From positions 469,064 through 533,063 of the forward strand of contig CAVTPQ010000003.1 in NCBI GenBank assembly GCA_963736605.1: a stretch of DNA of 64,000 nt, written 5' to 3'. The position numbers and the translations under genes were made by a program. The notes beneath the pieces were generated by a model. The model was not told the DNA's origin and searched no databases. It saw only the letters and a program-made list of their open reading frames with translations. Shown here in pieces: positions 1-64,000 of the stretch. This DNA is from an uncultured Alphaproteobacteria bacterium. GTDB lineage: Bacteria; Pseudomonadota; Alphaproteobacteria; Rhizobiales; Xanthobacteraceae. Positions within the stretch are counted from its first letter, which is position 1. Each line of letters begins with the position of its first letter.

Positions 1-1455
1 GTTCCAGGCGCCGTCAAGCAGCGCGGCGTGGATCGGCTCGGCCAGCGCGTTCCAATATTTGGCGCGGCCGTCCAGACCGATTCGCGTGGCGATCGCGGCG
101 AGCCGCTGGCAACCGGCCCAGCACATCGCCACCGAATGCGTGTGGATGCGTCGCCGCCCGCGATATTCCCAGATGCCCGCATCCGGCTCGAGCGCCTTCG
201 TTGCGGCGCGGTGGCCGAGCGATTCCAGCAAACGAAATAGACCCTCGTCGCCCGGACGCGGCAGCCGGCGATCGAAGAACATCGGCATGGCGGCGAGGAT
301 GACGCTGCCATAGGTATCGTTCTGCACCTGCTCGGCCGCGGCATTACCGATCCGCACCGGACCGTCGCCGCGATAGCCTTCCAGCTCGGGCGCAGTGCGT
401 TCGTCGATGTTCGTCGTCGGCACCACGCTGTAGACCGGACGCAGCTGCTGGTCGGGCTTCGCCACGATCGACAGCGTGAACGAGATGAACTCCTCCATGG
501 TGCGCGTCGCGCCGATGCGATTGAGCGCCTGGACGACGAAATAAGCGTCGCGCAGCCAGCAATAGCGGTAGTCCCAGGTGCGGCCGGTCGACGGCGCCTC
601 CGGAATCGACGTGGTGTGCGCGGCGATGACGCCGCCGGTTTCGTCGAAGTTGGAGAGTTTCAGCGTGATGGCGGCGCGGATGATCGCTTCCTGCCAATCG
701 TAGGAGATCGACAGCCGGCGCACCCATTCCATCCAGTAGTCGTGGGTGCGCTCGAGGAAATCGCGGCAGGTTTTCTGCAAATCGCCGGTAAACGGCTCGT
801 CGGGACCGAACACCAGATGCAAAGGCCGCGTCAGCACGAAGGGGGCTTCGCCATCGATCATCGACAGCGGCGCGTCGGTGGTGAGGCGGATGGCGGTGCT
901 GTCGCCGGCGTAGCGGATATGATTGCTGCCGAGCGAACGGTTCGGAATCGGTTTGCCGTAATCGTAGGTCGGCCGCATCCGCACCGCGATGCGCGGCAAG
1001 CCGGCCAACGGCTCGACCATGCGGAACAGCTGCGGCGGGCGGAACACCCGGCCGAACTGGCGAAAGCGCGGCGCGAAATCGGTGATCTTGACCTTGCCGC
1101 CGTGCCGGTCCGTGAGCACGGTGGAGATGATCGCGCTGTTGCGGACATATTCGGATTGAAACTCCACCATGTCTTCGAGCACGATGTCGGAGAATCCCTT
1201 CTCCTGTTTTCCCGACACCAGCCGGCAGAAGATCGGATCGCCGTCGAAGCGCGGATAGCACCACCATACGATCCGCGAGCACGGATCGATCAAGGCGGCC
1301 AGCCGGCCGTTGCCGATGATCCCGAGATCGAGCCCATGATCGAGCCCATGATCCAGCCCATGATCGATCGTGCCGCGCGCTTGCGGCGTCGGACCGCGTT
1401 GCGCGGCGGCCGTGCGGCTGTTGCCGGCGGCCGCGACATCGAGCCCTTTGTTCAT
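1..1455 (-). CDS. Glycoside hydrolase family 15 (glucoamylase/trehalase-like); 3' end runs off the window
   Basis: Absent from the ORF track because it has no in-window stop. My minus-strand translation from ATG at 1455 reads MNKGLDVAAAG...IIGNGRLAALIDPCSRIVWWCYPRFDGDPIFCRL...TWDYRYCWLRDAYFVVQALNRIG...IWEYRGRRRIHTHS, with typical GH15 motifs. It starts 3 nt after the otsB stop. Confidence 0.85.
   Translation of the reverse strand, partial: MNKGLDVAAAGNSRTAAAQRGPTPQARGTIDHGLDHGLDHGLDLGIIGNGRLAALIDPCSRIVWWCYPRFDGDPIFCRLVSGKQEKGFSDIVLEDMVEFQSEYVRNSAIISTVLTDRHGGKVKITDFAPRFRQFGRVFRPPQLFRMVEPLAGLPRIAVRMRPTYDYGKPIPNRSLGSNHIRYAGDSTAIRLTTDAPLSMIDGEAPFVLTRPLHLVFGPDEPFTGDLQKTCRDFLERTHDYWMEWVRRLSISYDWQEAIIRAAITLKLSNFDETGGVIAAHTTSIPEAPSTGRTWDYRYCWLRDAYFVVQALNRIGATRTMEEFISFTLSIVAKPDQQLRPVYSVVPTTNIDERTAPELEGYRGDGPVRIGNAAAEQVQNDTYGSVILAAMPMFFDRRLPRPGDEGLFRLLESLGHRAATKALEPDAGIWEYRGRRRIHTHSVAMCWAGCQRLAAIATRIGLDGRAKYWNALAEPIHAALLDGAWN
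1326..1366 (-). repeat. 12-nt in-frame tandem repeat (about 3.4 copies) encoding DHGL-DHGL-DHGL near the GH15 N-terminus
   Basis: Plus strand reads gatcgagcccat gatcgagcccat gatccagcccat gatcg. Confidence 0.8.
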
Positions 1456-1458
1456 TTG

Positions 1459-2244
1459 TTACGCCGTGCTTTGGCTCTGATCGGCAATGCGCGCAAGCCA
1501 TGCGCGAACCGATTCGGGCTTATCGAAATGACCGTTGACGTCCGCCGCCACGCGGCCGACGGAGAACCCCAAGCCGCCGAATTGCGCGATGACGCCGAAC
1601 ACCGGTTCGTCGGTCGTATCGTCACCGATAAAGATCGGATTGCGCGACGCAAACGGCGCGCAATTCATCAGCTCGCAGACCGCATTGGCCTTATTGACGC
1701 CGGCCGGTTTGATCTCGACGACGAGCTTGCCGGACAATATTTCGACCGCGTCCGCCGGCAGCGTGGCGCAAATCTCGTCGACGGCGGCGCGCACCGCATC
1801 GCCCTTTTCGGGCGCCAGGCGATAATGCAGCGCCAGCGAATAACCTTTGTCCTCGGCGAGGATGCCGGGCCCGAGTTCGGCAATGCCGGCGAGCTGGCGC
1901 TTCAACGCGGCGCCGAGCGGCTTTGCCCGCATCGCCGGTTCGGCGCTCGGCAGCGCGCGCATTTCCGCGCCATGGCCGCCGATGGCGGCCAGCTCCAACG
2001 GCGAAAAAATCAAATCGATATCATGGAGCGAGCGGCCGGAGACCAGCGCCAAGGCGCCGCCGGTCAAGGCATCGAGCCGCGCCAACGTCTGCCGCAGTCC
2101 CGTCGGCACCCAGACCTGTTGCGGCGACGGCGCGAGATCGAGGATGGTGCCGTCGATGTCGAGCAGAATCGCGCATTTGCGCAAATCGGGAACGAGCGTC
2201 GTGTCCGCAAGCTCCATGTCGAGATCCGAGATTTCCAAGCCCAT
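1459..2244 (-). CDS. otsB: Trehalose-6-phosphate phosphatase (HAD-IIB)
   Basis: CAILLDIDGTILD (DxDGT), LVSGRSL, IFIGDDTTDE. The ORF extends to a TTG at 2301; the start is uncertain (2301, 2244 or 2217). Confidence 0.85.
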   Translation of the reverse strand: MGLEISDLDMELADTTLVPDLRKCAILLDIDGTILDLAPSPQQVWVPTGLRQTLARLDALTGGALALVSGRSLHDIDLIFSPLELAAIGGHGAEMRALPSAEPAMRAKPLGAALKRQLAGIAELGPGILAEDKGYSLALHYRLAPEKGDAVRAAVDEICATLPADAVEILSGKLVVEIKPAGVNKANAVCELMNCAPFASRNPIFIGDDTTDEPVFGVIAQFGGLGFSVGRVAADVNGHFDKPESVRAWLARIADQSQSTA

Positions 2245-2284
2245 CCGCGCAAAGCCTATCGCTGTCAGGTCCGATATCTGTTGC

Positions 2285-2521
2285 TCAATCGACAAATGCA
2301 AGCGGCCGGGTGCGCATGCGCAATCGGACTTTTTGGTCCCCCGGCGGAGTTCCGTGCCGGGCGAATTTCACTTCGACGCTGCGCACGACCTTGTCGATCC
2401 GGAAGCTGCCGTTGATAACGAGGTCGGTCCAGCCGCGGAATTGCGCCGGGATAAGCTCCTGGATTGTCGAATTGATGGCAGTGTACTCGCCGCCGACGCC
2501 GGCCGGAACTTGCGGTTTCAC
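2285..2521 (-). pseudogene. Relic fragment of an MFS transporter gene
   Basis: Only about 33 aa (GVGGEYTAINSTIQELIPAQFRGWTDLVINGSF) resemble the TM4-5 region of MFS sugar-porter-type proteins. The N- and C-terminal parts are missing. Confidence 0.3.
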
Positions 2522-3882
2522 CGGGCTTGGGCGGCTTTGCCGGTATAGGTAATGCGCCAGACGGTGCCGCTCGCGTCCTCGGAGATGAGCAGCGCGCCGT
2601 CCTTGGCCACGGTCACGCCGACGGGCCGGCCCCAGACTTCCGAATCGTTAATCACGAATCCGGTGGCGAAATCGTCGTACTCGCCGGTCGGCACGCCGTT
2701 CCTCACGATGACGCGGATGATCTTGTAGCCGGTGCGTTTGGATCGGTTCCACGAGCCGTGTTCGGCGGCGAAAATGTCGCCGCGGTATTCGGGCGGGAAT
2801 TGCGTGCCGTCATAAAATGTCATGCCGAGCGACGCCGAATGGGCTTGCAGCAGCACGTCGGGGATCGTGACTTTGTCTTTAAGATCGGGGCGTTCGCCTT
2901 TGTGCCACGGATCCTCATTGGCGCCGATATAGTACCAAGGCCAACCGTAGAACGCGCCTTCGCGCACGCGCGTGATGTAGTCGGGCGGCACGTCATCGCC
3001 GAGTCCGTCGCGCTCGTTGGTCGAGCACCACACCGTATCCGTCGCCGGCGCAATGGCCATGCCGACGCAATTGCGGATGCCGGTGGCGACAATGCGCTCG
3101 TTCTTGCCGTCGGGATCGAAAGCGAGAACGTCGGCACGGCCGGCTTCGCGGCCCCAGGTCGCGCCGAGCGGATGACTGGAGGCGAAGCCTTGCAGCTCGC
3201 CGCCGGTGAAGTTCTCCATGTCCTCGGCAACGTTGGAGTCGGATCCGACCGACACGTACATCATTTTCCCATCCGGCGAGAATACGACGTCGCGGGTGTG
3301 GTGGCCGCCGACCGGCAAATGCGGAACGACGGTCTCGGCGGCGCCACGCGCGGTAAGGTCGCCGTTGCGGTAAGGGAAACGCACCACGGCGTCGGTATCG
3401 CCGACATAGACCCATTGCGGGTCGGGTCCCGGCGGATAAAAGGCGATGCCGAAGGGATAAGTCAGCCCGGATGCGAATACCGACGGCTGCGCCGCTGCGG
3501 CGCCACTGGCCCGCAACACGCGAATGCGGCCCGCCCCGCTTTCGGCGACGAACACATCGCCGTTCGGCGCGGTGCGCACGATGCGCGGCCCCGACAGACC
3601 GGAAGCAAATAGGTTGACTTCAAAGCCGTTTGGGACGATTGGCTTTTGCTCGGTCCGCTGCACTGTTCTGACGACATTCCGCACGGATTTGGCAAGGTCG
3701 GGTGCCGGTAAGTCTTGCGGCTTGATCAACCGCCGCGTCCCCGGGCGGTCGACATGCCAGTCGCCAAACGCGGCCGTACCTTCGAGTAGACCGGCGCCTG
3801 TTTGCGCGAGCAACGGGATGGCGGTGAGTGAAGCTATTGCTGCGACGGAAAAGGCAATGATTGCAGAAAACGGGCGAGGCAT
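2518..3882 (-). CDS. PQQ-dependent sugar (sorbosone/glucose) dehydrogenase family beta-propeller, secreted
   Basis: Signal peptide MPRPFSAIIAFSVAAIASLTAIPLLAQ. Motifs GFEVNLFASGLSGPRIVRTAPNGDVFVAE, FYGWPWYY and HGSWNRS. Start chosen at the internal ATG 3882. Confidence 0.85.
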   Translation of the reverse strand: MPRPFSAIIAFSVAAIASLTAIPLLAQTGAGLLEGTAAFGDWHVDRPGTRRLIKPQDLPAPDLAKSVRNVVRTVQRTEQKPIVPNGFEVNLFASGLSGPRIVRTAPNGDVFVAESGAGRIRVLRASGAAAAQPSVFASGLTYPFGIAFYPPGPDPQWVYVGDTDAVVRFPYRNGDLTARGAAETVVPHLPVGGHHTRDVVFSPDGKMMYVSVGSDSNVAEDMENFTGGELQGFASSHPLGATWGREAGRADVLAFDPDGKNERIVATGIRNCVGMAIAPATDTVWCSTNERDGLGDDVPPDYITRVREGAFYGWPWYYIGANEDPWHKGERPDLKDKVTIPDVLLQAHSASLGMTFYDGTQFPPEYRGDIFAAEHGSWNRSKRTGYKIIRVIVRNGVPTGEYDDFATGFVINDSEVWGRPVGVTVAKDGALLISEDASGTVWRITYTGKAAQAR

Positions 3883-4118
3883 AGTGTGCTCCCGGCAAAG
3901 CCCGAATAATGAACAAGCCGCGACTGTTGTAGTTCCAGCGTCAATTGATCTGGCTACGGCGCGGCGCGAAGGCAAGGACTGCACGCGCGGCCTCCGTCCA
4001 GTTTACGCCGCGCCGGCAGGACGAAGAGTCCCCGCCAATTCTCCCGTAGGAATTAACCCTACGCTTCGGCTGTTCTCATTCGGCGCTTCGCCGATTCTAC
4101 ATTCCATTCGTTCGGCCG

Positions 4119-5888
4119 GTGAGCATCTTGATCGCTAGAATCGCGACCCAACTCGAAATTCCGCGACGGCTGCGCGCCGTCGTCCGGGCGCGGGAATCGA
4201 GTCTGGTCGCGCTGGCGGCTTTGGTCGGCGTGATTGCCGGAATTGTCGTGGCGGGCATGGGCATGGCGGTCGAGCTGCTGCACGAATTGTTTTTCAATCT
4301 CGAGCACGGCGAACGGCTTTCGGCGCGGCTTTCGCTCAATCCCTATCTTGCAGTGTCGGTGCCGCTGGTCGGCGGCATGATCATGGGGGCGGCAAGCGAA
4401 ATCATCAGTCGCTGGCGGCCGGAACGAGAAATCGATCCGATCGAAGCCAATGCGCTGCATGGCGGCCGGATGTCGCTGCTCGGCAGCATCATCGTCGCGG
4501 CGCAGACGGTGTGGTCGAGCGGAGTTGGCGCATCGGTCGGTCTGGAGGCCGGCTACACGCAATTTGCCAGCGGCATCGCCTCGCGCATCGGCAACGCCTT
4601 CCGCCTGCGCCGCGGCGACCTCCGCATCCTGGTCGGTTGCGGCGCCGCCGCCGGCATTGCCGGCGCCTTCGGCGCGCCGCTCGCCGGCGCCTTTTACGGC
4701 TTCGAGCTGATCATCGGCAGCTATTCGCCGAATGGGCTGGCGCCGGTCGGCATATCGGCGCTGATGGGCTATTTGGTCGCGCGGCAGCTCGAACCGGCCG
4801 AACTCGGTGTCGTTGGTCCGGAGAAGATGACCATAGTGGGTCACGATCTCGTGCTCGCCGCCACGCTCGGCCTGCTCGCCGCGGTGCTGGGCATCATTCT
4901 GATGCGCGGCGTGGCGATTAGCGAGAACATGTTCGCGCGATTGCGGCTGCGGCCGTTCCTGCGCACCATGATCGGCGGTCTCGTCGTCGGGCTGATGGCG
5001 ATGATCTCGCCGCAGATCATGTCGTCGGGCCATGGCGCGCTCCGCGTCGCCGGCATGCTCGATCTGCCCTTGCGCACCGTCGCGCTTCTCTTCCTGCTCA
5101 AGATCCTCGCCTCGATCGCGTCATTGGGCTCCGGATTTCGCGGCGGCTTGTTCTTCTCTTCGCTTCTGATCGGCGCGCTCGGCGGGCATCTCCTCGCCGT
5201 GACGCTGACCATGATCTGGCCGACAGTCTATTTCGATCCGAACGCCTATGCTGTGATCGGCATGAGCGCATTGTCGGCTTCGGTCATCGGCGGGCCGTTG
5301 ACCATGACCTTCATCGCGCTGGAGACCACCGGGGACCTCTGGCTGACCACGGCGGTGCTGATCGCGGTGATCATTGCCGCGCAGGTGACCCGCGAAGTGT
5401 TCGGCTATTCGTTCGCGACCTGGCGCTTCCATCTGCGCGGCGAGACCATCCGCAGCGCCGCCGATATCGGCTGGATGCGCGAGCTCACGGTCGAGAAGAT
5501 GATGCGCCAGGACGTGCAGACGGTGAACGCGTCCTCGACCGTCGCGGCGTTCCGCGAGACTTTCCCGCTGAGTTCGACCGCCTATGTGATCGCCGTCGAT
5601 GACGCCGATCGCTATGTCGGGCTGGTTTTGGTGGCCGACGCCCACGCCGCCGAAGCCGCGGACAAGGCGATCAAGGAGCTGCTGCAGCACCCCGACGATA
5701 TGCTGCTGCCCGGCATGGCGGTGAAGGAGGCGGTGCTCGCCTTCGACCGCGCCGAATCCGAAGCGCTGGCGGTGGTCGATTCCTATCTCGATCGCCGCGT
5801 CATCGGCATCCTCACCGAGGCCTACGTGCTGCGCCGCTACTCGGCGGCGCTGGAAGGCCGCCGCCGCGACCTGGTCGGCGAGGATTAG
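4119..5888 (+). CDS. Voltage-gated ClC chloride channel with C-terminal CBS pair
   Basis: GSGVGASVGLEAG, GAFGAPLAGAFYGFE, GGLFFSSL; C-terminal CBS-like VIAVDDADRYVGLV / VIGILTE. GTG start. Confidence 0.9.
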   Translation: MSILIARIATQLEIPRRLRAVVRARESSLVALAALVGVIAGIVVAGMGMAVELLHELFFNLEHGERLSARLSLNPYLAVSVPLVGGMIMGAASEIISRWRPEREIDPIEANALHGGRMSLLGSIIVAAQTVWSSGVGASVGLEAGYTQFASGIASRIGNAFRLRRGDLRILVGCGAAAGIAGAFGAPLAGAFYGFELIIGSYSPNGLAPVGISALMGYLVARQLEPAELGVVGPEKMTIVGHDLVLAATLGLLAAVLGIILMRGVAISENMFARLRLRPFLRTMIGGLVVGLMAMISPQIMSSGHGALRVAGMLDLPLRTVALLFLLKILASIASLGSGFRGGLFFSSLLIGALGGHLLAVTLTMIWPTVYFDPNAYAVIGMSALSASVIGGPLTMTFIALETTGDLWLTTAVLIAVIIAAQVTREVFGYSFATWRFHLRGETIRSAADIGWMRELTVEKMMRQDVQTVNASSTVAAFRETFPLSSTAYVIAVDDADRYVGLVLVADAHAAEAADKAIKELLQHPDDMLLPGMAVKEAVLAFDRAESEALAVVDSYLDRRVIGILTEAYVLRRYSAALEGRRRDLVGED

Positions 5889-5989
5889 GCGCAAATACCG
5901 CTGCGGCCACCTGTGCAATCGCGGGAAATGCGATAAAATTAGAACCGCTCAGATAGCGGGCGCGACGAATGACGGCAAGGGAGGCGGGA

Positions 5990-6442
5990 ATGGGTAGGTT
6001 CTCGGCAAGGCAAGCGTCTGTCTTTTTGGCGTTATCGTTCTTGATCGGCGGCATTTGTACCGCGGCGGCGCAGACATTGAGCTATGCCGATGCGGTGGAC
6101 CAATTGGCCGCCGCCTGTCGCACCGATCTTGCGAAATATTGCAGAGGCGTCGAGCTCGGCAACGGGCGGCTGCGGGCCTGCCTCGATGCGCACCAGAACG
6201 TGGTGTCGCCGCGCTGCCAGCAGACTCGCGTCATGGTCTATGCGTCGATCGCCCGGCGCGCCGCCGCCCAGCGCAATATCGGTCAAATCTGCGACGCCGA
6301 TATCGAAAGATTGTGCGGCACCTCACACGCCGATGCGCATCTTGTGGAATGCCTGCTGAGCGTGTCGCCTGCCGCGATGAGTCCGGCATGCAACCAGACA
6401 TTCACCGACACCGGCTGGCGCACGGAAAGGGCTCAGCAATGA
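5990..6442 (+). CDS. Secreted cysteine-rich repeat protein
   Basis: Signal peptide followed by three C-x-G...G-x-L-x-C-L...S-x-x-C repeats (CRGVELGNGRLRACL..SPRC; CDADIERLC..HLVECL..SPAC). GGGAGG lies before ATG 5990. Confidence 0.6.
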   Translation: MGRFSARQASVFLALSFLIGGICTAAAQTLSYADAVDQLAAACRTDLAKYCRGVELGNGRLRACLDAHQNVVSPRCQQTRVMVYASIARRAAAQRNIGQICDADIERLCGTSHADAHLVECLLSVSPAAMSPACNQTFTDTGWRTERAQQ

Positions 6443-7062
6443 TCAAGCATCAAATCTACACTATTTCCGCGCTGATTTTGGCGGTCGCGTTGACGGCCGC
6501 TATGGCCGATACGCGGCTCAATTCAGGTCAGATTGCAACCAGCTTGGCCGCCGTCAGCGGCGACACCAGGCTCGACCTCACGGCCGACCAGATGCGGCAG
6601 GCGGTGCTGGCCAATATCCGCGATTATCCGGGAGCGCTGCCGCCTCGCCCGTTGAGTTTTCCGCAGCTCGCCAATCTCGCTCAGTTCACCGTCGAGATTA
6701 ATTTCGATTTCAATTCTGCGGCCATCCGGCCGGAGTCCTATCGCAGTGTCGGCGCCATCGCCGACGCGCTGCATAATCCGATCCTGCTCGGTTACGGCTT
6801 TCTCGTCATCGGCCATACCGACTCGGTCGGCGGCCGCATGTATAATGTGGGCTTGAGCCAACGGCGCGCCGAGGCGATCGTCGCCGCGTTGGTCAATCCC
6901 TTCGGCGTCAATCCCGCAGTGCTGCAGCCGGTCGGTATGGGCGAAGAGCAGCTGCGCGATCCGGCGCACCCGACGTCGGGCGTCAACCGGCGCGTTCAGC
7001 TCATCAATGTCGGCAAGAAGTTCTGCTTCGGCCGCTCCGGCGAGCAATTTGTCTGCCAGTGA
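6439..7062 (+). CDS. OmpA-family (peptidoglycan-binding) protein
   Basis: INFDFNSAAIRPES...IGHTDSVGGRMYNVGLSQRRAEAI. The ATG overlaps the upstream stop (ATGA). Confidence 0.8.
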   Translation: MIKHQIYTISALILAVALTAAMADTRLNSGQIATSLAAVSGDTRLDLTADQMRQAVLANIRDYPGALPPRPLSFPQLANLAQFTVEINFDFNSAAIRPESYRSVGAIADALHNPILLGYGFLVIGHTDSVGGRMYNVGLSQRRAEAIVAALVNPFGVNPAVLQPVGMGEEQLRDPAHPTSGVNRRVQLINVGKKFCFGRSGEQFVCQ

Positions 7063-7101
7063 GCTGCCGTTCGAGTTGAGCCTGACCCGGATCGCCTGAC
7101 T

Positions 7102-7551
7102 TCACGGCCGCAGATACGCGTAACCCTGCGCCTGCAATTCGGCGAGCCGCACCACGCCGCCTTTTTCGGCAACGGCAAAACCCGGCAGCAAATCCTTCAG
7201 CGTGACGTGTTGGCCCTGCATGGTGTGGATGCAGGCATCGAGCCGGAGTCCGGATTTTTGCAACGCCTCGACATCGTGCGCCGTATCGGGCGCAGCGCCG
7301 TCGCTATGGAAGGCTTTCAGCGCCGGCCCGTGGATCACGAGCGCGATCGTCACGTGCTCCGGCCCGCCCATGCCGTCAAAATGGTTGCGGATATTGCCGA
7401 GCACGAAACCGACTTTGTCGAGATCGGCCAGATGATAGACCACCTTGGCTGCGTCCGGCGTTGCCGCGTGGACTGGCGAAATGAAAGCCGCTGTCGGCAT
7501 GATGGCGCAGGCGAGCTGCAATAGATTGCGTCGGCGCATTGGGTTCTCCAT
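7102..7551 (-). CDS. DsrE/DsrF-like family protein with Tat-type signal
   Basis: MRRRNLLQL signal; VVYHLADLDKVGFVLGNIRNH...IALVIHGPALKAF. Confidence 0.7.
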   Translation of the reverse strand: MENPMRRRNLLQLACAIMPTAAFISPVHAATPDAAKVVYHLADLDKVGFVLGNIRNHFDGMGGPEHVTIALVIHGPALKAFHSDGAAPDTAHDVEALQKSGLRLDACIHTMQGQHVTLKDLLPGFAVAEKGGVVRLAELQAQGYAYLRP

Positions 7552-7570
7552 GGCAGCCCCGGTTTCATCT

Positions 7571-8248
7571 TTATCGCTTTCGGCGCATCGCGGCCAATTC
7601 TTTGCGATCGGCGACGAGCGACGTGCATTCGCTCAAGATGGTGCGGTCGATCCGGAACACTTTGTCGTCGGCGCCGGCTTGCAATGCGCCGGCCGCCGTC
7701 GCGTCGGGCGCATTGCCCTTCCAGATGCGGATGTGGTCGAGCTTGACGATCACCGAATTATCGCTGTTGGCGAGCGTGACATCGACGCCGCCGCCGTCGC
7801 AATCGACGTCGCATTCGAAATCGATGCCGGCCGGCTTCGTCACCCGATCCTCGGGCGGTATGTCGGAGTTGTCCGGATCCTTGATCGTCGGCGCGTGACC
7901 GCAATTGCCGCTGGAATCGAAATCGCCCGGACGATCTCGAAAATTGACGCCGAGCCGGAACGAATATTGGAAATTGGGAAAGTCCGGATCTTTCTCGGTA
8001 CTGATCAGGAGCTTCATTACGCTGACTTTTTGCAGCGGGTGTTGCGCCAGATGCGCGGGATCGTAGCGGCGCACGAAGCAGGCATAGGCCTTCGGCGCAG
8101 GCGTGCTCCCGGCGAACATGCGCTTGGCAAAATCGGCGTCGAGCTGCCGGTCGTCGGCAATGGCGCGGTGCGGGGCTAAAGCCAGCATGGCGGCCACCGT
8201 TGCGGCCAGGAGCGCGACGCCTATCGATATTGCGCGGGGCGAGCCCAT
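7571..8248 (-). CDS. Secreted hypothetical protein
   Basis: Signal peptide, good third-position GC, Cys-containing body. No motif recognised. Confidence 0.55.
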   Translation of the reverse strand: MGSPRAISIGVALLAATVAAMLALAPHRAIADDRQLDADFAKRMFAGSTPAPKAYACFVRRYDPAHLAQHPLQKVSVMKLLISTEKDPDFPNFQYSFRLGVNFRDRPGDFDSSGNCGHAPTIKDPDNSDIPPEDRVTKPAGIDFECDVDCDGGGVDVTLANSDNSVIVKLDHIRIWKGNAPDATAAGALQAGADDKVFRIDRTILSECTSLVADRKELAAMRRKR

Positions 8249-8399
8249 TTAATCCTCATCGGTCGCTGTACATTATACTTATACTTGGTCGGCCACGCCG
8301 CCGCAGACGTTCAATCCGCCGTCTTGCATGATCGGACCCCGGTGGACCGCCTCGGCGGCCGCGTTAAGATGGGCGCGGGCTGGCCGGAGAAAAGTCGCG

Positions 8400-9584
8400 A
8401 TGGATGAGCGGACAACGGTCGATTGTGTGGCCAATGCGCGCGCTTTGGCGCCGGTCATTGCGGCGGCGGCGCCGCGCATCGAGACCGGCCGCGAACTGCC
8501 GCCGGACCTCGTGACCGCGCTGCACGAGGCGCGCATGTTCCGCATGCTGGTGCCGCGCTCGCTCGGCGGCGAGGAAATATCGCCGGTCGCCTTCGTCCAG
8601 GCCATCGAAGAGCTCGCCAAGGTCGATGCCTCGACCGCGTGGTGCATTGCGCAGACCTCGGTCTGCTCGACGATATCCAAGAGCATGACGCGGCAAACTG
8701 CCGAGGAGATATTCAAGAAAAATCCGCGCGGCGTGCTGGCCTGGGGCGCCTCGACCCACAACGACGCTAAGGCCGTCGCCGAAAACGGCGGTTTCCGCAT
8801 CACCGGCGTTTGGCCGTTTGCCAGCGGCAGCCGACACGCGAGCTTCCTCGCCGCCCATTGCTTCATCGTCGAGCCGGACGGTCAGCCGCGCCGCGACGCC
8901 GCCGGCAATCCGGTGCAAAAGACTTTGGTCGTGCCGCGCGAACGCGCGGCAATCCGCGACGTGTGGCAGGTGATCGGTCTTAAAGGGACCGGCAGCGACA
9001 GCTATGCTTTCACCGACGAGTTCGTGCCGGAGCATCGCGCCATCGCCTATCATGCGATGGATCCCGCCGAATGGCGCGAACACGGGCCGCTCTATTCTTT
9101 CAGCATCTACCAGCTGTTCGGGTCGACCTTTCCGGCGATCGCGCTCGGCATCGCGCGCGCGATGCTCGATGCCTTCGTCGAACTGGCGCGGACCAAGGTT
9201 GCAGGGAGCGGCTCCACGCCGCTGCGCGACAACGCGGTGGTGCAATCGCAGGTCGGCGTCGCGCAGTCGCAGCTCGCCGCCGCGCGGGTGTTCTTCCTCG
9301 CCGCCTGGGAGGAGATTTGGCAAGCGGCGCAGGGCGGAACGGTATCGCTCGATCAGCGCGTGCGCTTGCGCATGGCCTCGATCTACGCCAGCCAACAGGC
9401 GAGGCAAGTGGTCGAAGCCGCTTACCTCGCCGCCGGCGCCACGGCCGTCTTCGCCAGCAATCCGTTCGAACGCCGGTTCCGCGACATGCATGCGGTGTCG
9501 CAGCAGGCGCAATCGCAATTCTCGATTTTCGAGGCGATCGGCCGCTATTTCCTCGGGCTTGGCGCCAACCCGCGGCTGTTCTGA
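8400..9584 (+). CDS. Acyl-CoA dehydrogenase-fold flavin-dependent monooxygenase (HsaA/DszC-like)
   Basis: LHEARMFRMLVPRSLGGEEISPVAFVQAIEELAKVDASTAWC, GVWPFASGS, FRDMHAVSQQ. Start at ATG 8400. Confidence 0.8.
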   Translation: MDERTTVDCVANARALAPVIAAAAPRIETGRELPPDLVTALHEARMFRMLVPRSLGGEEISPVAFVQAIEELAKVDASTAWCIAQTSVCSTISKSMTRQTAEEIFKKNPRGVLAWGASTHNDAKAVAENGGFRITGVWPFASGSRHASFLAAHCFIVEPDGQPRRDAAGNPVQKTLVVPRERAAIRDVWQVIGLKGTGSDSYAFTDEFVPEHRAIAYHAMDPAEWREHGPLYSFSIYQLFGSTFPAIALGIARAMLDAFVELARTKVAGSGSTPLRDNAVVQSQVGVAQSQLAAARVFFLAAWEEIWQAAQGGTVSLDQRVRLRMASIYASQQARQVVEAAYLAAGATAVFASNPFERRFRDMHAVSQQAQSQFSIFEAIGRYFLGLGANPRLF

Positions 9585-9652
9585 TCGCGTTCGGAGGTCG
9601 ATAAGGTGCGCCACCACGTTCGGCCACGAAGTTAAAATCCAGGACCTAAGTC

Positions 9653-10030
9653 ATGTTTTTTGAAGAGCGCGTTGCGGAGCTGATGCGCAAAATGCTGCGC
9701 AAGAAGCTTTATGTACTGATCTCGAAACCGGTTGTGCCGCCGGAAAAGTTGAAACCGTTCCTGCTGGCGCATCTGGAATATATGATCGGGCTTGAGCAAC
9801 GCGGCCTCGTCTTCGCCTCCGGTCCGCTGGCCGACGGCGAGGGGCCGCCGAGCGGACATGGCCTGACAGTATTGCGGGCGAAGAGCGCCGAAGAAGCCCG
9901 CGCCATCGCGCAAGGCGATCCGTTTTTTACCAACGGATTGCGCACCTTTGAGTTGAAGGAATGGACGATCATGGAGGGCACGCTCGGCCTGCGCGTCAAT
10001 CTCTCCGATCAATCGATCGAGGTGACATGA
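9653..10030 (+). CDS. YciI family protein
   Basis: HLEYMIGLEQRGLVFASGPL...AQGDPFFTNGLRTFELKEW. Confidence 0.75.
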   Translation: MFFEERVAELMRKMLRKKLYVLISKPVVPPEKLKPFLLAHLEYMIGLEQRGLVFASGPLADGEGPPSGHGLTVLRAKSAEEARAIAQGDPFFTNGLRTFELKEWTIMEGTLGLRVNLSDQSIEVT

Positions 10031-10093
10031 CAATCCAAGCGATGTCGCGGTAACATAGCGAAGCAACACAGAAGAAGAATTCAGGGGAGGTTC

Positions 10094-10975
10094 ATGCAGA
10101 CCATAGGCTTTGTCGGCGTCGGCAAGATCGGCATGCCGATCTCGCAGAATCTGATCAAAAGCGGCTATCGCGTGGTCGGCTATCGCCGCCACTCGCTTGC
10201 AGAATTCGAAAAGATCGGCGGCGTGCCGGCGCGCTCATCGGCCGAGGTCGGCGCCCAGGCCGACATCGTGCTGTCGTGTCTGCCGTCGACCGAAGCGCTC
10301 GACGAGGTGGTGCACGGTCCGCATGGCTTGGTGCAGTCGGCGCGGCCGGGACAGATCGTCGTCGAGCTCGGCTCGCATCCGGTTCCGGACAAGAAGCGCC
10401 AGATCGCGCCGTTGGCGGAAAAGGGCGCCGTTTTCATCGACGGCGAAGTGTCTGGCACCCCGGGGATGGTGTCGGCGCGCAAGGGCGTCATCTATCTCGC
10501 CGGCGACGCCGAGGCGTGCAAGAAGGTAGAGAACGTGGTCGCCGGCTTCGCCGATTCCTGTCTCTATTTCGGCGAGTTCGGCGCCGCGAGCCGCGTCAAG
10601 CTCGTCAATAATCTTTTGGTCGCCGTCAACATCGCGGCGACGGCGGAGGCGATGGCTTTGGGGCTCAAAGCCGGCGTCGACGTGCCGCTGATGATCAAGG
10701 CGATCGCCACCGGCAGCGGCGGCTCGACCCAGTTCGGCATCCGCGCGCCGTGGATGGCGGAGCGCCGCTTCCAGCCGATGCAGGGCGGCGTGCCGAGCCT
10801 GCAGCATTATTTCGACATGCTGAAGGATTTTGCCGATCACGTCGGCGTCGCGACGCCGCTGCTCGATTGCGTCGTGCCGCTCTACCAACGCTTCATAGAC
10901 ATGGGGCTCGGCGACGACGACGTCGCCGCCATGGTCGACGTCATCGGCTCGCTGCCGCGCGCCAAAACAACATAA
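10094..10975 (+). CDS. NAD(P)-dependent beta-hydroxyacid (3-hydroxyisobutyrate-type) dehydrogenase
   Basis: IGFVGVGKIGMPISQNL Rossmann motif; GAASRVKLVNNLL. Confidence 0.85.
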   Translation: MQTIGFVGVGKIGMPISQNLIKSGYRVVGYRRHSLAEFEKIGGVPARSSAEVGAQADIVLSCLPSTEALDEVVHGPHGLVQSARPGQIVVELGSHPVPDKKRQIAPLAEKGAVFIDGEVSGTPGMVSARKGVIYLAGDAEACKKVENVVAGFADSCLYFGEFGAASRVKLVNNLLVAVNIAATAEAMALGLKAGVDVPLMIKAIATGSGGSTQFGIRAPWMAERRFQPMQGGVPSLQHYFDMLKDFADHVGVATPLLDCVVPLYQRFIDMGLGDDDVAAMVDVIGSLPRAKTT

Positions 10976-10991
10976 CAGCAGGAGAGTTTGT

Positions 10992-11876
10992 ATGATCCGC
11001 GTCAGCAAGATCGCCCATGCCAGCTACGAGACGCCCGATCTCGACCAGCAGACCGAGTATTACACCGAGATTTTGGGATTGACGCTCGCCGCCAAGGAGA
11101 AGGACGCCGTCTTTCTCGCCTCGACCGTCGACCATCATTCGGTAGTGCTGCGCAAAGGCCCGCAGGCGCAATGCATGCGCGTCGGATTTCAGATCGCGCC
11201 CGACGCCGATCTCGGCGAGTTCGAGCGTCAGGTGGCGAGCCACGGCATCAAGACCGAACGCCGCAAGGATCCCGAGCCGTCGATCTCCGACATGCTGGTG
11301 TTCGCCGATCCCAAGGGCACCGTCATGGAGGTGTTCAAGCGCGACGCCTTCTCGCATCAGAAATTCCAGTCGAAAGGCATCGTGCCGCATAAGCTCGGCC
11401 ACGTCGCTTTCCACGTCACCGACGTCAAGCACGTCACCAAGTTCTACGTCGACATGCTGGGCTTTCGCGAATCCGACTGGATGGGCGACTTTTTCTCGTT
11501 CCTGCGCTGCGGGCCCGACCACCACACCATCAACCTGATGCAGACCGGCTCGAACCGGCACTTCCACACCGCCTTCGAGCTGCGCGACTGGGGCCACATG
11601 CAGACGGCCTGCGATTTCCTGTCCGTCAAAGGCTACAAATTGCTGTGGGGGCCGGGCCGCCACGGCATCGGCCACAATCTGTTCGCCTATCACCGCGCGC
11701 CGAACGGCATGATCACCGAGACTTTCGCCGAGCTCGATCGCATGAACGAGGAGCTCGGCTATTTCGAGCCGCGGCCCTGGCACCGCGACAATCCGCAGCG
11801 GCCGAAAGTTTGGGCGAAGGACCCGTCAGCCTCGAATTTGTGGGGTATCATGCCGACCGACGAGATGCATCACTGA
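10992..11876 (+). CDS. Two-domain VOC-family extradiol ring-cleavage dioxygenase
   Basis: KLGHVAFHVTD, GPDHHTINL, HFHTAFEL, LWGPGRHGIGHNLFAYH; catechol-2,3-dioxygenase-like. Confidence 0.8.
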   Translation: MIRVSKIAHASYETPDLDQQTEYYTEILGLTLAAKEKDAVFLASTVDHHSVVLRKGPQAQCMRVGFQIAPDADLGEFERQVASHGIKTERRKDPEPSISDMLVFADPKGTVMEVFKRDAFSHQKFQSKGIVPHKLGHVAFHVTDVKHVTKFYVDMLGFRESDWMGDFFSFLRCGPDHHTINLMQTGSNRHFHTAFELRDWGHMQTACDFLSVKGYKLLWGPGRHGIGHNLFAYHRAPNGMITETFAELDRMNEELGYFEPRPWHRDNPQRPKVWAKDPSASNLWGIMPTDEMHH

Positions 11877-11909
11877 CGTCGAATGGCGCAGCCCCATCGG
11901 GAGGAAAAA

Positions 11910-12890
11910 ATGAAAACCTGGCTTCGCGTCGCGGCAGCGATTGCCGCTCTTGCCACGGCGCTGACGGCGACCGGCGTTGCGCGGGCGGATAATTATCCGT
12001 CGCGGCCGATCACCATCATCGTGCCGGCTTCGCCCGGCGGCGTCACCGATATGCTCGGCCGCATCCTGGCGCAGCATTTCATCGCCGACTGGGGCGCGCA
12101 GGCGGTGGTCGAGAACAAGCCCGGCGCCAACAACCAGATCGCCGCGGAATATGTGACGCATCAGCCGGGCGACGGCTACACGCTGTTCGTCGGTCCGGAA
12201 ACCACGTTCATCGTCAACCCCACGCTTTACCCGAACCTCGCCTACGATCCGGTGAAGGGTTTCACCCCGATCATCGGGCTGGTGCAGATTTTTCATTCGC
12301 TCATCCTCAATCCGTCGGTGCCGGCCAACACCGTCAAGGAGTTGATCGCGCTCGATAAGGCCAAGCCCGGCCAGCTCAACTACGGCACGTTCGGCGTCGG
12401 ATCGAGCGGCCATCTCAACATGGAAATGTTCAAATCCATGACCGGGACGAAGTTCGTCGCGGTGCACTACAAAGGCGCGGCGCCGGCGATCCAGGATGTC
12501 ATTGCCGGGCACATCCAGCTGATGTTCGTGTCCGTCGGCACCGCGCTGCCACAGGCCAAGGCCGACCGGGTGAAACTGATCGCCATCGGCGCGCCGAAGC
12601 GGCTGGCGCTGTTGCCGGACGTCCCCGCCATCGCCGAAACCGTTCCCGGCTACACCGCCGTATCCTGGTTCGCGCTGTTCGGCCCGCCCAACATGCCGAG
12701 CGAGGTCGTCGCCAAGATTAACAGCGAGGTGCGCAAGACGTTTGCCGATCCGGACGTCCAGAAAAACTTCCTCGACAAGCAATATTTCGAATCGATCGCC
12801 GGCTCGCCCAAGGAGCTGAGCCAGCGGCTGCGCACGGAAGAGCCCAGATGGCGCAAGCTCATCACCGCAGCGCACATCAAAGTGGAATGA
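11910..12890 (+). CDS. Bug-family tripartite tricarboxylate transporter substrate-binding protein (TctC-like)
   Basis: YPSRPITIIVPASPGGVTD, LNYGTFGVGSSGHL, HYKGAAPA. GGGAGG lies before ATG 11910. Confidence 0.85.
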   Translation: MKTWLRVAAAIAALATALTATGVARADNYPSRPITIIVPASPGGVTDMLGRILAQHFIADWGAQAVVENKPGANNQIAAEYVTHQPGDGYTLFVGPETTFIVNPTLYPNLAYDPVKGFTPIIGLVQIFHSLILNPSVPANTVKELIALDKAKPGQLNYGTFGVGSSGHLNMEMFKSMTGTKFVAVHYKGAAPAIQDVIAGHIQLMFVSVGTALPQAKADRVKLIAIGAPKRLALLPDVPAIAETVPGYTAVSWFALFGPPNMPSEVVAKINSEVRKTFADPDVQKNFLDKQYFESIAGSPKELSQRLRTEEPRWRKLITAAHIKVE

Positions 12891-13026
12891 GGATTTGATC
12901 GGCGCACGATCCGCGTTTGCCGGGTCGTGGGGGCCGCAGGCCGGTCGGCGGCGCGCAGCTCGCTTAAACCAAAACCGACGCGGCACATGCGTCGCCTTTC
13001 CCGAACGGGGGGAGAGGACATCACGG

Positions 13027-14019
13027 ATGTCGGAGGAAACAACAACCATGCGAATCATAACCCTTGAAGAACACTTTGCGACGCCGGGATTTCTCGACGG
13101 TCCCGGCCAGGACCTGAAAAACGCCGCGCTGAAATTCGAGGGCCGCGCCACGCGGCTCATTGAGCAGCTCACCGACATTGCCGGCAAACGACTGGCGCTC
13201 ATGGACGCCACCGGCATCGACATGCAGGTGCTGTCGCTGACCTCGCCGGGCACCGAGCAGCTCGACGCCGCCGACGCCATCGCGCTGTCGCGCGAGGTCA
13301 ACGACTTCCTCGCCGACGGCGTGAAGAAGAATCCGAAGCGCTTCGCCGGCTTTGCCACGCTGCCGACCGCGGCGCCGGACCAGGCCGCGGCGGAGCTGGA
13401 AAAGCGCATCAAGTCAGGCGGCTTCGTCGGCGCCGTCATCAACGGCCACAATCGCGGCCGCTATCTCGACGACAAATTCTTCTGGCCGATCCTGGAAAGC
13501 GCCGAAGCGCTCAACGCGCCGATCCATATCCATCCGACGCGGCCGCCGCAACCGGTGGTCGACGCCTATTACTCGGGCTTCTCGCCGCTCCTCAACGACA
13601 TGTTCGCAAGCCCCGGCTGGGGCTGGCACATCGAGACCGCGGTGCACGTCATTCGCCTCATTCTCGGCGGCGCCTTCGACCGCTTCCCGAAGCTGCAGCT
13701 CGTAATCGGTCACCTGGGCGAAGGGCTGATGTCGATGTTCCAGCGGCTCGACAATATGACCCCGGCGATGACGAAATTAAAAAAGCCGATCACCTCCTAT
13801 CTGCGCGAGAACGTGCATTACACGTTCAGCGGCTTCAATTTTCCGGCGACCTTCCTCGATTTGCTGCTCGAAGTCGGCGTCGACCGCATCATGTTCTCGG
13901 TCGATCATCCCTATCAGTCGATGGCGCTGGGCAAGGCGTTCCTCGAGCAAATCCCGGTCAGCTCAGCCGACCGCGAGCGCATCGCGCACGGCAACGCGGA
14001 GAAGTTGCTCGGGCTGTAG
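13027..14019 (+). CDS. Amidohydrolase-2 family protein (LigW/ACMSD-type decarboxylase or hydrolase), paralog 1
   Basis: RIITLEEHF, IDMQVLSL, IHIHP, GHLGE, MFSVDHPY. Start at 13027 or 13048. Confidence 0.85.
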   Translation: MSEETTTMRIITLEEHFATPGFLDGPGQDLKNAALKFEGRATRLIEQLTDIAGKRLALMDATGIDMQVLSLTSPGTEQLDAADAIALSREVNDFLADGVKKNPKRFAGFATLPTAAPDQAAAELEKRIKSGGFVGAVINGHNRGRYLDDKFFWPILESAEALNAPIHIHPTRPPQPVVDAYYSGFSPLLNDMFASPGWGWHIETAVHVIRLILGGAFDRFPKLQLVIGHLGEGLMSMFQRLDNMTPAMTKLKKPITSYLRENVHYTFSGFNFPATFLDLLLEVGVDRIMFSVDHPYQSMALGKAFLEQIPVSSADRERIAHGNAEKLLGL

Positions 14020-14104
14020 CCCGGATAAAGCGCAGCGAAATCCGGGGTGGACAGTACGGCGGGATCGCTGAATCCCGGATTGCGCTTCGCTCCATCCGGG
14101 CTAC
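14016..14104. repeat. REP-type inverted repeat (gtagcccggat..gcgaa..tccgggg family)
   Basis: Arms gtagcccggataaagcgcagcgaaatccgggg and cccggattgcgcttcgctccatccgggctac. One frame translates as SPDGAKRNPG. Confidence 0.7.
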
Positions 14105-14136
14105 ACATTCACACATGCAATAGGAAAAACACCGAC

Positions 14137-15108
14137 ATGCGGACCATCACGCTCGAAGAGCATTTCACCACGCCCAAATTTCTCGAAGGCCCCGGCCGCG
14201 CCCGCAAAGAGAAGGCGCAAAAACAGGGCGGCCGCTTCATCAAGATCTTCGAGCAACTTGCCGATGTCGGCGCCGGCCGATTGGCGGAGATGGACGCCGC
14301 CGGTATCGACATGCAGGTGCTGTCGTTGACCTCGCCGGGCGCCGAGCAATCGGAAGCCGCCGAGGCGATTGCGCTCGCCCGCGAAGCCAACGATTTTCTC
14401 GCCGATGTGGTGAAAAAAAATCCCCAGCGCTTCGCCGGGCTTGCCGTATTGCCGACCGCGGCGCCGGACAAGGCCGCGCAAGAACTGGAGCAGCGGGTGC
14501 GCCAGCAGAAATTCGTCGGCGCGGTCATTCACGGCCATAACCGCGGCCGCTATCTCGACAACAAGTTCTTCTGGCCGATCCTGGAATGCGCCGAGAAGCT
14601 CAACGCGCCGATCTATCTGCATCCGACGCCGCCGCCGCAAGGCGTCATCGACGTCTCGTACGGTGGTTTTGCGCCGGCGGTGACCGAAATGTTCGCCGCG
14701 TCCGGCTGGGGCTGGCACATCGAGACTGCGGTCCACATCGTCCGCATCGTGCTGGGCGGCGTGTTCGACGCGTTTCCGAAATTGCAGTTCGTCATCGGCC
14801 ATCTCGGCGAGGCGCTGCCGTTCATGCTGCCGCGGCTCGACAGCATGAATCCGGCGGTGACCAAGCTCAAGCACCCGATCAGCTTCTATCTGCGCAACAA
14901 CGTCCACTACACCATTTCCGGCTTCAATTTTCCTGCAGCCTTTCTCGACATGCTGCTCGAAGTCGGCGTCGACCGCATCATGTTCTCGGCCGATCACCCT
15001 TATGCCTCGATGTCGGCGGCGCGCGCCTTCCTCGAGCAAATCCCGGTCAGCGCCGCCGACCGCGAGCGCATCGCGCACGGCAACGCGGAGAAGCTGTTCG
15101 GATTGTGA
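14137..15108 (+). CDS. Amidohydrolase-2 family protein, tandem paralog 2
   Basis: MRTITLEEHF, IDMQVLSL, IYLHP, GHLGE, MFSADHPY. Collinear with the upstream paralog. Confidence 0.85.
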   Translation: MRTITLEEHFTTPKFLEGPGRARKEKAQKQGGRFIKIFEQLADVGAGRLAEMDAAGIDMQVLSLTSPGAEQSEAAEAIALAREANDFLADVVKKNPQRFAGLAVLPTAAPDKAAQELEQRVRQQKFVGAVIHGHNRGRYLDNKFFWPILECAEKLNAPIYLHPTPPPQGVIDVSYGGFAPAVTEMFAASGWGWHIETAVHIVRIVLGGVFDAFPKLQFVIGHLGEALPFMLPRLDSMNPAVTKLKHPISFYLRNNVHYTISGFNFPAAFLDMLLEVGVDRIMFSADHPYASMSAARAFLEQIPVSAADRERIAHGNAEKLFGL

Positions 15109-15111
15109 AAT

Positions 15112-15194
15112 GTAGGGTGGGTAGAGCGAAGCGAAACCCACCATAGCGCGGTGAGGTCGAATGATGGGATTCGCTTGCGCTCAATCCATCCTAC
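15112..15194. repeat. REP-type inverted repeat (gtagggtgggt..gcgaagcgaaacccacc family)
   Basis: Arms gtagggtgggtagagcgaagcgaaacccaccat and atgatgggattcgcttgcgctcaatccatcctac. Confidence 0.7.
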
Positions 15195-15595
15195 CGATTC
15201 GTCCCCGCGCAAACCGCGCAGCGGCAGCCGGACGGCTTGATGTAAAGCTCGAAATATTCCTCGCCGTAGTCGAGTGTGATCTCCTCACCCGTCGCGATGG
15301 CGCGCAGCGCCACGAACACGATCTTGCCGGCGCGTAGCACCGCTTCCGCGTTGGGCTCGCAGCAATGATTGAGGTAGCGCCCCAGATTGCGCCGCGACGA
15401 GCCGTCGATGCTCCAGCGCCGGTTGACCTCGAACATATATTTGGCGCCGCAGCGCCGCTCGCGCCGCTGCGCTTCCGCGGTCGCAATCCGCTTGCCGCGA
15501 TAGGTGACGATATAGGCTTTCTTGGCGATCGGCCGTGCTGCGAACAGGCCGAGCCCGGTCGCCGAACGGCCGACGCGCACGCGGCGTGCCGACAT
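15191..15595 (-). CDS. SET-domain protein (putative protein-lysine methyltransferase)
   Basis: GLGLFAARPI, NLGRYLNHCCEPN, GEEITLDYG, and a post-SET Cys cluster CRCAVC. Confidence 0.85.
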   Translation of the reverse strand: MSARRVRVGRSATGLGLFAARPIAKKAYIVTYRGKRIATAEAQRRERRCGAKYMFEVNRRWSIDGSSRRNLGRYLNHCCEPNAEAVLRAGKIVFVALRAIATGEEITLDYGEEYFELYIKPSGCRCAVCAGTNR

Positions 15596-15738
15596 GGCGA
15601 CAGATTAGCAGATTCGTATGATGCTGCAGCGCGGCGGCGCGCCAGGCTCGTCCGCAATCCCGGCTACGCATCCCGCCGCAAGGATGCTAAAGTGCCGCGG
15701 CCGTTGCGCCTGGCGCGGCGAGCGAATGGATCATCGTC

Positions 15739-15906
15739 ATGAATAGCGCGACCGAAGATTTCGACGGAAACGACGCCGACATCCTTGATTTCGAAGTGTC
15801 CGACGCGGCGCTGGAGGCGGCGGCCGGCGCACTTCCCGGCGCGGCCTTTTCGTATCCCAATGCGCCGACCGTCAGCATTTTGTTTCAGTGCTGCAGCAAC
15901 GACTAG
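15739..15906 (+). CDS. Unannotated 55-aa ORF, leader-peptide-like (possible bacteriocin/RiPP precursor)
   Basis: My translation: MNSATEDFDGNDADILDFEVSDAALEAAAGALPGAAFSYPNAPTVSILFQCCSND. It is below the 60-aa cutoff of the track. Confidence 0.35.
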   Translation: MNSATEDFDGNDADILDFEVSDAALEAAAGALPGAAFSYPNAPTVSILFQCCSND

Positions 15907-15930
15907 CTCGGACTCCTTCGCCGATGTGGA

Positions 15931-16110
15931 CTACGCGCTCGAGGCGCGGTCCGCGACCACGGTGGTCCGTCCCGTTCCGGCGCAGACTTTGCAGATGATC
16001 CGCTCGCCGCGCTCGCGAACGCGGCCGGTGCCGCAGCAGCGCACGCAGGTTTCCTGGATGACCGGGGCAGGACGGTTGTTGTGCTGCGAGAAGCGTTTTC
16101 CGAACTCCAC
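15931..16110 (-). CDS. Unannotated 59-aa zinc-ribbon protein with two CxxCxGxG motifs
   Basis: My translation from GTG 16110: (M)EFGKRFSQHNNRPAPVIQETCVRCCGTGRVRERGERIICKVCAGTGRTTVVADRASSA. The overlapping 113-aa track ORF is in the wrong frame. Confidence 0.4.
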   Translation of the reverse strand: MEFGKRFSQHNNRPAPVIQETCVRCCGTGRVRERGERIICKVCAGTGRTTVVADRASSA

Positions 16111-16272
16111 GGCAATATCCTTTGTTTTGCGGGATTTTTCGATGGTGAACCGGACATTATCGCCGTCTCGCTAACGCCCCGGCATGAGATTGCGTAAAAT
16201 TGGACGGAATCGCCACTGAACCGGTCGCGGCGCCGCCACGACACATCGTCGGTTCAAGAGGGGGTGCGCCGC

Positions 16273-16662
16273 ATGAGTGCGATCGAACGCGCGGTTGCAA
16301 TGGTTGTTGCCGCCGCCGCGCTGCTGCTCTCGGTTGGCTCTGTCCGAGCGGCGCCGAGCTTCGATTGCCGCCGTGCCGCGACAGTCGTCGAGCGGCAAAT
16401 TTGCCGCACTTCTTATTTGGGCGATCTCGACCGCGACATCGCGCAGTTATACGCGCAGGCGCTTGACGCGCTTAGCCCCGCCGATGCCGACGCCTTGCGC
16501 GCCGATCAGCGCTTGTGGCTGAAGGTCCGCGACGAGTGCAACGACTACATCTACGGCAATGCGGACATGCCCAGTGACGTCGAAGGCTGTCTGGCAGACC
16601 GGATGTATACGGAGAAATCGCACTTGCAGAAGGTTCTCACGAGCAAGAAATTCTCCAAGTAG
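16273..16662 (+). CDS. Lysozyme inhibitor LprI-like (DUF1311) secreted protein
   Basis: Signal peptide; FDCRRAATVVERQICRTSYLGDLDRDI...DQRLWLKVRDEC. Confidence 0.75.
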   Translation: MSAIERAVAMVVAAAALLLSVGSVRAAPSFDCRRAATVVERQICRTSYLGDLDRDIAQLYAQALDALSPADADALRADQRLWLKVRDECNDYIYGNADMPSDVEGCLADRMYTEKSHLQKVLTSKKFSK

Positions 16663-16695
16663 CAATCGGGCGCCGCCGGCGTGACGGGAGCTTAA

Positions 16696-17898
16696 ATGAC
16701 GCACCGGCGTAAAATCGTGTTGTGGTGCGGGGCCGCCGCCACGCTCTGCCTCGCCCTGTTATGGGCGACCGGGCTCGGACAACTCATTATTCTCTTTGTC
16801 TCGATTTTCATCTCCCAGGTCTTTTACCCCACCACGATTTCCTGGGATGCTCATGATGCATGGGTAAAATGTCCCTATGCGATTGCCGATCCGCGGCTTT
16901 GGCCGCCGTCGCCGGGCGCAAGCTGCGAGGCGATGAATCTGTGCGTCAACGAGGGCGCGCTGTCGGACGCCCAGATCGAGGCGCTCGACGACCGGATTCG
17001 CAGCACGCCGGGCTGCCAGAAGCCGTACGGAATTTCGTCTGACGCGGCAAAATGTGTAGGCTCGGAGCAACGCATCGAGCCGACCAGCCTGGAGGGTGTC
17101 GTGACCAAGCCGAACAGCGACGAGCCGGTTCTTTGCGAAGTCGACGGCCGCGGCGTGGCGCAAGTCGTTCTCAACCGCCCGGAGCGCAACAATGCCTATG
17201 ACGGCGCGCTGATCCAGGCGCTCTTGGTGATCCTCGATGCGCTGGCCGGAACGCGCGGGCTGCGCGCCGTCGTCATCAGCGGCCGCGGCCGGCATTTCCA
17301 GGCCGGCGCCGATCTCAAATGGATCGATGCGGTGCGCACCGCCTCGCGCGAGGAGAATATCGCCGTCTCGCGGGCGACCGCGCAGGCGATCTGGCGACTC
17401 AATGCCGCGCCGGTGCCGACCGTCGCGCTGGTGCACGGCGCTTGCTTCGGCGGCGGCACCGGCCTTATCGCCGCGTGCGACGTGGCGATCGCCGCCGACG
17501 ACGCCAGCTTTTCCATCGCCGAAGTGCGCTGGGGCCTGACCGCGGCGATCATCATCCCGCAGCTCAACGACGCCATCGGCGTCCGCCAGGTGCGCCGCTA
17601 TGCGCTGACCGGCGAGCGTTTCGGCGCTGCCGAAGCCCGCCGCATCGGCTTGGTTCATGAGACCGTCCCGGCCGCCGCGCTCGAGGCCGCCGGCGCCCGT
17701 ATCGTCGATCAGGTGCTGCAGAACGGCCCGCAGGCGGTGGCAGAGACCAAGGCGCTGGCGCTGCAATCGGCCTGGGCCAATCTTGGCGAAGACGCCGCCA
17801 GCCGCCTAATCGAGCGGCACGCCGAGAAGCGCCGCTCCGCCGAAGCCGCCGAAGGCCTCGCCTCGTTCGCCGAGAAACGCCCGGCGGCGTGGGGATGA
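16696..17898 (+). CDS. Enoyl-CoA hydratase/isomerase (crotonase) preceded in frame by a 135-aa TM/Cys-containing extension
   Basis: The crotonase core begins around 17101 (GGAGGGTGTC-GTG): VLNRPERNNAYDG, GRGRHFQAGADL, ALVHGACFGGGTG. No stop separates it from ATG 16696. Confidence 0.7.
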   Translation: MTHRRKIVLWCGAAATLCLALLWATGLGQLIILFVSIFISQVFYPTTISWDAHDAWVKCPYAIADPRLWPPSPGASCEAMNLCVNEGALSDAQIEALDDRIRSTPGCQKPYGISSDAAKCVGSEQRIEPTSLEGVVTKPNSDEPVLCEVDGRGVAQVVLNRPERNNAYDGALIQALLVILDALAGTRGLRAVVISGRGRHFQAGADLKWIDAVRTASREENIAVSRATAQAIWRLNAAPVPTVALVHGACFGGGTGLIAACDVAIAADDASFSIAEVRWGLTAAIIIPQLNDAIGVRQVRRYALTGERFGAAEARRIGLVHETVPAAALEAAGARIVDQVLQNGPQAVAETKALALQSAWANLGEDAASRLIERHAEKRRSAEAAEGLASFAEKRPAAWG

Positions 17899-17991
17899 GC
17901 CAGCGCGCGGTCGGCCGACGCCGAGGTGTTCGAATATTGGCCGCGCGTCCCGCTCCGGATTAGACTGCCGCGGCCAGGGGAACGCCGCAAC

Positions 17992-18402
17992 ATGGATGCG
18001 CTGACCGCAAGCCTTATCGTCGTCGTTATCGGCGCAGCGGCTTTCATCGTGGCCGCATTGCTGACCGCCCGCTCCCGGATCGGCGTGCTGCCGGCGAAAC
18101 CGGTCGAAGTCCCGTCCGGTTCATCTCACCTTTGGCCGGGTCTGCCGGAATCGGCCAAGCAATTTCGCGTCTTCGGCTGGATTCTCGTGGTGCTGCTTTA
18201 TCTGGTCGCCCTCTTCTGCTTGCTGCAAGGCTTGAACGCTCTTCGCATTGTTCACCACTGGGAGGAGTGGCAAGCCACGTTCGGCAGCATCCTGACGGCG
18301 CAAGGGGAAATCGCGCTCTATTCCAGATTCTGGATCGCGACGGCGGTCGCGCTTTGTCTGATCGGATATTGGGCGCAGCGGCGCTTAGGGCGCCGCTCCT
18401 GA
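17992..18402 (+). CDS. Hypothetical multi-pass membrane protein
   Basis: Three hydrophobic segments; start at ATG 17992. Confidence 0.55.
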   Translation: MDALTASLIVVVIGAAAFIVAALLTARSRIGVLPAKPVEVPSGSSHLWPGLPESAKQFRVFGWILVVLLYLVALFCLLQGLNALRIVHHWEEWQATFGSILTAQGEIALYSRFWIATAVALCLIGYWAQRRLGRRS

Positions 18403-20014
18403 GTAGGCATCGAACGAGCGTTCCGCTTTCTTTTCTTTCTATTTTACTTCGTCATTGCCGGACTGTCGCTGTATGAAATCATGGATCGGATGAATTGGTC
18501 AACTGCTCACTTACGCGTTTATTCGTCGCTCGATCAGTCGCTTGACACGATTCTCAATTGCGCCGGGGCTGAGAGTGTGACCGTTGAATATTACAAATAA
18601 ATCTCTTGTAGCTTGGTCGACGAAAGGTGCGATTGCGGAAAGAGGCGTATCCAGTGTCATTTCGGTGTAAGTCGTAACCTGATCGTCGTGAGCCTTTCCC
18701 CAATCGATTCCGCCGTATGGATCAGACCATTGAGACAATTCACGGCCCGTCAATCCTTCCCAATGAAAAGCAAAGCCAAAACGGGTCTGCTCGTTCGACC
18801 AACCTAAAGCCTTTGCAAGTGTGATTCCAACCACCATAGCTTCAGCCACTCGCAATATCATTAAGATTGGATCTAACGAGGTGCCGGGCTGGACCTGCGA
18901 CGGTACGGCATCATCCTGCAACACCCGACGAAGGTAGAACTCTCCCCGTGGGCCGAAGCGATGAAAATCCAAGTGGCTGCTCGCGCCATGGAATAGTATC
19001 AGTGCTTCCACTCCACCCTCGCGAACAGACGGACGGTTTTCGGCGTCTGATGAGGCAGAGGAATTGGCCCAAATCGGCCAGCCCGTGAGATTTGGATTGC
19101 TGGATGCAATTTTTGTCAAAAACGAACGGTTTGGTCGAGCGTCTGGCTTGGAAGGCTCAATAACAAGTCCGACACTCCAAGACGCTACCTTTGCGAGTTT
19201 TTTGAAGTGCTCGTCGAGGGTTCTCTTTTCCAATTCCAGCCGAAATCGCTTCTCGCCATATTCTAGCAAAGCTTCGGCGCGCTCTCTTAGTGTTGGCGGT
19301 GCCGGCAGAGCGCCCAGTAAGCCGGATTCTCGAATTGCAGCGACAAAAGGTGACATGTCACCGCCGCCAAGCTGACGTCGAATGAATCGACCTATGTCAG
19401 CTTCTCGATTATCAAAACATATCCCAAGGAGATCATGCCAATCGTCGGGCTGCGCTTCAGCGGAACTTGCAGTTCCGTTCGTGGTTAGTGTTCGAAAATA
19501 TACCGCACCGTGACGTATCAGTATCTTCCCACCATCGATAAGGTCTCTTTTGGCGGCCACGGGTGTCTGTACGCCTGCTGGTATCACGATAATGGGGTGT
19601 TCAATGTTATTCCGAACTCCGAAGCCAACCGCAATCTCGAACGATTCAGAGCTGTACCGCGATATGATTCCCTGAATAACGTCAACGTGAAAGGTGGCTC
19701 GAACATCCGAAGGTTCGTGTCCCGAGTCCTGCGAGAGGGTGCCATTGTCGAATCCGATAACTAGATATCCACCGTTTCGGTTGCGAAGGGCGAAAGCGGC
19801 TTTAACGATCTTCTCAACACCGAGGTTTGTTGTTGGATCAATCCAACGCTTGACTTCAACCGCAAGTCCTTCCGCTGGGCGGTTAACTAGCGCGTCTATA
19901 ACCGATTGTTCGATCTGCATGGGAGCGGCAAATTTTGAGATTAATTATATCGACGACTTGGGACCCTTCTGATACTTCAAAACGACTGATGATGTAGCAT
20001 GCGGACGGATCCGA
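18403..20014. mobile_element. Low-GC single-gene insertion (genomic islet)
   Basis: Composition is visibly more A/T-rich than the flanks, by eye and not computed. No integrase or tRNA seen. Confidence 0.4.
18511..19920 (-). CDS. AlbA_2/Schlafen-like nucleic-acid-binding domain protein with an unknown ~330-aa C-terminal region
   Basis: N-terminus PAEGLAVEVKRWIDP..EKIVKAAFALRNRNGGYLVIGFDNG fits the AlbA_2 pattern (E.K....A.AN..GG.L..G). No motif recognised in the remainder. Confidence 0.65.
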   Translation of the reverse strand: MQIEQSVIDALVNRPAEGLAVEVKRWIDPTTNLGVEKIVKAAFALRNRNGGYLVIGFDNGTLSQDSGHEPSDVRATFHVDVIQGIISRYSSESFEIAVGFGVRNNIEHPIIVIPAGVQTPVAAKRDLIDGGKILIRHGAVYFRTLTTNGTASSAEAQPDDWHDLLGICFDNREADIGRFIRRQLGGGDMSPFVAAIRESGLLGALPAPPTLRERAEALLEYGEKRFRLELEKRTLDEHFKKLAKVASWSVGLVIEPSKPDARPNRSFLTKIASSNPNLTGWPIWANSSASSDAENRPSVREGGVEALILFHGASSHLDFHRFGPRGEFYLRRVLQDDAVPSQVQPGTSLDPILMILRVAEAMVVGITLAKALGWSNEQTRFGFAFHWEGLTGRELSQWSDPYGGIDWGKAHDDQVTTYTEMTLDTPLSAIAPFVDQATRDLFVIFNGHTLSPGAIENRVKRLIERRINA

Positions 20015-21673
20015 ATGAACGCCCCCCTCTCCACCCACCCGACTCCCCCTTACAAGCACACCCCGCTCTTCCCGCTCGGCAAGGACACCACGCCCTACCG
20101 CAAGATTTCCGCCGACGGGCTGCGCGTCGAAAAGGTCATGGGCGAGGAGGTGCTGGTGGTGCCGCGCGAGGCGCTGCGGGCGCTGGCGGAGGCGGCGTTC
20201 ACCGACATCAATCATCTGCTTCGTCCCGCGCACCTTGCCTCGCTCAAGCATATCGTCGAGGACCCGGAGGCGTCGGATAACGACAAGTTCGTCGCTTACG
20301 ATTTTCTCAAGAACGCCAATATCGCCGCCGGCGGCGTGTTGCCGATGTGCCAGGACACCGGCACCGCGATCATCATGGGCAAAAAGGGCCGGCTCATTTG
20401 GACGCAAGGCGACGACGAGGCGGCGCTGGCCGAGGGCGCGCGCGACGCCTATCTCAAACGCAATCTGCGCTATTCGCAGCTCGCGCCCATTTCGATGTTC
20501 GAGGAAAAGAACACGCGCTCGAACATGCCGGCGCAGGTCGAGCTTTATGCCGAGAGCCACGGTGACGCCGACGAAGCCTACAAGTTCCTGTTCATCGCCA
20601 AAGGCGGCGGCTCGGCCAACAAGGCGTTTTTGTTCCAGGCGACGCCGTCGATCCTCACGCGCGAGCGCATGCTGGCGTTCCTGAAAGAAAAAGTGCTGAC
20701 GCTCGGCACCGCAGCCTGCCCGCCTTATCATCTCGCCATCGTCATCGGCGGCACCTCGGTCGAACTGACCATGAAGACGGTCAAGCTTGCGTCTTGCAAA
20801 TATTACGACGCGCTGCCCGACCACGGCTCCGAGGACGGCCATGCCTTCCGCGACAAAGAGATGGAGCGCGAAATCCAGAAGATGACGCAGTCGCTCGGGG
20901 TGGGCGCGCAATTCGGCGGCAAATATTTCTGCCATGACGTGCGCGTCATCCGGCTGCCGCGCCACGGGGCATCGCTGCCGATCGGGCTCGGCGTGTCGTG
21001 CTCGGCCGACCGCCAGGCGCTCGGCAAGATCACCAAGGACGGCGTGTTCCTGGAAGAGCTCGAGCACAATCCGGCGAAATATCTGCCGGAGGTCGACACC
21101 GCGCATCTCGGCGGCGAGGTGGTGCAGATCGATCTCAACAAGCCGATGCAGGAAATCCTTGCGCAGCTGGCGAAACACCCGATCAAGACACGGCTGTCGC
21201 TGTCCGGCCCGATGATCGTGGCGCGCGACCTGGCGCATGCCAAACTGCGCGAGCGGTTGGAGAAAGGGCAGGGGCTGCCCGACTATTTCAAGAACCATCC
21301 GGTCTATTACGCGGGGCCGGCAAAGACGCCGCAGGGCTATGCCTCGGGCGCTTTCGGTCCGACCACGGCCGGCCGCATGGATTCCTTCGTCGAGGATTTT
21401 CAGGCCGTCGGCGGTTCGATGGTGATGCTGGCCAAGGGCAATCGCGCCGCGGTGGTGCGCGACGCCTGCAAGAAGCACGGCGGCTTTTATCTCGCCTCGA
21501 TCGGCGGGGCTGCGGCAAACCTCGCCGAGCACTGCATCAAGAAGGTCGAGACGCTGGAATATCCGGAGCTCGGCATGGAAGCGATCTGGCGGATCGAAGT
21601 GGTCGACTTCCCCGCCTTCATCGTCATCGACGACAAGGGCAACGACTTCTTCAAGGAATTAAACTTGGGCTAA
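20015..21673 (+). CDS. fumA: Class I (Fe-S) fumarate hydratase
   Basis: [56 protein letters not shown]. Confidence 0.92.
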
Positions 21674-21702
21674 CGAAGATTCCGTTTTTCTTTTCGATCA
21701 AC

Positions 21703-21730
21703 AAAAAAGCCCCGGCCAAAGGCCAGGGCT
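21703..21730 (-). terminator. Intrinsic terminator of flp (hairpin agccctggcc-ttt-ggccggggct followed by T6 on the minus strand)
   Basis: Plus strand reads aaaaaagccccggccaaaggccagggct. It sits between the convergent fumA and flp genes. Confidence 0.5.
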
Positions 21731-21754
21731 TTGAAGCTGGGGTTCGTTACGCGC

Positions 21755-21919
21755 TTATTTGAGCGAGGCCGAAACCGTCGAGAAGGTCGTGTTCAGATTG
21801 GTGCCGAGCGTTTGCACGGCAACGATAATCGCAACCGCAATCCCGGCAGCGATCAGGCCGTATTCGATGGCCGTTGCGCCGGTGTCGTCTCGCAGAAAAC
21901 GCCGAATGAGCGTCGTCAT
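21755..21919 (-). CDS. flp: Flp family type IVb pilin
   Basis: MTTLIRRFLRDDTGATAIEYGLIAAGIAVAII, the canonical Flp motif. Confidence 0.85.
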   Translation of the reverse strand: MTTLIRRFLRDDTGATAIEYGLIAAGIAVAIIVAVQTLGTNLNTTFSTVSASLK

Positions 21920-22175
21920 GAATGATTCCTCCGTGTGCCGACTACGTACTTTTACGGTGCGGAACTTTTCGGCCATTTAAGGGACTCGTTCGAAGTTTCA
22001 CGGAGAAATTCCGTAGAATTTTATGCGACCGCGCGATGACCGGGCGCGCGATGCACCGGCTGTTGGGGGCAAATCCTGTCCTGACCGCAGGGCTACGCCG
22101 AGCAGTAAGCCGCCAGCTTTTGCGCTACTATCGCTAAGCAGAACCCTAAAGCCAGGCAAGCGGGATCGGCAACGC

Positions 22176-23393
22176 GTGGCGCCTCCAGCATCAGCAAAAT
22201 CGGTCGTCGACTGGCTCATCGACGGTGCGCGCTCCGCGCCGCTGGCGCAGGAGGTGCTGACCGAATTATGCGAGCGGCTCACCGCCATCGGCCTGCCGCT
22301 ATGGCGCGCCATGGTGTTCGTGCGCACGCTGCACCCGGAAGTGGTCGGCCGCCGCTTCGTCTGGCGCCCCGATACCGGAACGGTGATCACCGACGGCAGC
22401 TTCGATTTGCTCGAGCGCGATGTCTTTCGCAACAGTCCTATGGTGCACGTCAGCGAGACCGGAACCGCGCTGCGCCGCCGTGTCGCCGATCGCGATTGCC
22501 CGATGGATTTTCCGGTTCTGTATGACCTGCGCGACGAGGGCGTGACCGATTACGTCGTCTCGCCGCTGCACTTCACCAATGGCGATTTTCATACGGCTTC
22601 GTGGGCGACGCGGCAACCGGGCGGCTTTTCCGATGCCGACATCGAAATGATCGATTGCATTATTGCTCCCTTGGCGCGGGTCGCCGAAATCCGCGCCTAC
22701 TACCGCGTCGCCGGCAATCTGCTCGCGACCTATGTCGGCAAGAACGCCGGCGAACGCGTGCTCGCCGGCCACATCCGCCGCGGCGATACCGAGGACATCC
22801 ACGCCGCGATTTGGCTGTCCGACATGCGCGGGTTCACCAAGCTCGCCGATCGCTTGCCGGCGAAAGCCTTGGTCGATCTGCTCAATCGCTATTTCGACTG
22901 CCAAGTGCCGGCGATTGTCGAACAGGGCGGCGAGGTCCTCAAATTCATGGGCGACGGGCTGTTGGCCATATTTCCCGTCGGCGCCGGCGCGGACGCCCAT
23001 AAGGTCTGCGCCACGGCACTTGCAGCCGCGCAAGCGGCTCGGGCCAATGTAGCGGCGCTGCAGGCAACAGAGGGCGACGGCGCCGGCGTGCGCTTCGGGC
23101 TGGCGCTGCATTTGGGCGACGTGCTTTACGGCAATATCGGCAGCGGCAACCGGCTGGACTTTACCTGCATCGGGCCCGCGGTAAATTTGGCGGCGCGTCT
23201 TGAGAAGCTGGCCGGCCGATTGGGGCGCACCGTCTTGGCATCGCAGGAATTTGCGAAATATTGCCACCGCGATCTGGTACCGATCGGTAAGTTTACCGTT
23301 GCCGGCTTTGCCGAGGAGCAGACCGCTTTCGGGCTTGGGGACGAAGGCTTTGGCGACGAGGACTTTGGCGACGAAAGGAAGGACGAGGAATGA
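22176..23393 (+). CDS. Class III adenylate/guanylate cyclase with N-terminal sensor-like domain
   Basis: AAIWLSDMRGFTKL, KFMGDGLLAIF, GLHLGDVLYGNIG, GPAVNLAARLE. The ORF opens at 22023; GTG 22176 is my best guess for the start. Confidence 0.8.
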   Translation: MAPPASAKSVVDWLIDGARSAPLAQEVLTELCERLTAIGLPLWRAMVFVRTLHPEVVGRRFVWRPDTGTVITDGSFDLLERDVFRNSPMVHVSETGTALRRRVADRDCPMDFPVLYDLRDEGVTDYVVSPLHFTNGDFHTASWATRQPGGFSDADIEMIDCIIAPLARVAEIRAYYRVAGNLLATYVGKNAGERVLAGHIRRGDTEDIHAAIWLSDMRGFTKLADRLPAKALVDLLNRYFDCQVPAIVEQGGEVLKFMGDGLLAIFPVGAGADAHKVCATALAAAQAARANVAALQATEGDGAGVRFGLALHLGDVLYGNIGSGNRLDFTCIGPAVNLAARLEKLAGRLGRTVLASQEFAKYCHRDLVPIGKFTVAGFAEEQTAFGLGDEGFGDEDFGDERKDEE

Positions 23394-24343
23394 ACACGAT
23401 TACGGCGACCGCCGCGCCCGCGCAAGCCAAGGGACCGAAAGTCAAGGGACCGCAAGCCAAAGGACCGCAAGCCAAGGGACCAATCGTCTGGCTCGATATG
23501 GACCAGCAGCAGCTCGACGACGCCTATGACCAAAACGTCTATGCCAAAAATCGCGACCGCGTCGTCGCGCGCCGTGTTGCAGCGAGCGAGCGGGCGCGGG
23601 CCGTTCTCGGAGCGCCGCAACGCGTCGCCTATGGACCGAGCGAGCACGAACAGCTCGACATATTTTGCAGTCCAGCTCCGAACGCGCCCGTCAATCTCTT
23701 CGTCCATGGCGGCGCCTGGCGCCGCAACAAGGCGGCCGATTACGCGCTCCAGGCCGAGCCGCTCCTTCGCGCTGGCGCCCACGCCGTCTTCATCGACTTC
23801 ATCAATGTCGACCAGGCGGGCGGCGATCTGTTGCCGATGTATGAACAAGTTTGCCGCGCCATCGCCTGGACGTGGCGCAATGCGGACAAATTCGGCGGCG
23901 ACCGCGAGCGATTTTATATTTCGGCGCATTCGTCGGGCTCGCATCTGGCCGGCTGCGCGCTGACTCTGGGCTGGCGCGAACAAGGCTTGCCGCAAAATTT
24001 CTGCCAAGGCGCGCTGCTGGCGAGCGGCATGTACGATCTTGTGCCGGTGCGATTGTCGAAGCGCTCATCTTACGTCAACTTCACGGACGCCATGGTGGAA
24101 AAGCTCAGCTCACGTCGGCATCTCGATGGCCTGCATACGCCGCTGATCGTCGCGCATGGCACCTACGAGACGCCGGAATTTCAGCGGCAGACCCGCGATT
24201 TCGCGGCCACGGTGAAGGCGGCCGGCAAACCGGTCGAGTTCCTCGTCGGCGAGGGCTATAACCATTTCGAAATGTTGGAGACGCTGGCTAATCCTTACGG
24301 CCTGTTGGGCCGCGCGATGCTGGCGCAGATGCGATTGCAATGA
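23390..24343 (+). CDS. Alpha/beta hydrolase (arylformamidase/esterase-like)
   Basis: LFVHGGAWR, ISAHSSGSHLA. The ATG overlaps the cyclase stop (ATGA). Confidence 0.8.
   Translation: MNTITATAAPAQAKGPKVKGPQAKGPQAKGPIVWLDMDQQQLDDAYDQNVYAKNRDRVVARRVAASERARAVLGAPQRVAYGPSEHEQLDIFCSPAPNAPVNLFVHGGAWRRNKAADYALQAEPLLRAGAHAVFIDFINVDQAGGDLLPMYEQVCRAIAWTWRNADKFGGDRERFYISAHSSGSHLAGCALTLGWREQGLPQNFCQGALLASGMYDLVPVRLSKRSSYVNFTDAMVEKLSSRRHLDGLHTPLIVAHGTYETPEFQRQTRDFAATVKAAGKPVEFLVGEGYNHFEMLETLANPYGLLGRAMLAQMRLQ
23423..23482 (+). repeat. 15-nt in-frame tandem repeat x4 encoding (Q/K)(A/V)KGP
   Basis: caagccaagggaccg aaagtcaagggaccg caagccaaaggaccg caagccaagggacca. Confidence 0.85.
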
Positions 24344-24353
24344 GCTGTGAACG

Positions 24354-24527
24354 TCAAGCCGCAGCGGACGTGTTATCCGCGTCCGGCTTCGCCGCTTTGC
24401 GCATTGACGTGCGGATCAGCTCGGCGCCGCAGCGTCGGCAGGCATAAACGGTATCTTCGACTTCGGCGGAAATCGGATGACGGGCGGTGAAGACCATGCG
24501 CCCTGCGCAGACCGGGCAAGGCATCAT
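24354..24527 (-). CDS. Small zinc-ribbon protein (CPVC...CRRC)
   Basis: MMPCPVCAGRMVFTARHPISAEVEDTVYACRRCGAELIR. Confidence 0.4.
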   Translation of the reverse strand: MMPCPVCAGRMVFTARHPISAEVEDTVYACRRCGAELIRTSMRKAAKPDADNTSAAA

Positions 24528-24788
24528 CAGCGAGGGTAGACTTGACGCGGGTTGAGGCGCTTGATGGCGCATTCACTCACCGAGCCTCGGCCTTACCGAG
24601 GATGACCATTTTGTGAATTACTCGTCGTTTTTGTGGCGGAGTCAAGATAAATTGTGCATTGCACACAGACGCATTGCGATGCGGTATCTATCGGTAGGCA
24701 TAAGTTATTCCAGGCCAACGCGAATCCGGGCGAGTGCCGCGCCTGCGCGAGGCCTGCGCCGCAGGCGACGCCGCCTAAACCGCCTCGG

Positions 24789-25430
24789 TTATGAGGCGAA
24801 GGCGGCCGCCGAAATGCAGGGAATGCGGAGCGCGGCGAGACTCGCGCGGGTGGCCGCGACCGAGCCGTCGACGTCGATGCCGCGGCAGGCGTCCTCGACA
24901 ACGAACACGGCAAAGTTTTCGCGGCACGCGTCTTCCGCCGAATAACGGACGCAAAAATCGAATGCCAGACCGACAAGGAAAATGCGCTTGAGGTTGCGTT
25001 CACGCAGGTAACCGACCAGGCCGGTCGGCGTCGTGCGGTCGTTCTCATAAAACGCCGAGTAGGAATCGATTTCGCGGTTCATGCCTTTGCGCAACACCAG
25101 ACCGGCATGAGGAATTTGCAGCCGTTCGTGAAACGCGGCACCGGGCGTTACCTGCACACAATGGTCGGGCCACAGCACCTGCGTGCCATAGGGCGCTGCG
25201 ACGGTCTCGAACGGTTGCTTGCCCGGATGGCTCGAGGCGAAAGACAAATGTCCGCACGGGTGCCAATCCTGCGTCAGCACGACGTTGCGAAACCGTGCGG
25301 CGAGGTCATTGACGATCGGCACCACTTCATCGCCGCGCGGCACCGCAAGCGCGCCGCCGGGACAAAAATCGTTCTGCACGTCGATCACGACGAGGACGTC
25401 GCTGCCGCCGATTGTCATGCGCACGGTCAT
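24789..25430 (-). CDS. pncA: Nicotinamidase/pyrazinamidase (isochorismatase family)
   Basis: LVVIDVQNDFCPGGALAV, TQDWHP, GLAFDFCV. The start overlaps the pncB stop (ATGA). Confidence 0.85.
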   Translation of the reverse strand: MTVRMTIGGSDVLVVIDVQNDFCPGGALAVPRGDEVVPIVNDLAARFRNVVLTQDWHPCGHLSFASSHPGKQPFETVAAPYGTQVLWPDHCVQVTPGAAFHERLQIPHAGLVLRKGMNREIDSYSAFYENDRTTPTGLVGYLRERNLKRIFLVGLAFDFCVRYSAEDACRENFAVFVVEDACRGIDVDGSVAATRASLAALRIPCISAAAFAS

Positions 25431-26812
25431 GGCACAGTGCCGTGCTTCTGCAAGCGACGGTCGACTGCCGCGGCAAGCTCGATCAGATCGTCCGCGACCT
25501 CGACCGGATAAGTGCCGTCCGGCGCGAGCCGGGCCAAATCTTCCGGCAAGCGTTCAAGTTCGCGTTTGGCATGAAGCCTGATCTCATCGAGCGATGGCTG
25601 TGGCGCGATGCGCCGGCCGTTTCTCATCACCAACCGGATGAGCGGCTCGCCGCCCCCACCCAACCCTCCCCCGCTTGCGGGGGAGGATGAGGAGGGGGTT
25701 TCGAGCGTCAGCACATCGCCGGCCATGCGTCCGCTCGCGTCGTAGCGCCGCCATACTTGCTTGCGGCCGGGCCAGGTCGCCTTGTGCTCCGAGCGCTTGC
25801 GCCGTGGCAGGCCGGCATATTCCTGCATTTTGTAAACGCAGTCGGCGGACGGCGCGTCCGACGATGTCGTCAGACTGGTGCCGATGCCGATGCCGTCGAT
25901 CGGCGCCTTGGCTTTGGCAAAACCCAGAAGCGAATCCTCATCGAGCCCGCCACTGGCAAAAATCGTGGTGTCGCGGAGCCCGCCGGCATCGAGAATGGCG
26001 CGCACGCTTTTCGACAGTGCGATGAGATCGCCGAAGTCGAGGCGGACGCCGCGAATCGCGATGCCTTGCGCTTTGAGCCGCGGCGCCAGCGCAACGACTT
26101 TCCGCGCGGCGGCTTCGCTGTCGTAGGTGTCGAGCAGCAACACGACATTGTCGGGCCGCGCCCGCGCGAAGCTCTCGAACGCCGCTGCTTCGTCGTCGAA
26201 CGCCTCGATGAAGGAATGCGCCATCGTGCCGTAGAGCGGAATGCCGAAGCGCTCGCCAGCCAGCACCGTCGCAGTGCCGGCGAAGCCCGCGATGTAGCTC
26301 GCCCGCGCCGCCATCAATCCCGCTTCGGCGCCGTGCGCGCGCCGCATGCCGAAATCGACCAGAAGCTTGTCCGGCGCGGCGAGTACGCAGCGCGCCGCTT
26401 TGGCGGCGACCAGCGATTGAAAGTGCAGGATGTTGATCAGCCGGGATTCGACGAATTGCGCCTGCGGCAGCGGCGCGGTCACGCGCAGGATCGGTTCGGC
26501 GGCAAAGAATGCGGTGCCTTCCGGCATGGCGTGCACGTCGCCGGTAAAACGGAACGCGGCGAGATAGTCGAGAAGCTTTTGGCTGAACCGGCCGGTGCTC
26601 TTAAGCCACGACAGGTCCGCGTCGGAAAAGCGCAGGGTTTCCAGAAAATCGAGCGCCTGCGCGAGACCCGCGGCCAGCAAAAATCCGCGCCTTGCAGGTA
26701 GAGTGCGGGCAAAGAATTCGAATACCGCCGTCTCGGTATCGCCATGGTCCAGATAGGCCTGGATCATGGTGATCTGATAAAGGTCCGTCAGCAGCGGACT
26801 GGCGTCTTCCAT
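25427..26812 (-). CDS. pncB: Nicotinate phosphoribosyltransferase
   Basis: LLTDLYQITMIQAY, DFGMRRAHG, GTMAHSF, LLLDTYD, GVRLDFGD. Confidence 0.85.
   Translation of the reverse strand: MEDASPLLTDLYQITMIQAYLDHGDTETAVFEFFARTLPARRGFLLAAGLAQALDFLETLRFSDADLSWLKSTGRFSQKLLDYLAAFRFTGDVHAMPEGTAFFAAEPILRVTAPLPQAQFVESRLINILHFQSLVAAKAARCVLAAPDKLLVDFGMRRAHGAEAGLMAARASYIAGFAGTATVLAGERFGIPLYGTMAHSFIEAFDDEAAAFESFARARPDNVVLLLDTYDSEAAARKVVALAPRLKAQGIAIRGVRLDFGDLIALSKSVRAILDAGGLRDTTIFASGGLDEDSLLGFAKAKAPIDGIGIGTSLTTSSDAPSADCVYKMQEYAGLPRRKRSEHKATWPGRKQVWRRYDASGRMAGDVLTLETPSSSSPASGGGLGGGGEPLIRLVMRNGRRIAPQPSLDEIRLHAKRELERLPEDLARLAPDGTYPVEVADDLIELAAAVDRRLQKHGTVP
25640..25700. repeat. REP-like GC hairpin (cctcccccg-cttg-cgggggagg) embedded in frame in pncB
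   Basis: A 9-bp perfect stem at 25665-25686, translated as ...SSSSPASGGGLGGGG... Confidence 0.5.
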
Positions 26813-27234
26813 CGCGGCGGCCTCGGCAAGCTTGCGCGGGATAATGTGTAGCCGACCCGGCAAGGGGATGCGCAACTTTTATCCGGGCATTCGGAGAACG
26901 CGCCGGGCGCAGAGCCGCGTGCCACCGCATCAGCTTGGCAACGATTCACCCTTCTGCTGCGAGCGCCGAAACGTTTGGCGGGCGTTGAACTTAAGGTCCC
27001 AGTAAAGGATTACCTCTTCAGTGCAGGCCCGGGCGAGGCCTCCAGGCAAACCACTGAGTTTCCTTGTAAATTTCGGCGGGGACGAGTTCACCCTTTGTTT
27101 ACATTATTCTTGCCCGCACCGCAAAGCTGGAGCATTGTGCCGCCTGTACGCAGCCGCTGGGGACGGCGCTTAAGGGTTGCTGCGAACTGCTGGCAGGACG
27201 GGGATCTTTTGTCACGCTCTGAGGAGAGCGGGGA

Positions 27235-30200
27235 ATGATGGCTGCATTCGCGAGGGAGGGCGGTTACGGAATTCCGGCTTCCGTAATCCGTAGCGATTCC
27301 TCCCATCCCAATCACATCATCGTCCCGGATGCGCAGTTGCTGTTCACGGCGCAATTCCACCGCGCCGGACCCGATCTCATCCTGATCAGCCAGGACGGCC
27401 GCCATCATATTATTCCGGGTTATTTCGCCTCGGAGCATCGGCCGGCTTTGGCGGCGCCGAACGGCGCCAGCCTCACGCCGGATCTGGTCGATCTGTTGGC
27501 CGGGTCGCCGACGGCCAACGAATACGCCCAGGCGGGTGCTCCGGCGGCGCCAACTCCCGTCGGCACGGTCGAAAAAGTCGTCGGCAGCGTCGCGGTGATG
27601 CGCAACGGCGTCGCGGTCGCGCTCCATGTCGGCGACAAAGTCTACCAGAGCGACGTGATCCAGACCGGCTCCGATTCGCAGGTCGGCATCAGCTTCCCCG
27701 ACGGCACCGCGCTCAATCTCACCGCCAATACGCGGATGGCGATCAACGAATTCAGCTACGATGAGCACGCGGCGTCCGGCAACGGCGCGCTGCTCAGCCT
27801 GGTCGAGGGCTCGTTCTCCTTTGTCGCCGGCAAGGTGGCGCATACCGGCGACATGAAGATCGATACGCCGGTGGCGATCATGGGCATCCGCGGCACCACC
27901 GGCTGGGTGATGGAGCAGGTCGCCACGGTTTCGGCGACCGCGGGCAATGTCACCGTGACGTTCGCGATCGTGCCCGATTTCGGCACCAACCGGGTCGGCG
28001 CCTACGATCTGATCGATCGCAACGGCAATGTCGTTGCGACGGTGTCGGAAGCCGGGCTCGCGGCAACACTGACGGGCAACGGTGTCAATCAGCCGCCGTC
28101 GGTCAGCTTCGCGCAGCTGTCGCCCGCGCAGGCGCAGTTTCAACAGAACGTCATTCCGGCGATCGGCGAGGTCATTCAGCACGCCATTCAGAACAACAAT
28201 CAACCCAATAATAATAACAATAACAACAACCCGACCCCGCAATCGACGCCCGGCAGCCACAGCGACGGCACGCTGCCGCAAGACGTGCCGAACAACCAGA
28301 CCCAGCCGCCACTGGTCAGCAATCCGACCACCACCACGGTCGTCGTCAACACGCCCACCGGCACGCAGACCGTAGACATCACGCTCGCGCCGACCCCGCC
28401 GACCCCGCCGGCACCGACGCCACCGCCGCCTACGCCCACGCCCACGGGTCCGATTACCGACACGTGGAGTCCCCTGAGTGGGAATCCCGCGAGCCCGCCG
28501 ACCTGGAATACGCCGCAAAACTGGAATGCCGGTACGCCGCCGGCGCCGATCGATAATGCTCAGGTTAACTCACCGGTCCCGGCCACCATTACCGATGTCG
28601 AATCGGTCCAAAATCTAACGGTCGCCCTCGGCGCTACCGTTGCGGTCGTCAGCAACACAGGCGCGACCGCGAGTTCGCTCACGGTGTCGAACAGTGCCGA
28701 CGATGCCGGTAAGATCCAAGCCGATTCCACGACTACCGATCCGATCGTCAAATTCGATCTCGCGACGGTGACGGTGGAATCCACCGGAACGATCGAAGCG
28801 CACGGCAACCAGGCGACAGTGTTGTTCTCGGGCGACACCGTCACCGTCAGTACTTCGGGATCGATCATCGCCGACGATTTCGGCGGCATCGTCTTCAATA
28901 CCGCCACGGATTCGAACGGACAAATTCACGGCGATACCCTCGACAATGCCGGCAGCATGACCGCGACCTCCGGCGGCGGAATGTTGATCCAATCGACCCT
29001 TCTCACCAACGAGACCGGCGCGATCATCGAGGCAGACACCGGCGGCACCGTCGAACTCCTGAGCAGCTTCGTTGAGAAAAACCTTGGCACATTCGAAGCT
29101 GGCTCTGATGGCAAATTCGAGATTGTCGATAGCACGATCGACAACGCCGGCGGCAACGTCGAGGCGATCGGCAGCGGCGCCCTCGTGCAGCTGTCCGATT
29201 CGATCATTGAGGGCGGTACGGTAGCAACCGGCGATCCGTCGTCCAGCGCAGCCGGCGAAATCGAAATACTCGCGGCGAGTGGCGCTAATTTGAGCATGCT
29301 CGACGGCACGACCAATGGGCCGCTGACGCTGAATGCCTATGTGCAAGTTGATGCCAATGCCAATCTCGATCTCACCGGTACCATCAACAGCACCGGCACG
29401 GTTGATGCGATCGGCACTGTGCTGCTTTCCGATGCGACTATTCAGGGCGGCATTCTAACGAGCGGCGCTTCCGGGCTTTTCGAAATTCAAAACGTGCCGA
29501 ATAACGCCCCGAGCACGTTCGAAGACGTGACCGTCAGCGGCGCGACCATCCATGTCGACGGCACGCTCGCACTCGACGGCGACACGATCAGCGGCGGCAC
29601 TATCGATGCGCTACTTGGGCCGGCAGGCTCCCCGCAGCCGATTGAGATTCCCGTGCTGGGCTACAACGCCATCGGGCCCGCGGTCAGCGCCAACGGCGAA
29701 TTCGTCGCCTTCATTGCCTCGACCAGCCTGCCGGGACAAGGCGGCGACACGGCCGGATTGATTGAGCTCTACAACGCGACGAGTGGTCAGCTGACCAACA
29801 TTTCCGCGCTCGTTCCGGAAATCGATCTGCACGATGGTGAGCACTTCGGTGACGTACCCTCTATCAGCGACAGTGGCCGCTACGTCGTATTCCAAGGCAA
29901 GTACCAAGTCACTCAAGATAACCTGGACGGCACGACCACAACGTTCCCGTCGTCGGACGTCTTTCTCGACGACAGCCAAACGCAGCAGGTGACGTTGGTG
30001 CGCTCGGACACCGGCAGTGCCGTGATCAGCGGCAACGGCCAGGTCATCGCCGCGCAAGGCAACACGACCGAAAGCGGCGGCGACCACATACTGGTGATGA
30101 ACGACAATGGGTCCGTCCAAACCGAGATCGAAGGCGACCCGAGTTACGTTCCGCCTGATAACAACTCCGACAATTTCGGCAATATCGGATCGGTCTACGA

Positions 30201-33200
30201 TCCGTCGCTGAGCGACAACGGCCGGTTTGTCAGCTTCTGGAGTACGGCGTCGGAAATCGCCGTGACGCAGAACGGGGTGACAACCGATATCTCCACGGGC
30301 AACACGTCGGAGACCGTCGCCCAGGTTTACGTCTACGACACCCTGACCCACACCCTGAAGGAGGCTTCGGGCACCCTCGGCGGCGTCCAGGGCAATGGCG
30401 ACAGCGGCGCGCTCACGCTTGGCAACAACAATAGCGATTGGACGCCGGCGCTCAGCGGCAACGGCCGCTTCGTCGTATTCCAGAGCACCGCGTCGAACCT
30501 CGTTGCCGGCGTCGGCGACGCCAATCACGACGTCTCCAATATTTTCCTTTACGACACGCACACCGGCAAAACCGTCGCCGTCACCACCGCCGACGGATCG
30601 ACGGTGACCGGCAGCAGCATGCGGCCGGAAATCAGCGCCGACGGCAAATACATCACGTTTGCGAGCGACGCCAGCGACCTGCCCGGCGCCAACGGCGGCT
30701 GGCAGACCTATATGGTCGCGATCGATCCGGCGACCGGGGCGCTTGGCTCGCCCGAACTGCTTTCGACCGGCTTTGCCGGCGCCGACAACGGCCAGAACAA
30801 CCTCGCCAACAGCGTCAGCGACGGCGGCGGCGTGGCGGCCTTCGGCGGGGCCGCGCTCGGCTTCAATATCGACGTGGGGCAGGCGACGGTGGTCTCAGCC
30901 GCGGCCGGCACGGTCAAGTTCGCGGGCGGCGCCGTCACCGACTACAACCCGGCCGGAGATACGCTGACCGTAACGGTCAGCGTCGCACACGGCACGCTCG
31001 CGCCGGTCGATACAATCTCGGCAAGCTCGGGCCTCTCCATCGTCGGCGGCAATAACGGCAGCCACGGCACGCTCGAGTTCAGCGGCCCGCTCGATGCGGT
31101 GAACGCCGCTTTGCAGAGCGGCGCCATCTATACGCCGACCGGCTACAACCAGAGTTCGCCGTTTCCCGACACAATGTCGATGACGGTGACGAACACGGCA
31201 GGCGAAATCGCGACACAGACGACGCAATTCGATCCGCAGGCAAGCGGCGTCGTCACCGGCGCAACAAATACCGGGCAATACGACATCTTCCTCGAAAACC
31301 AGCAGACGGTCGACGTCACCGGCGATACCACGATCAACGACCATGCGACGATCGACGGCGGCCTGCTGAGGGTCGAGAGCGGCGTGACGCTGACACTCAA
31401 CGACGTCACCGACAACGGCTCAACGATCCTCAATAACGGCACGCTCGATTTCACCGGCCCGGCGACCCTGCAAAACATCAACCTTATAGGCGGCCAGCTC
31501 ACGATCGAGAGCGACCAAACCCTGACGCTTGGTGACGGCGAGACGCCGGGTGAGGTCACGTTCAAGAACGTCACGGTCACCGATAACGGCACCCTCCAGG
31601 TCGACGCCAACGAAACGCTGACTTGGGCGGGCAGCGATTCGGTCGACGGCTCGGGTGTCTCGGGCGACCTGGTTTTCGATAATAACGGCCACGTCATTTA
31701 TGCCGGTGCGCTCGCCAGCCAGTTTTCGACGGTGACCTGGGAGGGCGCCGGCACGGTCACGCGCGACGGCGGTGGGGTGTCGGGCCCTTCCGATACGCTC
31801 GTCACGAACGAAGGCAATACTTTCGACGGCTTCGGCACGCAGGGCGGCGTCGGCACGACGCTGGTCAACGAGGCGGCCGGCACCTTCGATGCCGACGTCG
31901 CCCATCAGACCTACACGCTTGATTTCAGCAACATCACCAATGCCGGCACGCTGGAGGCGACCAACGGCGGCGAGCTTTTGGTGCACAGCACGGTGCAAAA
32001 TTCGATCGAAGATACCGAAAGCAGCGTCGTTGCGTCCGGCGGTTTTGTCGATTTCGAACTCGGCATCAGCGACGGGACCGCAACGATCAGCGATGGCGGC
32101 AAGCTGGAATACGGCTGGAGCTCGAATGTCGCCACGACATTCGCCGACGCGAGCACGCTGCAGCTCGATCATCAGGATCAGGGCGATGCGCAGGCCTATA
32201 CCGGCACGGTCAGGGGCTTCGGCTCCGGCGACGTGCTCGATCTGAGAGGATTTGAATCGCAGTCGCAATCGAACGATCAATTCACGACGTCCCCCAGTTA
32301 CGACAGCGACACCAACACCACGACGCTGACGATAACGGACACGTCGCAGGGCAACGAAACGTCGGCACCGATCACTTTGTCCGGCGATTACTCGACTGCA
32401 ACGCTAGCTTCCGAAAATCTCGGCTGGTCGGCCACCAGCGACGGCAGCGGCGGCGTGAACGTGACCGAGCAGCCGCTGCCGAATTTCATCTCGTTCTCGG
32501 GCGGGACTATCAATACGAACGGGAATGTTACGCCGCAGATCAGTCCTGACGGCAGCACGCTCACACTGACGGACGGCAACGCTAGCGAAGCCGCTAGCTG
32601 GTTCGCCACCAATCAGGTTTCGGTCGCAGGCTTCACCGCCTCATTCGATTACAAGGCGACTGGGTCAGAGGGCAATCTGGCGGACGGGATGGCCTTCATC
32701 CTGCAGGATTCCAATGCCGGCATTAACGCCTTGGGGGGTAACGGCAGCTCTCTCGGTTATGGCGCCCCCAACCCTACGGGCGGCGGCACTACGATTTCCC
32801 CCAGCGCTGCGGTCGAGTTGAATCTGTACAATGCCGACAGTCCCCATGTGCCGGGCACCAATTTTGCGACAGACGGCGGCTTCGGAAGTTACAATCCGAC
32901 TGGCAGCGTGGACTTCGCGGATACCGGCGACGCAATACAGGTCGTCCTCAGCTACAACGGCAGGGCGTTGACCGAAACGCTGACGGATCTCGTCAACGGC
33001 AACACCTATTCGACGACCTACAACAACGTCGATCTGGCGCAGATTCTGGGCTCCACCACCGCCTATGTCGGTTTCTCGGCCGCCACCGGGGGCGGCGTAT
33101 CGACCCAGACGGTGAGCGATTTCATTTTCGGCACCGCGGCGCAGGCCCATTGGGTGGGCGCGCCGGGTGCTGACTGGACCACCTCAGGCGATTGGAGCGA

Positions 33201-36200
33201 TGGCAACGGCCACGTTATCGCGACGCCGAATTCCACCAGCGACGTCGTCATCGACGAAAGCGGCAACTATACGCTCGCGATCACGAGCGCCGACACGGCG
33301 AACTTGGTCACGCTCACGGCTGCCGGCGCCGACGTTCAGGACGAGGCCGGCGGCTCGCTGACGCTCGCCGGCGCGCTGAGCGTCGACGCGGGCTCATTCA
33401 GCCTCATCGGCGGCAGTTTGACGGCAGCGTCGATTTACGTGGGAAGCGCCAGCTATTTCGTCGCCGAAGGCACCGTGCAGGCCCCGCTCGATAACGACGG
33501 CGGGACCGTGCAGGCCTACGGAAACCTCTCCCTGTCCGGCGCGGTGACCGGCTCTGGCACGTTCGAGGTCAACGGGCATACGCTGGATTTCGGCAACTCG
33601 ATCGCCGGCGGAACGGTAGATTTCGGCGCCGACACCGGCACGCTCCAACTCGACCAATCCGCGAACTTCCACGCCACGGTCAACAATTTCACCGGCAGCG
33701 ACGTGATGGATCTGACCGATGTCGCCTATTCGTCGGGCGAAATCGCGAGTTGGACGCAGGTCACCAGTTCCGGCGGCACTCTGCAGATCTATAACGGCGA
33801 TACGCTGGAGGAGACACTGAATCTCGCCGGTACCTACACGACTGCGAACTTCTCGCTGGCACAAGACTCCGGCGCCGCCTCGCCGCCGGGCAGTCCGGGC
33901 ACGGAAGTGCTGTGGAGCGCGGGCAACACGCCGCCGCCGGTCGATACGTGGACCGGCACCGGCGACTGGACTGACGGGACCCATTGGAGCACCGGCTCCG
34001 CGCCAGGCGCGGGTGCGCAAGCAGCTATTGCAAGTGGCGGTGCTCCGGGAATCAACTTTAATCTCACGTTCGACAGTCTCACAATGCAAAGCAGCGGCGA
34101 GATTGATATCGGCGTGACGTCCGGGGCGATCCTTACCCTCGACGACGGCACGACGATCACTGGCGGCAACTTGGTCATAGGCGATGGCCAAAGTGGCGAG
34201 CTTAAGATCGAGGCCAACGGCACCAACACGTCCGGCGCCACGCTCGACGACGTCAGCGTGCAGAATTTCGGCACCATCCAGGTTGATATCGGACAGCAGC
34301 CGGTTGACTTGGTCTTGTCCGACGGCACGACCGTGAGCGGCGGCACGCTGTCGATCGGCGGCTCGGGCGAAGTCGAGATCGCAGTCGGCAGCGGCATCAA
34401 CGGCAACGGCGCGACGCTCGACGGCGTCACAGTGAACAATCAAGGTCTGCTGCGAGTCGACGACGCCGCAACGCTCACCGTCGCCGACATGGTGACGCTG
34501 CAAGACGGCGGCACGGTGTCGATGCTGAACGCCGGCTCTGGCAGCAATATCGTCGGCGTGCGCGGTTCCGACAATAATCCTGCGAAACTCGACAACGTCG
34601 ACAACATCATCAAGGGGCCTGGCACGATCGGCGACGGCAGCGGGGATTTGGCGCTTACCAATGCCGGCACAATCGACGCCACCCAGGGTCAGACCACTCT
34701 CGATACCGGGAATACCATCACCAACAAGGGCCTGCTTGAGGCGAGCAGCATTGGCTCGCTCGACGTTCAGGACGGCACGATCAACTGGGCTGGCACGACG
34801 CCGACCGCTGGTAGCAATGGTATCTTTGTCGCCGGCACATTGCTGGTGGATACCGCCACGTTGAAACTTACTGGCGGCGGCGACGTGTCGCTCGCAGCCG
34901 GCAGTCAAATCATCGAGGAGCCCGGCAACCAGTTGGTAACGTCTGGCGTTGCTCTAGCCCTGGACAATGTAGACAACACCATTTCGGGCGCGGGCACGAT
35001 CGGCAATCACGACGACCTTCTGGCCCTGACCAACGAGGCCAATGGCACGATCGATGCCAATGTCTCCCGCGCTACGCTTACCATCGACACCGCCGACGAT
35101 CAGGGCCATTCCAGCACGCTCGCCAATGCCGGCACACTGAAAGCGGAAAACGGCGGCGAGCTTTCGGTCCACAGTATCGTCGACAATACCAACGGCACGG
35201 TCGTGGTGTCGGGCGCCGGCAGCTTCGTCGATTTCCTGCTCGGCATCTCTGGCGGCAGCGCGACCATCGCGGACGGCGGCAAGCTGGAATACGGCTGGAG
35301 TTCGGATGTCGCCACCGCCTTTACCGGTCCCGGCACGCTCCAGCTCGACCATCAAAATCAGGAAGACCCGCAGGTCGTGAGCGCGGCTGCGCAGCAGTTA
35401 TCGCTACCCTATGGCGGCACGGTGACGGATTTCGGCACCGGCGATACGATCGACCTGACCGATCTCGCCTATGCCACGAACGAGACCGTGACCTGGACGC
35501 AAGGCGTCGGCAGCGGCACTTTGGCGATTACAAGCGGCGGGCAAACCGCGGACATCGCCCTCGCCGGCACCTATTCGCAGGGCAATTTTGCGCTGTCGAA
35601 GGACAACGGCTCCGGCACCGACGTGGTGTTCAACGACTTTTCTTGGGGCGAGCTCAACTATCCGGCCGTCGTGCAAGGCGAACACCTGTTTGGGGTCAAT
35701 CCGCAGTTCGACTCGTCGGCGGGGTTCATAGCGCTGGCCTACAACGATGCGACCGATTATTCGACGAGCGACACCAGCTTCACGGCCACGCCGAATGTCG
35801 AATCGTTGGATCCGTTTTTCCTGCCGGGGCGGCACGCGCCGCAGACGCTGAGTTCCTTTACCGTGCAGGCACCCGGCCGTTATAATTTGATCGTGCCCAA
35901 CATCGATTATTCGGCGGGCAACTCGCCCGATGGCGTGGCGGGCGTGTTTGCGACCGGCATCTACGTCTTTAAGGGTAAGGTCGATAGTACCAACGGCATC
36001 TGGCAAGTCATTGCCACGCCGGATGGGAACGGCGGCGTCACTCCCGGCGCGCCGACGGAAATCGGCGATGCGTCAACGACCGGCGAGACCATCTATAATC
36101 TGAAGGAAACGTCGCACAGCAGCGGTGGGATCGCTTCAAGCTATTCCATCTCGTGGGATCAATTCGGTGGTAGCAGCACTACCACCGGATCATACAATAT

Positions 36201-38403
36201 CGAAATCCAGCTCATAAACATCAATGGCAGCGCTGGATCACCTGCGAACGTTTTCACCCCCACAGCGGTCCTGACAGTGCCGATAGCAGCGTCCGGACTT
36301 GCCGAAACAGCCTTGCCGGCGTGGGATTTAAGACCCGCCGCCAACGCGTACGTGCTGGCGGTCGCGGAATCGAGCGAAACCGGGACCGACAATGTAATTC
36401 ATTTCCAGGGTTACAAGATCAACACCGGAGGCACGGCGGTAGTTACAGACTCCGTGTCGTTCACTTTGCAGCCGGACCTGAACGCTTACGCAGGTGCGAC
36501 GAACGAAATCGTGCAGCCGGTCATTGCAACGATCAGCCAGTATCCGGGGCAAGTTGCCGAAGCGCTGCAGTTCGCACAATCACCCGATAACGGCAACGAT
36601 TATTTCGTCGCGTGGAATGAGACCGTCAATAGCTCGACCGGCGCCTTCCTTGGCGATCAGGTCGAGTTTGCGGTGCTCAATCCGATAAACTCCACCACCG
36701 TCACAGTCGAACTTCAGAACACATTCCAAATCGCGGACGGTCAGGCGCAGAATGTCAGGGTCGGGGAATTCACCGATCCGTTCAATTCCTCCCAGGATGA
36801 CGTCGTTGTTGCCTACGGCGACGATACCGGCACGCACATCAATGAATATGCCGTGACCGCAACCGGCACAGCAGTCACCCTGCTCGCCAGCTTTACCGAC
36901 CCGACCACGCAAGCCTTTGACAACATGACCGTCATGGGCGACGGGCGGATCGCCATAACCTATAACGATCTGGTCAACCCCGCGCCCGACGAGACCTCGC
37001 AATACGACTTCAAAATCTTCGATCTGCGCGCTGCCGGCATTACTATTGACAATTCGAACCTCAACGATGGCGAGAACAAATACATCGCCGGGACCCATTT
37101 CACCGACACGTTCACCGGCGAGAACAATGTCAACAACCTCTACTACTTCGTCGGCGAGGACACGACGAGCGGCCCGGGGCCGACCGACACCTTCACCGGC
37201 GGCAGCAACGGATGGAACATCGCTGTCTTTGCCGATGCGCGATCCGACTATTCATTTGCGACGGACGGCTCGGTTGTTTCGGCAATCGCCAACAATGGCG
37301 CCGATGCGGCGCATATCGGCTCGCTCGATGTGACGAACGTCCAATTCCTGGCGTTCGATCCGGCCTCCGATCCGACGCCGCACAACAACACGATCGATGT
37401 GAACGGCGGCACCTTCGTTGTTCTCCAAGGCAATATCCCGGGAAGCAGCAATGCAGTCCCTATTTCAATCGAGGCTGGCGCCACGGCTGAAATCGACACG
37501 GCGGCCCCATATTCGGGATCGGTGACGTTCGAGGCGGCGACCGGCACGCTAGGCATCGACCAACCCAACGATTTCCACGGCACCATCGCCAACATTACGA
37601 CGAGTGGCGATATCCTAGATCTCGGCGGATTTAACGCCGCAACCGATTCGATCTCCGCGACCACCGGCTTCGGAAGCTTTAGCAGCGGCGACACGACGCT
37701 GACGGTTGACGATGCGACGGACAGCCAGTCGGTGCAACTCACCCTAGTGGGTGACTATTCCGAGTCGGGCTGGACAGTCACAAGCGACGGCCATGGCGGC
37801 GCCGACGTTTTCGATCCGCCGATCACGAATTCACCCACCGATCCTGTGGTGGATTCGTCGGCGACGGCGACGGGCGTAAACGGCACCGTGACATTCACCG
37901 ATTCCGACGCGACCGGAACAGAGCCGGCGAGCTTCACGCCGGACGGCTCGAATTATCTCGGCAGCTTCTCGCTTGGCCAGGTGACCGACAGCAACGGCGC
38001 CGCGTCCGTCGAATTCGACTTCAACGACGATCAGAATAATCTCACGTCCGGCCAGACACTGACACAGTCCTATAACGTCGCCGTCGCCGGTGCCCAGAAT
38101 CCCGCCGACAACGCCAACCAGACCGTGTCGGTGACGGTCGGCGGGCCCGGCAACGATAATTTCGTGTTCGCGCCCGGCGTCGGCGCCGACACCGTGACCA
38201 GTTTCAATGCGCAGCAGGACACGCTCGCGCTCGACCACTTCGCCAACGTGCAGACGGTGCAGGAATTGCAGGCGCTGATCTCAACCGACATACACGGCGA
38301 TGCGGTGATCAATCTCGGCCACAACGACAGCGTCACGCTCGCCGGCGTCACCGATACGCAATTGCAGCAGGTCATCCACGCCGGTCACGTGCTGCTGCAT
38401 TAA
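27235..38403 (+). CDS. Giant (3,722-aa) mosaic secreted/surface protein; putative T1SS-type adhesin
   Basis: Uninterrupted ORF with consistent codon bias. Contains a FecR-like head, N/P linker, beta-helix tracts, PD40 blades, lectin domain, VCBS-like unit, a GGPGNDNFVF RTX nonapeptide and a C-terminal tail. Confidence 0.9.
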   Translation: MMAAFAREGGYGIPASVIRSDSSHPNHIIVPDAQLLFTAQFHRAGPDLILISQDGRHHIIPGYFASEHRPALAAPNGASLTPDLVDLLAGSPTANEYAQAGAPAAPTPVGTVEKVVGSVAVMRNGVAVALHVGDKVYQSDVIQTGSDSQVGISFPDGTALNLTANTRMAINEFSYDEHAASGNGALLSLVEGSFSFVAGKVAHTGDMKIDTPVAIMGIRGTTGWVMEQVATVSATAGNVTVTFAIVPDFGTNRVGAYDLIDRNGNVVATVSEAGLAATLTGNGVNQPPSVSFAQLSPAQAQFQQNVIPAIGEVIQHAIQNNNQPNNNNNNNNPTPQSTPGSHSDGTLPQDVPNNQTQPPLVSNPTTTTVVVNTPTGTQTVDITLAPTPPTPPAPTPPPPTPTPTGPITDTWSPLSGNPASPPTWNTPQNWNAGTPPAPIDNAQVNSPVPATITDVESVQNLTVALGATVAVVSNTGATASSLTVSNSADDAGKIQADSTTTDPIVKFDLATVTVESTGTIEAHGNQATVLFSGDTVTVSTSGSIIADDFGGIVFNTATDSNGQIHGDTLDNAGSMTATSGGGMLIQSTLLTNETGAIIEADTGGTVELLSSFVEKNLGTFEAGSDGKFEIVDSTIDNAGGNVEAIGSGALVQLSDSIIEGGTVATGDPSSSAAGEIEILAASGANLSMLDGTTNGPLTLNAYVQVDANANLDLTGTINSTGTVDAIGTVLLSDATIQGGILTSGASGLFEIQNVPNNAPSTFEDVTVSGATIHVDGTLALDGDTISGGTIDALLGPAGSPQPIEIPVLGYNAIGPAVSANGEFVAFIASTSLPGQGGDTAGLIELYNATSGQLTNISALVPEIDLHDGEHFGDVPSISDSGRYVVFQGKYQVTQDNLDGTTTTFPSSDVFLDDSQTQQVTLVRSDTGSAVISGNGQVIAAQGNTTESGGDHILVMNDNGSVQTEIEGDPSYVPPDNNSDNFGNIGSVYDPSLSDNGRFVSFWSTASEIAVTQNGVTTDISTGNTSETVAQVYVYDTLTHTLKEASGTLGGVQGNGDSGALTLGNNNSDWTPALSGNGRFVVFQSTASNLVAGVGDANHDVSNIFLYDTHTGKTVAVTTADGSTVTGSSMRPEISADGKYITFASDASDLPGANGGWQTYMVAIDPATGALGSPELLSTGFAGADNGQNNLANSVSDGGGVAAFGGAALGFNIDVGQATVVSAAAGTVKFAGGAVTDYNPAGDTLTVTVSVAHGTLAPVDTISASSGLSIVGGNNGSHGTLEFSGPLDAVNAALQSGAIYTPTGYNQSSPFPDTMSMTVTNTAGEIATQTTQFDPQASGVVTGATNTGQYDIFLENQQTVDVTGDTTINDHATIDGGLLRVESGVTLTLNDVTDNGSTILNNGTLDFTGPATLQNINLIGGQLTIESDQTLTLGDGETPGEVTFKNVTVTDNGTLQVDANETLTWAGSDSVDGSGVSGDLVFDNNGHVIYAGALASQFSTVTWEGAGTVTRDGGGVSGPSDTLVTNEGNTFDGFGTQGGVGTTLVNEAAGTFDADVAHQTYTLDFSNITNAGTLEATNGGELLVHSTVQNSIEDTESSVVASGGFVDFELGISDGTATISDGGKLEYGWSSNVATTFADASTLQLDHQDQGDAQAYTGTVRGFGSGDVLDLRGFESQSQSNDQFTTSPSYDSDTNTTTLTITDTSQGNETSAPITLSGDYSTATLASENLGWSATSDGSGGVNVTEQPLPNFISFSGGTINTNGNVTPQISPDGSTLTLTDGNASEAASWFATNQVSVAGFTASFDYKATGSEGNLADGMAFILQDSNAGINALGGNGSSLGYGAPNPTGGGTTISPSAAVELNLYNADSPHVPGTNFATDGGFGSYNPTGSVDFADTGDAIQVVLSYNGRALTETLTDLVNGNTYSTTYNNVDLAQILGSTTAYVGFSAATGGGVSTQTVSDFIFGTAAQAHWVGAPGADWTTSGDWSDGNGHVIATPNSTSDVVIDESGNYTLAITSADTANLVTLTAAGADVQDEAGGSLTLAGALSVDAGSFSLIGGSLTAASIYVGSASYFVAEGTVQAPLDNDGGTVQAYGNLSLSGAVTGSGTFEVNGHTLDFGNSIAGGTVDFGADTGTLQLDQSANFHATVNNFTGSDVMDLTDVAYSSGEIASWTQVTSSGGTLQIYNGDTLEETLNLAGTYTTANFSLAQDSGAASPPGSPGTEVLWSAGNTPPPVDTWTGTGDWTDGTHWSTGSAPGAGAQAAIASGGAPGINFNLTFDSLTMQSSGEIDIGVTSGAILTLDDGTTITGGNLVIGDGQSGELKIEANGTNTSGATLDDVSVQNFGTIQVDIGQQPVDLVLSDGTTVSGGTLSIGGSGEVEIAVGSGINGNGATLDGVTVNNQGLLRVDDAATLTVADMVTLQDGGTVSMLNAGSGSNIVGVRGSDNNPAKLDNVDNIIKGPGTIGDGSGDLALTNAGTIDATQGQTTLDTGNTITNKGLLEASSIGSLDVQDGTINWAGTTPTAGSNGIFVAGTLLVDTATLKLTGGGDVSLAAGSQIIEEPGNQLVTSGVALALDNVDNTISGAGTIGNHDDLLALTNEANGTIDANVSRATLTIDTADDQGHSSTLANAGTLKAENGGELSVHSIVDNTNGTVVVSGAGSFVDFLLGISGGSATIADGGKLEYGWSSDVATAFTGPGTLQLDHQNQEDPQVVSAAAQQLSLPYGGTVTDFGTGDTIDLTDLAYATNETVTWTQGVGSGTLAITSGGQTADIALAGTYSQGNFALSKDNGSGTDVVFNDFSWGELNYPAVVQGEHLFGVNPQFDSSAGFIALAYNDATDYSTSDTSFTATPNVESLDPFFLPGRHAPQTLSSFTVQAPGRYNLIVPNIDYSAGNSPDGVAGVFATGIYVFKGKVDSTNGIWQVIATPDGNGGVTPGAPTEIGDASTTGETIYNLKETSHSSGGIASSYSISWDQFGGSSTTTGSYNIEIQLININGSAGSPANVFTPTAVLTVPIAASGLAETALPAWDLRPAANAYVLAVAESSETGTDNVIHFQGYKINTGGTAVVTDSVSFTLQPDLNAYAGATNEIVQPVIATISQYPGQVAEALQFAQSPDNGNDYFVAWNETVNSSTGAFLGDQVEFAVLNPINSTTVTVELQNTFQIADGQAQNVRVGEFTDPFNSSQDDVVVAYGDDTGTHINEYAVTATGTAVTLLASFTDPTTQAFDNMTVMGDGRIAITYNDLVNPAPDETSQYDFKIFDLRAAGITIDNSNLNDGENKYIAGTHFTDTFTGENNVNNLYYFVGEDTTSGPGPTDTFTGGSNGWNIAVFADARSDYSFATDGSVVSAIANNGADAAHIGSLDVTNVQFLAFDPASDPTPHNNTIDVNGGTFVVLQGNIPGSSNAVPISIEAGATAEIDTAAPYSGSVTFEAATGTLGIDQPNDFHGTIANITTSGDILDLGGFNAATDSISATTGFGSFSSGDTTLTVDDATDSQSVQLTLVGDYSESGWTVTSDGHGGADVFDPPITNSPTDPVVDSSATATGVNGTVTFTDSDATGTEPASFTPDGSNYLGSFSLGQVTDSNGAASVEFDFNDDQNNLTSGQTLTQSYNVAVAGAQNPADNANQTVSVTVGGPGNDNFVFAPGVGADTVTSFNAQQDTLALDHFANVQTVQELQALISTDIHGDAVINLGHNDSVTLAGVTDTQLQQVIHAGHVLLH
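27559..27909 (+). other. FecR-like domain of the giant protein
   Basis: VGTVEKVVGSVAVMRNGVAVALHVGDKVYQSDVIQTGSDSQVGISFPDGTALNLTANTRM...TPVAIMGIRGTTGWV. Confidence 0.6.
28192..28452 (+). repeat. Low-complexity Asn-run / Pro-Thr-rich linker
   Basis: NNNQPNNNNNNNNPTPQ ... APTPPTPPAPTPPPPTPTPTGP. Confidence 0.85.
29659..30740 (+). other. PD40/TolB-like beta-propeller repeats
   Basis: VSANGEFVAFIAS; ISDSGRYVVFQG; LSDNGRFVSFWSTAS; LSGNGRFVVFQSTASNL; ISADGKYITFASDASDL. Confidence 0.6.
32473..33132 (+). other. L-type (legume-like) lectin / ConA-like domain
   Basis: FTASFDYKATGSEGNLADGMAFILQD; SAAVELNLYN; AYVGFSAATGGGVSTQTVSDFIF. Confidence 0.6.
38140..38403 (+). other. Single RTX nonapeptide plus C-terminal tail (putative T1SS signal region)
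   Basis: GGPGNDNFVFAPGVGADTVTSFNAQQDTLALDHF...DSVTLAGVT...HVLLH. Confidence 0.5.
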
Positions 38404-38427
38404 GGCTTCATCGTTCTCGCTGCTTTT

Positions 38428-38553
38428 CGTCATGGCCGGACTTGTTCCGGCCATCCACGTCTTTGTTCTTCGGCCGCAGCAAAGACGTGGATGGCCGCGA
38501 CATAGGCGAGCGAAGCGACGCCGTTCTTGGAACGGTTACGCGCGGGCATGACG
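38428..38553. repeat. Composite REP-like palindromic element
   Basis: Nested hairpins ggccgga-cttgt-tccggcc and ccatccacgtctttg/caaagacgtggatgg, bounded by cgtcatg...catgacg. Confidence 0.65.
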
Positions 38554-38576
38554 ATTCAATCAATTTTGGTCCGGTG

Positions 38577-39256
38577 CTAATGCGCCGGTTCGGCCGCTAC
38601 GTCGCTGGCGAGCTTGGTCATCGCCGCCATGTCGTCGGCGACGAATTTGCCGTATTGCTCCGGGCTCATCGGCGCAGTGTCGAACACCATGCGCTGCAAT
38701 TGATTGCGGATCGCCGGGATTTGCAGCGCTCTGTCGATGGCGGCGTTGAGCTTGTCGATGATATCGCGCGGCGTGTTGACCGGCGCCGAGACGCCGCACC
38801 AGATCAGATATTCGCCGATCGGATAGCCGGCTTGCGCCAGCGTCGGCACGCCAGGAAACGACAGCGCGCGATTGGGTGTGCTGACCGCAAGCGGTATCGC
38901 CTTGTGCTGGAGAACCAGCGGCACCGCCGGCGCCATGGGGAAAAAATAAAAGTCGATCTTTCCTGCGGCCAGATCGTCGATCGCCGCGACCGGTCCGCTG
39001 TGAGTCACTGATTTTACGTCAAATCCGGCCGCGACGCGGAACGCTTCGGCGGCGATATAGGGCGCGGTGCCAAGCCCGAGCGAGCCGAATTTGAGCGCGC
39101 CGGGCTTTGCCTTCGCTGCCGCGACGAGATCGGCCAAGGCGTTATCAGCGTCACCGGCCGCGCCGGCCATTGCTGCGCGAGCGCCGCCGTGACGATCGCA
39201 GTTGCGGCCACGGCCACACCCGCGAGCGCCGCGCACACTACCCTGAGCGACTTCAT
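38577..39256 (-). pseudogene. Bug-family TTT substrate-binding protein gene with internal deletion and frameshift
   Basis: The signal peptide + QQWPARPVTLI (frame A, 39256 downward) is joined out of frame to ...LADLVAAAKAKPGALKFGSLGLGTAPYIAAE...C-terminus (frame B). About 80 aa of the N-domain are missing. Confidence 0.6.
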
Positions 39257-39286
39257 GTGGTTTCGCCGGTCCGCCGATGTTCAGGC

Positions 39287-39691
39287 TCAGGCCAGCTTGA
39301 ACAGTGCGAGCACCAGCATGACCTGCGCGACGAATCCGCCGGCGAACACCAACGTGCGCAGCACCGGGATGCCGGCCGTATAGACCGCCGCGTACACGAG
39401 CCGCGACCAGAAGAAGAGCTGGCAGGCCAGCGTCGTCGTCGGCGTTGCCAGGTTTACGTTGAGGTCCTGCGTCGCCAAAACCAGCGGCGCGAAGACAACG
39501 AGATTTTCGACGGTATTGCGATGCGCCGCCATCAGGCGCTGCGCCCAGGCCGATTGCGGCTTGTCGTCGGGGCTCGGATTGGCCAGCGTCGGCATCAGAC
39601 CGCGCACCATGATGCGGTCGAGAATGTACGGGATCCACATCAAGCCCGTCATCGCCGTGGTCATTACTAGCCAGAACAGTTCGTGGGACAT
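39287..39691 (-). CDS. MAPEG family membrane protein
   Basis: WIPYILDRIMVRG...AHRNTVENLVVFAPLVL; four TM segments. Confidence 0.8.
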   Translation of the reverse strand: MSHELFWLVMTTAMTGLMWIPYILDRIMVRGLMPTLANPSPDDKPQSAWAQRLMAAHRNTVENLVVFAPLVLATQDLNVNLATPTTTLACQLFFWSRLVYAAVYTAGIPVLRTLVFAGGFVAQVMLVLALFKLA

Positions 39692-39815
39692 GTCGCCCTC
39701 CCGGCATCGTCAAAGCATGATTTCAAATGCGGTCCCTCAACCGCCGCGGAGCCTAGCGGTTTTCGCCTTTTCTGCATAGCTGGAGCGGCCAAAGGGTGCG
39801 GCGTCGCATTTCGGC

Positions 39816-40985
39816 TCATAGCAGGCGGGGTATGCCGAGCCGTTCGACCTCTTCCAGTACGGCGGCGATGTTCTGATGGCCGGCGCCGAAATGGCTTTTC
39901 GGATCAGGCAGCTCGACCTGGCGCACGCCGGCGAGACGATAATATTTGTCGTGAACCAGGCAGCGGTTGCGGATGAGCGGCCACAGCATGCGGCCGAGCA
40001 TGCGCTGATCGTGACCGTATTTTGCCGTGGGCCCGGCCGTGAAATAACTCCGCATCAGATCAACGATGTCGATGCCGCAATCGGCGCGGCCGGCCCATAG
40101 GCAACCGATCATCAACTCGTTGTGCAGCACGTGGTCGCGTATCACGTGGAACGGGTAGCCGCTGTCGATCCATTCTTGGACGAGACCGGCCTCCTCAGCC
40201 GATAGCCGCGCGTCGCAGTCGCGCACGAGAAAACGGCCGACCGTCTGGTCGTTCATCACCAGGAATCGCTGAAACAAGCCGACGCCAGGATATTCGTCCT
40301 CGATGTTGCGGACGTCGGCGCCGTTGCTGCGCAAATACGCAACGCAGGCGCGCGGCACGTCGGCCGCGACGTAGAACCGGCACGTCCAGCCCGGATAGAC
40401 GGCGCGGCTCGTCACCAGATTGATCATGGCCCCGTAAGCGTAAGACGGCGCCTTGCCCCATAGCGAAAACGAGATGACATCGTCGCCCGTCGATGGAGAA
40501 CTCGGTTCGGTCACGGCGGCCTGCGGCGGATTTGCGCAGGCTTCGGCGTCGCGCAAGGTGAGGGCGCGCTGTCCGTACCGAACGGCATCATCGATCTTGC
40601 CGGTGTAGAAATGCGCCACCTTGAGCGCGTCGAGCATCGTGAGGTCTTCGCCGTACCGGTCGATATAGCGCGCGGCCTGCACGATAGTTTCGTCGTAGCG
40701 CTTCATGTTCGACAGCGTCGCGATCAGCGCCTTCTGCAGGCGAGCGATGTCGGGCTGACGGCGCACCAGTTCCTCTGCCAGCGCGAGCGCCGGCAACCAA
40801 TCTCGCTTCTGGAAAAATCCGTCGAACAGCAATTCCTTGGCAACGAGGTCATCCGGCCGCATCACAATGACGGCACAGGATCTAGCGATAGCCTCATCGT
40901 TCCTGCCGGCCCGCAGCAGCGCACGAATGTGATCGTAGACTTGTGGCGCGACCTTTGGGGAGGTCTCGCTTACAGCGTTGGACAT
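39816..40985 (-). CDS. TPR-repeat protein with C-terminal DxD glycosyltransferase-like domain
   Basis: N-terminal TPR-like helices; C-terminal ISFSLWGKAPSYAYGAMINL..YPGWTCRFYV...LVRDCDARL. ATG at 40985 (the ORF extends to TTG 41006). Confidence 0.65.
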   Translation of the reverse strand: MSNAVSETSPKVAPQVYDHIRALLRAGRNDEAIARSCAVIVMRPDDLVAKELLFDGFFQKRDWLPALALAEELVRRQPDIARLQKALIATLSNMKRYDETIVQAARYIDRYGEDLTMLDALKVAHFYTGKIDDAVRYGQRALTLRDAEACANPPQAAVTEPSSPSTGDDVISFSLWGKAPSYAYGAMINLVTSRAVYPGWTCRFYVAADVPRACVAYLRSNGADVRNIEDEYPGVGLFQRFLVMNDQTVGRFLVRDCDARLSAEEAGLVQEWIDSGYPFHVIRDHVLHNELMIGCLWAGRADCGIDIVDLMRSYFTAGPTAKYGHDQRMLGRMLWPLIRNRCLVHDKYYRLAGVRQVELPDPKSHFGAGHQNIAAVLEEVERLGIPRLL

Positions 40986-41124
40986 TGTCAATTCCGACCC
41001 ACCCAAAACGTCTCACTATGATGCTTCGTCATTAGACTCGGCAAGCTGGGGCAAATGTAGCCTTAGAAACCGGCGCGTCGAAGCTAGGGCCGAGGTAGTA
41101 GGGCACGGTCCTCGCGGCCTCTGA

Positions 41125-41376
41125 TTACTTACTTCGTCTGGATGTGCGCTTCCGAAGCCGTACGCCCGGGCCGCCGCCATTTTCGTCGATGAATTCGACG
41201 CCGGCGTTCTTGAAAGCAGCTTCGATCGCTGCGATCGTTGCGGCATCGCCAACATAACGGCCCGTCTCAATATTAGAAATTGTATTTCGGTGAAGGCCTG
41301 TTGCTTCCGCGAGGTCTCGCACGGTCCAATTAAGGGCCCCTCTAGCCATCCGCAATTGTGCACTTGTCACAGGCAT
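41125..41376 (-). CDS. XRE-family helix-turn-helix regulator (repressor-like)
   Basis: LRMARGALNWTVRDLAEATGLHRNTISNIETGR. Confidence 0.8.
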   Translation of the reverse strand: MPVTSAQLRMARGALNWTVRDLAEATGLHRNTISNIETGRYVGDAATIAAIEAAFKNAGVEFIDENGGGPGVRLRKRTSRRSK

Positions 41377-41444
41377 TATATTGTGCTATTGTCACATGTG
41401 CTGTTGACACAATTGTGGAATATCACGTTAGTCTGGAGGTTGTC
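41350..41444. promoter_or_regulatory. Divergent promoter/operator region between XRE and yqaJ-like genes
   Basis: ATTGTG/ATTGTC half-sites at 41355, 41380, 41388 and 41412. Perfect palindrome cacaattgtg at 41408-41417 overlaps TTGACA (41404-41409). Confidence 0.35.
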
Positions 41445-42293
41445 ATGTCAGAGGCTCGTAACAAAGCGCGAAAATCACAGGTTAGAGGGTTAGACCGTCG
41501 GTACTTTATCGGCGGCTCGGATGCCCGGATCATCATGGGCACCGACGAGGCCGCGTTGGTGCGGCTCTGGCGGGAAAAACGCGGAGAAGTCGAGCCCGAG
41601 GACCTCTCGGGCAACCTCATCGTCCAGTTGGGCCTGGCCACCGAGGACCTCAATCGGCGCTGGTATGGATTGAATACCGGACAAGTCATCACCGATATCC
41701 AGCGGCGAGTGTTTCATCCGGCTCTGAAGTGGATGGCAGCAACATTGGACGGACGTGTGGATGGCAGCGATGCGGTATTCGAAGCCAAGTTCATGCTGCC
41801 GTGGTCGTTCTCGGAGGAGGGAGCGGCCTCGAAATACATGCCCCAGTTGCAGCATAATATGTGGGTGGTGGCGGCCCGGACCGCGGTGCTTTCGGTGATC
41901 ACCGGGGGAGGGAAGTGGGTCGAGATCCTGGCCCATGCCGACCCGCTCTATCAGCACCTGATTGTCACGGCTGAGAGGAAGTTCTGGCGCTGTGTCGAGA
42001 ACGGCGAAGAACCGAAGCTGTTCGGCGTTGAGCCGCCCAAGCCGCGGATCGAGGCGGTCCGCATTGTCGATATGAGCAGCTCCAACGCCTGGGCGGAGTT
42101 CGCCGGCATCTATGCCCAGACCCGCCAAGCCCATCTCGACCATGAGAACGCCAAGGCCGAACTCAAGAGCCTGATGCCGGCGGATGCCAAGGAAGCCACC
42201 GGCCATGGTCTTCACGCCAAGCGCTCGAAGTCCGGCGCCGTAAGCTTCGATCTTCTGGAGAGCAGGGAGGCTAGCCATGCACCGCTCCAGTGA
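41445..42293 (+). CDS. YqaJ-family viral recombinase (lambda-exonuclease-like)
   Basis: [27 protein letters not shown]...[13 protein letters not shown]...[15 protein letters not shown]...VFEAKF. GGAGG lies before the ATG. Confidence 0.8.
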
Positions 42294-42993
42294 ATCGATC
42301 GCGGCATTGGCCGGGGCGCTGGCCAAGGCGCAGTGCAAACTCACCAACCCCGAGAAGTCTCTGATCGGTGCCATCAAAGCGGAGGAGGGTGGTGACACTG
42401 CCGAGCGGCTGTTTCGCTATGCCTCACTGGCCAGCGGGCTCGACATCGTGCGCAAGACCTTGGGCCAGCATGAGATCGCGACCGTGCAGACCACGGCCAT
42501 CGATCAGGACGCGGGCATAATCAATTTGACCACGGTCTTGGCCCATGCCTCCGGGCAATGGGTCGCCTCCGACTGGCCGGTCTGCGCCATTGCCGACTCA
42601 GCAGAACCGCATCGGATGGGCGCAGCCCTGACCTATGCCCGGCGCTATGCCTTGTTCACACTGGTCGGCATTGCCGGCGAGGATGATCTCGATGCTCCCG
42701 ATCTGATCGCGCCACAGGCACAAGCTCCTGGCCATTCCGACAGCCGAGCAGTGAAGTCGCACTATGAAGGCGGTAACGGGCTCAATGCGACAGGGAGCGC
42801 AACTCGCCGCTCCGGCAAACCTGCCCAGACTGCGCCAAAGCCAACGCTGAAACCGCACCAATCGAAAGCGGAATGCGATCGGCTCCTGGCCGAACTCGAT
42901 CGTCTCGAGTTCGACCGATGCCGCCGCCCTATGGGCCCACCGCGCCTTGCCCGCAAAGAACAGCCTGTCCGCAGGGGATGCGAAGCGCGTTGA
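42277..42993 (+). CDS. ERF-family single-strand annealing protein (3' end probably frameshifted)
   Basis: [14 protein letters not shown]...[28 protein letters not shown]...[23 protein letters not shown]. Confidence 0.75.
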
Positions 42994-43501
42994 GGATGCC
43001 TTTCAAACGAAGATTCTTGCGCTCACTGATGCTGGCGCCGCAGCGGTCGGAGCCTCCACATCACGACGTCGATCCGATGGTGATGGAGTTGGATCAGCCT
43101 TGTCCGTGGCCGCTTCGCCAGCTCATGCCGACGCAATCGACAAGAGCGAATTGGCGTTTCCCGAGCCTCGTCGGATTCGCGACAAGGGTCACATGAGGTT
43201 CGTTGCCCAGCAGCCCTGCCTGATCTGCGGCCGCAGTCCTTCGGATGCGCACCACATACGCTTCGCGCAAAGCCGCGCGCTCGCCCGCAAGGTCAGCGAC
43301 GAATTTACCGTGCCGCTGTGCCGTGGACACCACCGCGAACTTCATCGCTGCGGCGATGAAACCAGATGGTGGGGGAAGATCGGGATCGATCCAACCGCAG
43401 CAGCCCGCGCCTTATGGCTCGAAACGCATCCCATGCCAGCGGTCCCGAATGAAACAGGTATCAATGCCGAAGGTCGCATCACGTTCAATAAATCCACTTG
43501 A
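42947..43501 (+). CDS. HNH/zinc-finger nuclease-like ORF (probably the displaced C-terminal part of the ERF gene product)
   Basis: [50 protein letters not shown]. The frame is open from 42851. Confidence 0.55.
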
Positions 43502-43576
43502 GGCGATGCGCAATAATCATCCCAGACGACATCTGCGGCCAAAATACAAAACCAAGGCAATTGGGGCGCCAACTCC

Positions 43577-44284
43577 TCAATGTCGCGCTCCCAGCGAGCG
43601 CCTATAATATTTCAGCAGACGATCTAGTGGAGCTCTTTCGGCCGGAGGCATATGCTCGATAATCTTGACCATGATCTCTTTGCGCCGGCGACGGTCTCGA
43701 CGAGACCAATTTTCTTCTCCCTTTTCAATCAACGCGTCAAAATCTATGAGCTCATCGCTGCTGAGCGCCTCAAAGAGATTCGGCTCAGGAATAGGTCCGC
43801 CCGCCCCAAGTGTACCGCTGGGAAGGCCCGGCCAACAGAACATGTCGTCGATTCCTACAAGACCCGGTTCCGGCGGCGGATCTGGAAAAGTCGGCAAACC
43901 AAAACCAAGTATCTGGGCGTCGATGTGACACATGCAGAATACTAACAGCCATTGTGGCGCGGAACGCAGGACCTGAGCGAACTTGGCGTTCTCGGTATCG
44001 CCTGGCACTTCTGCCATGACAAACTCATGTACTAACAGGGGGTATCCTGCCGGCTGAACATTAGTAAGCCGAAAGTTCTCAAGCATCCGATCCCGCGCGC
44101 ACTTCAGCGGTTCGTCCATCTGCGGATCACCGTGCAAAACGAGAGCCGCCACCATCGCGGCGTGTTCGCGCGCAGCTTGGCTTAGCCGTTCCACCTGCTC
44201 CGATGTTCTTCGCTTCCGTACTGCTGCTGTTGCTTCCCCTTGCTTCTCAAGGCGGTCTAGCCGGTGATTGATAGCTCGGTTCAC
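43577..44284 (-). CDS. Hypothetical 235-aa protein (no recognisable motif)
   Basis: GTG start 36 nt after the DUF5681 gene; coding-like codon usage. Confidence 0.55.
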   Translation of the reverse strand: MNRAINHRLDRLEKQGEATAAVRKRRTSEQVERLSQAAREHAAMVAALVLHGDPQMDEPLKCARDRMLENFRLTNVQPAGYPLLVHEFVMAEVPGDTENAKFAQVLRSAPQWLLVFCMCHIDAQILGFGLPTFPDPPPEPGLVGIDDMFCWPGLPSGTLGAGGPIPEPNLFEALSSDELIDFDALIEKGEENWSRRDRRRRKEIMVKIIEHMPPAERAPLDRLLKYYRRSLGARH

Positions 44285-44320
44285 TGCTCGCCTCCAGTTT
44301 TCAGCACGTCTCGATGTAGC

Positions 44321-44797
44321 TCACGCTTCGTACTGTTGCCTGATCTGCCCCTCAAGTGTGTCCGCTTGGATCTGTTTCTCCAGCGCATCCACGCGTTTCA
44401 CCACATCGACAATCTCGATCGCGCGCGCAGTCGAATTCACCACCGTGGCCAGCGCCGCTCCTTCACTCGGCGTAATTTTGCCCTCCGCAATACCGAGCAT
44501 GATAGCGTCGAGAACCTCAACCGCGTCGTCGGCAAAATTCATGCGCGGGAGATCGAGCTTGATCAGCCGCTCCCGTGGCAGCATCCGACCGAGGAAGAAC
44601 TTCAACATCGGGACGTCGCCCGCCAAGGCGACCTCCTTGGCCTTTTGCGTCAAAGCTGCCTCATCACCTTGCGCCAGTGCCGCCGCGATGACCGTGGTAC
44701 GGTTTCTGGATCCTGGTTTTCGACCGCCGTTTCCCTTGCGAAATGGGCGACCTCGAACAGAGGGTCCGCGCGACGATGGGTCCTGTGATTGTCCCAT
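44321..44797 (-). CDS. DUF5681-like phage-associated protein
   Basis: N-terminal GRPFRKGNGGRKPGSRN motif, then a helical body. Confidence 0.6.
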   Translation of the reverse strand: MGQSQDPSSRGPSVRGRPFRKGNGGRKPGSRNRTTVIAAALAQGDEAALTQKAKEVALAGDVPMLKFFLGRMLPRERLIKLDLPRMNFADDAVEVLDAIMLGIAEGKITPSEGAALATVVNSTARAIEIVDVVKRVDALEKQIQADTLEGQIRQQYEA

Positions 44798-44884
44798 AGA
44801 TCGTCCCTTCCCTTGTCAGTTCAACGGGATCGGGCGAGTAATCTATTGTGTGTTTATTTATGCTGCAACAATCTTAATGAGTAT

Positions 44885-44925
44885 AGAGCGGTTATTTAAC
44901 CGCTTAGAGCGGTTAAATAACCGCT
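44885..44925. promoter_or_regulatory. Two 20-nt palindromic sites, 21 nt centre to centre (operator-like)
   Basis: agagcggttaTTtaaccgct (44885-44904) and agagcggttaAAtaaccgct (44906-44925), in A/T-rich DNA upstream of the DUF5681 operon. Confidence 0.4.
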
Positions 44926-45425
44926 CCAACTCGATTAAATACCATATCCACGCTATTTAATTACTTATACATACTACGAATAGTGCTTATTGATCGCACA
45001 TCACAACACGTTTACCTGTGCCGATGGGGGTCTTCTAGAAACTGCCAGCCGCCAGCCAATCCGGCGTAAATCACGCCTATTTACGCGGAAGGTTCTGAAC
45101 GGCGGGACGGGCGCATCGGGACACGAATAATCACAACGCCCGACGTCGGATCGCGCCTGCAACCAGAACCTTATCAAGCTGTCTAGCTTGACAGCCGGCC
45201 GCAAAGCTTTGTGGCGCAGTGGATGATCCAATCGAACGGATCGTCCACAGCTGCAGACGTCGACGTATCTAATATGGATTAGAAGGTGATCGTGGCGGTC
45301 AGCATCGCTTTAGTAGCCGTGAGTCTGGAATTAACCGGCGCCGGCTTTTGGCAGAACGAAGCCAAAATGTCTAACGTCATCAATGAGCGTATTTTCTGAG
45401 CACGGTCGCAAGCGTACCGGCATCA

Positions 45426-46385
45426 TCACATCCGCAACAGCCGCTTGGCATTGCCGGAAAGGATCTTGGCCTTGTCTTCGTCGCACAGCGGGACGCCCTC
45501 CATCCATTTGGTCGCCGGCGGATTCGTCACGAACGGCCAGTCGACGGCGAACAGGATATGATCGATGCCCATTTCCATGACGCAGCAGAGCAGCGCCGGA
45601 TTGGAGAAATTGCCGCTCGTCGTGATGTAGAAATTGCCGCAAAAAATGTCGCGGAAGCTCATCGCCTTTTGCCCCGGCCGCGCCAGCGCCTGATCGATGC
45701 GCCAGACCAAAAATGGCAGCGTCTCGCCGAGATGGCCCAAAATGATTTTCAGCTTCGGGTGTTGCTCGAATACGCCGGAGAGCACCAAGCGTATGGCGAG
45801 CGTCGCGGTCTCGACGGTGTAGCCCCAAGCCGGCCGCGCCACCATCGGGAAGTCCTTGACGTAGTCCTCGTAATAGATGCGCATGACGTCGGCATTCGGC
45901 AGCGACGGATGCAGGTAGATCGGCACGTCGAGCGCTTCGGCGCGCGCGTAAATCGGCCAGAAGCGCTTGTGGTCGAGGAACGTGCCGTTGGCGAGACCGT
46001 GCAACATGGCGCCCTTGAAGCCGAGCTTGACGGTGCGTTCGAGTTCGTCGGCGGCCTGCTCCGGAACCGCGGTAGGCAACGCGGCAAAGGCGGCGAAACG
46101 CGGATTGCCGGCGACGATTTTGTGCAGACGGTCATTGACGCGGCGGGTCAAGGCGGCGGCGGTCTCGGCCGGCAGTTTCTGCGTCGACGGCGCGCCATGC
46201 GAAATCACCTGAATGTCGATGCCGGCCTCGTCCATTTCCTCAATGCGCAGCGCGTCAAAATCGTGCAGCCGCTTGGATTGCTCGCCGGGCCGGCCGGCCT
46301 CGCCGCCGCTATAGGTTTTGGCCAGCTCCTCGTCCCAATAATGCTCTTCGATGGCGATGACGGGACAGTACGGTTTCTTGAACAT
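45426..46385 (-). CDS. Amidohydrolase-2 family protein, paralog 3
   Basis: VIAIEEHY, IDIQVISH, IYLHP, GHLGE, LFAVDWPF. Confidence 0.85.
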   Translation of the reverse strand: MFKKPYCPVIAIEEHYWDEELAKTYSGGEAGRPGEQSKRLHDFDALRIEEMDEAGIDIQVISHGAPSTQKLPAETAAALTRRVNDRLHKIVAGNPRFAAFAALPTAVPEQAADELERTVKLGFKGAMLHGLANGTFLDHKRFWPIYARAEALDVPIYLHPSLPNADVMRIYYEDYVKDFPMVARPAWGYTVETATLAIRLVLSGVFEQHPKLKIILGHLGETLPFLVWRIDQALARPGQKAMSFRDIFCGNFYITTSGNFSNPALLCCVMEMGIDHILFAVDWPFVTNPPATKWMEGVPLCDEDKAKILSGNAKRLLRM

Positions 46386-46471
46386 CGATTTTGCCTTTCT
46401 CGATTGTGCGAACTGCAGGGAACATCCGTCTTGAACGGACGTTAGTTGTGGATCGATGACGGAGGCATACT

Positions 46472-46690
46472 ATGCGTACGATCGTGACGGTGACTTTGCT
46501 CGCAGCGGCGCTCGCCGGTTCGAGCGCGTTGGCGCAATCGGGCTATGTCCACCACAATTTCTGCCTGAAGACCGGATCGGGTCAGGACTGTGGCTACCAG
46601 ACCATGGCGCAATGCGAAGCGTCGAAACGCGGCAGTGCCGATTTCTGCGTTCAGAACAGCGCTCCCATCAATCACGCGACGCGCCAATAG
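46472..46690 (+). CDS. DUF3551-like small secreted Cys protein
   Basis: Signal peptide; FCLKTGSGQDCGYQTMAQCEASKRGSADFCVQN. Confidence 0.6.
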   Translation: MRTIVTVTLLAAALAGSSALAQSGYVHHNFCLKTGSGQDCGYQTMAQCEASKRGSADFCVQNSAPINHATRQ

Positions 46691-46693
46691 CGT

Positions 46694-47101
46694 TCACGCG
46701 ACCACCGGATGCCGGCGATAATAATCGGCGTCCTCGGCGCCTTGCGACCAACCCGGCCGGCCGCGCCAGTCCAAATGCCGCGCGGCCATGTCGCTGCCGT
46801 AGCGGACTCGGAACAACAGGGTGCGCTGCGGCCCGTTGGCATATTCGTGCACTTCGCCGGGCGGATGGACGACAAAGGCGCCGGGAACGACCGTAACGGT
46901 TTGCGCCGGGGTGCGCATCGTGCCGCCGCCTTCGAAGCAGAAGTAGATCTCGGTGGCATGCGGGTGACAATGATAGGGGCTGATCTGCCCCGGTTCCCAG
47001 CAGGCGACGGTCACATCGCCGGCTTCGATCTTGCCGAGTATTTTTTCGACGTGTTTCTTCGGGTCGAATTCGGCTTGGTCCACCACGCTGAAGACATGCA
47101 T
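46694..47101 (-). CDS. Cupin domain protein
   Basis: PYHCHPHATEIYFCFEGGG...PPGEVHEY. Confidence 0.75.
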   Translation of the reverse strand: MHVFSVVDQAEFDPKKHVEKILGKIEAGDVTVACWEPGQISPYHCHPHATEIYFCFEGGGTMRTPAQTVTVVPGAFVVHPPGEVHEYANGPQRTLLFRVRYGSDMAARHLDWRGRPGWSQGAEDADYYRRHPVVA

Positions 47102-47330
47102 CGTTTGATCTCCTCGGGCACTCTTTGTTGTTTGCAGAAACCAAGGTTAGGCTAAATCCGCCGCCCTTGCGACGGGTCGTTAATCCACGGGCTATGGGCG
47201 CGTAAGCCAAGCAGTGCATGCAATGCTGGCTTGTTGGGGCGGAGGATGCTAAAAGTTCGAGTCGAACCTTAAGTTAGGTAAGGGAGGGGCGTCGGAGCGA
47301 GGGCAGCTAGCTGCCAGGGGGACAGGGATT

Positions 47331-47483
47331 ATGGCCCATCTCGCCGACAAGACCCATTTCGACAGGCACACGCTCGCGCGGGTGAATTCAGCCATCATGC
47401 TCGGCCTGATCGGCGGCGGCCTATTGGTTTGCGTGCTCGGTGCCGCCGTCTATGACCTCAATCGGCTGTTTTCAGGCTGGTGA
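47331..47483 (+). CDS. Possible 50-aa single-TM protein (unannotated small ORF)
   Basis: MAHLADKTHFDRHTLARVNSAIMLGLIGGGLLVCVLGAAVYDLNRLFSGW. Confidence 0.3.
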   Translation: MAHLADKTHFDRHTLARVNSAIMLGLIGGGLLVCVLGAAVYDLNRLFSGW

Positions 47484-47629
47484 TTTCGGCGCTGCTGCGG
47501 CTGCGGTGCGTCGTTCTAATATACTGATAGCAAAGAATTTTCCCCACTTTGCCGCGGTGGCTCCGCGGTAAGGCGGCATTAAGCGTCGCAAGCGTATTGT
47601 CATTCGGTAACGTACGCGCCGGTGAGGGG

Positions 47630-48025
47630 ATGATGGGCGAACGCCGCGGATCGAGACGCAGCAAGAGCTTCCTGCGCGGCTTTGTCTATGTCAGCCGCAA
47701 GCGCGGGGCGCTGGCTTGCCTCATTCGCGATCTGTCCGAAAAGGGCGCCCGCATCATCTTTTCCGACACGGTGACGCTGCCTGAAGTGGTGGAGCTCTAC
47801 ATCCCGCAACGCGAGCAGACCTTGCGCGCGCGGGTGCAGTGGCGCCGCAACGACGAGATCGGGCTTGCCTTCACCGAAATCGAGCGCGCCGCCGACGCCT
47901 CGCCGAGCGCCGCGGAAGTTGCTCAGCGCCTCGCCATGTTGGAAGCCGAAATCGCTTCGCTACGGGTGCTGCTCAAGCGGCTCAAGGCCGAAAAAGCCAA
48001 CCCGGCCGACGAAGCGGCAGCCTAG
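47630..48025 (+). CDS. PilZ domain protein with C-terminal coiled coil
   Basis: RRGSRR..FLRGFV...LACLIRDLSEKGARI...ARVQWRRNDEIGLAF. Confidence 0.7.
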   Translation: MMGERRGSRRSKSFLRGFVYVSRKRGALACLIRDLSEKGARIIFSDTVTLPEVVELYIPQREQTLRARVQWRRNDEIGLAFTEIERAADASPSAAEVAQRLAMLEAEIASLRVLLKRLKAEKANPADEAAA

Positions 48026-48112
48026 CGCACCAGCACGCCTTATTCCGAGGCCTCGCTTTCGTTGCGGCCGGCCTGATAATCTGCCCCTGACCGAAGCTTA
48101 AGGGAGAACGTC

Positions 48113-48406
48113 ATGGCCAAGGGCTATTGGATTGCGACCTATTTTTCGATTTCGAACCCGGATGCGCTTGCGGAATATGCCAAGCTCGCCGGTCCGGCGA
48201 TTACCGCCGCAGGCGGCCGCTTCCTGGCGCGCGGTACCGCCGCCAAGGCTTACGAAAAGGGCCTCAAGCAGCGCGTCGTCCTGATCGAATTCGACAACGT
48301 CGACAAGGCCGCCGCGGCCCATGACAGCGCCGGCTATCAGGCCGCGCTCAAAGTGCTCGGCAATGGCGTCGACCGCGACTTGCGCATCGTCGAAGGGATT
48401 TCTTGA
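48113..48406 (+). CDS. DUF1330 domain protein
   Basis: MAKGYWIATYFSISNPDALAEY...VVLIEFDNVDKAAAAHDSAGYQ. Confidence 0.8.
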   Translation: MAKGYWIATYFSISNPDALAEYAKLAGPAITAAGGRFLARGTAAKAYEKGLKQRVVLIEFDNVDKAAAAHDSAGYQAALKVLGNGVDRDLRIVEGIS

Positions 48407-48414
48407 GCGTAATT

Positions 48415-48537
48415 TGATTGGGGCATGATTTTATCCGACCTTGCTTCGCCCGCCGAAGCGGGCTTCGCGTAGGCGGGAAAACCGGTATCCATCCCGGATC
48501 GCCTCCGGGACATGCTTTTCGGGATCATGCCCTAATC
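48415..48537. repeat. REP-like inverted repeat (gattggggcatgatt...gggatcatgccctaatc)
   Basis: Terminal inverted arms plus inner hairpins cgcccgccgaagcgggcttcgcg. It overlaps the stop of the next gene. Confidence 0.55.
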
Positions 48538-48813
48538 GAACATCCGCTCGCCCTGCAGATCGATGATCTGACGCGCCTTGTTGATCGTGAAAGTGACCGC
48601 ATCATCGTATGAAGCGTAGGCGTCGGCGCGGATGAAGCGGTGCTCCTTGCGCTTGCCGCCGATCTCGCGCGCGATCACGCCCGCGGTTTGATAGTGACCG
48701 TCGTTCTTGTACGGTGCCGCGCGGATGACAAAGCCCTTATATTCGACCGGGTCGGAGAGCCTTGCGGCCGGCGCAGATTTGCCGCGGCCAAACAGCGTGC
48801 TGAAAAAAGACAT
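48532..48813 (-). CDS. HlyU-like small protein
   Basis: MSFFSTLFGRGK...VEYKGFVIRAAPYKNDGHYQTAGVIARE..HRFIRADAY...KARQIIDLQGERMF. Confidence 0.55.
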   Translation of the reverse strand: MSFFSTLFGRGKSAPAARLSDPVEYKGFVIRAAPYKNDGHYQTAGVIAREIGGKRKEHRFIRADAYASYDDAVTFTINKARQIIDLQGERMFD

Positions 48814-48912
48814 CGCCTGTCTCCCGTTCTCGCGTTTTTCGCCTGTTATGCGCTTCTCCGGAATGTTACTCCTCAGCGCTGCACGACGCATCCCCTGCAT
48901 GGAGTGGTTACG

Positions 48913-49206
48913 ATGCCGAAAGCCTACTGGGTGACCTGCTATCGCTCGATCTCCGATCCGCAAAAGCTCGCGGCTTACGCCAAGCTGGCGCCGCCTGCGG
49001 TGACGCCGTTCGGCGCCCGCTATATCGCGCGCGGCACGGCGGCGGCGGCCTTCGAATCCGGGCAAAAAGAGCGCATTGTGATTTCGGAGTTTCCGAGCCT
49101 GGAGAAGGCGATCGCTGCCTATAACAGCCCGGCCTACCAGGAAGCCCTCAAGGCGCTTGGCGATGGCGCGGTGCGCGACATCCGCATCGTTGAGGGAACC
49201 GATTAA
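48913..49206 (+). CDS. DUF1330 domain protein (second copy)
   Basis: MPKAYWVTCYRSISDPQKLAAY...IVISEFPSLEKAIAAYNSPAYQ. Confidence 0.8.
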   Translation: MPKAYWVTCYRSISDPQKLAAYAKLAPPAVTPFGARYIARGTAAAAFESGQKERIVISEFPSLEKAIAAYNSPAYQEALKALGDGAVRDIRIVEGTD

Positions 49207-49423
49207 CGCTGCCCTGGTTAACGCTGCTCCCGGCTGGCAAGTCAGCGCGATTGCCAAACCGGCCAAGCGCCACTATATACGCGCCATTCGCGATTTAGCC
49301 TGCCTTGCCGTCTCGCCCTGGCTTTAAAGGGCCATTCCCAAGCAACGCAAAATCCGGATTGAAGACAGTGCGAATGGTTCGCACGGTCGCAAAACGCATG
49401 ATGCGTTTCAAATGGAGGGCCAC

Positions 49424-49633
49424 ATGGCTCAAGGTACCGTCAAGTTTTTCAACGCCCAGAAGGGTTACGGCTTCATCGTCCAGGACGCGGGCGGCCCCGA
49501 TGTGTTCGTTCATATCTCCGCCGTCGAGCGCGCCGGCATGACCAGCCTCAACGAAGGCCAGAAGCTCACCTTCGATATCGAAGCCGACCGGCGCAGCGGC
49601 AAGTCCGCTGCCACCAATCTGCAAGCGGCGTAA
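49424..49633 (+). CDS. cspA: Cold-shock protein (CSD)
   Basis: GTVKFFNAQKGYGFIVQD..GPDVFVHISAV. Preceded by a long leader of about 215 nt. Confidence 0.9.
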   Translation: MAQGTVKFFNAQKGYGFIVQDAGGPDVFVHISAVERAGMTSLNEGQKLTFDIEADRRSGKSAATNLQAA

Positions 49634-49652
49634 CTGACGGGCTTATATACAG

Positions 49653-49681
49653 CGCCGGCGTCATAATGGCGCCGGCGTTTT
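49653..49681 (+). terminator. Intrinsic terminator after cspA
   Basis: Stem cgccggcg (49653-60) / cgccggcg (49670-77), followed by tttt. Confidence 0.5.
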
Positions 49682-49710
49682 CGTTCAGAAATATCCCGAG
49701 GAGAAGAATC

Positions 49711-49971
49711 ATGCCAAGAAAGCCGGGACTGAATTCGGAATTCGTCATGTTCGACGTCCTCTATGAAGACGGCACGCAGCGTTCCAACCGCAAGGTGCCG
49801 CGCGCGCTGACCGGCGGCATCGACGGCGACAAGCCGGCGCACGGTTTTTTGATCGAGCAGGACCGCGACATCGCCGAAAAATCCGGCCGGCCGCCGGCCA
49901 AGATCAAGAGCATCACCCGCTCTGACGCCAAGAAGAAAGCGCGCGACGCGGACTGGAAAAAGGCCTGCTAG
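49711..49971 (+). CDS. Hypothetical 86-aa basic protein
   Basis: GAGGAG lies before the ATG; MPRKPGLNSEFVMFDVLYEDGTQRSNRKV... Confidence 0.5.
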   Translation: MPRKPGLNSEFVMFDVLYEDGTQRSNRKVPRALTGGIDGDKPAHGFLIEQDRDIAEKSGRPPAKIKSITRSDAKKKARDADWKKAC

Positions 49972-49997
49972 GTTCCCGCCAAAATTACTGCGAGGCT

Positions 49998-50404
49998 TCA
50001 GTAGCCGACCCGGGCGAAATGCCTGCGCAATAGCGCGACATTGCGCCGGTTGGCGCGGAAGAACACATCGAAAGCATCGCCGGCCAACGGCACGACGCCG
50101 ACCGCGCCTTCGAGCAAGACATTGCCGAGCATGCGCGCCAGCAATAGCCGCGGCACGCCGAGCCGGCGCGCCTCATAGAGCAGATAAAACGACAGCGCCG
50201 AGGCGATGGCGTCGCCGATGCCCGGGACAAGGCGCAGAGCGATTCCACGCCAAAGCGCACATGGGTGCCCGGCAGAATGAACGCGGTGTCGAATACGGTC
50301 GCCAGCATGTCGAGCCGGTCGAGAGCGGCGCGCCGCGACGCCGCATCGTAAGGACCTCCGTCGGTGAATTGGAAAGAGGCAAAGCCGGCGCGTGAGAAGC
50401 TCAT
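49998..50404 (-). pseudogene. DUF4112-family membrane protein gene with a 1-nt frameshift
   Basis: Frame A: MSFSRAG...LDMLATVFDTAFILPGTHVRFGVESL. The shifted frame continues LVPGIGDAIASALSFYLLYEARRLGVPRLLLARMLGNVLLEGAVGVVPLAGDAFDVFFRANRRNVALLRRHFARVGY*. Confidence 0.6.
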
Positions 50405-50532
50405 GTTTTCATTGGTCCTTCTGCCTCGCCTCACACAGATGGGAAGGCAATTACGGCCCGCAAGTGCTGGTGCGCTGGCGAAAATAGGCGATAGTCTGCA
50501 GTTCCATTCACTCAGGCGCTGCGGAGCACGCT

Positions 50533-50934
50533 ATGGCCCAAATTCAAATTCTCAATCCCGCAACTCTCGGCAGACCGCTCGGCCAATATTCGCAATTGAC
50601 GCGCGTCAAAACCTCGGAGTTTCTGTTCATCGCCGGTCAGGTCGGCGCCGACGCGAGCGGCAAGGCGCCCTCCGATTTCGACGCGCAAAGCGGTCTCGCC
50701 TTCGCCAATATCGGCGCGGCGCTCGCTTCGCAGGGCGCAAGTTTCGCCAATCTTGTCGAGTTCACCACCTATCTCGTGCACTCGCAGGACATTCCGCGAT
50801 TCATGGCCTATCGCTCGCGCGAATTTCCGAGGCTGTTCAACGGCGGCTCTTATCCGCCGAACACGCTGTTGATCATCGACCGCCTGGTGCAGGAACAGTT
50901 TCTGATCGAGGTCAGCGCGGTCGCGGCGTTGTAG
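50533..50934 (+). CDS. RidA/YjgF family protein
   Basis: GQYSQLTRV...FIAGQVG...TTYLV...PNTLLIIDRLV. Confidence 0.85.
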   Translation: MAQIQILNPATLGRPLGQYSQLTRVKTSEFLFIAGQVGADASGKAPSDFDAQSGLAFANIGAALASQGASFANLVEFTTYLVHSQDIPRFMAYRSREFPRLFNGGSYPPNTLLIIDRLVQEQFLIEVSAVAAL

Positions 50935-50965
50935 GTCCGCCTCTATCCGAGGCGGAAAAGGAAAG

Positions 50966-51367
50966 TCACTGGGGAAATTTGCGCCACGCGGTGGTCGTCG
51001 CCAGCACCGCGCCGTTCGCTCCGAGCGCCTTCACGGTGAACTGGTAAGTGTGGACTTCGCCCGGCGGCGGCGACGGACCGACGAAGCCCGTGGCGAAGGC
51101 GCCGCACGGCACTTCCGGCTGGCCGCGATAACCGACCGTGCCGCCGCCGTGATGAAACGACGGCTTGTCGAGATCCGTCATGGCAAACTGCAATGTCACC
51201 GTTCCGGCCGGCACGTCGGTCAGTGCAAAATTCGGCGAGCCCTGGCACCAGGTAAAGCTGGCGGAGAACGCCAGCGCGCCGGACGCGCCGAAGAGCTGCG
51301 CAAGCCCGAGCGCCAGCGCGGCGAGCCCGAAGGCGGCAGCCGGATATCGAAAATAACGGACGACCAT
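50966..51367 (-). CDS. YbhB/YbcL (PEBP-like) family protein, secreted
   Basis: GSPNFALTDVPAGTVTLQFAMTDLD...GPSPPPGEVHTYQFTVKAL. Confidence 0.6.
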   Translation of the reverse strand: MVVRYFRYPAAAFGLAALALGLAQLFGASGALAFSASFTWCQGSPNFALTDVPAGTVTLQFAMTDLDKPSFHHGGGTVGYRGQPEVPCGAFATGFVGPSPPPGEVHTYQFTVKALGANGAVLATTTAWRKFPQ

Positions 51368-51451
51368 TCTCGGCCTTAATGCGTCTGGAGCTCCGCCGTG
51401 CATTCTAGCACGGTCGCCCTGCGCTTTCCTCGCTGCGGAGGCAAGTGAAGT

Positions 51452-51688
51452 TCAGCTGTCGGCGCTGTCTTCCGGCCACTGCATTGCGGCCGCTTGCGCA
51501 CCGGCTTCAAGCGCGGCGCTTTCGAGGAGAAAGCCAACCGACGTAAGCCCGACGGCGCGCGCCCATTTCGCCATACCGAGCGCCTCGATTGCCAATTCCT
51601 CGGCGATGCGCGCGGGGTTGATCGCTTCAGCGGAGGAGACTTCCGCGGCGGGCTCGGAGGGACGACGGCGGCGGCTAGACCGACTCAT
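51452..51688 (-). CDS. Hypothetical 78-aa protein
   Basis: ORF with coding-like bias; no motif recognised. Confidence 0.4.
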   Translation of the reverse strand: MSRSSRRRRPSEPAAEVSSAEAINPARIAEELAIEALGMAKWARAVGLTSVGFLLESAALEAGAQAAAMQWPEDSADS

Positions 51689-51812
51689 TGTTTTTGCCTT
51701 CCCCCAGGTCGGCCGGATGAGCGCGCAAAGGCAGAGACATGCAACTTATATAATACTGATTGATTATCAATGATTGTCAACAAGGCTCAGTCACAACTCA
51801 AATAATATAAAT

Positions 51813-51832
51813 AAATTCAATGACTTGAATTT
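51813..51832. promoter_or_regulatory. 20-bp palindrome aaattcaa-tgac-ttgaattt in an A/T-rich divergent intergenic region
   Basis: Perfect 8-bp arms with a 4-nt spacer. Confidence 0.3.
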
Positions 51833-51984
51833 AGTTGCCATTTCACATAGCCAAAACGTCATCCGGAAAAGCGGAACCGTTTGCCCGAAGAGATCATGCT
51901 CCACGAACAGGCTATCGCGGCAATCGATTCGGTCTGAAGCGATTGTCGCCCCAGCCCCTCCCCAGTGACACGACGCGACGGCGC

Positions 51985-52242
51985 ATGGCCAAACGCCCGA
52001 GAGCCCGCCTCCTCAAAGCGCGATTTCCCCGCCTTCGCCAGCTCAGGCAAGAGCAATTGGGCTGGGAAATCGTCGATATTGTGAGCCGCCTGCCGGGCGC
52101 CAAGCCGAGTATTTCCTCCATCTACCGTCTCGAACAGGGCGACGCCATTCGCATGTCGAGCGCGCGCCGCGTCTTCGACGTCGTCAACGGCGCGTTGCAC
52201 AACACGCTCGATGTCTCCAAAGAGCTGGAAATGAGCTGGTGA
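51985..52242 (+). CDS. Small HTH-like protein (85 aa)
   Basis: MAKRPRARLLK...LGWEIVDIVSRLPGAKPSISSIYRLEQGDAIRMSSARRV. Confidence 0.45.
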   Translation: MAKRPRARLLKARFPRLRQLRQEQLGWEIVDIVSRLPGAKPSISSIYRLEQGDAIRMSSARRVFDVVNGALHNTLDVSKELEMSW

Positions 52243-52418
52243 GGGCTTCGGCGACGAAGATCGTCGAACGGCAAGAAGCTCACCTCGTAAATCGCCATCG
52301 GCTCCGATGAGCCAAATGCCGGCGGCATTAACTCTCCCGCAACCCCTGCGGTGACAAAACGGCCGGCCGGTGGCGGCGGCGCTGCGTTTTTTCAAGTCTT
52401 CGCCCGATTACGGCTTTG

Positions 52419-52434
52419 TGGCGGTCATATTGCA
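52419..52434 (+). promoter_or_regulatory. Sigma-54-like -24/-12 element TGGCGG-N5-TTGCA
   Basis: tggcggtcatattgca. The GG and GC dinucleotides have the canonical spacing. It lies 148 nt upstream of ATG 52582. Confidence 0.25.
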
Positions 52435-52581
52435 CTGCAACGTATGAGTTGTGCGCATGGAATCCATGCAGTGCAATGCATTGCGGCATACCCGTCTTTG
52501 CGTATATTGCACTGCAACAAGAACGAAAAAACGCGCGGGAAACACCTTTGGGTGCACGGGCTTTGATCCGGAGATGACGCC

Positions 52582-52809
52582 ATGGCCTACGCCCGCAGTG
52601 CGGACGGACAGTACGATTTCCTTGCCGTCGCCCCGACGCCGAAGAATGCGCGCGGTTTGTTCGGCCGCTTGTTCGATTCGATGCTGGAAGGGCGCCGGCG
52701 CGCCGCCGAACGCGAAATCGCGGCCTACCTCGAAGGCAGCGGTCAATTCCTGACCGACGAGGCCGAGCGCGAGATCGAGCGCATCTTGTCGTCATCGACG
52801 CGGTTGTGA
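52582..52809 (+). CDS. Hypothetical 75-aa protein
   Basis: MAYARSADGQYDFLAVAPTPKNARGLFGRLFDSMLEGRRRAAEREIAAYL... Confidence 0.45.
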   Translation: MAYARSADGQYDFLAVAPTPKNARGLFGRLFDSMLEGRRRAAEREIAAYLEGSGQFLTDEAEREIERILSSSTRL

Positions 52810-52855
52810 AGCGAGTGCGTCCGCAGCAATTCCTCTTTCCCGAAAGACAGCCCTC

Positions 52856-53020
52856 ATGACGACCTTAACCCTTCGCGCCAAATATCCTGTGCCCGCACGG
52901 CGCAGCTTGGCGCGCATCATCGCCGTGGTGACGACCGCTTTCGAGACGGCATTCGAAGTGATCGACGAGGCGACCGACCAATCAGCCGCCGCACGGCGGC
53001 GTTTCCCCACTGCCGATTGA
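52856..53020 (+). CDS. Possible 54-aa small ORF
   Basis: MTTLTLRAKYPVPARRSLARIIAVVTTAFETAFEVIDEATDQSAAARRRFPTAD. Confidence 0.25.
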   Translation: MTTLTLRAKYPVPARRSLARIIAVVTTAFETAFEVIDEATDQSAAARRRFPTAD

Positions 53021-53086
53021 TCGCATCCGACCGATGTTCGATTGAGGGCGCTAACCGCCCTGTCGGCCGAAGCTTCGCGGTAGTCC

Positions 53087-53530
53087 TCACCTCGCCGGGA
53101 AGAACGACTTCCCCTGAGCAAGCCCGAGCCTGTCGCTGATCGCCGCCAGGAAGCGCGCGAAGGCCGCGGCATCGCCGGGGCGCGGCGGGGCTGAGCCCCA
53201 AATCGGCTTCGGCCACAGCGGATCGTCCTTCCGCCGCGCGACGATGTGGATGTGCAGTTGCGGCACCACGTTGCCGATCGCCGCGATGTTGAGCTTGTCG
53301 CACCTGGTTGCCTCCTTGAGGCCTCGCGATGCCAACATGATTTCGTCCATCAGCAGGCTTGCTTCGCCGCCGAGATCGGCGATCTCGATGACGCCGACGC
53401 GCCGCGGCACCAGGATCAACCACGGATAGTCGGCGTCATCGATCGCCAGCACGCGGCACAGAGCGAGATCGCCAACCGGGGAGGTGTCACCTTGAAGCTG
53501 AGGATAAAGCGTCCAGCCGGCTTCGGTCAT
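53087..53530 (-). CDS. HIT family protein
   Basis: YPWLILVPRR...VPQLHIHIVARR (HxHxHxx). Confidence 0.85.
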   Translation of the reverse strand: MTEAGWTLYPQLQGDTSPVGDLALCRVLAIDDADYPWLILVPRRVGVIEIADLGGEASLLMDEIMLASRGLKEATRCDKLNIAAIGNVVPQLHIHIVARRKDDPLWPKPIWGSAPPRPGDAAAFARFLAAISDRLGLAQGKSFFPAR

Positions 53531-53637
53531 TGCGGCCTCCGATAAATCGATGCACCGGCAAGACGAATAGGCTCGATGTCCGGGTCAAGGCCGGAGATGA
53601 GCCACGTAGACGATAATTCCAGGGACAGTGAACTACG

Positions 53638-53913
53638 TCACTTCCCGAGCTTCGGGCGCGGCAGCTCGTGCGGTTTGCCCCAGCTGTCGATCCACGCTTT
53701 GACTTCGCGCCAGCGCGCGCCGGCCGCTTCACCGTCGCTGGCTTGCGCGTCGCCATTCGCGGCTTGCGGTGCCGCAGCCGGCTTATTGCCGACGATTACG
53801 GCCATCAGCTCCGCGACACTGATGCCGAGCGCCGCCGCGCGCGCTTCCAAAAGGCCGGCGGTTTCGTCGTTGATTTCAATCTTCCGTGCCTTGACGTTCC
53901 CTTCGGCGGCCAT
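53638..53913 (-). CDS. Ribbon-helix-helix-like small protein
   Basis: KARKIEINDETAGLLEARAAALGISVAELMAVI. Confidence 0.4.
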   Translation of the reverse strand: MAAEGNVKARKIEINDETAGLLEARAAALGISVAELMAVIVGNKPAAAPQAANGDAQASDGEAAGARWREVKAWIDSWGKPHELPRPKLGK

Positions 53914-54084
53914 GCGTTCACGCCCCCCGTTACGCAGACAATGTTCGAAAAAAGCGGGAGCGCACGCCGCCGACCCCCGATCCGGCATCGCGATCGATTG
54001 TGTTGCGGATTAAGTCTGGAGGAGGGCGTCGGCGCGGCGAAATCCGGCGCGAGTCGCGGATGAAACGTGCAGCCGCTCTGCGTT

Positions 54085-54226
54085 AACGCTCACTCCCGCG
54101 CAAGCGGGAATCCGGTCTAGGGCGCCGCGTTTACGGGGACGAGTTGGACGAGGATCAGTTGTCGAGGAAGCTTCTGAGTTTGCGCGAGCGCGACGGATGC
54201 TTGATCCCCGGGTCAAGCCCGGGGAC
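54085..54226. repeat. Cluster of REP-like GC hairpins downstream of rpoD
   Basis: tcccgc-gcaa-gcggga (54093-54108) and ccccggg-tcaag-cccgggg (54206-54224). Confidence 0.4.
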
Positions 54227-54234
54227 TAAAGGCA

Positions 54235-56451
<2,217 letters not shown>

Positions 56452-56776
56452 GTCTCTGTCTCCGCGGGGCGCGTTCTGCGTCCCCCTACTCTATGTCGTG
56501 AGTCTCGCCCCTAAGGAGGGGGAGCACGCCACCGGGACCTGGGGTATAAACCCGGCGGTCCCCTGTTGTTGGGCCGGCGCCACCCGCCATGGTGGCGGGC
56601 CGCTTCGGCCAAAAAGGGCAGCGCAACAGGGTGAATGCCCGTTCGCACCGCCCCGAATCGAGGCCAAATGTGTCGGAACTCCGTTAAGCTCCGACTAACC
56701 CTAACCGGGAGGGCCTCTTATTCCCTCTGCGCCGGCCTGAGTCCAGCCGGTTCACCCCAGCCAGACCGCGCTCCGA

Positions 56777-58795
56777 TTACAGGGACCTCGTCGCCCGGCC
56801 CGACGACGCGCCGAAGCCCTCCACCAGAGCCTCGGTTCCATCGAGCGAGGACAGCCGGGCTTTGACGTCGCGCAACCGCGCGTAGTTCGCCTCGGTATTG
56901 TGCTCGCCGAGCGCCGTTTCTGCGTCCTTAAGTTCCCTAGTTAGGGAATGCCATTGCCGATGCAAGGCGACGAGCTGCTTCCAGGTCAACAAAACATCGG
57001 CGGCAGCGGCATTCGGCCGGGCGCCCCAGACCGACGGAGTGGTGATGGTGCGCTGGATTCGCTCGAGTAGACTGCCGAAACCGCGCTTGGCCAGTTCGGC
57101 CGCGAGCGCCGCAGCCTGCTCCGATCGTGCCGCATCGCCATCGCGGATCGCGTGCTTTGCGAAATCTTCGGTGAAATGATGGGCGAAAACGTCGATCAGC
57201 GCGCTTTTGAGCTTTTGCGTGTCGGCGTGGCGGAATTCGGCCGCGGCGAGTTCCTCGATGTGGTCGTGAAGAAGCCACAGGTGGTTTAGCGCCGCTTGCA
57301 GGATCAGCGCTTCGCGGCGCGGGATCGCGGCACGGTGCCCGCGATGCAGCGGGCTTGCCGCAAGCTGCGCGCTTGCCGCCACATAAGTGTCGCCGCGGCC
57401 GAACGTCGACGCTGCGGAACCGGCTGCGCTTCCCGCGCGAGTATTCTGATCGTAGCGCTTGTCGCCGAAGCCTCTGTTGAAGCTGCCACCCTTGTTGGAG
57501 CTGCCGCGGCGGGTCGAAACTTCCGCAGGCGCGAACATGCGGCGCAATTTTTCGGAAAAATCCTGCCGGTAATAACGGCGTACCGCCTCGTCGGCGATGG
57601 TCGCGGTGACTTCGGTGACGCGCGCCTCGAAGGCGGCACGCCGCTCGGGCGTATCGAGGGCGCCAGCTTCGCTCTCGCGCGCCCACAGCACATGCGCCAG
57701 CGGGCGCGCCGCGGACAGCACGTCCTCGATCGCTTCGCGCCCGGCAGAGCGGGCGAGATCGTCGGGATCCTGCCCGTCGGGCAACGTCGCCAGCTTCAGG
57801 CTCTTGCCAGGCTTGAGCAGCGGCAGAGCGAGATCGACCGCGCGGTACGCTGCGCGTCTGCCGGCATCGTCGCCGTCGAAGCACAGGATCGGCTCGTCGG
57901 CCATCCGCCACATCAGCGCCAACTGGTCGGCAGTGAGCGCGGTGCCGAGCGGCGCCACGGTTGCCTCGAAGCCGGCCGTTACCATGGCGATGACGTCGAT
58001 ATAGCCCTCCACTGCGATGACGCGGGCGCCGTCATGCGCGGCCTTGCGCGCGGCGGCGATGTTGTACAGCGTCGCGCCCTTGTGGAAGAGCGGCGTCTCC
58101 GGCGAATTGAGATATTTCGCGTAGACGTCCTTATCGAGCGCGCGGCCGCCGAAGGCGATCACCCGGCCGCGCCAATCGCTGATCGGGAATATCACGCGAT
58201 CGCGAAAACGATCGTACGGCACCGGAATATCCTCGCCAGTGACGACAAGGCCGGCCTCCGCCATGTCCTCGACCGAAATTTTCAAGGCGCCGAGATGCTC
58301 CTTCAGCGCGTATTGCTCAGGGCTTGCATAGCCGAGGCGGAATTTGAGCTGCGTCGAAGCGTGGATGCCGCGGTCGAGCAGATAGCCGCGGCCGCGCGCG
58401 CCATGTCTTGACGCAAGCGTCGATTGGAAGAACCCCGCTGCCAGCTCGACGATGTCGTGCAACGTCTTGCGCCGTTCCTCGTGCGCAGCGGCCTCGCGCG
58501 TCATCACCGGCAACGGCACGCCGGCCTGCGCCGCCAGCCGCTCGACGGCTTCCGGGAAGCTCACGCCCTCGGTCAGCATGAGAAAATCGAAAATGTTGCC
58601 GTTCTTGCCCGAGGAGAAGTCGAACCACATCGCCTTCTGATCGTTGACGAAAAACGACGGCGTCTTCTCCTTGTTGAACGGCGACAGTCCTTTCCATTCC
58701 CGCCCGGCCTTGCGCAATTTCACGCGCCGGCCCACGACTTCCGAGACCGGAAGCCGCGCGCGCAGCTCGTCGAGAAATTGCGGCATGAATCGCAT
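56777..58795 (-). CDS. dnaG: DNA primase
   Basis: FNKEKTPSFFVN, TOPRIM region VIAVEGYIDVIA, CFDGDDAGRRA. Start at 58795 or 58786. Confidence 0.9.
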   Translation of the reverse strand: MRFMPQFLDELRARLPVSEVVGRRVKLRKAGREWKGLSPFNKEKTPSFFVNDQKAMWFDFSSGKNGNIFDFLMLTEGVSFPEAVERLAAQAGVPLPVMTREAAAHEERRKTLHDIVELAAGFFQSTLASRHGARGRGYLLDRGIHASTQLKFRLGYASPEQYALKEHLGALKISVEDMAEAGLVVTGEDIPVPYDRFRDRVIFPISDWRGRVIAFGGRALDKDVYAKYLNSPETPLFHKGATLYNIAAARKAAHDGARVIAVEGYIDVIAMVTAGFEATVAPLGTALTADQLALMWRMADEPILCFDGDDAGRRAAYRAVDLALPLLKPGKSLKLATLPDGQDPDDLARSAGREAIEDVLSAARPLAHVLWARESEAGALDTPERRAAFEARVTEVTATIADEAVRRYYRQDFSEKLRRMFAPAEVSTRRGSSNKGGSFNRGFGDKRYDQNTRAGSAAGSAASTFGRGDTYVAASAQLAASPLHRGHRAAIPRREALILQAALNHLWLLHDHIEELAAAEFRHADTQKLKSALIDVFAHHFTEDFAKHAIRDGDAARSEQAAALAAELAKRGFGSLLERIQRTITTPSVWGARPNAAAADVLLTWKQLVALHRQWHSLTRELKDAETALGEHNTEANYARLRDVKARLSSLDGTEALVEGFGASSGRATRSL

Positions 58796-58877
58796 GGTGA
58801 TTCGGCAGCGTAGCGTGGATGCAGCGCGAAGATAGGGCGGCGTGTGCACCCGGCAAGGCCGGCCAGGGTTGTCCTAG

Positions 58878-58886
58878 TTATCCACA
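58878..58886. promoter_or_regulatory. Consensus DnaA box TTATCCACA
   Basis: Exact 9-mer, 83 nt upstream of the dnaG start, in the dnaG/brnT divergent region. Confidence 0.3.
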
Positions 58887-58909
58887 GGCAATGCGGATCT
58901 CAGCTTCGA

Positions 58910-58938
58910 TTGACAGCCGGTAAATACGGTCGTATATA
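58910..58938 (+). promoter_or_regulatory. Sigma-70-type promoter candidate for brnTA (TTGACA-17 nt-TATATA)
   Basis: ttgaca gccggtaaatacggtcg tatata. Confidence 0.35.
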
Positions 58939-59063
58939 CAAGATCGAGGTACGGACGAAGCATCCATTCCCTAACGAGTGGCCGTCAGAGAGCTTCGACC
59001 TCGTCATAGCGAACCCTCGACGATACATTGCGTATCGCAACCTCCGTCTGGGGGAACTTCGCT

Positions 59064-59390
59064 ATGGTGGAAGATTTTGAGCGCCTGCTCGCGGGCGTTC
59101 GCAGCTTTGACTGGAATCCCAGGAAACGTGCGAGGAACCTGCGTGACCACAAGATCGACTTCGAGGATGTGAAAGGAATTTTCGACGGTTACACCGTAGT
59201 CCGTCGATCGGATCGCCATGGCGAAATTAGGTACGAAGTTTTCGGGTATGTCGACGGCCGGGAAGTCGCTGTCGCGTTCACGATCCGTGGCGAAGTCTGC
59301 TGGCTCATCTCGGCACGCCGCGCGTCACGCAAAGAGCGACGAGAACTTTACCATCGCCTCACGGGACGATCGCCGGCGCGGGAAGACTGA
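59064..59390 (+). CDS. brnT: BrnT-family (DUF497) toxin
   Basis: FDWNPRKRARNLRDHKIDFEDV...WLISARRASRKERRELY. Confidence 0.8.
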   Translation: MVEDFERLLAGVRSFDWNPRKRARNLRDHKIDFEDVKGIFDGYTVVRRSDRHGEIRYEVFGYVDGREVAVAFTIRGEVCWLISARRASRKERRELYHRLTGRSPARED

Positions 59391-59640
59391 TTGGGCCGTC
59401 GTCGACGCACTCACGGATGAGCAGATCGAAGAAGCCGTTCGTAATGATCCCGATGCCGTGCCGCTCGATGTCGACTGGTCTGACGCCGTCCTTGTCATCC
59501 CGCCGAAGAAGAAGGCGATTTCGATCCGCGTCGACGAGGACGTGCTCGATTATTTCAAGAAGGAAGGCGCCGGCTATCAGCGGCGGATGAACGCGGTGCT
59601 GCGGTCCTATATGCAGCAGAAGCGCAAAAAGCGCGCGTGA
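59287..59640 (+). CDS. brnA: BrnA-family antitoxin
   Basis: TDWAVVDALTDEQIEEAVRNDPDAVPL...KKAISIRVDEDVLDYFKKEGAGYQRRMNAVLRSYM. The start is uncertain: the frame is open from 59218, with GTG 59287 or ATG 59248 as candidates. Confidence 0.7.
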   Translation: MAKSAGSSRHAARHAKSDENFTIASRDDRRRGKTDWAVVDALTDEQIEEAVRNDPDAVPLDVDWSDAVLVIPPKKKAISIRVDEDVLDYFKKEGAGYQRRMNAVLRSYMQQKRKKRA

Positions 59641-59655
59641 TCGCTCGGTCAACTC

Positions 59656-60570
59656 TTAATCAGCCAGCCGATCCCCGTCGGCGGTAAAGCCGAACAGGCG
59701 CTGGACCCGGTAATAGCGCGCCGAGCGCGGCTGGGTGATACCCCATTGGTCGGAGCGGCCGGGCTTGAATTTCCAGTACTCGGACGGGCGCGGCTGGTAG
59801 CTGTCGTCGACTTGAAGCACCTCCGCGGCGTATTCCAGCGGCACTTCGTCGGGCCCGCAGAAATAGGCGAAGACATTGTTGCCCGGTCCGTGGCGGCCGG
59901 GACCCCATTCTATCGGATAGCCGCTGTCCTTCATGCGGCCCATGCCGCGCATGACCGAATCGAACTCGGGCATTTCGAATGCAATGTGATTGAGCGTCGG
60001 CAGGTTCATCTTGCACAACACGATCGAGCAATGATCGGAATTGGCGCAGTGCAGGAACCACAGCGGCGCATTGTCGTCGATGACGCGGAAGCCGAGTGCT
60101 TGCGTGAAAAATCGCAAAGACGCGTCGAAGTCCCGCGTGTTGAGATTGACGTGAACGATCTTGCGCGGCCGGTCGAGGACGTCTGCAGCGTCGGCATGGT
60201 CGGCGCAATCGGCCACGAAAGCGAGATTGCGGCCGTCGGGGTCCTTGCAGGCAAAGCCGTAACCGCCACCCGCCGTCGTCAGCTTTGCCGGCTTACCCGG
60301 CTTGGCCCCTGCAGTTGAAATCTTTTCGTACAGGGCATCGACGCCGGCGCGGTCGGCGACGTCGAACACGATGCGCAGCACCGCCGGCTGCGGGCCGTAG
60401 CGCAGGCCGAGCACGTGATGATAGCGCCCGGTGCCGCGGAAGTAGCGCGCGTCGTTGCTTGCGTTCACCGGCGCAAGCCCCCACACGGTTTCGTAGAATT
60501 GCGCCGCCTCGTTGAGATTGCTGGCGACGAGCTCGACGCTGCGCACACCGCGGATCGAACAGGGAGCCAT
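59656..60570 (-). CDS. Two-domain VOC-family extradiol dioxygenase (second copy)
   Basis: VHVNLNTRD, LNHIAFEM, EWGPGRHGPGNNVFAYF. Confidence 0.8.
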   Translation of the reverse strand: MAPCSIRGVRSVELVASNLNEAAQFYETVWGLAPVNASNDARYFRGTGRYHHVLGLRYGPQPAVLRIVFDVADRAGVDALYEKISTAGAKPGKPAKLTTAGGGYGFACKDPDGRNLAFVADCADHADAADVLDRPRKIVHVNLNTRDFDASLRFFTQALGFRVIDDNAPLWFLHCANSDHCSIVLCKMNLPTLNHIAFEMPEFDSVMRGMGRMKDSGYPIEWGPGRHGPGNNVFAYFCGPDEVPLEYAAEVLQVDDSYQPRPSEYWKFKPGRSDQWGITQPRSARYYRVQRLFGFTADGDRLAD

Positions 60571-60572
60571 AC

Positions 60573-61025
60573 TTAGGACCCGCCCAGCAATTTCTTGACC
60601 TGCGCGCTTGCCTTGGAAAAGTCCATCTGCCCGGAGAAGCGCTGTTTGAGCGCCGCCATGGTGCGGCCCATGTCTTTGAGCGTCTCGGCTTCGATGTCTT
60701 TGATCAGTGCGGAAATGGCATGCGCCGCTTCCAGGTCGGACATCTGCTTAGGCAGGTAGGCGGAAATGATCTCGATCTCTTCACGCTCCTGGGCGGCGAG
60801 CTCGGCGCGGCCGGCCTTTTCGTAGATGTCGAACGATTCCTGGCGCTGCTTGATCATTTTGCCCATGACGTCGAGGATCTCGGCATCGCTCAAGCTCGAG
60901 CGCTCGGCGCCGCTGGTCTCCCGCTGCAAAATCGCGGCATTGATCAGGCGCAGCGTCGAGACGCGGCGCGCCTGGCCTGCTTTCATCGCCTCTTTCAAGG
61001 CGCTGTTGATATCGTCGCGCAACAC
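60573..61025 (-). CDS. GatB/YqeY domain protein
   Basis: GTG start giving MLRDDINSALKEAMKAGQARRVSTLRLINAAI...YLPKQMSD...KDMGRTMAALKQRF. Confidence 0.8.
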   Translation of the reverse strand: MLRDDINSALKEAMKAGQARRVSTLRLINAAILQRETSGAERSSLSDAEILDVMGKMIKQRQESFDIYEKAGRAELAAQEREEIEIISAYLPKQMSDLEAAHAISALIKDIEAETLKDMGRTMAALKQRFSGQMDFSKASAQVKKLLGGS

Positions 61026-61094
61026 GGCTAAGGCCTCTCGCAATAGCGCCCGTGGGGGCTTACGGGCGAGCCGCAATGATTTAGGCCCTTGCCT

Positions 61095-62306
61095 ATGCCG
61101 ACACAACCGCAGTCCAAGATACGGTCGCCCAAAGCCCTGGCTCGCTGGGACGAGCCCAAGCCGACGGCGTTGCTTGTGCTTGCCGACGGCACCGTGCTCG
61201 AAGGTATCGGCTTCGGCGCAACCGGCCATGCCGTCGGCGAAGTCTGCTTCAACACCGCCATGACCGGCTACGAGGAGATTCTCACCGATCCGTCCTATGC
61301 CGGACAGATCATCACCTTCACCTTTCCCCACATCGGCAATGTCGGCACCAACGAGGAGGACATCGAGACCGTCAACCTCGCGGCGACGCCGGGCGCGCGC
61401 GGCGTCGTGCTGCATTCCGCGATCACGCAGCCGTCGAGCTACCGCTCGACGCGCCATCTCGATGCCTGGCTGAAGAGCCGCGGCGTCATCGGGCTTGCCG
61501 GGCTGGACACCCGCGCGCTGACCGCGCTGATTCGCGAGAAGGGCATGCCGAACGCCGTGATCGCGCACGAGCCGACCGGCCGCTTCGACATCGATGCGCT
61601 CAAGCGCGAGGCGAAAGCGTGGCCGGGACTCGTCGGCATGGATCTGGTGCCGATGGTGACGACGGGTCAGCGCTTTACCTGGGACGAGACGCCGTGGCGC
61701 TGGGGCGAGGGCTACGGCCATCAGGAACACGCGGAATTCAACGTCGTCGCCATCGACTACGGCATCAAGCGCAATATTCTGCGTCAGCTTGCCGGCAATG
61801 CCTGCAAGGTGACAGTAGTGCCGGCGACGACGTCGGCCGCCGATATTCTAGCGCTCATGCCCGACGGCATTTTTCTCTCCAACGGGCCGGGCGATCCGGC
61901 CGCCACCGGCGAATATGCCGTGCCGGTGATCCGCGCACTGATCGAGAAGAAGCCCGTCTTCGGCATCTGCCTCGGCCATCAGATGCTGGCGCTCGCGGTC
62001 GGCGCCAAGACCGTGAAAATGCACCAGGGCCATCACGGCGCCAACCATCCGGTGAAAGACTTGTTAACCGGCAAGGTCGAGATCACGTCCATGAATCACG
62101 GCTTCGCCGTCGACGGAGCGACGCTGCCGGACAATGCCGTCGAGACTCACGTCTCTTTGTTCGACGGCTCCAATTGCGGCCTCGCCTTGAAAGACCGGCC
62201 GGTGTTCTCGGTGCAGTACCATCCGGAAGCTTCGCCCGGCCCGCGCGACAGTCATTTATTGTTCAATCGATTTGTCGACATGATGCGCAACGGTAAGCTG
62301 GTGTGA
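61095..62306 (+). CDS. carA: Carbamoyl-phosphate synthase small (glutaminase) subunit
   Basis: EVCFNTAMTGYEEILTDPSYAGQIITFTFPHIGNVG, GICLGHQ, HHGANHPV, SVQYHPEA. Confidence 0.92.
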   Translation: MPTQPQSKIRSPKALARWDEPKPTALLVLADGTVLEGIGFGATGHAVGEVCFNTAMTGYEEILTDPSYAGQIITFTFPHIGNVGTNEEDIETVNLAATPGARGVVLHSAITQPSSYRSTRHLDAWLKSRGVIGLAGLDTRALTALIREKGMPNAVIAHEPTGRFDIDALKREAKAWPGLVGMDLVPMVTTGQRFTWDETPWRWGEGYGHQEHAEFNVVAIDYGIKRNILRQLAGNACKVTVVPATTSAADILALMPDGIFLSNGPGDPAATGEYAVPVIRALIEKKPVFGICLGHQMLALAVGAKTVKMHQGHHGANHPVKDLLTGKVEITSMNHGFAVDGATLPDNAVETHVSLFDGSNCGLALKDRPVFSVQYHPEASPGPRDSHLLFNRFVDMMRNGKLV

Positions 62307-62393
62307 GGCGGCTGAGCCGGGAGCAACGCTCACGTTATAAATTTTCAACCTGAAGTCCTGTAGAACAGCCGGGCCGCTGGCGAGTTGAAAATC

Positions 62394-62921
62394 ATGCCGA
62401 CCGCAATGAACTCTGCCGCCCCGATTACTTACAGGTTTACCGACGACGGCCGGATTCCGAACAGTCCGACCTTGCCGCTCGTGCTCTATCGCGGCGGCAT
62501 CGATCTCACCGGCTCGCCCGATCCGGAAGCCGTGATCGAAAAGACCTTCGCGGCGAACGGCTGGGGCAATATGTGGCGCAATGGGATTTATCCTTACGTC
62601 CACTATCATTCGATGATCCACGAGGCGATGGGCATCGCCCGCGGCCGCGCCACCGTGCGCTTCGGCGGCGCCCACGGCCAAGAGATCGAGATCACGCCCG
62701 GCGATGTCGTCATCCTGCCGGCCGGCACCGGCCATCAATGCCTGGCGCAGAGCCCGACGCTGGTCGTCATCGGCGCCTATCCGCCGACCGGCAATTACAA
62801 TCTCTGCCGCGGCGCCAAGCCCGATCACGCCAAGGCCGTGCTGACCATTCCGAAAGTGCCGCTGCCGGCAACCGATCCGGTCTTTGGATCGGACGGCCCT
62901 TTGATCGCACTGTGGCGCTGA
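62394..62921 (+). CDS. Cupin (YjlB-like) protein
   Basis: YVHYHSMIHEAMGIARG...GDVVILPAGTGH. Confidence 0.7.
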   Translation: MPTAMNSAAPITYRFTDDGRIPNSPTLPLVLYRGGIDLTGSPDPEAVIEKTFAANGWGNMWRNGIYPYVHYHSMIHEAMGIARGRATVRFGGAHGQEIEITPGDVVILPAGTGHQCLAQSPTLVVIGAYPPTGNYNLCRGAKPDHAKAVLTIPKVPLPATDPVFGSDGPLIALWR

Positions 62922-63102
62922 GCGCCGCGGTCAGGATTCCCCGCATAATCTCGAGATGATCCCGGATTAGGCCCGAATCTAACGGCTTGATTAGCGCGGC
63001 AGGTCGCGATCAAATCGCCGATCGCGCCATAGAGCCAAGCTTGCATTGGCAATAGAATGCCGCCGCACGGCAATGTGCAACAAAACATAAAGGGGGACGC
63101 CA

Positions 63103-64000
63103 TGAGAAGGATGACCATTATTCCGGCGGCTGCGCTGGCGCTATTCGCCGGCCCGGCGCTGGCTCAGCAAAAGACGGTCAAGATCGGCTTCATCTCGACC
63201 TTCTCGGGACCCGTCGCCGCAATCGGCAACGACATGAAGAATTCGTTCGAGCTTGGGCTCGATCAGCACGGCCGCAAGCTCGGCGGCCTGCCGGTCGAGG
63301 TCATCTACGCCGACGACCAGCTCAAGCCGGAAGTCGGGGTGCAGAAGACCCAGGAATTGATCGAGTCCGACCACGTCGATTTCATCGTCGGCTATATCTG
63401 GTCGAACGTGCTGCTCGCCTCGCTCAAGCCCCTGGTCGATTCCAAGACCATGACGGTCGTCACCAATGCCGGGCCCAATCAGCTGGCCGGTGAGCTCTGC
63501 TCGCCGTACGTGTTCTCGACCTCGTGGCAGAACGATCAGACGCCGGCGGCGGTCGGCCGCTACATGAACGAGAAGGGCGTCAAGACGGCGTTCCTGATCG
63601 GCCCAAATTATGCCGCCGGCAAGGACATGCTGGCCGGCGTGCAGACGACCTTCAAAGGCCAGATCGTCGGCCAGGAGCTCACGCGCTGGCCGGATCAGCT
63701 CGATTTCTCCGCCGAGCTGTCGAAAGCGCGCGCCGCGAAACCCGATGCGATCTTCGCGTTCTATCCGGGCGGCGCCGGCATTCAATTCGTCACCCAATAT
63801 GTACAAGCCGGGCTCAAGGAACAGATTCCGCTCTACACCGCGTTTACCATCGACGACCTGTCTCTGCCGCGCCTCAAAGATCTCGCGGTCGGAGTTCCAG
63901 GCGCCCAGGAATGGGTCAACGATCTGCCCAACAACACCAACAAAAAATACGTCGCCGATTATCATGCGAAATATCACGCCTCGCCATCGTTCTATGGCGC
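63103..64000 (+). CDS. ABC transporter substrate-binding protein (LivK/branched-chain amino acid type); 3' end off the window
   Basis: My translation: MRRMTIIPAAALALFAGPALAQQKTVKIGFISTFSGPVAAIGNDMKNSFELGL...GPNYAAGKDM... The track lists only the antisense ORF. Confidence 0.85.

Follow-up and report, generated by a model that had tools for sequence, protein, structure and literature searches.

An open reading frame of 11.2 kb covers about 17% of the window (the whole 64-kb stretch of DNA analyzed here) and raises the question of what kind of protein it encodes, by which route this protein would leave the cell and whether it stays attached to it. The feature under study is:

27235..38403, + strand: whole gene, 3,722 aa, ~377 kDa, pI ~4.05, no cysteine

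Integrity of the gene and general properties of its product

The gene starts with ATG and its translation runs for 3,722 aa without a stop, as the earlier note had described. A Shine-Dalgarno-like GAGGAG lies immediately upstream, the start codon is supported because homologues align from residue 1, and the GC3 of 0.78 is similar to that of the adjoining genes. Scans of its surroundings for promoters and terminators detected no signal beyond the chance level, and no tRNA genes were found in the 64-kb window. The worry that long reads might reveal frameshifts or collapsed repeats is eased by the intact frame and by the absence of near-identical internal repeats in the DNA of the gene: no tandem repeats were found and the longest internal repeat covers 159 nt at 76% identity, making repeat collapse in the assembly unlikely. 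Many database homologues are incomplete, with Arg-rich ends suggestive of frameshifts, which could point to an assembly artefact or a decaying pseudogene here as well. Yet such truncations belong to long-read MAG assemblies and not to the present sequence, a stretch of this length and GC3 is free of stops and near-identical repeats, and Illumina-assembled relatives also have very long frames (>3,600 aa in L002 and 3,277 aa in L019), so that an artefact or pseudogene is very improbable.

Neither a signal peptide nor a transmembrane segment was found in the protein, and the N-terminus is not hydrophobic (maximum Kyte-Doolittle 19-residue mean of 0.75 in the first 80 aa). A phmmer search of the whole 3,722-aa protein against the PDB gave no matches and a Pfam scan of the whole protein returned FecR alone, in agreement with the earlier statement that no characterized protein has this order of domains. 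Homologues were searched with three sub-queries of the protein. Exact-sequence look-ups of the giant protein and of PncB had no match, and the RpoD sequence is identical to one on a metagenome contig, which does not help with the taxonomy.

Terminal regions: head, linker and export tail

The N-terminal part of the protein consists of a two-domain head followed by a low-complexity linker:

27235..27555, + strand: N-terminal domain, aa 1-107 (AF2 pLDDT 85-90; conserved across both clades of the family described below)
27556..27951, + strand: FecR-like domain, aa 108-239 (PF04773, NF033682, 5ix9_A, Foldseek)
27952..28197, + strand: rest of the head, aa 240-321 (small beta subdomain and a long helix, 297-321, in the AF2 model)
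28198..28494, + strand: low-complexity linker, aa 322-420 (Asn8, then Pro/Thr-rich, in the translation)

The beta strands of the N-terminal domain bear the motif VPDAxLLF...RxGxDL...YF. The domain ends with a helix (aa 82-89), S91-P92 and the YAQA motif (aa 97-100) in a disordered stretch; this SP-x5-YAQA element, located between the two head domains, is nearly invariant in both clades. No Pfam family was matched, even when the domain was scanned as an isolated tile (E up to 5), and the match to the BapA-prefix model NF033677 is weak (E ~0.15). A search with this domain returned 1,622 cluster representatives at E<=1e-3. Among the best 150 of these, the match lies inside the first 270 residues, nearly always in the first 130, and the proteins that carry it N-terminally reach 3,645 aa.

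The second domain matches the Pfam FecR family (PF04773, aa 140-239) with 40.8 bits against a cut-off of 24, confirming the FecR-like head proposed earlier. It also matches the NCBIfam model retention_LapA (NF033682, aa 109-173; E 1.1e-7), with 32 bits and thus below the cut-off of 50. The only PDB match to a profile of the head is 5ix9_A, again at the FecR-like domain (E 1.4e-5); 5IX9 is the cell-surface anchoring domain of a Marinomonas RTX adhesin. Foldseek superimposes the modeled domain on 5ix9 with a TMt of 0.75, an rmsd of 1.2 Å and 31% identity, and it matches aa ~108-270 to the FecR-type structures 4m0n and 6ovk_R (E 2e-6 to 3e-5). Judged from these profile and model comparisons, the FecR-like domain is a homologue of the retention/anchor domain of LapA/MpIBP-type RTX adhesins. 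The FecR-like fold is no oddity, and the plan of head, linker, passenger and RTX-type tail is therefore already known. FecR/PupR anti-sigma regulators (6ovk, 4m0n) share the fold of aa ~108-270 as well, but the present protein has no transmembrane helix, anti-sigma N-domain or STN partner; no ECF sigma or TonB receptor genes were found among the scanned window neighbors.

The Asn8 and Pro/Thr-rich linker is visible in the translation as the earlier note reported, and AF2 pLDDT stays below 50 in the last modeled stretch (aa 323-340). In the published model for retained RTX adhesins, helix and cleavage site come after the retention domain, and an unstructured segment spans the channel (PMC13090378); the linker (aa 322-420) would thread the outer-membrane channel. 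LapG cleavage sites consist of a targeting helix, DP and [T/A/P]AAG (PMC13090378). A scan for x-A-A-[GV] found no canonical [T/A/P]AAG site in the first 460 aa; helix 82-89 with S91-P92 and YAQAG (aa 97-101) is a possible analogue of it. The retention-like domain begins only at aa 108, behind another domain, and not at the extreme N-terminus.

The opposite end of the protein bears the putative export signal:

38140..38166, + strand: RTX nonapeptide GGPGNDNFV, aa 3636-3644 (regular-expression scan of the whole protein)
38170..38400, + strand: C-terminal tail, aa 3645-3722, presumed T1SS secretion signal domain

The same scan found exactly one GGxGxDxUx nonapeptide in the whole protein, the single one seen before at aa 3636. 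Over its C-terminal 100 aa (3623-3722), the protein shares 32-64% identity with the tails of five relatives (L009, L075, L046, L038 and L042), whose genes have ABC and HlyD genes directly 3' or nearby, which agrees with the T1SS-type tail assumed in the earlier note. In an AF2 model of the C-terminal 822 aa, the tail is a short region of mixed strands and helices (pLDDT ~80-86). Its match to the NCBIfam model of the endo-1,3-1,4-beta-glycanase EglC is weak and partial; Sinorhizobium glycanases related to EglC are T1SS substrates. From the sequence of its tail, a type I secretion system is the most likely export route of the protein.

Type V secretion, as an autotransporter or by a two-partner system, would be a different route. 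The beta-strand-rich tracts of the protein do begin with Trp-rich motifs, and JGI labels some homologues ‘fibronectin-binding autotransporter adhesin’. Against this stand the lack of a signal peptide (see the hydropathy maximum above), the absence of any PATR (PF12951), autotransporter beta-barrel or TPS domain match in Pfam, the RTX-type C-terminus with its short mixed strands and helices in the AF2 model, and the fact that no TpsB/POTRA partner gene was found within the window. Type V secretion is contradicted by the missing signal peptide, PATR repeats and C-terminal beta-barrel and is hardly credible. The resemblance to PATR/autotransporter repeats suggested earlier is backed by no HMM match, signal peptide or detectable C-terminal autotransporter domain.

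The mosaic passenger

Between linker and tail, the passenger is a mosaic of stalk tracts, propellers and a lectin:

28495..29631, + strand: stalk tract 1, aa 421-799 (Trp-rich opening motif; Gly/Thr/Ser/Ala/Asp-rich)
29632..30774, + strand: PD40/TolB-like beta-propeller, aa ~800-1180 (PD40 blade match, repeat motifs, self-similarity)
31432..32544, + strand: stalk tract 2 with a ~100-aa end module, aa ~1400-1770 (tile self-BLAST)
32560..33147, + strand: L-type (legume-like) lectin domain, aa ~1776-1971 (PF00139, PDB 7elv, 1n3o)
33148..35634, + strand: stalk tracts 3 and 4, aa ~1972-2800 (each with a W-x-x-W cluster first and an end module last)
35947..37044, + strand: second beta-propeller, aa ~2905-3270 (AF2 pLDDT ~80-90; Foldseek)
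37045..37824, + strand: short-strand repeat region and fourth end module, aa ~3271-3530 (DSSP of the model)
37879..38169, + strand: VCBS domain, aa ~3549-3645 (TIGR01965)

Three Trp-rich motifs (aa 411-430, 1973-1987 and 2239-2251) were located where tracts had been proposed to open, while the assignment of these tracts to PATR found no Pfam match at E up to 5. Isolated tiles of the stalks, the end modules and the tail likewise yielded no usable Pfam match at this threshold. Stalk tract 1 is probably beta-helix-like in view of its sequence; database names for stalk homologues include ‘beta strand repeat-containing protein’ and one homologue carries PF13229 (Beta_helix). Self-similarity was detected by tile-against-tile BLAST, since self-BLAST of the whole protein gave the identity match only, and amounts to a few modules at 30-54% identity. 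Stalk tract 2 is duplicated at aa ~2515-2800 (aa 1546-1670 against 2601-2741: 54% identity, E 3e-39), and aa 3457-3532 are similar to aa 1664-1750. No Ig-family Pfam domains were found in the whole protein or its tiles, and the protein lacks an extender of serial Ig-like repeats.

The PD40/TolB blades of the earlier note are retained in part: a single blade was matched in two overlapping tiles (19.3 and 18.1 bits), with even the better score below the cut-off of 20.9, but the region also has five S-x-x-G-[RK]-[FY]-V-x-F motifs and internal self-similarity. A sequence search of this region against the PDB gave no meaningful match. The L-type lectin is borne out by PF00139 (27.8 bits, cut-off 26.3) and by legume lectins in the PDB (7elv, E 5.9e-10 over 186 residues; 1n3o, E 1.4e-7), and the VCBS-like unit by TIGR01965 (17.7 bits, cut-off 15.5). 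The ~600-aa tract that had shown no nameable motif now resolves, by AF2, DSSP and Foldseek, into a beta-propeller followed by the short-strand repeat region. Foldseek matches this second propeller to sialidase, pseudaminidase, GH93, phytase and clathrin propellers in the PDB (E 1e-5 to 1e-7). These matches have a TMt of 0.4-0.47 and about 10% identity, so that no catalytic assignment is possible. Homologues of the second propeller occur in Bradyrhizobium, Pseudolabrys and acidobacterial MAGs.

Family, partner genes and proposed function

Heads 40-79% identical to the present one are encoded at no fewer than 577 loci among the GTDB species genomes of Xanthobacteraceae and related families. By sequence, the gene belongs to a large uncharacterized family of soil Alphaproteobacteria. 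Its members have the N-domain and FecR-like head at the N-terminus, a variable passenger and an RTX-type tail, an architecture also found in the protein studied here; complete family ORFs of 1,350-3,277 aa share the same type of tail. No other part is as well conserved in the family as the head. The syntenic relative L002 is 77% identical over aa 1-318, with almost no identity thereafter. Conserved ends and a replaced passenger would fit fixed export and anchoring parts that flank a variable binding region.

We compared the gene neighborhoods of 81 loci, of which 39 belong to clade A (the clade of the present gene) and 42 to clade B (Bradyrhizobium/Afipia). In clade A, conservation of the head extends to about aa 290 and the head-bearing gene stays beside pncB-pncA. 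No ABC, MFP, TolC, LapG, LapD or TPS genes were detected by Pfam among the 30 larger ORFs of the window, and tblastn with the family's BTLCP, CHASE2-cyclase, ABC and MFP proteins matched only the catalytic domain of an unrelated cyclase; the lack of flanking secretion genes reported earlier is thus confirmed. The description of the gene as a genomic orphan holds for its own clade, in which a LapG-family protease (BTLCP) gene was found at three of 39 loci (L001, L009 and L025, within 10 kb) and an ABC gene at two, but it does not extend to the homologues of clade B. These adjoin genes for a BTLCP (25/42), an ABC transporter (12/42), HlyD (11/42) and a cyclase with CHASE2 and Guanylate_cyc domains (25/42). 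In 22 clade-B loci the BTLCP gene is found upstream, no more than 2 kb from the head-bearing gene. The cyclase gene comes right after the latter or after the ABC-MFP pair that accompanies it, and in Afipia birgiae (L046) ABC (PF00005, PF00664) and HlyD genes directly follow the head-bearing gene. Over all loci, BTLCP reaches 28/81, ABC 14/81 and MFP 12/81. No EAL/LapD-like cluster was present among the top 25 of 98 recurrent neighbor families. Genes for cNMP-binding proteins form only three recurrent neighbor clusters, the two identified ones in three to four clade-B loci each. Neighbors that recur in clade A only (a 716-aa CarboxypepD_reg protein, TPR, an OMP beta-barrel and GGDEF) had no consistent link to the gene and were set aside.

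LapG/LapD-controlled retained RTX adhesins are a leading model for bacterial surface attachment and departure and have been studied mainly in Gammaproteobacteria, more recently in Desulfovibrio. Like LapA of Pseudomonas fluorescens and MpIBP of Marinomonas primoryensis, both biofilm-associated adhesins of the two-step T1SS type, the present protein is giant and acidic, lacks a signal peptide, ends in an RTX-type export tail, carries in its head a folded domain that resembles retention domains (NF033682, 5IX9), followed by an unstructured segment, and has a long stalk with inserted ligand-binding domains, and the genes of its relatives adjoin those of a LapG-family protease, a T1SS ABC transporter and an MFP. 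Unlike LapA and MpIBP, it carries an extra conserved N-domain of ~107 aa before the retention-like domain, here a complete FecR domain extended by a further subdomain. It also has a single RTX nonapeptide and no [T/A/P]AAG site, its stalk consists of beta-helix-like tracts with end modules instead of tandem Ig-like repeats, no LapD was seen (clade-B relatives have the CHASE2 cyclase instead), and all partner genes are unlinked in the window. The Desulfovibrio vulgaris system (DvhA/DVU1545 with DvhG/DvhD) is likewise Lap-like, non-gammaproteobacterial and equipped with regulators unlike those of Pseudomonas; in its adhesin, a beta-strand retention domain precedes a helix, and the cleavage site comes after both. 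The Dvh system retains, however, the TAAG di-alanine site and the c-di-GMP receptor DvhD, neither of which was found here (PMC13090378). As far as its predicted architecture tells, the protein is of the retained RTX-adhesin type, in a novel variation that dispenses with a canonical LapG site, LapD and Ig-like extenders.

From these features we infer export route, topology, retention and adhesive function. The protein is probably a giant glycan-binding surface adhesin, exported C-terminus first by type I secretion and tethered by its head. A T1SS encoded elsewhere in the genome would export it with the tail and its RTX nonapeptide as signal, the ~320-aa head would fold on the periplasmic side and be too bulky for the outer-membrane channel, and the ~100-aa Asn/Pro/Thr linker would span this channel and thereby keep the protein attached to the cell surface. 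On the outer side, four beta-helix-like stalk segments would present the PD40-like propeller, the lectin, the second propeller and the VCBS unit, and glycans on the surfaces of soil, plants, fungi or biofilms would be the most likely ligands of these displayed modules.

Alternatively, the protein might be fully released after type I secretion and become part of the matrix or a factor that binds or acts on carbohydrates, with the head serving otherwise, e.g., as an intramolecular chaperone or as an element that paces secretion. The missing LapG motif and the lack of a BTLCP or LapD gene in the window would suit release, as would the sialidases and GH93 enzymes among the nearest folds of the second propeller and the partial EglC match of the tail. 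We regard release as unlikely: the head is homologous to retention/anchor domains and is the part that the family conserves best, a TolC-type channel would hardly let a folded N-terminal module of 320 aa pass, and the distant propeller matches allow no enzymatic assignment.

Several observations point against the reading as a retained adhesin, namely the unlinked partner genes in the window and their rare linkage in clade A, the sub-cut-off score of retention_LapA, the position of the retention-like domain behind another domain, the missing [T/A/P]AAG site, the single RTX repeat, a weak form of this trait, and the lack of serial Ig-like extenders.

The clade-B neighborhoods raise a further reading, in which a receptor cyclase senses the FecR-like head of the adhesin, intact or clipped by BTLCP, with its periplasmic CHASE2 domain and the state of the adhesin is coupled to cAMP/cGMP, as a counterpart of LapD/LapG without c-di-GMP. 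The stimulus perceived by CHASE2 domains is not known (PMC5192318). Apart from the frequent CHASE2 cyclase and BTLCP genes of clade B and the nearly invariant helix-SP-x5-YAQA element in the disordered stretch between the head domains, this reading draws on the recurrence of gene pairs for a FecR protein and a CHASE2 sensor: the Burkholderia BiofilmReg operon pairs a LysM-FecR protein with a CHASE2 kinase (PMC5192318), and in S. meliloti, also a member of the Hyphomicrobiales, the FecR-domain gene SMc02177 carries the locus tag next after cyaD1 (SMc02176), whose CHASE2 receptor is an adenylate cyclase as in clade B (PMC5498481). These FecR proteins are small, stand-alone and periplasmic, whereas the FecR domain here heads T1SS-type proteins of 1,350 to >3,700 aa. 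Moreover, none of the 39 clade-A loci has a nearby CHASE2 cyclase gene, nor has the window; the FecR-domain gene of S. meliloti is dispensable for signal perception (PMC5498481); and adjacency of genes is no proof of interaction. The window cyclase (22023-23393) initially clustered with the CHASE2 cyclases, but it is soluble and has only the catalytic domain in common with them (28% identity); lacking a transmembrane or CHASE2 part, it is no partner of this type and was rejected. Signaling through CHASE2 is thus doubtful for the present protein. Equally tentative is the broader proposal that the FecR-like heads of the family are the periplasmic partners long sought for CHASE2 sensor domains, with adhesin, LapG-family protease and CHASE2 cyclase forming a Lap-like module. 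We found no literature that joins CHASE2 with LapG, or FecR with the retention of RTX adhesins. If true, such a module would report or control attachment via cAMP or cGMP and not via c-di-GMP and LapD, and the present gene would belong to it, with its partner genes relocated to other parts of the genome. The FecR-headed adhesin gene beside a CHASE2 gene offers a testable hypothesis in culturable, genetically tractable organisms.

With the retained, head-tethered adhesin as the preferred reading, the Xanthobacteraceae, abundant soil bacteria among which are the Bradyrhizobium symbionts, would possess a very large family built on the plan of retained RTX adhesins, yet with a different head, no canonical cleavage site and a freely exchanged passenger. 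Such a family would also account for the ‘FecR family protein’ labels and the fragmentary genes in long-read MAGs.

The giant gene and its family

As the earlier note had read it, the giant gene is a single uninterrupted ORF of 3,722 codons (27235..38403); it lies on the + strand and begins with ATG. Its GC content at the third position is 0.78, similar to that of the genes around, a ribosome-binding sequence (GAGGAG) lies upstream of the start, and residue 1 coincides with the alignment start in homologues. No tandem repeats were found at the DNA level and the longest internal repeat is 159 nt long with 76% identity, making assembly collapse of repeats unlikely. The encoded protein (~377 kDa, pI ~4.05) contains 0.8% Lys, 0.8% Arg and no cysteine, and no hydrophobic segment was found in it, neither N-terminal nor internal. 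Both real and intact, the gene belongs to a very large family that is uncharacterised.

At least 577 loci in GTDB species genomes encode its head (the first ~320 aa), 80 of which were retrieved for comparison. They originate from Xanthobacteraceae MAGs, Bradyrhizobium, Afipia, Pseudorhodoplanes, Rhodoplanes, Methylobacterium, Enterovirga, Beijerinckiaceae and one Burkholderiales MAG. Head-bearing ORFs measure 1,350-2,060 aa in isolate genomes, and 3,277 aa (locus L019) and >3,650 aa (L002) in short-read MAGs. Many copies in long-read MAGs are frameshifted, which accounts for the short ‘FecR family protein’ database entries. Public databases show the family mostly as fragments of 300-600 aa under this name; early stops followed by Arg-rich nonsense tails, typical of frameshift errors, are seen in P0009, P0072, L010, L017 and L020.

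Where a complete head-bearing ORF shows no evident frameshift, its tail is nearly always of one and the same type, and the last 100 aa of the giant protein share 32-64% identity with the tails of T1SS-adjacent members. The syntenic L002 protein is 77% identical over aa 1-318, beyond which only one 250-aa stretch (43%) aligns; other relatives share with the giant protein its head and tail as well as scattered modules. The ends are fixed in this family while the middle is exchanged as a mosaic passenger. Paralogous expansion appears to be common. One MAG carries two head-bearing giant genes in tandem (L033 and L015, CAWGYY010000018.1, head starts 12.3 kb apart), and MFD05502.bin.1.7 has two copies on separate contigs (L021, L024).

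Domains of the head, passenger and tail

FecR is the sole Pfam match obtained with the whole protein (aa 140-239, 40.8 bits); further domains come from tiled searches and libraries other than Pfam. AlphaFold2 models were made for the head (60-sequence alignment, pLDDT 78, pTM 0.74) and for aa 2901-3722 (39 homologues, mean pLDDT 76).

Features of the giant protein (positions in aa; the first six from the head model)
~14-75: N-domain, beta-stranded
82-89: helix
95-102: disordered stretch
108-230: FecR-type domain
Thereafter: small beta subdomain, then a long helix (297-321)
Past 321: disorder, into the Asn/Pro/Thr linker
818 to 1142: five S-x-x-G-[RK]-[FY]-V-x-F motifs
PD40 blade: single match, slightly below the Pfam cut-off
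~1776-1971: L-type lectin (PF00139, 27.8 bits, cut-off 26.3; PDB legume lectin 7elv, E 5.9e-10)
~3549-3645: VCBS domain (TIGR01965, 17.7 bits, cut-off 15.5)
3636: RTX nonapeptide GGPGNDNFV, exactly one

A search with the head (aa 1-330) returned 683 homologues, and identity is 44-82% in the top 120; those with a named source are from Xanthobacteraceae and Hyphomicrobiales MAGs. Foldseek matched the head model in the PDB to FecR-type periplasmic domains (4m0n, 4m0h and PupR 6ovk, E 2e-6 to 3e-5) and to 5IX9, the ‘cell surface anchoring domain’ of the RTX adhesin of Marinomonas primoryensis (TMt 0.75, rmsd 1.2 Å, 31% identity). The same 5IX9 is the sole PDB match of the head-alignment profile (E 1.4e-5, where the FecR-like domain begins), and the NCBIfam model retention_LapA matches aa 109-173 (E 1.1e-7, 32 bits, under the cut-off of 50). 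Because of these 5IX9 and retention_LapA matches, the FecR-like fold is a homologue of the LapA-type adhesin retention domain. This domain holds LapA-type adhesins plugged in a TolC-like channel (model summarised in PMC13090378).

For the preceding N-domain (aa 1-107) we found no Pfam family, and its resemblance to the BapA prefix domain is weak (E ~0.15). It matches 1,622 cluster representatives (E<=1e-3); in the best 150 of these, proteins of up to 3,645 aa, the matching part never extends past residue 270 and nearly always stays within the first 130.

Tile-against-tile BLAST revealed a duplicated unit of ~290 aa (aa 1461-1750 and 2515-2800, <=54% identity) and an end module of ~100 aa at the end of each of four stalk tracts; three of these tracts start with Trp clusters. 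The earlier note is confirmed in its observation and partly supported in its interpretation; the PATR resemblance it proposed for the Trp-opened tracts finds no support, with zero PATR matches at any threshold tried. The composition of the stalks, the source names of homologues and one homologue with PF13229 suggest that they may be beta-helices. A tract that had been left unnamed is a beta-propeller in the AlphaFold2 model (aa ~2905-3270). It resembles sialidase, GH93, phytase and clathrin propellers by Foldseek, with TM-scores of only 0.4-0.47, so an enzymatic reading is unjustified. Past this second propeller come a region of short-strand repeats, an end module, a disordered segment and finally the tail.

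Gene neighbourhoods of the window gene and its relatives

Clustering of neighbouring ORFs together with tblastn separated two locus groups, clade A and clade B.

Head-bearing loci of clade A (n=39) and clade B (n=42)
Membership: A, window gene; B, Bradyrhizobium, Afipia, others
Head identity to the window gene: A, ~45-79%; B, 40-48%
Usual position: A, as in the window, beside pncB-pncA, alpha/beta hydrolase and fumarase; B, flanked by BTLCP and CHASE2 cyclase
BTLCP (Peptidase_C93, LapG family): A, 3/39; B, 25/42, 22 divergent at <=2 kb upstream
CHASE2 plus Guanylate_cyc gene (~745 aa): A, 0/39; B, 25/42, just downstream
T1SS ABC: A, 2/39; B, 12/42, between head-bearing and CHASE2-cyclase genes
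HlyD MFP: A, 1/39; B, 11/42, same place

The conserved clade B arrangement comprises a divergent BTLCP, a FecR-headed T1SS-type protein, optional ABC and HlyD genes, and a CHASE2 adenylate/guanylate cyclase. Afipia birgiae L046 is representative, with BTLCP, head-bearing gene, ABC, HlyD and CHASE2 cyclase in that order (8464-19738), and 24 more clade B loci (e.g., L053, L065, L070, L075) carry the arrangement. No description of it was found in the searchable literature. At a few clade B loci (L049 3042-6168 and similar), genes for a cNMP-binding protein and for a SulP-STAS-cNMP-binding transporter adjoin BTLCP, a pattern in keeping with cyclic-nucleotide signaling around the module but seen at too small a number of loci to count for much.

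The window itself contains no BTLCP, CHASE2 cyclase, T1SS ABC or HlyD gene; the absence of secretion and Lap genes reported from the first reading is supported for the 30 larger window ORFs scanned with Pfam. No tRNA genes were found in the 64 kb.

Genes around the giant gene
18511-19920 (-): 469-aa ORF, no Pfam match, just upstream of fumarase
22023-23393 (+): soluble class III adenylate/guanylate cyclase, 456 aa
38577-39713 (-): ORF of the TctC family (tripartite tricarboxylate receptor), immediately downstream of the giant gene
39816-41006 (-): 396-aa ORF, no Pfam match
41358-42293: YqaJ exonuclease
42277-42993: ERF
47549-48025 (+): stand-alone PilZ-domain protein (c-di-GMP receptor family)

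The cyclase sits in the fumarase-to-pncA block and its N-terminal 260 aa have no family assignment; having the catalytic domain alone in common with the CHASE2 cyclases, it is ruled out as a CHASE2-type partner. Similar catalytic-domain genes occur at comparable spots upstream of the head-bearing gene in clade A loci L002, L016 and L019. In the closest relative, L001, BTLCP lies upstream of fumarase, the same slot being occupied in the window by a low-GC insert (18000-20000, GC 0.53 vs ~0.63), which holds the 469-aa ORF. The TctC-family ORF covers only profile positions 91-268 of 274, with high GC3 only in a second, overlapping frame (39287-39691), and looks frameshifted or truncated. The YqaJ/ERF pair is of phage recombination type and is preceded by the 396-aa ORF; GC falls to 0.56-0.60 over 39816-46000, which is probably a prophage remnant or island adjoining the giant gene. 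The PilZ-domain gene lies 9 kb downstream of the giant gene, and no link between them was found.

Proposed export, retention and release

The giant protein is best read as a T1SS-exported, cell-retained adhesin-like protein. It lacks a Sec signal and is RTX-like in composition (acidic, cysteine-free); tail homology, head homology and the lectin and propeller modules also underlie this reading. The head would stay in the periplasm, the ~100-aa Pro/Thr/Asn linker would span the channel, and the stalks would project the binding modules, which would bind glycans. The protein may work like adhesins of the LapA/MpIBP type, but several features set it apart from them: a canonical cleavage site, linked lap genes and an Ig-like extender are missing, its retention score falls under the family cut-off, and its retention-like domain is not N-terminal.

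No canonical [T/A/P]AAG site was found in the first 460 aa of the giant protein. A helix, S-P, five residues and YAQA (aa 82-100) are nearly invariant in both clades, an order that echoes the published helix, DP, TAAG, and YAQA is located in the disordered stretch separating the two head domains. Were YAQA cleaved, however, the FecR-like plug would remain where it is.

In clade B, FecR-headed adhesin, BTLCP protease and CHASE2 cyclase may work together as a single module; we consider this rather unlikely, since its basis is gene adjacency only and it does not apply directly to the window locus. FecR-CHASE2 gene pairs recur in the Burkholderia BiofilmReg operon (PMC5192318) and in S. meliloti, where the SMc02177 locus tag comes after that of cyaD1, SMc02176 (PMC5498481). 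No papers tying CHASE2 to LapG, or FecR to RTX-adhesin retention, were found in the literature searched. The general type of the giant protein is already known; its head and its relatives' gene neighbourhoods are novel enough to merit follow-up in culturable Bradyrhizobium or Afipia.
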